A program made the translations under genes and the position numbers. A stretch of 63,931 nucleotides of DNA from positions 54,588,854 through 54,652,784 of the forward strand of contig NC_068991.1 of assembly GCF_001194135.2 (NCBI RefSeq), in the 5' to 3' direction. The notes beneath the pieces are model-generated. The model did no database searches. It had not been told where the DNA came from and saw only the letters and a list, made by a program, of their open reading frames with translations. The first letter of the stretch is position 1. Each line of letters starts with the position of its first letter. Positions 1 to 63,931 of this stretch are shown here, piece by piece. This DNA comes from Octopus bimaculoides (Eukaryota).

Positions 1-29177: not shown

Positions 29178-32100
29178 TGTGTGCGTGCGTGCGTGCGTGC
29201 GTGCGCGCGTATGTGTGTGCGTGCGTGTGTGTTTGTGCATATATCTTTTTTATGTATTTGACCTGAACCATCAATCCTGTCAGAAATAGTTGCCAGATTT
29301 TCTAGGAATCTTACTTGGGATAGAGTAGCATCTTGATGCTAAAGCCTAACCTTCACATACCCTAATGTACCTCCATACATTACTATATGTCCATTTTCAT
29401 GTCCTTTCATCAATGCCAATAATTATTAACATACTTGATCTTTAATATCATCAGAACAGATAACCAGACATTCTAAATTGGAAGAACGTTAATTGTACTC
29501 TAATATTTCCAATCTGAATGGTTAAACTTCTTTCAGCTACTCACTTAGTAACTATATTTTAAAACTAATGCAATACCAAATTCTATATAATTTTCAGCTT
29601 CTCAAGAATCACAAACAAATTGTATTTCAATATTTTCTTGGATATGTTAACTTTATATTTTAATTAAATTCATTTAATTCATGATATAAAATCATAACTA
29701 GTTTAACAAAAAAATTACTAATTAACTCATAGCTTCAAATTAAATTACTTTTTCTATTAGATTGCTTTTCAAAAATTAAAAACGATAAAAGAATTTATGA
29801 CATAAATGGCATAAGTTAGTTCTATTTCTGATAAATAACATTTGAAAAGAAAAAGTATATTGTTTATTAAATACTTAACTTTCTAGGCAACAACAGCAGC
29901 ATCTTTATTATTTTCCCCCCAATATATTCAGTTTCTCATATTTTTCTTTAAGTTTGGCACACTGCACAACATATAAACTACTTAACCTCATACATTAAAA
30001 TTGTTAGATGAGAGTAGATCACTTTAGTTCAAAAACACTTCCTTATTTATTTATAAATACATGAGTATATCTGAGCACCTATGTTAATATTTGTGACTCT
30101 GCCATAAATATCATTTGTTGTCGCACAGCTTCAATGCCACATTATCACTATTTATCTATCTATATTCTTGCCATTGTTATTTTGTTTTGCTATTTATTGT
30201 ATGCCTTCCTTGTTGTATTACAACTTGCATATTTTATAATTATTCAAATTATTCATATCTAAATTAAAGCAGCACATTATGAGTCAAAATATTAAATAAT
30301 ACCAATATATATGTATTTTAGAGGAGATTCAAAAAGTGCAATACAATTTAAAATTTCAGTTTGTTACCATCATTTTGGTTTAATTACAATTCTATACATC
30401 ACATACTGTGTGAAAAGTAAATGTTTTTTGAAGTTGAAAATGTTTAGTTTATTACAATTGTTACAATTATTTTAGATTATCTTTTAATACGTTCCTCACC
30501 TTGAGTCTGTTTTCTATTTATTTGTTTGTATTTTCAAATACTCTTTTCCTGATTATTACTAGAAATGTAGGCTCTATGCTAAAACCCCTAATGTTCTTAG
30601 ACAACAATTTTTGAGGTTTAATTTTATTAACCATTGATTAATACTAAGTGTACATGAAAGGTACACACAACACAATTACACGTCTATCAATACTATATGC
30701 ATAAAGGCCTATACTGATACAAGAATAGATTACCAAAAATTTCAAATTTCTTTCAATTAAATGCTCCTTTGTCAATTAGTATTAATTAATCTATTCAATT
30801 AAGCTTCTATAATTAAGCTTCTATAATTTTAAAACGTGTATAAATAGTTTTGTAGCTTCCTCTTTAGATATAATTTGAAATCAAGGAATGCTGATTGATT
30901 GCATTATATATCTATTTATAGTATGATAATTCGTTGAAATATAGCTGGTAGTTGTGGTGTACTTACTAATAGAGAACAATATCTAAAACTGAGAACCTCA
31001 GTCTTCAAAACTCAAATACCAACCCCAGTTAAATTTTTAATTCTTCTCTTCAGGTTAAATAGAATGAGTTTTATTAAACCAACAAGGTTATACTTGTACC
31101 TATTTTAAAAGTTTGATATTATTAATTAATAATCTTCAAAAATATTAGCAACAAAATGTTTTTGAAGTTGATTTAATGTTTGCAACTACATGAAAGATTT
31201 TTGCATTTATCCTTGAAGGGTTAATAAATAAATACCAGTAATATATTGTAGTCGTTTATAACTTGTTCCTACAAATATGTAACTTATGCAAAATGTACAA
31301 AACAAAACTATTACTATTATCATTGGATGACAGAATCAAAAGTGTTGGACAAAACACCTATTGGTATAGTTACATCTTTTTAGAAATTTCAGCTGAAATC
31401 TTAACTCAAGAGTCAATAAAGTACCAGTGATATATAGGGACTCGATTCTATCTATTTTAACCTCTTCCTAAAAAAGACTGGTCTTGTACCAATATAAGAA
31501 ATTTTAACCATTATTATTACATTTATGTAGTTAGCTGGCAGAATCAGTTGTATGATGGACTAAATGCTTAGCAGCATTTAATCCAGCGTTACATTCTGTG
31601 TTCAGATACTTCCAAACTTGCTTCGTTTGTCATCCATTTGGGGTTAATAAAATAACTTCCAGTTGAGCACTGGGGTTGTTGAAATCAACTTATTCCAGCC
31701 CCTAAAACATTTGCTGACTTCATGCTGTAATTTGAAACCATTCTTATGTTCCAAAGAGTGGTGGATTGACAGAATCAGTAGAATATCGGATTAAAATGCC
31801 TTACATTCTTTATTCCAGTTCTATACATTATGAGTTCAAATTCCACTAAGGTCAACTTTACTTTTCATCCCACCTGGTTGAATAAAATAGAGTGCCTGTC
31901 AAATACTGGGCTCAATATAGTTTGACTGTCTGAGTATTTTCTCTCCCAAATTTCTGACCTTTGTATCTATGTATTATTATATTTTGAGATCAAAACCTGA
32001 GTTAATATTGTCTTTCATCTTTCCAGTGTTAATGAAATAAGTTCCTCTTGTAGCAGTAGTCATTTCAAGATGTATCTCAAACAACAACAACAACAATAAA

Positions 32101-32380
32101 TATCTTAGTCAATAATGATCATTTATCCACAACAATTTGTAATGTTATTCACATATAAGTTTTAAAACAAAATTTTTGCTTATAGAGTTCCTCTGTTTTT
32201 CTCTCTGGTAATTGGTTAGTTTAGTTTATTTTATAAATCCAAAGCTTTAAGAATATAAAATATTTTAAATTCCTTAATTGAAATACAAGTTCAAAATAAT
32301 AATTACATATACATATAGGCACACTATTACAATTATTTTTATTGCATGCATGTCAAAGGATAAAATTATGCTAAACAAAA

Positions 32381-32429
<49 letters not shown>

Positions 32430-33234
32430 TATAAGGACCTGGAAATTGAAATACAAAAGACATGGCATCTTAAAGTGAGAACTGTTCCTGTTATTGGTAT
32501 GATAAAAAAAAGGATGTCAGAAACATTTAGATAAGACCCCAGGGCAACCATGTCTCTGAGAAATCTAAAAGATTGTGCTGACAAGAACTGCCCACATCCT
32601 TAGAAAAACTCTATCCATTTAAATGTCTGTGTTGTATTACATGAAGATATTTCACTACTGCCCCTGCCACTTCCCCTTCCCAAACTTTCAGTCATACTGT
32701 AACATCTCTTATCCTTCACTTGCTCTAGGATGCTGAGTGTGTCTCAGCAAGTGAATGTAACAAACATGCAGATTAAAAGTAATAATAATAATAACAACTC
32801 TCTTTTGAACAGTGAGTCTCAAAGCTCATAAATCTATAAATAATAGACAACCTTTGAATTTTTCAATCCAAAAGAGTTTTTCAACCCAGTATTTACATGT
32901 TATTTTTTATAGCTTTATGTGTTTCAAGATCCACTGTTCCATTAAAAAATTATTTCACGTTCTCGCAAAAGTATGTAAATTCTTATAATACCATCATAAA
33001 CAACAATAACAATAATAATAATCCTTTCTATAATAGACTCAAGGCCTGAAATTTGGGGGAGGGGGATAGTCAATTACATTGACCCAGTATTCGACTGATA
33101 TTTATTTTATCGACCCAGAAAGGATGAAAAGCAAAGCTGACCTCAGCAGAATTTGAACTCAGAATGTAAACATGAACGAAATGCTGCTAAGCATTTTGTC
33201 TGGCATGCAAACAATTCTGCTGGTTCACCACCTA

Positions 33235-33276
<42 letters not shown>

Positions 33277-33292
33277 AATAATAATAATGATG

Positions 33293-33324
<32 letters not shown>

Positions 33325-33340
33325 AATAATAATAATGATG

Positions 33341-33394
<54 letters not shown>

Positions 33395-33602
33395 TATTCA
33401 GACAAATACATAACAAAAATAGCAGGACTTACAAATATATATAACATACAGAAAATTGCACTACTGGGTACTGCACACATCCTACGCAAAACACTTTCAA
33501 TACAGTAAACATAAGAGCACCACAGCAAACCACAGCACATACCCAAGGCGCACAGAGCTGCGCTCGGTAGTGAAGTGAAAGCACGTTATAAAAATAAAAC
33601 TA

Positions 33603-33663
<61 letters not shown>

Positions 33664-36600
33664 GCAGTAGCACAAATTATTAAATTGAAACTCATTAAAT
33701 GTTTATCATTTTGCATGTTATTTATTTTGGATTTTTGTTTGTTTTTAATTTGCTAAACTATATTTCATGTAGTTATATTTCTGAATGTTGACAGCTGTTT
33801 GTGCATTAACTCTGTCTCAAATTTTACTAAACCAGCTTTCCAATTGCTTTATGCAGTAAAGATTTTCTTGCTTTATAATTATTTTTGATTGCATACAATA
33901 TTAATTTATAGTGCATTTAGAAAAAATGTTAAATCTTGTATATAAAACTTACACAAGTATTAAGTTTCTCATAAAATCAAAGACATTTTATTGATAAAAC
34001 TATAAATTTATTAACCTATTTAAGCTAACGATATGCTAAGCGGCTACTTTATTATTTGTTACATCATTACTACTGAATAAAACGATTTATATTATTTTCT
34101 GTGATAAAGAAATATTTTGGCTAAATTTTCTTAAATGTAAGCAAGTTCAATATCTTTTTTGCAATAAAGAGGATGATTTTCCAGTGCCATATTCTCAGTA
34201 TTATTCCCTCTCACAATAAATCTTTGTTTCTTATTATTATTTCATTTCAAAGTCAATATTTTTAAGTGACATTTTATTGAGTTATTTTATTTCTAGATCA
34301 TCATTTATCTTCTGGAGGAAACAATAAACAGTTCAGAATATTAATAACCATCTTTTGTTTCAAATTTTCTGTTGTTCTTTGCTTTTTGTTTTAATGAAAT
34401 CTAATGTAATTTAAATTTTCTTTTATTTTTGTCCTTTCTGAAAATCTTTAGACATCGGCCTGTTCTTGGTGAATGCATTGGAGCTTTTGCTAGCTGCTTT
34501 CCTGTGGCATTTTTGGAACCTAAACTCAATACCTATAATAAATTTTCAGTAATGTATGGCATTAAAGGAAATATTGCTGAACATTCACTGGAAGCACAAG
34601 GTAGGTTTTCAGAACAATTTAACACACTTTCTTTATGAACAATTTTAAAATGCTTTCAGTCCATTAATGCTTTTTGGATTGCCATAGTCATCGACGTTGT
34701 TACATTTTTAGTTCTGTAAATATTCAATACAGAAATAACTGCAATGTAATTTTTGCATTTTTGATTGGTGCAAATTCTTCTTTACATCATTTTCTTTCTG
34801 ATTTCATTAAATGAGGCCATTGCTCTACAATAAAATTATGGTTTACAGTTTGATAAGTATGAAGATTTTAAAACTTATATTATCGTGTCTTAGAAATATA
34901 ATTAAACCTTCAGAGAGTTCAGCAAGACCCACTGGTGGTGTTTACCATATCTCTGCTCATCTAAATAAGCTCATCTTCATCAAACTTTTCAGTGTTTCTC
35001 TTTGCATAGGAATTTACACAAATCCACATAAATGGACATTCTCACACCCAAAATGGTCAAATACTGACCTATCAATCTTGCTTTCAATATTTCAATGATG
35101 AGAGAACACAGTCATAAATATACACCATTTTGTCATCTTCTCAGGGATCAACAATCACTTCAATCAGTTTACTTTCGATAAAATCATATTGGAGATCTGA
35201 TTTCCTCTGTCACATACACCAGTGATGTCCCAACCCTAATGGCCTTTGATAAAAGCAATATTCTTACCTTTCATCTCAACAAAACGTATGTCCATGTCAT
35301 GCATGAGAACTTTCTAAGCTTCCAATATTTGGGTTCCCTTTCTTTTTTTGTCTTTTAGATTGGAAGCTTCCTGTCTGATCTTTTCATTCCAATATGTATC
35401 TATAAGGTTCTTTCTTTCTTAGATGCTGTCACATCTGGTGTATTTTAGGGCTTGTGTATGTCTCCAGGTTATCCTAATGATATTCTCTCTATTACTTATA
35501 AATGCATACACTAGAAACTTGGATTGCCACAGTTGTTACTATCATTGGGATGGCAGAGATGAAAATTGTACACACATGCATACACTACCACATTTGTATA
35601 TAAAATGTCCACATACACACACAAGCATACGTATATACATGCACTAACACACATTACACGTTATAACAGTCATAGATTAAACACTGCTTTTGTATTTAAT
35701 AGTCTTTAACAATCATATTTTCTGCCTTAGTTGCCAACATTAACTATTTATTTATTCTGACTAAATAAAAAGTATTCGTAATTAATATTATTGATGCTTA
35801 TTTTCTTTATCCATCCTTCCATTTCCTTTGCCTGCTACTACAGGAAGGAATATGGGGGTAGAGTCCTCTGTAGAGTCTTATCAGAAACTACTGTCATTAC
35901 TCTCTTTACCTGGATTCTCAAGTGTGACAAGCTGAGACTATTGCAAAGTACTACTGGCTCTACCTGGAGAGTCTTCCTGATCTCTGACCTGTGCACCCTA
36001 TCAAGTAACATTCCTTCAAAGATCCTTTGGAGGAACCCCATTTTATTAACAGGAACAGAAAATAGAAGAGAACCCCAATGAAATTTAAACTTAGATTGTT
36101 TGATTATATACATACAATTGTTCATGTAATGCATTTTCAAATTATATAAATATACATACATTTATAATGAATACACATTTATGATATGTTTGTATTTAAT
36201 ATTATCCCCAACAGCTATATGTCATTGTCGTCTTATTCAAAAATGTATTTCTGTGTTCTAAAAAATGATGATGACATGTTTGCTAATTCTTCTAATAGTT
36301 TCCAATAATTCAAACATTTGTTCCTTTGTACATTGATTGATATAACTAAGATTTTAGCTTTTTCCTCTGTTGAGATCTCAGGGATTGGCATTTCATTTTA
36401 AGTAAATTATTTTATAATTTGTGAAATATGATCCCTTAATCTGTTCTTCAATAATCAGGAGAGGTATTGGAACATTTTCAAATTGTATTCATTAGTTCTT
36501 AATTGGTCTTCTGGTTCATGCATGTGTTTGCAGATGTCAGTTCATCAGAAGGTGAAGCTAAACCTGAAAAGGGGTCAGATGGTATGGTCTTCTCTATGCA

Positions 36601-39199
36601 CTTTTTCCTCTTCTCACTAATTAAGTCGATGGTTTCTAAAAGATAGAAACAAACATACTTTAAATATTTCATTTTCTTTCTCTTTACTAGAGAAACAAAA
36701 TGTTTGGAAATTTATTTCTAGAGTTTAGAGGTTTCAGGAATGAAAGAAAAGGAATTTGTGATTCTGAATAATAATTTGACTTTTTAGAAATCTATTTTTG
36801 CAAATAGATATCGTAGAGATAATTTTCTCATATATATATACACTTTATTTCTTTTTAAATACGTTATTTGGCTACAGTTTCAAAAACTTATCAATTACAT
36901 AATTCCCAGTTTTATTAAAGAAATAATCAAAGATGAAGTCTTATCATAAATTACATGACAAGTTTAGAAAATAGTTATAATGTATTGCAGACCAAACTAT
37001 TTTGGTTATAATTCAATAATAAACAGAGAACCACTTCCTGAGTTCCATAAAGAGAACCTAGTGAGAAATTACTATCTTTCATAGTTATATTCTTTCTATA
37101 AGATGAATCGTTTTAAAATTAAAACTTACAAATTGAGTTAATAAATCATAGATTTTAAATTGCTTCCAACTTCTTTCATTTCTTTCAAATTTATCTGCAA
37201 GGGAAAATGATGCAGAATTTTATATAAAACATCAAAGCCATCATAAGTCTTAACTAATTTACTTGTTCTTTAATCATTGACATTACTAATCCCCATTTCA
37301 TTTAATTGAACACATTTACTATTCAAACTGAATTTTGAACTTTCTGTCTTTTTCTATTTTTATTTCTTTATAATAAATTTTCAATTTTTCTTTTGATTTT
37401 GGTCCAAAGTTTCTGAAAGAAAAAAAAAACATTCTTTTTTTTTTCTTTTCTGTTTTCCCCATGTTTTCTCAAATAGAGACAAATATTGCATTAATTCAAT
37501 ATTTTTGTTTCCTAATTCACTGGTTAAATAATTCATTTAATTTAACTCATTATATTTTGCAGAATAAATAATCTTATTTAATATTCTATTTTTGTGAGGT
37601 TTTTTAACTTTCATATTAAAAGCAGGCATGGTGGAGTGGAAAACTACATTTTCTTTAATAATATACATACAATTAAATTTTATATTCCCATCTATCTTAT
37701 AGCTTTACTTCCTGTGGCCAGTTAACCTTTTGTTAGATACATAAGGATTTTTACATTATCTGTCTCATCTACATATGAAAAACAAAATCCCCCTCACCAT
37801 TTATGGTCGACAGCTAACCTACATACTGATTTACATGTCACAAGAGATCATTATTAACATATAAACTAGAAAATTCCATGTATCATTATTTTTCTTTCAG
37901 AATAAAAAAAATATCAAATTTGTTACTTTTTCTGAAAAACCTTTCCTAGCACTTGGTTCCTGCCATTCTTTGATGTTAATTCCTTTTAATTTATTCTTTA
38001 TATACATGTACATATGTGTAAATGTATAATTAAATATACTCAAGTATATATGTATTCATATACAGACTCATAAATATATATGTATATATATATNNNNNNN
38101 NNNATATATATACATGTATATACACATACATAAATGCATGCAAACATGCATGCATGCATGCATACATACATGCATACATAGATAGATAGATACATGCATA
38201 CATACATACATACATACATACATACATAATGTTTATGTTTAAATATACATGTATATCTATATTTTTGTGTGTATGTCCTTGCTTTGACATCATGAAAAGT
38301 TGTAAATGGGAGTCATCGTCACACAAGCAGTGTCTTTTGTTTCTGATCTTTTGTAAGAACATATCTAACCCTAGAACATAGCTATATCCAACCTCATCAC
38401 CATTATCCTTGTAATGTCTAATTTTGCTTGCTTGAATGGATCAGATGAAATCTGTTAAAGCAGATTTTTTATGGCCAGACACTCTTCATGTCACCAACTC
38501 TCAAATTGCATTCAACCTAGGTATTATTTCACCGTGGCTGGACATGTTTCCACAGGAAGACACTATTTGTATGATGGTGACAATCATTTCCAAATATAGT
38601 GTAATGTGGAGACAAGGAGACATAAACATACACACATCCATGCACAAAAGATATATGTGTGCATGTGTGTGCATGTAGCCAAAAGCTTCTTTTGGTTCCC
38701 ATCTACATGTATGTATGAATGTGAATATATATTTATATATGGAAGAACAACAACAGAGTTTACATTTATCTCTTGTTACTATATTTATTTACTTCTTGAG
38801 AATTGCTGTAAGTCTCTACACATTTAGAAGTTAATTAATTCCTGTATAAAAGATTCTGTAATAATAATTAGTCCTGATTTAAGCACAAGGCCAGCAATTT
38901 TTGAGGGGAGGGTCATAGTGGATGCCATCAATTTCAGTCTTGACTGGTACTTTATTTTATCAACCCCAAAAGGATGAAAGCCAAAGTTGACCTTGGTAGA
39001 ATTTGAATTCAGAATATAGAAGGACAGAAAAAATGCTGGCTTTGGACCTAAATCAGAAACAATAATAATGATAATATAATGTAATAACATAATATAATAT
39101 AATATAATATAATATAATATAATAAATAATAAATAATATAATATAATGAAATAATATAATATAATATAATAAATAATAAATATAATAAAAATAATAATG

Positions 39200-39242
<43 letters not shown>

Positions 39243-39821
39243 TAATAATATTAATAATGATAATAATGGTCACTCGCATCAATTTTGACATATGAATGCT
39301 TGAAGGAAAGGTTTTAAAAAAAATGAAAATAAAAGAAGCAGTATCTATTTGTGATGAATACATGAATGTAATTTAAGATCAGGTATGGATTTTGCTATGA
39401 AGTCACAATGGGGACAATGAGGATTTTGATTTTACCTGGGGTTGGCTTGAATGTGTTTGTTGATTGTAGGATATAATTCTTTCATTGTTCTCTTTCTTCA
39501 ACTCAAATTGTTTTGTCGCATCCTGACACATTTTAGCCCACTCAGATCGATTGAGGCAATAACTTTCCCCAGATGTTAAGTTAAGCTGCAATTAGTAGTA
39601 GTAGTAGTAGTCCTTTCTACTATAGCACAAAACCTGAAATTTTGGGGGAAGAGTAAGTCGATTACATCAACCCCAGTACTCAACTGGTACTTAATTTATC
39701 AACCCCAAAAGGATGAAAAGCAAAGTTGACCTTGGTGGAATTTGAACTCAGAATGTAGTGGCAGAAGAAATACTGCTGAGCATATTGCCCAGTGTGCTAA
39801 CAATTTTGCCAGCCTGCTGCC

Positions 39822-39886
<65 letters not shown>

Positions 39887-40278
39887 NNNNNNNNNNNNNN
39901 NNNNNNNNNNNNNNNNNNNNNNNNNNNNNNNNNNNNNNNNNNNNNNNNNNNNNNNNNNNNNNNNNNNNNNNNNNNNNNNNNNNNNNNNNNNNNNNNNNNN
40001 NNNNNNNNNNNNNNNNNNNNNNNNNNNNNNNNNNNNNNNNNNNNNNNNNNNNNNNNNNNNNNNNNNNNNNNNNNNNNNNNNNNNNNNNNNNNNNNNNNNN
40101 NNNNNNNNNNNNNNNNNNNNNNNNNNNNNNNNNNNNNNNNNNNNNNNNNNNNNNNNNNNNNNNNNNNNNNNNNNNNNNNNNNNNNNNNNNNNNNNNNNNN
40201 NNNNNNNNNNNNNNNNNNNNNNNNNNNNNNNNNNNNNNNNNNNNNNNNNNNNNNNNNNNNNNNNNNNNNNNNNNNNNN

Positions 40279-40376
<98 letters not shown>

Positions 40377-41243
40377 TGGTAGTAGTAGTTTTTTTTTTTT
40401 GTTCCATGAATTTTGAGTCATATTTTCAAAAATATTAAATATCAGATTGATGCAAAAATAATTGCAGGTTTTAACTATCAGTTTTAAAGCAATATAGGGA
40501 TCAAAATAACAACCATTACAGTCTATATATTTTTGCCAATGAAACATAAGGCTATTTATTCTGGTATAATTATGGAGTCCTGAAACTCATAAATTCTTTG
40601 AAGTTCTTTTGAGCTGCTGCTGGGTTTTTGGTGACCTTCAATCATGGTAAGCTATGGAAATGCTTGAAAATGCACAAACACAAACAATAAAATTGCTAAT
40701 TTGCTTTTTTTCTTCATATTTAATTTGACAAACTAAAATATATATATAAACAAATTGTGAAAGTAAAATCATTAGTATAAATTATTAGCCTAAATCATTA
40801 GCAAAAATCATTAGCATAAACCATTAGACCAAAATTTATACCAAATATATATATCTAAATAAAAGTTTATTCAAAAAATGTATCAATGTTTAAAATAACA
40901 AAAACTGCAATTCTTTATACATCAACCTAAGTTTAGTATTTTGTGCAACTGTGCAATACTCTGGAACTGGTAAAACTGAGTAGCTGCACAATATAAACTC
41001 ATCACCATCATCATCACTACCTCAATGACTACCACCATCATCTTAATAATAATGATAGTAATAATTATTTACATCATTTACATTTGACGGATATTTGTCC
41101 TCATCTTGTTTGTTGCTAACACAACATTTTGACTGATATACCCTCCAGCATTCACTATGCCATATGCCCATGGACATATAGCATAGTGGTTAAGAACGTG
41201 GGCTACTAACCCCAAGATTCCGAGTTCGATTCCAGGCAGTGAT

Positions 41244-41280
<37 letters not shown>

Positions 41281-44200
41281 TTGAAAAATACCTTAGGAAT
41301 GAGAACCCAGGTTCGAAACTTCCCCAAGACACCTGATGAAGGCTGGAGGGTATATCAGCCGAAACGTTGTATTAACAAAAAACAAGATGAGGACAAATAT
41401 CCATCAAATGTAAATAATGTAAATAATGTACATAATTCCTCATCTCTTAAATATAGAACTGGATAATAATAAAAATAAAAATAATAATAATAATAATNNN
41501 NNNNNNNNNNNNNNNNNNNNNNNNNNNNNNNNNNNNNNNNNNNNNNNNNNNNNNNNNNNNNNNNNNNNNNNNNNNNNNNNNNNNNNNNNNNNNNNNNNNN
41601 NNNNNNNNNNNNNNNNNNNNNNNNNNNNNNNNNNNNNNNNNNNNNNNNNNNNNNNNNNNNNNNNNNNNNNNNNNNNNNNNNNNNNNNNNNNNNNNNNNNN
41701 NNNNNNNNNNNNNNNNNNNNNNNNNNNNNNNNNNNNNNNNNNNNNNNNNNNNNNNNNNNNNNNNNNNNNNNNNNNNNNNNNNNNNNNNNNNNNNNNNNNN
41801 NNNNNNNNNNNNNNNNNNNNNNNNNNNNNNNNNNNNNNNNNNNNNNNNNNNNNNNNNNNNNNNNNNNNNNNNNNNNNNNNNNNNNNNNNNNNNNNNNNNN
41901 NNNNNNNNNNNNNNNNNNNNNNNNNNNNNNNNNNNNNNNNNNNNNNNNNNNNNNNNNNNNNNNNNNNNNNNNNNNNNNNNNNNNTATATGCCTTCAGATA
42001 TGTTAGAAATATATTTTATTCCAATAAAAGTCAAGAAATTTCTGAAGCATTATTGAAATATATCTTTTAAAAACAAATTTACTATATTTTATAATCAAAT
42101 ACATTCTGTAAAATGATTACAATCAAATAATTTAAATAGTTATTTTTCTAATTAACATTTTGTCAATTTATCAAAATATTTGTTTGTAAAATATTAGAAA
42201 TAATTAATATTACATATCATTTAATAAATATATTGGTAAAATAATAAGTGTATAAAATATATAGTAAGTATATGAAATGTATATAGTAAGTTTCCTACCA
42301 TAAAAAAAATCACTTTTAACATTTCCTCAGTTGGAAATTTTGATAAGAATAATATATGGCAAAAAAATATCTTGTAAAAGCTTTGTTAATAGAAATTTAA
42401 TTTTCAGTGTAAAAGCAATTTCAATTTTTTGAAGACAAGTATTTTCTCTGAAATATTCCTTCATGGTTTTCCCTTATGTGTTTCAGTCTTGTGCCAGATG
42501 TAATGAATCCAAGTGTAATTTATTATAATTATTTAAAATTCTGAATTACAAAACAATTGTATTGTTAATATTATTCACAGATGTGATGGACAGTTTATCT
42601 GAATGCGTGCCTGGCTTAGAGTCTATCATCACAGATATTGACAAACTTGCTGAATCTGGTGGGGATTGTCAAGATTCTCCACACATTATGGATGTCACTT
42701 TGCCAATGTTATGCAGGTAAGGTTCTTCACTGACAAATATCCATTTTTCACAGGTGAATTTTACCCTTAAAAATAAAGAAACTCAGAGCCATAACATAAA
42801 AAGAATCTCTCTCAAAACTTTGTCTTGGGGAGAATAACTTAATAATTATACCAAAAAGAAAAAACAACTTTTAATGTAAAATGTAAAGAAATATTGTTTC
42901 TTTAATTACTGTAGTTGTTATTGTTGCTATTTGACCATAAGCCAGTCCTATTCAAAGTAAAAAGTTATTGGCAGTCTTTGCATAGAAGGTTTAAAAAATA
43001 ATTATTTTTAATTAGGTTTTAAAATTTAAAATTTTAGAAAAAAGAAAAACATTAAGAAAACTATTATCTGCCTTGTATTATCAACTTTATATAAACCAGT
43101 TAATCATTTATGCACCTGTCAATGACATATTTTATTATTTTTATAGTTATTTACCATTCTGGTGGTCTCAAGGACCAGACAATGCTTCTTCTACAGATGG
43201 GTAAGTCAGTTATTGTCATTGTTTTGGTGTTTACTTTTACAAAGAGAAATAATATTGAATTCTTTGTTTTTCTAAAAAATTATTTTTCTTTAAATTTATC
43301 ATCATACTGTACATGATTGTTACTATTGTTATTGTTTAGATTAACTAACTTAGAGTAGCTTAGCAGTTCAGCAAAACAGACTGATAGAATAAATAAAAGT
43401 CTTTAAAAGATAAATGCTGGGGTTGATTTGTTCAACTAAACCTTTTAACCCTTTTGATACTGTATTTATTTTGAGATGTTCTGCGTTTCTTTCAATTACT
43501 TTAAATATAACAAAAAATTTAATAAAATAACTTAGTTATCATTCAGCTAGTGTTAGGAACATAAATTATGACTTAGGTTTGATGGAAGATTTTAATTCAA
43601 AACTCATGGAAACAAGATATTTGTACTCAGAACCAGAGCCTGTTTTAGCCAGGTTGGTAACAAAAGGGGGAAGACAGTACCCCCAGCATGGCTACTATTC
43701 AATGATTGAAACAAGTTAAAGATAAAAAATGAAAGATAATTTGATGAAATTTTTCCATGAATATCCTTATATTTATTTCCAGTCATTAAAATTCTGACAT
43801 TCTTCAGTTGTTTGTAAGATACTTTAGATAATGAATTTTCTTAAACTGGTGTAAAACCAAATTGTAAGTTAAATATTTCACTGAAACCTTAAAAGAAAAA
43901 CTTTTATGAGAAAATGGTGTGAAATAAAAGTGTTATTCATGCACTTGAAATTTTTGAAAAATCTTCCAATAATTTCTAGTACAAATATCAATTACAGGTA
44001 ATATCCAAGTCATTACTCATAAGTGTGTCTGAGGTTAGTTGTCAAAGTCCTTCTTTTAACTGATGTGCTATGGTTCTGAACTTTCTCATGTTCCTCTTCT
44101 CCTAGGCCCACCTGCTCCAGGCTTACTCAGATACAATGGCAGCTTTCCTTATAAGATAGTTGTCACTGTAGCAAGATCTCCTCAAGACTTTGAATCAATG

Positions 44201-47200
44201 ATGAAGTCTTTTAAAGTTCTAAGAGTGTCCTCCTTGTACTTTTGCTACCCACTGACCAAACACTGCCCTCCCCACTCTACAAACTTACTCTGAAAGAGAC
44301 ATTACAGAGATCACTTGTCAACCATACTGGCAATGTGACCAAACCACCATATCTGAGATTTGCAAAGAGAATGTGGATGTTGAGCATCACTGAGCCATTG
44401 AGGACCTTGGTATGAGACTTTGTCCTACCAATAAATGTAGAGTATTTTATGCATAATGTTCCAACTCCCAACTGTAAAGAACTGTTCCTCTTAGAATTCT
44501 TCCTCTTATGTCACATTTAAAATTAAACCTTGGAATTATTTCTTCCAGCAATCATGTGACAACTGTAACAGCAACTTTAATGAATGAAGTATTGGGGAAA
44601 GTACTTCGTCTCATATTGAACAATGTCAATAATCCAAATGCTTCCTGGATGAATCGGATTGCATGTGAGTGTTCAGTTTTCTCTTTCGTCTTTTTTCTTT
44701 TCATGTTTATTTTTTCATCAAGTTTACCAAATGTTGAAGTAGCATTATATTACTGACAAATTAAGGTAGTAAGCTGACAGAAATTCATTACAGTATTAAT
44801 CACATTCAATTGTACACATTTCTCTTTAGTTATGTCAATACTGTCTTTAAAAAAGCATGAATCTCACAAGATCTCATTTTTTGTCACCAGTATTTTCTTT
44901 ACATTAGTATTCAGTCTTTCAAATGAAAATAATAATAATTTTCCCTAATGAAATCTTGCAATTCTAAATTAATTCAAATAACTATATCTAGTTCCATTTT
45001 AGAAACATTTAAGAAACAATATTCATTATTATGCAAAAAAGTTCATTTATTAAAATTGTTAAAATTTATCATGTATCTCCATTTGTATTTTTTTTTTTTT
45101 TTGACACATGAGTAAATAATATTTACAGTAGTACTGAGCTCTATAGATTAATTTCTTACTTCTAACTCTTCTAGCTCGAGTTCAACCAATCATTGGTAAC
45201 TCAACACCATATATGGTTGAAGAACATTTCCTACCAATAGCTAAAAAGATTCAAACATGTGCTCTGAATGTTGAACATGCTGAGAAGAAACTCTCTGATC
45301 GTAGAGTCAGTAGTGATAATTCAGATTTGGAAGGAGAACTTCAGCAGGTTTGTACAATAAATATTAATAATATGGTTTATATATTTCATGTCACTGATGT
45401 GTATTTGTATATGTCGTGTATTTATATTTTGGAGATGCGTTTGCCAGGCAAGTGATTTAATCAGAAACAGTATATTGAAAGTAAAACAATTATGGCATGA
45501 AAGATACAAATTAGCCATTTGTAAAAACATACAAATTGTTTAGAAAATAAACAGTGACCAGGCTGCAATTGCTGAGAGGAAAATTTTAACCCTAAATAAT
45601 AAATGTTTAAGTGAAGTTAACAGATATTTTGTTTTTGAATGGCTAAAATGTACATATTTTGTCATCATCATTTAACATCAGCTTTCCAAGCTGGCATGAG
45701 TTGGACGTTTTGACAAGAGCTGGCCAGTTGGGGAGCTACACAGGCTCCAGTAGTCTGTTGTGGCATGGGTTCTACAGCTGGATGCCCTTCCCAACACCAG
45801 CCACTTCACAGAGTGTACTGGGTGTTTTTTATGTGGCACCAGCATGAGTGCTTTTGTGTAGCACTGGCACAGGCACATTTACGTGGAACCAGCATGGGTG
45901 CTCTTATGTGGTACTGGTATGGGTGCACTTACATGGCACTGGCATGGGTGTGTTTACGTGGTAATGGCACAGGTGCTTTTATTTGGCACCAGCACCAAAT
46001 CTTCTATTTGGGCACTTCTATTTTAAGTAAAGAAAGAAGACATTAGGTATTATAGACCTTTGTAGACCTTGACATTGTCCTAAAAAGACTGAATGGCTAT
46101 GTCTGGAATGCCTTTTATTATAGTTCTGATTGATCAGGAGGTGATTTAAAGTTCACTAATATTGACATTCTCAACCTAAACTATGTCTATAATAAAAGTA
46201 TTTACCTGTTAGATAACACTATGCACTCCAGAATGATAGGCAGTAATTCTTTACAACCAAAGATTATACCCACTTGTGCATTTTCCACTCTTTCCTCATC
46301 ACTTCCGAGTACTTAATCTGATTGACCCTATCCTAAGCAGTTTGTTTAATCTTTCCTCTTTAAAAACACCTTGAAATCTATTCCTACCCATCTATTCTCT
46401 CCAACCAATAAGATATAGATGCAGGCTGGATCATGTGATTAAAAAGTATGCTGTTCAGTTACATGTTTCAGATTTGATCCCATGTAACACATAGCCTGGT
46501 GAGTGAAACTTGGTAGATGAAAACTGTGTTGAATCCAATTGGAAAGATTGTCCTTATTCTTGAGTACCTGACTTAATCCATTGCCTGGTTTAACACTTCC
46601 ATGTTCTTCTTGACAGTCTTTAACAACAGTCTTTCTGTTGCAAGCATTTTTTTTATTTCTCTGGTCTGAGAATATTCTGTCATCCTCTACCAGTCTTGGA
46701 GGCCTTAAAATAGATATGGACACTATCTTTTCTCCTCTTTCTCCTCCATTATCAAAATTCAAAAATTAAAATCCAACAAGAACTGCTCCAAGCAGATGCA
46801 GTTATCCTAACTGCTCTTATTAGAACTATAGTTACACGTGACTCCTACAGCAAACACATAAATGGACTACTGATATAAGTGGCTCCTTCTACTGCTAACA
46901 CATAAACAGACTACAGATACAAGTGACTCTTCTACTGCAATCACATAAATAGACAACAGATACAAGTGACTCCTTCTACAGCTACAAATAAATAGACTAT
47001 AGGTGATTCCTACGACTAACTCATAGACTATAGATGTAAGTGAATCCTTTTACAGCTAACATATAACTAGACTATAGATACAAATAATGTTTTCTACAGC
47101 TAATGTATAAATGAACTATAAACAGCACAAGTGACTCTTTCTACAGCTGACACATAAATAGACGATATATTCAAATCATTCCTGCTATAGCTAATACACA

Positions 47201-47757
47201 AATGGGCTCATCAAATCCAGTAAATACCTAAATAGAAATATAATTCTAAAATTATGTCTTAGTAAACACAGAGTAATGCTATGTGGTTTATTTATAAAAT
47301 ATTTTACACTAAAATTATCGATGTATTTCATGAGTATACTTTTCACTTTTACAGTATTATGGCGTTTTGGTACGGGACCTGTACGCTTTCTACCCACTAC
47401 TTATCAAATACGTCGACCTTCATCGTTCAAGTTGGCTTAAAAATCCTATTGTTGCAGCAGAAGAACTTTTCAACTGTGTAGCCTACATTTTCACACTGTG
47501 GTCAAAGTCCCTAGTAAGTTTTTCTTTTTAGTTTTCGATTATTTGTGAGAGGGTTGTTCTTCCTATATTTCATACAAATGATAGCTTTCAATATTTTTTC
47601 TTTTTTCCCAAAAACGTATTTAATGTTTATATTTAACACAAGTATGACATTGCAATTAGGATGTTCACTTTGCAACTTACAGTGTAGAACCTTATGCAAA
47701 AGTCTTCTGACTGATGCTTTGTGAATGGGATTTGGTAAACAGAAACTAGATGGATGC

Positions 47758-47814
<57 letters not shown>

Positions 47815-50465
47815 GTGTGTGTTGAGTAAAAACGTTGTATGATATTTAGATATGCTGTTACATCCCTTTTATACCAAAGTGGATTTAACCACTTGATAAA
47901 TATCGATAAAATAAGTTACAGACCGAGAACTAAATACTGGGGTCAATATATCTAACTAAAACCCTTGAAGGTTGTGAACACATCGTTGTTGCACTTCAAA
48001 AAAGGATTGAAGCCAATCAAAGAAAATGAAAAGTATCAAAAAATAAATTTTTCTCCATGGACTGAACACAAGCAAATTGTAGTCTCTGATGCACTGTCAG
48101 AAAATAGACAGACCAACTCCTTTTTTCAGTTCAGAGAGAGATTATATAAACAATTGTTTATAATTATTTAGTATTTTCAATTTCACATGCAACACAGACT
48201 AAAATTTATACTAGTACTACAACTACAATAGATATGCTCTAACAAATATTTACATTATCCAAAACAAGCTACGTAGTAGATTAATAATTAATTAATTGAC
48301 CTAACTACAAGGAAAATGAAATATATGAAAATTGGATTTTCAGTTTGGTGAGGTTCTTGATAACAGTGACAGTTTATACAATGTCTCGGTGGACAGAAGA
48401 TAGGTCAATATGCAGCCTGTGATGAGCTGCTCCCAAATGGGACTGAAACCATTCAACTTGATCCCATTTTTTCTGCCCATGAAGAGACTGGATGTGCATT
48501 TTTTAAAATATTTATTCCATATATCTATACTGAAATAAGTTTACAATCAACTTGATTGACAAATAAATATATAGTAGGATGATTTCCCATATAAATATTT
48601 TGCTGCATAAATTAAAATTATATAATTGGAAAATAATAAATATTCTCTTATATCTTGGGAGGGTCATTATGCTAAAAATAAACATACATACTCATTCTAT
48701 TTCACTTCTTTATTCTTATTGGTCATTTAAATAGTTAACTAATTGATTATTTGATTAATTGCTTGGTCAATCAATCAGCTAGGTACTCAAAGTCTTTATG
48801 TTGCATGTAATGGTTGTATTTTCCTCTTGGTAAAATATTCATTCCATTCTATTAATTTAGCTGTTCAAGAGAGAAGAACAAAACTTTGTATCTCAGAATG
48901 AGATAGACAACATGGCATTGATTATGCCCAGCCAAGCTAAAGGATTGTCAGTTGTGAAAGTTGAAGACGACCAAACCAGACAAACATCTGGAAGAAAGAA
49001 AGACAAGAAAAGATTAGAAGCTCATAACAGTCTAAATGTAGCTTGTCTCAAGCGGTTGTTCCCTATTGGCCTCAGTTTCTTCAGCGGAAGAGAGCAGGAG
49101 CTACTGCAGTACACCAAAGAAAAGCTTATAAGAGTATGTAATACAGTTTCTGCTATAGGGAAAATAAAAACTTAATTTAAGACCTTTTAGGAAAATACTT
49201 ATATATGTCGAGCGAGATCGTTGCCAGTGCCCCTGGACTGGCTTGTGCGGGTGGCACATAAAAGACACCATTTCGAGCGTGGCCGTTTTCGTGCGGGTGA
49301 CACGTAAAAGCACCCACTACACTCTCTGAGTGGTTGGCGTTAGGAAGGGCATCCAGCTGTAGAAACTCTGCCAAATTAGACTGGAGCCTGGTGTTGCCAT
49401 CCGGTTTCACCAGTCCTCAGTCAAATCGTCCAACCCATGCTAGCATGGAAAGCGGACGTTAAACGATGATGATGATGATGATGATGACAAAGTTAAAAGT
49501 AATATAGTTTAAGTATTTGTATTCTTTATTTCGAAATATATATACATAAGTAAATAAAAATATCTAAAATTAAACAAGTTTCTTTGAAACAATACATTTT
49601 AAATCAATTGTAAATACGATAAAATTCCTAAAATATAAGAATGAAAGAATAACATTAAAGCTTTTTAGGTATTTAGCAAATTAAAAATAAATGAAATGTT
49701 TTAATCATTGTTTTAAAATAAATGTAATTATGATCCTATTAGAGCAATATTTAAAGCAGTTTGATTGGTTCGAAAATTAAATGACAAAACAATTAAATAG
49801 TATCTAAACAGTTGTAAATATATCTTCAAGAAATATTTTTGAAGTTTTTCTTCTCCAAATTGTTTCCTAAACCAGCATGTTTGGTGTTTCTTTGAAGATT
49901 TCTATTTGTGAAGCTAATCTTTGAGAAGTGGTTCACTCATGTAGCACTAATAACTCAGCCATGGAGGAAAAGTATAATCACTCCTCACCATCAATCAATT
50001 AATCATCTAATGCACTACAAGTTAGTCATCTTAGTATAAAATATGTCAGTGTATATACATTCATGTATGTGTGTATACCCATACATATATGTATTATACA
50101 GGTGTAAATGTCATATATATTATATTCTTTTATGTGTGTATATATATATGCATGTATGTGTGTGTGTATACACACATATATATATGCATATACACACACA
50201 TATCTTTCTATATATGGTTTTTTATAGAGATTCTGTAGGCTATCATCATTTCATTTGATAAAACCATACCAATACTTCACCAGAACATATCCATTAATAT
50301 TCAGTAATCAAGTCATAGGATGATGCTAATTATTATTGTCTTTTGGTGTGGTTTGCTTTGAACAAATTGATTTTAATTCTTACCCATTTTTTTATCTAAT
50401 CACACATCTATGGGGTTACTACAATAATGGAAATAAACTTTTATAGGCCCAGATATATGACTTTG

Positions 50466-50516
<51 letters not shown>

Positions 50517-51908
50517 NNNNNNNNNNTTTATTTGTGTCAAAATCTAATGATTTTTGTGTGTTTTTTAAATGGCTTATAAACACCTTCCACACTGCAATTA
50601 TTTTTGTTTCAGCACACAATCTCAGATCAAGTCACTTGCTATGCAAGTATATCTCCATAATATATATATATAAAATATATATGGCTTTGATTTTCATGGC
50701 ATCTGAACTACTGACAATATCAAATGACTTGTATGACAAGATCCCTGAACTGAGTTGGGCTGTAACATTAGTGAGGTGACATATATGAATATATACATAT
50801 ATATGTGTGTACATATATAATGCATATATATATGTATGTATGCATGTGTCCATGCATTTTTGTACTAAGTTATCGAGCATAAGTCATCACTTATGTCCAT
50901 TTATGCACCATAACTTAGTGGTTCAGTAAAGAGAAATCAATAAAATAAATAAAAGCAGTAGAATGAAATATGTTTGGGAATCTATATATTCAACTAAATC
51001 TTTGTAGGCTGTACACCATCATGTTTGCAGTTAAAACAATAAGCAATAGAGCTATGACAGCTACAGGCACAGCTTTATTTATAAATATATATGTAGATGC
51101 AATTTCCATTATATAATTAAATCATATATTAATATTTAATTAATATCCATATTAATAATGTTCATATTGGTTTTTATTTTGATTTCTTTTGATTTTATTT
51201 AAATTCATTGGATTTCTTTAATGGTTATTTTCAATTTGTCCCTAATTTGGTTCTTGTACCTTATTTATAATAATATTCTACCCTAACTGTTATATCCCTA
51301 ATGTGTATTTTTAATTGGGGTTTTCATCTGTACTTAAATGAGTTGTTTTTTCATAAAATTAATTATTTTCAATTCCAGGGATACAGAAATTCCTACAATT
51401 TGTGAAGTAAATTATTCTTTTGAAACTTCAAACTTGACTGCAAACCAATCAGTAGATCTGTTCATGTCCAATGAGAAGTCCCAGAGATTCATAGAATAGG
51501 GAACCAAAAGTTAAATTATTGTATCAGAAACCCTAATGAAGTTAGAATGATGGAATTAATGACAGAAGAAAAGATGATGATAGGAAATAAGATCATTGGA
51601 AATTTTAGCAAATCGTTTATTTTAAATATCAATATTGATTTCTGGTGCAATTGGAATCTTCAATTAGAAAAAATTTATTGACTGCAGTTCATTTCTGAAA
51701 TTTAGTAGTAATTTGCTGATAAGCCAAAACCAAATAGTTTCAAGTCTTGCTTTAAGCTACTTCACTTCATATCACACTTTTGTTACTATATTTCTCTTAA
51801 AATACACTGCTTCTGCATTATTTTTTTTCGCTTTTTTGGGAAAATTTAAAATGTTTTAATTTCAATTTATAAAGTGGAAAATATAATTGCAAATACAAAG
51901 CAAAATAT

Positions 51909-51945
<37 letters not shown>

Positions 51946-52448
51946 CTCTTTTACTTATTTCAGTCAATTCACTGTAGCCATGCTGAAGCACCACTTTTCA
52001 GTTGAAGAAATTGACCCCCGGACTTATTCTTTGTAAGTCTGGTGCTTATTATATCAGTCTCTTCTGCCAAACCACTAAGTTATGGGGATGTAAACACAGC
52101 AACATCAGTTGTCAAGTAATGGTGGTGGATACAAACAGATACAAACACACACACATAAATATATACATACATCATCATCATCATTGTTTAACGTCCGCTT
52201 TCCATGCTAGCATGGGTTGGATGATTTGACTGAGGACTGGTGAACCAGATGGCTACACCAGACTCCAATCTGATTTGGCAGAGTTTCTACAGCTGGATGC
52301 CTTTCCTAACGCCAACCACTCTGAGAGTGTAGTGGGTGCTTTTACATGCCACCGGCACGAAGGCCAGTCAGGCGGTACTGGCAACGTCCACGCTCAAAAT
52401 TGTGTATTTTACCTGCAACCTGCATGGGAGCCAGTCCAGCGGCACTGG

Positions 52449-52492
<44 letters not shown>

Positions 52493-55400
52493 CAAGTTTC
52501 TTTCAGTTTCTGTCTACCAAATCCACTCACAAGGCTTTGGTCAGCCCAAAGCTATAGAAGACACTTGCCCAAAGTGCCACACAGCAGATATATACAAAAA
52601 AATGTTTTGTGCTGTTAATCCACAAATTCTACTCAGAAATCACTTTTTATTACTGACAGAAATAATAATTACATATATAACATGAATGTATAAGATACAT
52701 ACATAATACAAAACCAAATTAAAATACTAATCCCAAACCAAAGAAAACACTGGTATTTGAATCATAAATTAACATGAAATTTTATTGGCAAGTTTTAATT
52801 TAGATCACTTTAAAAAAGATGTTGTGCCATAGAACCAGGGACAGTCTTAGGTGGGCTGGTATCAAAAGTGTTGAAGAGCTAAAGTTCTTGAGACAGGCAT
52901 GAATGGTCCTACTTATTTCTCTTCTTCTATAAATCTGATATCATTTGCTTGTGTAAGAAATTAATATTTTTTCTTTATTGATGGAAACTGGACTATTGTA
53001 ATAAACCTAGCAATATAACTTTTCCATACCAAATGTTTGTTTGATAAAATTTAGATTTTAAATAAATAATAATATAGAGAAGTTATATTTGAATGGTAAT
53101 ATAGAGAAGTTATATTTGAATGGTAATTTCTGTATCCTCCTATAAAGAAAAATCTGTTGTTTAATTCAAGATTTATGTTAATATATTAAAATTCATTTGT
53201 GTGGTTGTTTTATTTGACTACCTGCGTTCTTTTACCAAATAAATGTCGAGCGTTGCTCACCAACATGGAGAGTGCAGAACTGTTTTCACTAAAAGCATGG
53301 TGTTCTAAGCATGGTGTGTTTAACTTATCGTGGGCATTTTCTAACTTTTTATTCTGTTAGAAGGAACCGGAAGGAGACATCGAAACTTTCCTGAAGGCAC
53401 TACTGGAAACAGTTGAAGGGGTGAGTCATTGTTAAATACATTGGTACTTTTCTTGTTGAAAGTGTATGGCTTGGTGGCTAGGAGTATTCAGCTCACAATC
53501 ATAAGACCATGAGTTCAATACATGGTGACACGTTGTGTCCTTGAGCAAGACACTTTTTTTCATGTTGCTCCAGTCCACTCAACTGGCAAAATTGAGTAGT
53601 CATTTGTATTTCAAAAGGCCAGCCTTGTCACATTCTGTGTCATGCTGACTCTCCCTGTGAATTACATTAAGGGTACATGTGTTTGTGGAGTGCTCAGTCA
53701 CTTGCGCATTAATTTCATGAGCAGGCCAGTTTTTTTGTGAGGGTGGAGTGTTAGCGCTTTTATTACAAGCCTTCTAAACAATCTAGAATGCTTAATATTT
53801 ACATAAGATGTTAAAGAAAAAGAAAAAAGGCTAAATTAATTAATAAACTTTAATGCATATTTGAGATCCCATAGTTTTGCTAAAATTTGTATCATCATCA
53901 TCATCATCATAATTTTCCATTTACTTTGCCATGTTTGATGGGTTAGACAGTTCTCAGATACAATGATTTGCCATTTTTTGAGATTCTTTGCTATTTCCTC
54001 CAAGAGGTTTGACCTACTGAGATCAGCTTTCATCACTTCTCATGTCATCATGGATCTTTGTTTTCGACAAGATTATTCCTCTTGGATCACTTGGTACTTC
54101 TCAACCCAACTACCCCCTGCCATACCCTCCATAAACACCTACTCCTTTTGTTAGCATGCTCTCTTCTTTGCATAAAGCATAAAAGCATCAGAGACCACTC
54201 TTGCAGAGAGCAATTCAGCAGTAAACAGCAGCATAGGAGTATCAGCTTATTCTTCCTATTCCATTCTTCATCTTCATTTAACATTCACTTTTCCATGTTT
54301 GCATAGGTCAGACAGAATTCGTCTAAAAATTTTTTATGTCCAGATGCCCTTCTTGTTGCCAACAGATGCCCTTTACTTGTTGCTAAGCAAAGTAATATTT
54401 TCCCAAGATCAGACATGTTTTACCATGTAAGACAGGAAGCAATACTTCTAGTATGATAGTGACACTTGCTTATAACCATCACATGACATCTAGACAAGGA
54501 TGCATGCACACACACACACACACACACGCACACAGACACAAACACACACACACACACAAACATAACACACACACACACACACACACTCAATCGGCTTCTT
54601 TTAGTTTCCATCCACCAAATCCATTTGCATGGCTTTAGTCAGCCCAGAACTATATTAGAAAACGCTTGCCCAATGTACCACATTGTGGGACTGAGCCTGA
54701 GACCCCATGGTTAGAAGACAAGCTTCTTAACCACACAGCTACACCTGCACCTATTTTCATCTTCATATAAAATAGAGAATCAGGATAAAATCAGCTGATG
54801 TTTCTCTCCCTAACCTTCAAGTCATTCTCAACTCCAAGTGATAACTTAACACATATTTATTTCTATTCATTATCATCACATTTCATTTTAAACAGATCCC
54901 CTATATTTATTGACTTGTTTTGTGCCATTTGTTTCAAAAACTTGATTTTTTTATTTTGTTACAGGAGGTCGAACCAGAGCAATGGCAGAAATTACTCTTC
55001 CGAAAAATAGGAGACAGCAAGTTGAGCAGTAATATTGAGCTAAACAGTGAAAAGAGTATTGAAAGAATTGTATCAATGGCCAGAGTTATGTTTGGACTAC
55101 ATATGGTAAGAGATGACTATATGTGTTACAATTATTTCTCCATGCATAAAATATTGGGTCATCCCATAAATAATGCGTTTTTTTAGACTTCTTTTATTTT
55201 TCAAATTAAGATAAACCAAAGTTCTTTTTTAATCTAAAATATACTCTTCCATCTGTCTGGTTGACTTGCAAGCCCCTCTTCCAAAATTCATTTGTCCATG
55301 ATGAAAAATACTTCTCCAGTGCTGCTCTGACCTTGTCTACAGAATTCATATTTTTTTCCGTTCAAATGATTTTGAGAACTGTGGAATAAATAATCAAATA

Positions 55401-57228
55401 AGGCAATGTCCAACGAATATGGTGGGTGGGGCATCGTTTCCCATTCAAACTGTTCCAGCCTTTGGAATGTCATCCTCACTGTATGTGGTCAAGCATTATC
55501 CTGATGGAAGAACACCTTTCATCTTGAAACCAAACAAGGTCATTTTTCTTCTAGTGCTGACTTAAGCCGCTCAAGCTGCTTGCAGTAGATCTTTCTTATC
55601 GTTTGGTTTGGGTTTAAAAGTTCAAAGTGGACTAAACCTTTCATATCCCACCGAACAGATAACAATACCTTATGTGGGTGAAAACCTTCTTTGGCCTGGG
55701 GTGCCAGTGTTTCTCCTTTCTCTACCCACTGTTTCAGCACTTGAGATTTTTATAGAGAACCTATTTTCTCATCACCACTCACTATTCAGTCCAAAAAAGG
55801 TTCATTCGTGAGACGTAACAGCAAAGAAGAGCACACATTTACTCTCTGCACGTGATTAGACTCAGAAAGTTTGTGAGCAACCCATTGACCCAATTTGCTA
55901 ACATATTTGATGGCACACAGGTGTTGATGAATGGTTGAATGACCAAATCCAAACTTCTCAGCTAGTTCCACAACAGTTATGATGGGATTTTGTTCCACCA
56001 AGGTTTGTAGGACGTCCTTGTCAAGTTCTACAGATCTTCCAGGATGAGGCTTGTCTTCTAGGCTGTAGTTTCCGGCTCAGAATTTCTGGAACCACTGTTG
56101 ACTTTGGTTTACACTTATTGTCCGATCCCCATATATTGCATTAATATTCCTTGCACTTTCTGTTGCTGTGTTGTCTTTATTGAACTCATAAAACAAAATA
56201 TGCTGAATATGCTCCTTTGTCACTTCCATTATTGCTTTGAAAAAATAACTGTTAAAATTGAACTGCACTTTTCAAAACTTGCACTAAGAATAAGGCCAAG
56301 GTAAAATTACTACCTGCTTTTATAGCAAGTTGAGGCAGGTAGTTTATCCTGTCCCCCTCTGACTTTTAGTTCATGCAATTAAAAAAAAAAAACGCATTAT
56401 TTATGGGATAACCCAATATATTGATATTAGCTTAACTATTATTTTTTTCTATGTAAATAGCAACCCTGAATTTCTTTTCTTTTTTCCGTAAATAATTATA
56501 TTTTTCTAAATCACTCAATGTACAGTTGTGTACATTGATTACAATGGTTGTTTCATCACTACTTCAGAAAATACCATGAAGGCTAAGATTCACTAAAAAG
56601 GTGAAAATAAGACCAACATTTTATTGAACCATCTCTCATACATGTTGATAGTATCAGTTATTGAATCTTATTGGTTTCTTTTTTCTTTGCCACATAATTA
56701 TTTCCAGTCAACTGTTTAACTCCTCCTTTATTAAATAAGTTAACACTAGCTGAAACAGTGGTAGTTATGCTTGTTTTAGCTATAAAATAAATTCCTTTTC
56801 TTTTCCTTTTAACCATTTTCACTTAATTCGAATCATAGTTTTTACAAGCATGTTTGTTTTGAAAATGAAGAGAATGTTAAAGAAATACATCTTTGTTCTA
56901 TTTGAATTATAGATTATTTATTTACTATAACACTGAAGTGTAAATGGTAAGTTGGGGGTAGGATAATTTTGATAAACATCTGTGAGACTAATTGTGAGGA
57001 ATAAAATAGATGCAGGTTACTCTTTACTCTTTTACTTGTTTCAGTCATTTGACTGTGGCCATGCTGGAGCACCAACTTTTGTCGAGCAAATCGACCCCAG
57101 GACTTATTCTTTGGAAGCCTAGTACTTATTCTATCAGTCTCTTTTGCCAAACCTCTAAGTTACGGGGATGTAAACATACCAGCATCGGTTGTCAAGCAAT
57201 GTTGGGGGGGACAAACACAGACACACAA

Positions 57229-57276
<48 letters not shown>

Positions 57277-58788
57277 GACGGGCTTCTTTCAGTTTCCATC
57301 TACCAAATCCACTCACAAGGCTTTGGTCAGCCCAGGGCTATAGTAGAAGACTCTTGCTCAAGGTACCACACAATGGGACTGAACCCGGAACCATATGGTT
57401 GGTAAGCAAGCTACTTACCACACAGCCACTCCTGCACGAAAAATGAAACTGTTAATTATTAGGCATTTATTTAATAATTGGTAACAACAGAAGAATTAAA
57501 TCTCTAATGAGAAGACTATATTTAAAACCAGAGAACAACTATCAAATGCATTACTACATTTGATGGTGTATAAAACAATCTGAAAAAAATCACTCCAGAT
57601 TTTATATTCAAAGTTGCTTTATATATTACAACCTAGCTTAATTGTTAAAGTACGAGTCAAGGTATGATGCTATATGATTTATAATATGATTTATAATAAA
57701 CTAGCAGTATAACCCGACGTTGTCCGGGTGTGACTTATTACGCCATCTACGATAAATCTTGCTAGGTGAAAATCAACTAAAAAAGAAAGCCTTACAATGA
57801 AAAAACCCTTATGATGTAAATATGTTCATAATTCAAAAGACGAAATTAATAGGGAAAGTCTGAAGGCTGTTTTGTGTAACATTATTAAGTGTACGTAAAT
57901 TTCATCCGTCTAATTGGCTATACAAATGCTTGTGCAAAACAACTTTTTGCGCTGCCTTGATTATACATAGCAGGGTAATTCCTTTTCGCAGGAGGTAGGG
58001 CGTCAATTTCTGATGAAGCAATTGCTGGCGATCTATTGCTACACAGTTCTGCCAGAATTCTATCAGATTGGGCAGTAGATGATGATGCACCGTTTTGCAT
58101 TATGTTCAAAGCAGCTTCTGGCATGTGGTGAATTGCTGCAGTCTGTTGGTGTCTTTTTAAACGGGTTGCTTTGTTTCCCCCTTTGTTTGGAGGCATAATC
58201 TATATACATATTAAACAGAACAACAAAAGTTATAACAGATGGGAGGGTCGGTAGTTTTCACATTTCGGTGATTTTTCAGATTAACACCCGCACGATTACG
58301 TAACCCTAACCGTAAAACCGTAACCGTAAGACCAACCCTCATCGTAACCCTAACACCCTAGTGAAAATCGTGCGGGTGTTAATCTCAATAATAATAATAA
58401 TGACCTCTGCAGATCAAACTCCCAACCCACAACTAAGTCTTAAGTGTATATATATATATATATGGGCAACACACACACGCATACACACTAAATAAAATGC
58501 GTTTTAAGAAAGATATTAAAAAAATTCAGTTTGTAAGGAATAAATGTTTGACTGTCGATCGTATTTGGAAGAGAATGACAGATATTTGTATGTATGAGTG
58601 TGTGAGTTAAAATTCCGCCGAAGTTGACTTTGCCTTTCATCCTTTTGGGGTCTAAAAAATAAGTACCAGTTGAACACAGGGGTCAATATAATCGACTATT
58701 CTCCACCTGCCCGAAGCCGCTGTTGTGGGAAAAATTTTAAATAATAATACTAATAAATAAATAATAATAATAATAATACTAATACTAA

Positions 58789-58857
<69 letters not shown>

Positions 58858-61800
58858 TCTCTGCCGATCAAACTCCCAACCCACGACTAAGTCTTAAGTG
58901 TATATATATATACAGGCAACACACACACTAAATAAAAAAGATGTTAGTAAGTAAAAGTGTTTTAAAAAAGATTGTTAAATTTTCAGATTAACACCCGTAC
59001 GATTTTCACTACAGTGTTAGGTTAGGGTTTGTTAGGGTTATGATGCGGGTGTTAATCTCAAGATTTGCGAAAAGATTTTGAAAAAACTCACAGTTTGTAT
59101 GGAATAAATGTTTGTTGATCGTATTTGAGAAAGATGTCTCGATGGTGAAGGACGGTGTTAGAAATGGAAAGTAAACTTACAATTCCCGCCAAATTGGAAT
59201 GAGGTCATTGGTAACCATAGGTACATATATATGTGTGTATTTACGTATGATTGATAGTGTGTCTGTTTATTTGACTCTCACTCTCCTTCGTTTCTCTGTC
59301 GAAGAAAAAACTTCGATCGTTCGTAAAGGTTCATAAGAGAAAGTAGCAATTGAAACGATGTGTAAGAGGAATAGAAATAGTTAATTTTAGAGGGGCAAAG
59401 TAATTTTGTATGTAGTTTTAGTATCTGTCATTAGAGTATCGAAATGTGATTGTTTCAGTTTTGATCTTTTTGTATTTGTTGTTGGATTCATCGTAAATGT
59501 TCATAAGAGAAAGTAGGAGTTGAAAGGATTTGTATTAGAAAGAGGAAATTAGATTTTATTAGGGAGAAAATATTTACTGCTGTAGTTTTATGGATTTTAT
59601 TCATTATTAGGACTTTTTGGAGTGAAAAAATGACGCAGTGACCTAACAAATTGTATTTAGGATATTAATTGCGATTGTTTAATCGAAGAAATTTGGAATT
59701 GTGTAAATGTATGAATTTTAAACATACACACACACACACACAGTAAATTTGCCTTTTATAGTATAGATACTGAAGTAGATTTCTTTGACTAACTCTACAA
59801 AGTTGTGCTCCAGCATGGCTGCAATCCAATGACTGGAGCAAGTAAAAGAGTTAAGTAGTATTAAATTAGATCTATATTAAAAACAACTCAAACCTGTTTG
59901 ATGGATGGTAACTAAATAGAATTGCTACATTTGCAGGTTGAACATCCATCTCTTGGACTTAAGGGTGCTTGGAGAAAAGTCATCTCATCACAAAGAAAAC
60001 GTGCTGTGATGGCCTGTTTCCGTATGGTTCCACTTTATGGCTTACCAAGGTAAGAATTACAAATTTATCATTTCATATAGTTAAACATCAATAATTCTAT
60101 AAATGCAATAAATGTTTTATTTTCTCAAGCCCTGTCTCTCCCCTCTCTCTTTCTCTCTCATTACCCTCTCTTTCTGTTCCTCTCTCTCTGTCCCTCTCTC
60201 TCTCTTGTCCCTATGTCTCCCTACCTACCTCCCATTCTTTCTCCCTACCTGTCCACCTCCTTCTCTTTCTTCCTCCTCTCCTTATTTTCTTCCCTCCCCC
60301 TCTATATCTCTCTCACAGTCTCTCTCTCTCATTGTAAAACACATCTTCATTCTTATTGGTGTTTCTCCTACTTCACTAAACAAGGGAGTCTCTATGCACT
60401 TGTTCAACTTGCTAGAAATAGAAGCATTATCATAATCATCATCATCATTTAACGTCAGTTTTTCATGTTGTCATGAGTTGGACGGTTTGACAGGAACAAG
60501 CAAGGCAGAGAGCTGCACCAGGCTCTAGTTGTATGTTTTGGCATGGTTTCTATGGCTGGATGCCCTTCTTGACACCAACCACTCTACAGAGTGTACTGAG
60601 TGCATTTTACACGGCACTAACACAGATGCTTTATACAATGCACCAGCACAAGTGCTTTTTACACGGCATCAGAAACCAGTGCAGTTTTATGTGGCACCAA
60701 CACAGGTACCTTTTGCATGGCACCAAAAAAGAATACTTTGGACAATGTGATTTGTCAGGATGCACAATGCCTCAGCAAAACACGAGCCATTCATGGCTGG
60801 TGTGTCATTTCTCATAAGTTTGTTCCAGACAACGTCTTCAGTTGGTATTGATACATCGATTAGAAAGTATTTTTTTCTTGATGATCTCTGACAACTATAT
60901 CTGGCCTATTGGTCTTAATTTCTCTATCTGTGTGTATTGACATATCCCATAGTATGGTTGCTTTCTCATTTTTCTCATTATTATTATTATTATTATTATT
61001 TTCATTTTTATTATTGTTAGACATCGAGCCATGAACCTATTTTTGAAGGCGTATCGTCTAACATGGCTTGCTACAGAAGAAGTCAGTAAAAATGTTCTTA
61101 TCGAAGATCTAACTGTAAGTAATACTTTTACACACACACACACACACACATGTATGTTGTTTCATGTCAAATGAATAAGAAAGATATGTTCAATGTATGA
61201 TGTAGAGGATATGCTAGTTTTATTGAAATTGACATAGTGTTTGTTTCATGAACTGAATTTCATGCCTCTGGAATTTGATTCAGGCCACTGTTTCCCGTGG
61301 AGATCACAGAGATATGAAGCTCAGGTCGTAAGATAAACTCTGTATCAGTTTCAATAACAAAAATTTATGTGTGCCTGTATGTATGCATATTTAGAGGGGA
61401 AAGAGAAATTGTTAAATTAATAATAATGATAATTACTACATTCTGCGTGTTTGTATTTTCTGTATGGATATATGCATCTGATTTGTGGGGAAATGTATAT
61501 ATATTGTATGTGTATGTATGTGTGTGCACATTTGTGTGAGAGCTTGAACTTGCACTTATACACATCTCAGCTTCATAATAAAGCAATATTTAATCATGAA
61601 TATAATGCTAAATTTGTATTTTTATTGCGTAACTTATTTTATTATACATGATTTGGGGTTTTTCTTTTTTAATTTTCAGATTGCTAAAGAGGAAGAAGAA
61701 GAAGTTGAGAAGAAAGAAGTAGAGGAAGACAAAAAACCAGATCCTCTCAATCAATTAATCATTGCATTATGTCGAGGCGCAACCAAAGAACAAAGTGATG

Positions 61801-63395
61801 GCCTTGAAGCTGACGAACTCTATATAGCTTATGCAGATATAATGAGTAAAGTAAGTGAAGTACTTTTTTATTTGCTGCGTAAAGATGCATGGCTAAGTGG
61901 TTAGGGTATTCAGTTCATGATTGTAGGGCCATAAGTTTGATTCCATGTGGCGTGTTGTGTCCTTGTGCAAGCCACTTTATTTAACATTGCTCTAGTCAAC
62001 TCAGCTGACAAAAATTAGTAAGTACCTGTATTTCAAAGGGTCAGCCTTATCACATTCTGTGTTCCACACTATCTCCCTGAGAACTATGTGAAGGGTACAC
62101 GTGTCTGTGGAGTGCTCAGCCACTTGCATGTTAATTTCATGAGCAGACTGTTCCATTGGTTGGATCAACTGGAACCTTCATCGTCGTAACTGAAGGAGTA
62201 CCAGTTTAAGACCATATTTGATGGCATAAAAGGTGTGCTGGCATATTAAACACAACCCAGCCATTTAAAAAACAGGGTTTTTGTTTTTCATACTGAATAT
62301 AGTTACACTGTGCAACACGATTTTTGTCCTTGGGTTGCAACTGTTATTTCCTGTTTGCTTACCCCTAGAAAGTATGAAAAATGGCTAATATTCAAACTTT
62401 GCTTTTGTTATGATATTTATTCAAACTCCAAAGAATCCCTCTCAACACATGGCTATGATGCTCCTCCACTATTCCTGCTCAAGATCAGAGATGCACATAT
62501 TGTCAGCTACTAAGGGATATGCTCAAGTGGTTAAGGTCAAGCAAATCTGAGGTACTGAGTAGAATATTTGCTCTAATGCTATTTCTGCTTCAGCAACTCA
62601 ATGCTGAATCTTGTCTGAAATATAATGGAAAATAGGTCAGTTTCAAACCATTGATACCCAGGTAACAAAAGCAAAGTTTGAAAGGACTAATAGACATTTC
62701 CTTTGATTTCTATATAGAAGCAAATAGGAGATAACACTTTCTGACCAAAGACCAAAAAATATATCAAAATTTTGTTACAGTGTTATTAGACATAACTTTC
62801 TACCAAAGATTTTTATTCATAAATATTTTACCAAAATATTTTTAACCATAATCATCATTGTGATTTAACATCCATCTTCCATGCTAGCATGAGTTGAATG
62901 GTTTGACAGAAACCAACAAGGCGATGAGCTGGCAGAAACGTTAGCATGCTGGGTGAAGTACTTAGCAGTATTTCGTCTGCCATTATGTTCTGAGTTCAAA
63001 TTCCACTGAGGTCAACTTTACCTCTCATCCTTTTGGGGTCGATAAATTAAGTACCAGTTACGCACTGGGGTCGATGTAATCGACTTAATCCGTTTGTCTG
63101 TCTTTGTTTGTCCCCTCTATGTTTAGCCCCTTGTAGGCAATAAAGAAATAAGAAACCAACAATCTGATGGGAACACTATACCATTATCCCCAAAACATAA
63201 ACATGATAGTTTTGATACCAATTAAAAATATAAACAAATAAATATATTAAATTATCCTGAATTATTTGATTATTGTAATAATGTAACATCTATGACTAAT
63301 GTTATAATTCAAAACATTGTTTTTTGTAGAGTTGTCATGGTGAAGATGAAGATGATGATGATGATGGAGGGGATGATGCCACTACATCACTGCAG
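4970..63395 (+). CDS. RyR: Ryanodine receptor, partial gene (28 exons, ~1158 aa; 5' and 3' ends outside window)
   Basis: Spliced translation has RyR-specific motifs ([71 protein letters not shown]); all introns GT-AG with matching phases. Confidence 0.98.
5362..5502 (+). CDS. RyR: RyR exon w2: [14 protein letters not shown]...IFDSLAQR
   Basis: ccag|...AGA|gtacgt; phase 0-0. Confidence 0.96.
6174..6328 (+). CDS. RyR: RyR exon w3: [25 protein letters not shown]...PNPVNTK
   Basis: tgcag|...AG|gtaagt; phase 0-2. Confidence 0.96.
6670..7143 (+). mobile_element. tRNA-derived SINE, family B (gcacaggagtggctgtgtgg head, internal (TG)n, gtaaaaga tail)
   Basis: A/B-box-like head; further copies or fragments near 5710, 15990, 18270, 51945/52455, 54525 and 57018. 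Confidence 0.85.
8374..8452 (+). CDS. RyR: RyR exon w4 (Repeat3): [26 protein letters not shown]
   Basis: cacag|...AAG|gtaagc; phase 2-0. Confidence 0.96.
8540..8815 (+). mobile_element. Decayed 3' end of a restriction-like-endonuclease non-LTR retrotransposon (HERO-like)
   Basis: Remnant '[19 protein letters not shown]' plus 3'UTR tgatcaac..gctgggtcac..gtgaggg..gaaaacacctaatgactccc resembling HERO ends recalled from memory. Confidence 0.45.
9611..9700 (+). CDS. RyR: RyR exon w5: [30 protein letters not shown]
   Basis: ctctag|...GCA|gtatgt; RyR repeat motif WxYG...THPxLKPY. Confidence 0.96.
10643..10780 (+). CDS. RyR: RyR exon w6: [14 protein letters not shown]...[11 protein letters not shown]
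   Basis: tacag|...GTA|gtaaga; alternative in-frame GT at 10778. Confidence 0.94.
11731..11796 (+). CDS. RyR: RyR exon w7: [22 protein letters not shown]
   Basis: ttctag|...CAG|gtaaga. Confidence 0.95.
11911..13135 (+). mobile_element. Degenerate Tc1/mariner DNA transposon, maT/Bmmar1-like (DDxD)
   Basis: TA + CAGGGTGCAATGGG left end; frameshifted transposase with [28 protein letters not shown]; right TIR only partly recognisable. Confidence 0.9.
13505..13580 (+). CDS. RyR: RyR exon w8 (Repeat4): [25 protein letters not shown]
   Basis: tgcag|...G|gtaagt; phase 0-1. Confidence 0.96.
14225..14402 (+). mobile_element. RTE-tail repeat (family C) ending GGACGTTAAATGATGATGAT
   Basis: tagaaagggcatccagc...caacccatgccagcat...(GAT)n. 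Confidence 0.8.
14404..14558. repeat. Imperfect inverted repeat (~66-bp arms) with decayed hammerhead-like core
   Basis: 14404-14469 pairs with 14490-14558; minus strand reads ctcaaagaaggctg...aactgaaacgtagtg. Confidence 0.7.
15118..15241 (+). CDS. RyR: RyR exon w9: [40 protein letters not shown]
   Basis: tttag|...TG|gtaagt; phase 1-2. Confidence 0.97.
15649..15880 (+). CDS. RyR: RyR exon w10: GSMSQH...[19 protein letters not shown]...DVKFFGK
   Basis: ttctag|...AAG|gtcagt; second in-frame acceptor gives start 15655. Confidence 0.94.
16412..17457. repeat. Perfect 180-bp inverted repeat (16412-16591 / 17278-17457) in RTE LINE remnant
   Basis: Base-by-base reverse-complement identity; minus strand 16960-17150 encodes RTE C-terminus remnant GRPKTAWRR. 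Confidence 0.92.
18043..18161 (+). CDS. RyR: RyR exon w11: [18 protein letters not shown]...SSKEKEMTA
   Basis: ggcag|...AC|gtaagt; phase 0-2. Confidence 0.96.
18770..18990 (+). mobile_element. tRNA-derived SINE, family A (ggcagaat.gttagcac...gagttcaaat...gcctttcatcctt.gggtcgataaa...agtaccag)
   Basis: Further copies near 13615, 13890, 17660, 31530, 31750, 33000, 38860, 39600, 58605 and 62920. Confidence 0.85.
19217..19327 (+). CDS. RyR: RyR exon w12: [19 protein letters not shown]...QAVDA
   Basis: ggcag|...AG|gtatgt; phase 2-2. Confidence 0.96.
19572..20290 (-). mobile_element. Young RTE-tail repeat (family C) with internal tandem modules; spans a 10-N gap
   Basis: (CAT)n cgtttaacgtccgctttccatgctagc...ctggatgcccttcctaatgccaacc; near-identical to 49208-49487. 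Confidence 0.85.
20709..20947 (+). CDS. RyR: RyR exon w13: [22 protein letters not shown]...[16 protein letters not shown]
   Basis: ttcag|...G|gtgcat; phase 2-1. Confidence 0.96.
21690..21771 (+). CDS. RyR: RyR exon w14: [26 protein letters not shown]
   Basis: cctcag|...CG|gtaagt; phase 1-2. Confidence 0.96.
22560..22960 (+). mobile_element. RTE-clade LINE 3' remnant
   Basis: [20 protein letters not shown]...LREKVG, then [15 protein letters not shown]; similar copies at 28915-29110 (-) and 53890-54250 (-). Confidence 0.8.
23960..24366. mobile_element. Fold-back (palindromic) MITE, ~400 bp, probable TA target
   Basis: Arms pair from the termini (acatatatttgcc/ggcaaatatatgt) to a 6-nt loop at 24144-24149, with one ~30-nt asymmetric insert. 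Confidence 0.9.
25743..25769 (+). CDS. RyR: RyR exon w15, 27-nt microexon: (R)ETISVELA(R)
   Basis: gttag|A GAG ACC ATC TCA GTG GAA CTA GCC AG|gtatat; phase 2-2; restores an 'ELxxHRP' segment recalled from invertebrate RyRs. Confidence 0.8.
32427..32794 (+). mobile_element. 5'-truncated R4/Dong-type (REL) LINE in (AAT)n
   Basis: [23 protein letters not shown]...[17 protein letters not shown], then 3'UTR and (AAT)n tail. Confidence 0.8.
33392..33662 (+). mobile_element. 5'-truncated R4/Dong-type (REL) LINE in (AAT)n
   Basis: [12 protein letters not shown]...[20 protein letters not shown], 3'UTR, (AAT)n on both sides. Confidence 0.82.
34452..34600 (+). CDS. RyR: RyR exon w16: [23 protein letters not shown]...EHSLEAQ
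   Basis: tttag|...G|gtaggt; phase 2-1. Confidence 0.96.
35835..36085 (-). mobile_element. RTE-clade LINE RT C-terminal remnant
   Basis: [31 protein letters not shown] resembles the RTE 'FLRRI..VTLLDRVRSSEIR..LQVEP' motif. Confidence 0.7.
36534..36581 (+). CDS. RyR: Candidate 48-nt optional cassette exon of RyR: (D)[15 protein letters not shown]
   Basis: tttgcag|AT GTC...GAT G|gtatgg; phase 1-1, stop-free, purine-rich; TGCATG at 36519-36524. Confidence 0.6.
41064..41460 (+). mobile_element. tRNA-headed repeat with hammerhead ribozyme and inverted copy of its 3' end
   Basis: A box TAGCATAGTGG 41179-41189, B box GTTCGATTCC 41224-41233, (AAT)n, HHR 41328-41373; 41064-41154 is the reverse complement of 41337-41427. 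Confidence 0.82.
41328..41373 (+). ncRNA. Minimal type I hammerhead ribozyme (Penelope-like, dimer-dependent)
   Basis: GACAC-CTGATGA-A-GGCTG(gagggtatat)CAGCC-GAAAC-GTT-GTATT; loopless ACGT stem III; GUU cleavage triplet. Confidence 0.72.
42581..42716 (+). CDS. RyR: RyR exon w17: [16 protein letters not shown]...[12 protein letters not shown]
   Basis: cacag|...AG|gtaagg; phase 1-2. Confidence 0.96.
43147..43200 (+). CDS. RyR: RyR exon w18: [17 protein letters not shown]
   Basis: tatag|...GG|gtaagt; phase 2-2. Confidence 0.96.
44040..44440 (-). mobile_element. RTE/BovB-like LINE remnant
   Basis: (W)QDKVSHTKVL...LRYGGLV...YKEDTL; RTE C-terminal motifs with frameshifts. Confidence 0.65.
44549..44664 (+). 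CDS. RyR: RyR exon w19: [22 protein letters not shown]...SWMNRIA
   Basis: tccag|...T|gtgagt; phase 2-1. Confidence 0.96.
45175..45347 (+). CDS. RyR: RyR exon w20: [21 protein letters not shown]...LEGELQQ
   Basis: ttctag|...CAG|gtttgt; phase 1-0. Confidence 0.94.
45661..45995 (-). mobile_element. Older family C repeat with 7 x 25-bp tandem units (45820-45995)
   Basis: gggtgcttttatgtggcaccagcat-type units; similar array at 60590-60725. Confidence 0.75.
46838..47208. repeat. Minisatellite, ~43-bp unit, ~9 diverged copies
   Basis: Consensus gtgactccttctacagctaacacataaatagactacagatacaa. Confidence 0.85.
47355..47513 (+). CDS. RyR: RyR exon w21: [29 protein letters not shown]...LWSKSL
   Basis: tacag|...CTA|gtaagt; phase 0-0; missed by ORF track. 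Confidence 0.97.
48861..49133 (+). CDS. RyR: RyR exon w22: [23 protein letters not shown]...[11 protein letters not shown]...KEKLIR
   Basis: tttag|...AGA|gtatgt; phase 0-0. Confidence 0.97.
49208..49487 (+). mobile_element. Young family C RTE-tail repeat with (GAT)n tail
   Basis: Reverse complement of 19575-19850 at very high identity. Confidence 0.88.
52173..52452 (-). mobile_element. Family C repeat nested in the internal microsatellite of a family B SINE
   Basis: SINE B 3' part at 51945-52170 and 5' part at 52455-52590 flank it. Confidence 0.75.
53361..53420 (+). CDS. RyR: RyR exon w23: [20 protein letters not shown]
   Basis: gttag|...GGG|gtgagt; phase 0-0; fits position before EPEQWQ. 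Confidence 0.88.
54965..55105 (+). CDS. RyR: RyR exon w24: [16 protein letters not shown]...[16 protein letters not shown]
   Basis: tacag|...ATG|gtaaga. Confidence 0.96.
55154..56416 (-). mobile_element. Mariner (DD34D) transposon, full length (1263 bp), pseudogenised transposase
   Basis: ~31-bp TIRs TTGGGT(C/T)ATCCCATAAATAATGCGTTTTTTT, TA duplication both sides; [40 protein letters not shown]. Confidence 0.96.
57018..57435 (-). mobile_element. Well-preserved family B SINE
   Basis: Full head (gcaggagtggctgtgtggtaagtagc) to gtaaaagagta tail. Confidence 0.88.
57701..59767 (-). mobile_element. Complete non-autonomous Helitron (~2.07 kb)
   Basis: Minus strand: A|TCTATACTATA 5' end; 3' hairpin CCCGGACAACGTCGGG then CTAG|T; inserted in AT dinucleotide without TSD. 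Confidence 0.85.
59937..60049 (+). CDS. RyR: RyR exon w25 (calmodulin-binding segment): [37 protein letters not shown]
   Basis: tgcag|...AG|gtaaga; matches RyR CaMBD W...QRxRAVxACFRM. Confidence 0.97.
61021..61114 (+). CDS. RyR: RyR exon w26: [31 protein letters not shown]
   Basis: gttag|...ACT|gtaagt; phase 2-0. Confidence 0.96.
61680..61850 (+). CDS. RyR: RyR exon w27: IAKEEEEE...[16 protein letters not shown]...YADIMSK
   Basis: ttcag|...AAA|gtaagt. Confidence 0.97.
61885..62175 (+). mobile_element. tRNA-derived SINE, third family (tggctaagtggttagg...ttgtgtccttg.gcaag...gggtacac.tgtctgtggagtgctcag)
   Basis: Copies at 53465-53730 (+), 27010-27320 (-) and 7930-8150 (-). Confidence 0.75.
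62920..63150 (+). mobile_element. Family A SINE with 12-bp TSD
   Basis: AGAAACCAACAA at 62908-62919 and 63151-63162. Confidence 0.88.
63330..63395 (+). CDS. RyR: RyR exon w28: [22 protein letters not shown]
   Basis: tgtag|...CAG|gtaatt; SCH-acidic stretch follows 'MSK' in RyRs. Confidence 0.93.
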
Positions 63396-63931
63396 GTAAT
63401 TATGTGTTTTACATATTACCATTTATTTCATAATTGATCAAATAAGTGAATTTGATTGCATATTGAAATTTAAAAAGAGAATTCTATTCTATGATAATTA
63501 GTACTTTAATCTAAAATATAACTGATGATTTGATATATATATATGTAAGGGACGACCGTGCGAACTCAAAAAGGAGCAATGGTGACGAATGGAAAAAACA
63601 GAGGACTCCTTTTATTTAATCGTGTCACACGGTCGAACATACAATAGATATATATCAATGGATGATATACATGATATGTTATGCGACGATAACATAGATG
63701 ACCAGTAATGAAAGACCACAACCGTATTAGATGAATAACAGAAATATTTATTGTAGCGTTAAAGATGTATGTCTGTGTGAGAGTGTGAATGCGACATATA
63801 ATAACATAATCAAAGACAGGCCGTCATGCAAAGAAAAGTGTGTATGTGAGTGATACATGTGTGTATGAGTGTTTACAGCAGATAGAAAGAGAGTCAATAA
63901 CACGTGAGCAATTATACCAGATCGTTAGTAC

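What the first reader, a model, noticed from the sequence alone, without database searches (positions are those of the whole stretch)
36519..36587. Probable unannotated 48-nt cassette exon adding an acidic/Ser-rich loop to RyR
Seen: tttgcag acceptor, G|gtatgg donor, symmetric phase 1-1 matching the w16/w17 junction, stop-free and purine-rich. It would insert [16 protein letters not shown] between EAQ and DVMDSL. A TGCATG and further UGC motifs sit immediately 5' of the acceptor. Known: TGCATG is the Rbfox element, which upstream of an exon typically represses inclusion. Inference: a tissue-regulated (neural vs muscle) RyR isoform in the bridging solenoid; w16 and w17 join in frame without it.
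Basis: partly seen in the sequence, partly recalled or inferred. Interest (0 to 1): 0.7.

Follow-up and report, generated by a model that had tools for sequence, protein, structure and literature searches.

The report
Probable small optional exon in RyR
A 48-base stretch inside a large intron of a ryanodine-receptor calcium-channel gene looks like a real optional coding exon that adds 16 acidic amino acids, but no transcript or close-relative genome could be consulted to prove it is used.

Summary
Window 36534-36581 (+) is a 48-nt stretch bounded by tttgcag| and |gtatgg. It is stop-free in phase 1-1 and would insert [16 protein letters not shown] between ...SLEAQ (exon 34452-34600) and DVMDSL... 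(exon 42581-42716). Those two exons join in frame without it.

Splice sites, symmetry and an open frame are not rare on their own: about 0.5-0.7 such decoys are expected in this intron. The codon usage is rare:
- It scores +13.4 bits in exactly the required frame, against +0.4 and -20 in the other two.
- 0 of 6 Mb of simulated intron reaches that score.
- Across the whole window, both strands, only seven loci reach it: four training exons, one held-out real RyR exon, one unexplained locus in a TE-like ORF, and this candidate.

I judge it a real, lineage-specific, in-frame cassette exon with probability about 0.6.

The Rbfox-repression reading is untested, since TGCATG occurs 76 times in the window. 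The acceptor also fits an SRRM/eMIC-type short neural exon: weakest 3' splice site, two UGC next to the AG, UCUUCU tract.

No cephalopod transcripts or genomes were reachable. The orthologous intron in termite and annelid-like hosts holds no such exon. If real, it is a new member of a known kind, and of modest interest.

The parts
34452..34600 (+). It encodes (R)[12 protein letters not shown]...AEHSLEAQ and ends in phase 1 (CAA G|gtaggt).
   Evidence: It aligns to RyR1 3187-3229 and to homologues P0001-P0006 and L001-L071.
36499..36503 (+). Putative branch point UUAAU. The branch A is at 36502, 32 nt before the exon. No AG lies between 36496 and the 3' splice site, so the AG exclusion zone is 36 nt.
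   Evidence: Sequence reading and motif positions. This is a consensus match only and was not tested.
36505..36512 (+). GGTCTTCT, the only pyrimidine block of the acceptor region (a UCUUCU, PTB/SRSF11-type motif). An identical octamer recurs just after the donor at 36586-36593.
36519..36524 (+). TGCATG (Rbfox-type hexamer) at -15 to -10 from the exon, between the branch point and the AG.
   Evidence: The hexamer is common in the window (76 copies).
36529..36533 (+). TGCAG: a second UGC abutting the 3' splice-site AG (36532-36533).
   Evidence: Only 2 of 21 real exons in the window have any UGC within 20 nt of their AG.
36534..36581 (+). Candidate 48-nt cassette exon, phase 1-1. It encodes (D)[15 protein letters not shown](D).
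   Evidence: Codon-usage log-odds is +13.4 bits in the required frame only. None in 6 Mb of simulated intron reaches that. It is one of 7 loci in the whole window, both strands, at that level. The region is unique in the window and has no Rfam match.
36552..36557 (+). Internal alternative donor CAGAAG|gtgaag. It would give an in-frame 18-nt microexon (36534-36551) encoding DVSSSE.
   Evidence: Its generic donor score is 3.67, against 2.77 for the distal donor.
36582..36587 (+). Donor gtatgg of the 48-nt form.
36586..36593 (+). Second copy of GGTCTTCT, overlapping donor positions +5 to +12. It is followed by more CU-rich sequence (TCTTCT again at 36609).
42581..42716 (+). It encodes (D)[14 protein letters not shown]...TLPMLC and starts in phase 1.

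Best explanation
Window 36534-36581 is a genuine, lineage-specific, in-frame alternative cassette exon of the ryanodine-receptor gene.

Default splicing joins 34600 to 42581 and gives the ancestral ...SLEAQ|DVMDSL... protein. Inclusion of the 48 nt inserts a 16-residue acidic, Ser/Lys/Gly-rich loop, probably disordered, with S-x-x-E motifs of the casein-kinase-2 type. The loop lands at a position equivalent to about residue 3229/3230 of rabbit RyR1, in helical domain 2 / the bridging solenoid.

The exon is built to be skipped unless helped:
- Its 3' splice site is the weakest of all exons in the window.
- The branch point is 32 nt away, and the pyrimidine tract is interrupted.
- Recognition would have to come from the purine-rich exonic enhancer-like sequence (GAAGGUGAAG, GAAAAGGGG) and from factors binding UGC/UGCAUG and UCUUCU next to the splice sites.

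What is shown is the sequence anatomy, the frame-specific coding signal and the conserved position of the host intron. What is inferred is that it is spliced at all, in which tissue, and by which factor (Srrm234-eMIC-type activation, or Rbfox/PTB repression).
For: 1. All splice, phase and frame features are present.

2. Codon-usage log-odds was trained on 20 other RyR exons of the window against its introns.
- The candidate scores +13.4 bits over 17 codons, with 16 of 17 codons positive.
- The other two frames score +0.4 and -20.1, and the reverse-strand frames score at most +4.3.
- The signal rises at the AG and falls at the GT.

3. Nulls for that score:
- 0.02% of stop-free intronic 17-codon windows reach it.
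- 0.08% of composition-matched stop-free shuffles reach it.
- 0 of 6 Mb of 4th-order-Markov intron sequence reaches it together with the splice criteria.

4. Scanning the whole window, both strands and all frames, only 7 loci reach this score:
- four training exons;
- one held-out genuine RyR exon (63330-63395, a positive control);
- one locus inside a TE-like ORF that had no Pfam match;
- the candidate.
None of the seven lies on the minus strand.

5. The region is single-copy in the window and matches no RNA family.

6. The host intron is ancient. The same phase-1 intron position occurs in RyR loci of termite and annelid-like hosts.

7. Small optional in-frame exons of 12-45 bp are well documented in invertebrate RyR genes (PMC3989282; PMC7644089). 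Drosophila RyR has eMIC-dependent splicing (bioRxiv 10.1101/2021.02.24.432780).

8. The acceptor has two UGC within 15 nt of the AG, while only 2 of 21 real exons have any. It also has the lowest acceptor score, a 36-nt AG exclusion zone and a UCUUCU block. This matches the published architecture of SRRM3/4-dependent short exons.
Against: - No transcript evidence of any kind exists. The protein collection holds no cephalopod RyR, the exon's genomic ORF is not on record, and the peptide pattern is absent from metagenome contigs.
- No genome of a close relative could be compared.
- The orthologous intron in three other lineages has no conserved island and no comparable exon.
- Look-alikes do arise by chance. 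A termite acid-rich phase-1 segment, ESLENEKEHGKVQD, loses its AG in 3 of 8 loci.
- The insertion splits the most conserved motif of the stretch, S-L-E-A-(Q/K)|(D/E)-(V/I)-M.
- The acceptor scores below every real exon.
- The codon model rests on only 933 codons and rewards acidic codons.
- Decoys from a GC-rich repeat family reach similar total scores over longer lengths.
- The AlphaFold model was too poor to say whether the site is a loop (pLDDT 52).
Confidence: 0.6

Rival explanations
1. It is a chance pseudo-exon: an intronic stretch that happens to carry AG...GT, a length divisible by three and an open frame, and is never spliced into mRNA.
For: - Decoys meeting the same splice, symmetry and open-frame criteria occur at 0.07-0.095 per kb per phase. 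That means about 0.5-0.7 are expected in this 7-kb intron and about 4-5 in all introns of the window.
- The acceptor is weaker than that of any real exon.
- A comparable acid-rich decoy exists in the termite intron and is not conserved.
- No exon was found in the orthologous introns of other lineages.
Against: - The frame-specific codon signal is not explained by chance.
- None of the roughly 570 decoys in 6 Mb of simulated intron reaches it.
- 0.08% of composition-matched shuffles reach it.
- No locus on the minus strand of the window reaches it.
Confidence: 0.2
2. It is a relic of coding sequence that is no longer used: a dead former exon, or a fragment of a transposon or other gene that landed in the intron and kept coding-like composition. 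The splice-like edges and the frame would then be a coincidence of about 1 in 9.
For: - The intron-rich window is full of repeats and TE-like ORFs. Some of them score high in the codon test: 12641-12694, and the GC-rich repeat family.
- The exon is absent from other phyla.
Against: - The stretch is single-copy in the window.
- The coding signal starts and stops exactly at the AG and the GT, with no extension into the flanks as a TE ORF fragment would usually show.
- No protein in the 5.8-billion collection shares words with the insert other than RyR hits through the flanks.
Confidence: 0.1
3. The unit actually used is the 18-nt microexon 36534-36551 (DVSSSE), spliced at the internal donor GAAG|gtgaag. 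The 48-nt form would be minor or unused.
For: - The internal donor scores higher than the distal one, 3.67 against 2.77, and is also in frame.
- 18 nt fits the strict microexon definition of 3-27 nt, and the UGC-rich acceptor fits microexon architecture.
Against: - The 30 nt after the internal donor carry 8.1 of the 13.4 bits of coding signal, which would not be expected of intron.
- The 18-nt form alone scores 5.3 bits, a level reached by about 0.035 decoys per 7 kb in simulation.
Confidence: 0.1

Closest known systems
Small optional in-frame exons of invertebrate ryanodine receptors. Examples are Bactrocera dorsalis ASII-ASIV (45, 12 and 24 bp; PMC3989282) and the C. elegans unc-68 DR2 alternative exons (PMC7644089).
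   Same: A single-copy RyR gene is diversified by short, in-frame, skippable exons in the cytosolic region. The inserts are short and lie between conserved blocks. Their use is tissue- and stage-dependent in the described cases.
   Different: - None of the described sites is at this position. The insect sites lie in SPRY2, between SPRY3 and RIH2, between RyR repeats 3 and 4, and near the RIH-associated domain. The worm sites lie in DR2.
- The candidate here has no cDNA evidence.
SRRM3/4 (Srrm234 eMIC domain)-dependent short neural exons, including the eMIC-dependent splicing of Drosophila RyR (bioRxiv 10.1101/2021.02.24.432780; 10.1101/2024.09.17.613571).
   Same: - It has a very weak 3' splice site, with the branch point and pyrimidine block set back from the AG.
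- UGC motifs lie between them and the AG, and there is a CU-type tract.
- The host gene is an intracellular calcium channel.
- The published programmes are lineage-specific, which fits the absence of this exon in other phyla.
   Different: - At 48 nt it is longer than the strict 3-27 nt definition. Only the 18-nt alternative form qualifies.
- The donor is not strong.
- Neural inclusion and dependence on Srrm234 are untested.
Rbfox-regulated cassette exons ((U)GCAUG position-dependent RNA map).
   Same: A UGCAUG sits upstream of the exon. By the established map (my knowledge), that position predicts repression. Lying between the branch point and the AG, it could hinder assembly of the 3' splice-site complex.
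   Different: - There is a single copy of a hexamer that is frequent in this window (76 copies).
- There is no downstream copy within 1.5 kb (next + strand copy at 38135), no conservation data and no functional data.
Vertebrate RyR splice regions: RyR1 ASI (3481-3485) and ASII (3865-3870), and the RyR2 24-bp and 30-bp inserts. These are from my knowledge and the references listed in PMC8301844.
   Same: They are short, in-frame, developmentally and tissue-regulated inserts in the cytosolic assembly that tune channel gating.
   Different: They lie at different positions; ASI is about 250 residues C-terminal of this site. They also have independent origins.

Membership tests
Ryanodine receptor gene (host) | The flanking exons encode RyR sequence collinear with solved RyR structures. 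| tested here: met
   RyR3/RyR1/RyR2 chains match at E 3e-13 to 1e-10, covering RyR1 3187-3278; further RyR exons lie along the whole + strand of the window.
In-frame alternative cassette exon | Canonical AG and GT, with a plausible branch point and no intervening AG. | tested here: met
   The acceptor score is 0.18, the weakest in the gene, and the donor score is 2.77.
In-frame alternative cassette exon | The length is divisible by 3, the frame is open in the phase set by the neighbours, and the neighbours join in frame without it. | tested here: met
   Homologues show the skipped form SLEA(Q/K)(D/E)(V/I)M as contiguous sequence.
In-frame alternative cassette exon | Coding character beyond the intron background, in the correct frame. 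| tested here: met
In-frame alternative cassette exon | Both inclusion and skipping junctions are seen in transcripts. | not testable with these tools
   No cephalopod transcripts are in the protein collection. The ORFs are not on record.
In-frame alternative cassette exon | Splice sites and frame are conserved in related species. | tested here: inconclusive
   - No close relative was available.
- In distant lineages that share the intron (termite hosts, annelid-like hosts, L020/L031/L033) there is no conserved island and no comparable exon.
- This shows the exon is not ancient, not that it is unreal.
Rbfox-regulated exon | (U)GCAUG within about 300 nt of the exon. | tested here: met
   TGCATG lies at 36519-36524.
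Rbfox-regulated exon | The motif occurs beyond chance or is conserved. | tested here: not met
   There are 76 copies in the window on both strands, about 0.6 per kb per strand, so a copy within 300 nt of a given exon is unremarkable. Conservation is not testable.
Rbfox-regulated exon | Splicing changes with Rbfox level or tissue. | not testable with these tools
   This requires an experiment.
SRRM3/4 (eMIC)-dependent microexon | Exon length of 3-27 nt. | tested here: not met
   The main form is 48 nt. Only the alternative 18-nt form (internal donor at 36552) qualifies.
SRRM3/4 (eMIC)-dependent microexon | UGC between branch point and AG, a weak 3' splice site with a set-back pyrimidine/UCU tract, and a long AG exclusion zone. 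| tested here: met
   - UGC lies at -15 and -5; 2 of 21 real exons have any.
- UCUUCU lies at -27 to -22, and the branch point lies at -32.
- The AG exclusion zone is 36 nt.
- The acceptor score is the lowest in the gene.
SRRM3/4 (eMIC)-dependent microexon | Neural-specific inclusion that depends on the eMIC domain. | not testable with these tools
   This requires an experiment.

The most novel reading that the evidence does not exclude
A cephalopod-lineage-specific short neural exon of the SRRM/eMIC type arose de novo in an ancient RyR intron. It inserts a phosphorylatable acidic loop into helical domain 2 of the channel. This would be a parallel to the eMIC-dependent RyR splicing of Drosophila, acquired independently, and would give neurons and muscle different calcium-release channels from a single gene.
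Probability: 0.2. Interest if true: 0.5.

Novelty: new member of a known kind. Interest (0 to 1): 0.3.

Why it matters
Invertebrates are reported to have a single RyR gene, which must serve both muscle and neurons (PMC7644089). In insects and nematodes, short optional exons are how that one gene is diversified.

A confirmed cephalopod-specific insert in the bridging solenoid would add a new regulatory site to RyR. It would also give a concrete test case for how neural or muscle splicing programmes are rewired between phyla.

In practice, it would mean that gene models of this locus lack an isoform. It is not a new kind of biology.

Tried and rejected
- Protein search with the inclusion-form peptide found 6 RyR fragments, none cephalopod and none with an insert.
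- Exact look-ups of the genomic ORF carrying the exon, and of a large real-exon ORF, found nothing on record. The source genome is therefore not in the collection.
- A degenerate DNA pattern for the 16-residue peptide found 0 hits in JGI metagenome contigs.
- Exon-duplication origin was considered. The candidate and w17 both start ATGT, but local alignment gives only 11 of 13 matches, so I rejected it as chance.
- Repeat or TE origin found no support. There is no second copy in the window, and Pfam finds nothing in the inclusion protein or in the neighbouring TE-like ORFs.
- Intron-hosted small RNA was checked. No Rfam match came near any gathering score.
- A missing small exon between 21771 and 34452 was rejected. 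CG|A joins in frame as ...SFSHR|HRP..., as in the lophotrochozoan-type homologues.
- I looked for conserved cassettes in the orthologous introns of other lineages and found none.
- The AlphaFold2 model of the inclusion form had pLDDT 52 and was uninformative.
- Literature searches for cephalopod or mollusc RyR splicing found nothing relevant. The 2026 preprint that includes Octopus bimaculoides tissue-specific exons has no supplementary tables held.
- The organism itself could not be identified with these tools.
Full report
**What is there**

- The upstream RyR exon ends ...CTG GAA GCA CAA G|gtaggt at 34600.
- The downstream exon begins cacag|AT GTG ATG GAC at 42581.
- Between them lies an intron of 7,980 nt that contains two larger assembly gaps, N runs at 39887-40278 and 41498-41984, plus a 10-N run at 38094-38103.
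- At 36534-36581 sits ATGTCAGTTCATCAGAAGGTGAAGCTAAACCTGAAAAGGGGTCAGATG, preceded by gtgtttgcag and followed by gtatgg.
- With the G carried over from the upstream exon it reads [17 protein letters not shown].
- Inclusion therefore gives ...[27 protein letters not shown]... and skipping gives ...SLEAQDVMDSL....
- TGCATG lies at 36519-36524, and a second TGC abuts the AG.

An internal donor, CAGAAG|gtgaag at 36552, is also in frame and would give an 18-nt version encoding DVSSSE.

**The host gene**

The flanking exons match RyR3, RyR1 and RyR2 chains in the PDB at E 3e-13 to 1e-10. In the alignment to rabbit RyR1 (3187-3278) the insert falls in the gap between about I3229 and L3230. By published domain maps (my knowledge) that is helical domain 2 / the bridging solenoid. 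Other RyR exons are spread along the + strand of the whole window.

**Is it more than chance?**

*Splice sites and frame alone: no.*
- With a generic splice-site matrix the candidate acceptor scores 0.18. That is below every real exon of the window (0.4-9.1), although its neighbours w16 and w17 are also weak at 1.4 and 1.5.
- The distal donor scores 2.77 and the internal donor 3.67, against 0.2-8.8 for real donors.
- At those thresholds no other phase-1 symmetric open segment exists in this intron.
- The minus strand of the window has 13 phase-specific decoys in 61.6 kb.
- A 4th-order Markov simulation of the introns gives 0.095 decoys per kb.
- So 0.5-0.7 are expected in this intron and several in the window.

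*TGCATG: no.* It occurs 76 times in the window on both strands.

*Coding character: yes.* I built a codon-versus-intron-triplet log-odds table from 20 other RyR exons of the window (933 codons).
- The candidate scores +13.4 bits over 17 codons in the frame dictated by the neighbouring exons.
- The other two frames score +0.4 and -20.1, and the reverse-complement frames score at most +4.3.
- 16 of 17 codons are positive.
- In a sliding profile the signal rises at the AG and falls at the GT.
- Per codon it scores 0.79. That exceeds every real exon even when those are scored with themselves in the training set (0.18-0.63; leave-one-out mean 0.25).

Nulls for that score:
- 0.02% of all stop-free 17-codon windows in the window's introns reach it.
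- 0.08% of composition-matched, stop-free shuffles of the 48 nt reach it.
- None of about 570 splice-flanked decoys in 6 Mb of simulated intron reaches it, and only one exceeds 10 bits.

The most telling result is an exhaustive scan of both strands and all frames of the 64-kb window. It finds only seven loci at or above 13.4 bits:
- four training exons;
- the exon 63330-63395 ([14 protein letters not shown]...), a genuine RyR exon that was not in the training set and so serves as a positive control;
- one locus inside a TE-like ORF (12641-12694), which had no Pfam match;
- the candidate.

None of the seven is on the minus strand. The candidate region is also single-copy in the window and matches no RNA family.

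Caveats:
- The training set is small.
- The score favours acidic codons.
- Longer segments from a GC-rich repeat family reach similar totals.

**Comparative evidence**

The protein collection contains no cephalopod RyR. It returned six fragments, none with an insert at this junction. Exact look-ups showed that the source genome is not in the contig collection.

A metagenome scan with an alignment of the flanking exons returned 70 RyR loci from host DNA.

| Loci | Likely host | Intron at this junction |
|---|---|---|
| L021-L028 | termite (gut metagenomes) | same phase-1 position, ...CA(A/G) G\|gt...ag\|A(T/G)GT.ATG |
| L037-L069 group | annelid-like | same position and phase |
| L020, L031, L033 | unidentified | same position and phase |
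| L001-L019 | various | absent, the two exons are fused |

The host intron is therefore old.

None of those introns contains a conserved island or a comparable phase-1 exon. The termite intron holds an acid-rich look-alike, ESLENEKEHGKVQD. It is no better conserved than its flanks and lacks its AG in three of eight loci. That is a useful warning that such look-alikes arise by chance.

The exon, if real, is thus restricted to the lineage of this genome. Whether it is shared among octopuses, squid and cuttlefish could not be tested.

**How it probably works**

The acceptor region reads UUCUUAAUUGGUCUUCUGGUUCAUGCAUGUGUUUGCAG|A.
- A branch-point match lies 32 nt upstream.
- A short UCUUCU block is the only pyrimidine run.
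- Two UGC follow, one of them inside UGCAUG, before the AG.
- The AG exclusion zone is 36 nt.
- Only 2 of 21 real exons in the window have any UGC within 20 nt of their AG.
- The octamer GGTCTTCT recurs immediately after the donor (36586-36593).
- The exon itself is 65% purine, with GAAGGUGAAG and GAAAAGGGG.

This is the anatomy of an exon that is skipped by default and included only with help. Published work describes SRRM3/4 (eMIC)-dependent short neural exons as follows:
- They have very weak 3' splice sites.
- UGC lies close to the AG, and the UCU/CUC tracts are set back from it.
- They have long AG exclusion zones.
- They are repressed by PTB.
- Drosophila RyR is among the eMIC-dependent genes.
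- These programmes are largely lineage-specific.

That reading predicts neural activation. The sequence cannot tell the two apart, and the 48-nt length is outside the strict microexon range.

At the protein level the insert splits the invariant S-L-E-A-(Q/K)|(D/E)-(V/I)-M motif. Because it begins with DV and is followed by DVM, both half-motifs are locally restored. In vertebrate RyRs the equivalent point is a Gly/Pro-containing linker (...AILGLPNS...), so a loop insertion is plausible. The AlphaFold model was too weak to show this (pLDDT 52).

**Comparison with what is known**

Short optional in-frame exons are a standard feature of invertebrate RyR genes:
- Bactrocera has 45-, 12- and 24-bp optional segments plus a mutually exclusive pair (PMC3989282).
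- C. elegans unc-68 has alternative exons in DR2 (PMC7644089).
- An insect-wide survey is given in PMC6026295.

None of the described sites is at this position. If confirmed, this is a new member of a known kind.

**Verdict**

| Question | Verdict |
|---|---|
| Observation | confirmed |
| Real, used cassette exon | probability about 0.6 |
| Chance pseudo-exon | about 0.2 |
| Unused coding relic | about 0.1 |
| 18-nt form is the main product | about 0.1 |
| Tissue regulation and Rbfox repression | unproven |

An SRRM/eMIC-type mechanism is at least as well supported by the anatomy as Rbfox repression. Interest is modest (0.3).

Noticed in passing
L021-L028, L037-L069, L020/L031/L033 versus L001-L019; window 34600/42581: The phase-1 intron between SLEA(Q/K) and (D/E)(V/I)M sits at an identical position in RyR loci from termite-gut, annelid-like and other host DNA. 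It is absent (exons fused) in many other invertebrate loci. It is therefore an old intron with repeated loss.
   Followed up: yes
window 59937-60049: The exon encoding the calmodulin-binding-site homologue ([27 protein letters not shown]) has the second-weakest acceptor in the training set and, like the candidate, two UGC at -14 and -5 before its AG. An insect survey (PMC6026295) notes that this site is alternatively spliced in some species. It may be a regulated exon here too.
   Followed up: partly
window 36505-36512 and 36586-36593: An identical octamer GGTCTTCT flanks the candidate exon on both sides. The upstream copy lies at -29 to -22 from the acceptor and the downstream copy at +5 to +12 of the donor. 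It could be a paired PTB-type site or chance.
   Followed up: partly
window 19742-20317, 49208-49316 (-), 52333-52452; similar ORFs near 45647-46043 and 60491-60848: A GC-rich repeat family has several copies in the RyR introns, tandemly duplicated at 19.7-20.3 kb across a 10-N gap. It scores as 'coding-like' and is the main source of false positives in composition-based exon scans. It has no Pfam match.
   Followed up: partly
window 12294-12815: A long open frame in an intron looks by eye like a decayed DDE/mariner-type transposase (DEKNFCQDQ...[12 protein letters not shown]). Pfam gave no hit at E <= 0.01, so this is unconfirmed.
   Followed up: partly
window 21771/34452: Exon 21690-21771 joins directly to w16 across a 12.7-kb intron (CAT CG|A CAT = H-R-H). 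The protein therefore lacks the roughly 13 residues (RKFLxxEMEK-like) that arthropod RyRs have before HRP. The lophotrochozoan-type loci (L001, L002, L033...) show the same short form.
   Followed up: yes
L021-L028, intron positions about 626-664: Termite RyR introns hold an acid-rich, phase-compatible AG...GT segment (ESLENEKEHGKVQD). It is no better conserved than its flanks and has lost the AG in 3 of 8 loci. This is a worked example of a chance pseudo-exon in the orthologous intron.
   Followed up: yes
L002 (Ga0123370_1041863, 16.7 kb): This contig carries w15-w18 equivalents contiguously without introns and is about the length of a RyR mRNA. It is probably a near full-length RyR transcript of an unidentified lophotrochozoan, 63% identical over this stretch, and would be useful as a reference for exon mapping.
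   Followed up: no
window 3901-4761, 24999-25276, 28491-28766, 39887-40278, 41498-41984: Assembly gaps (N runs), two of them inside the intron that hosts the candidate. Further small exons could be hidden there.
   Followed up: no
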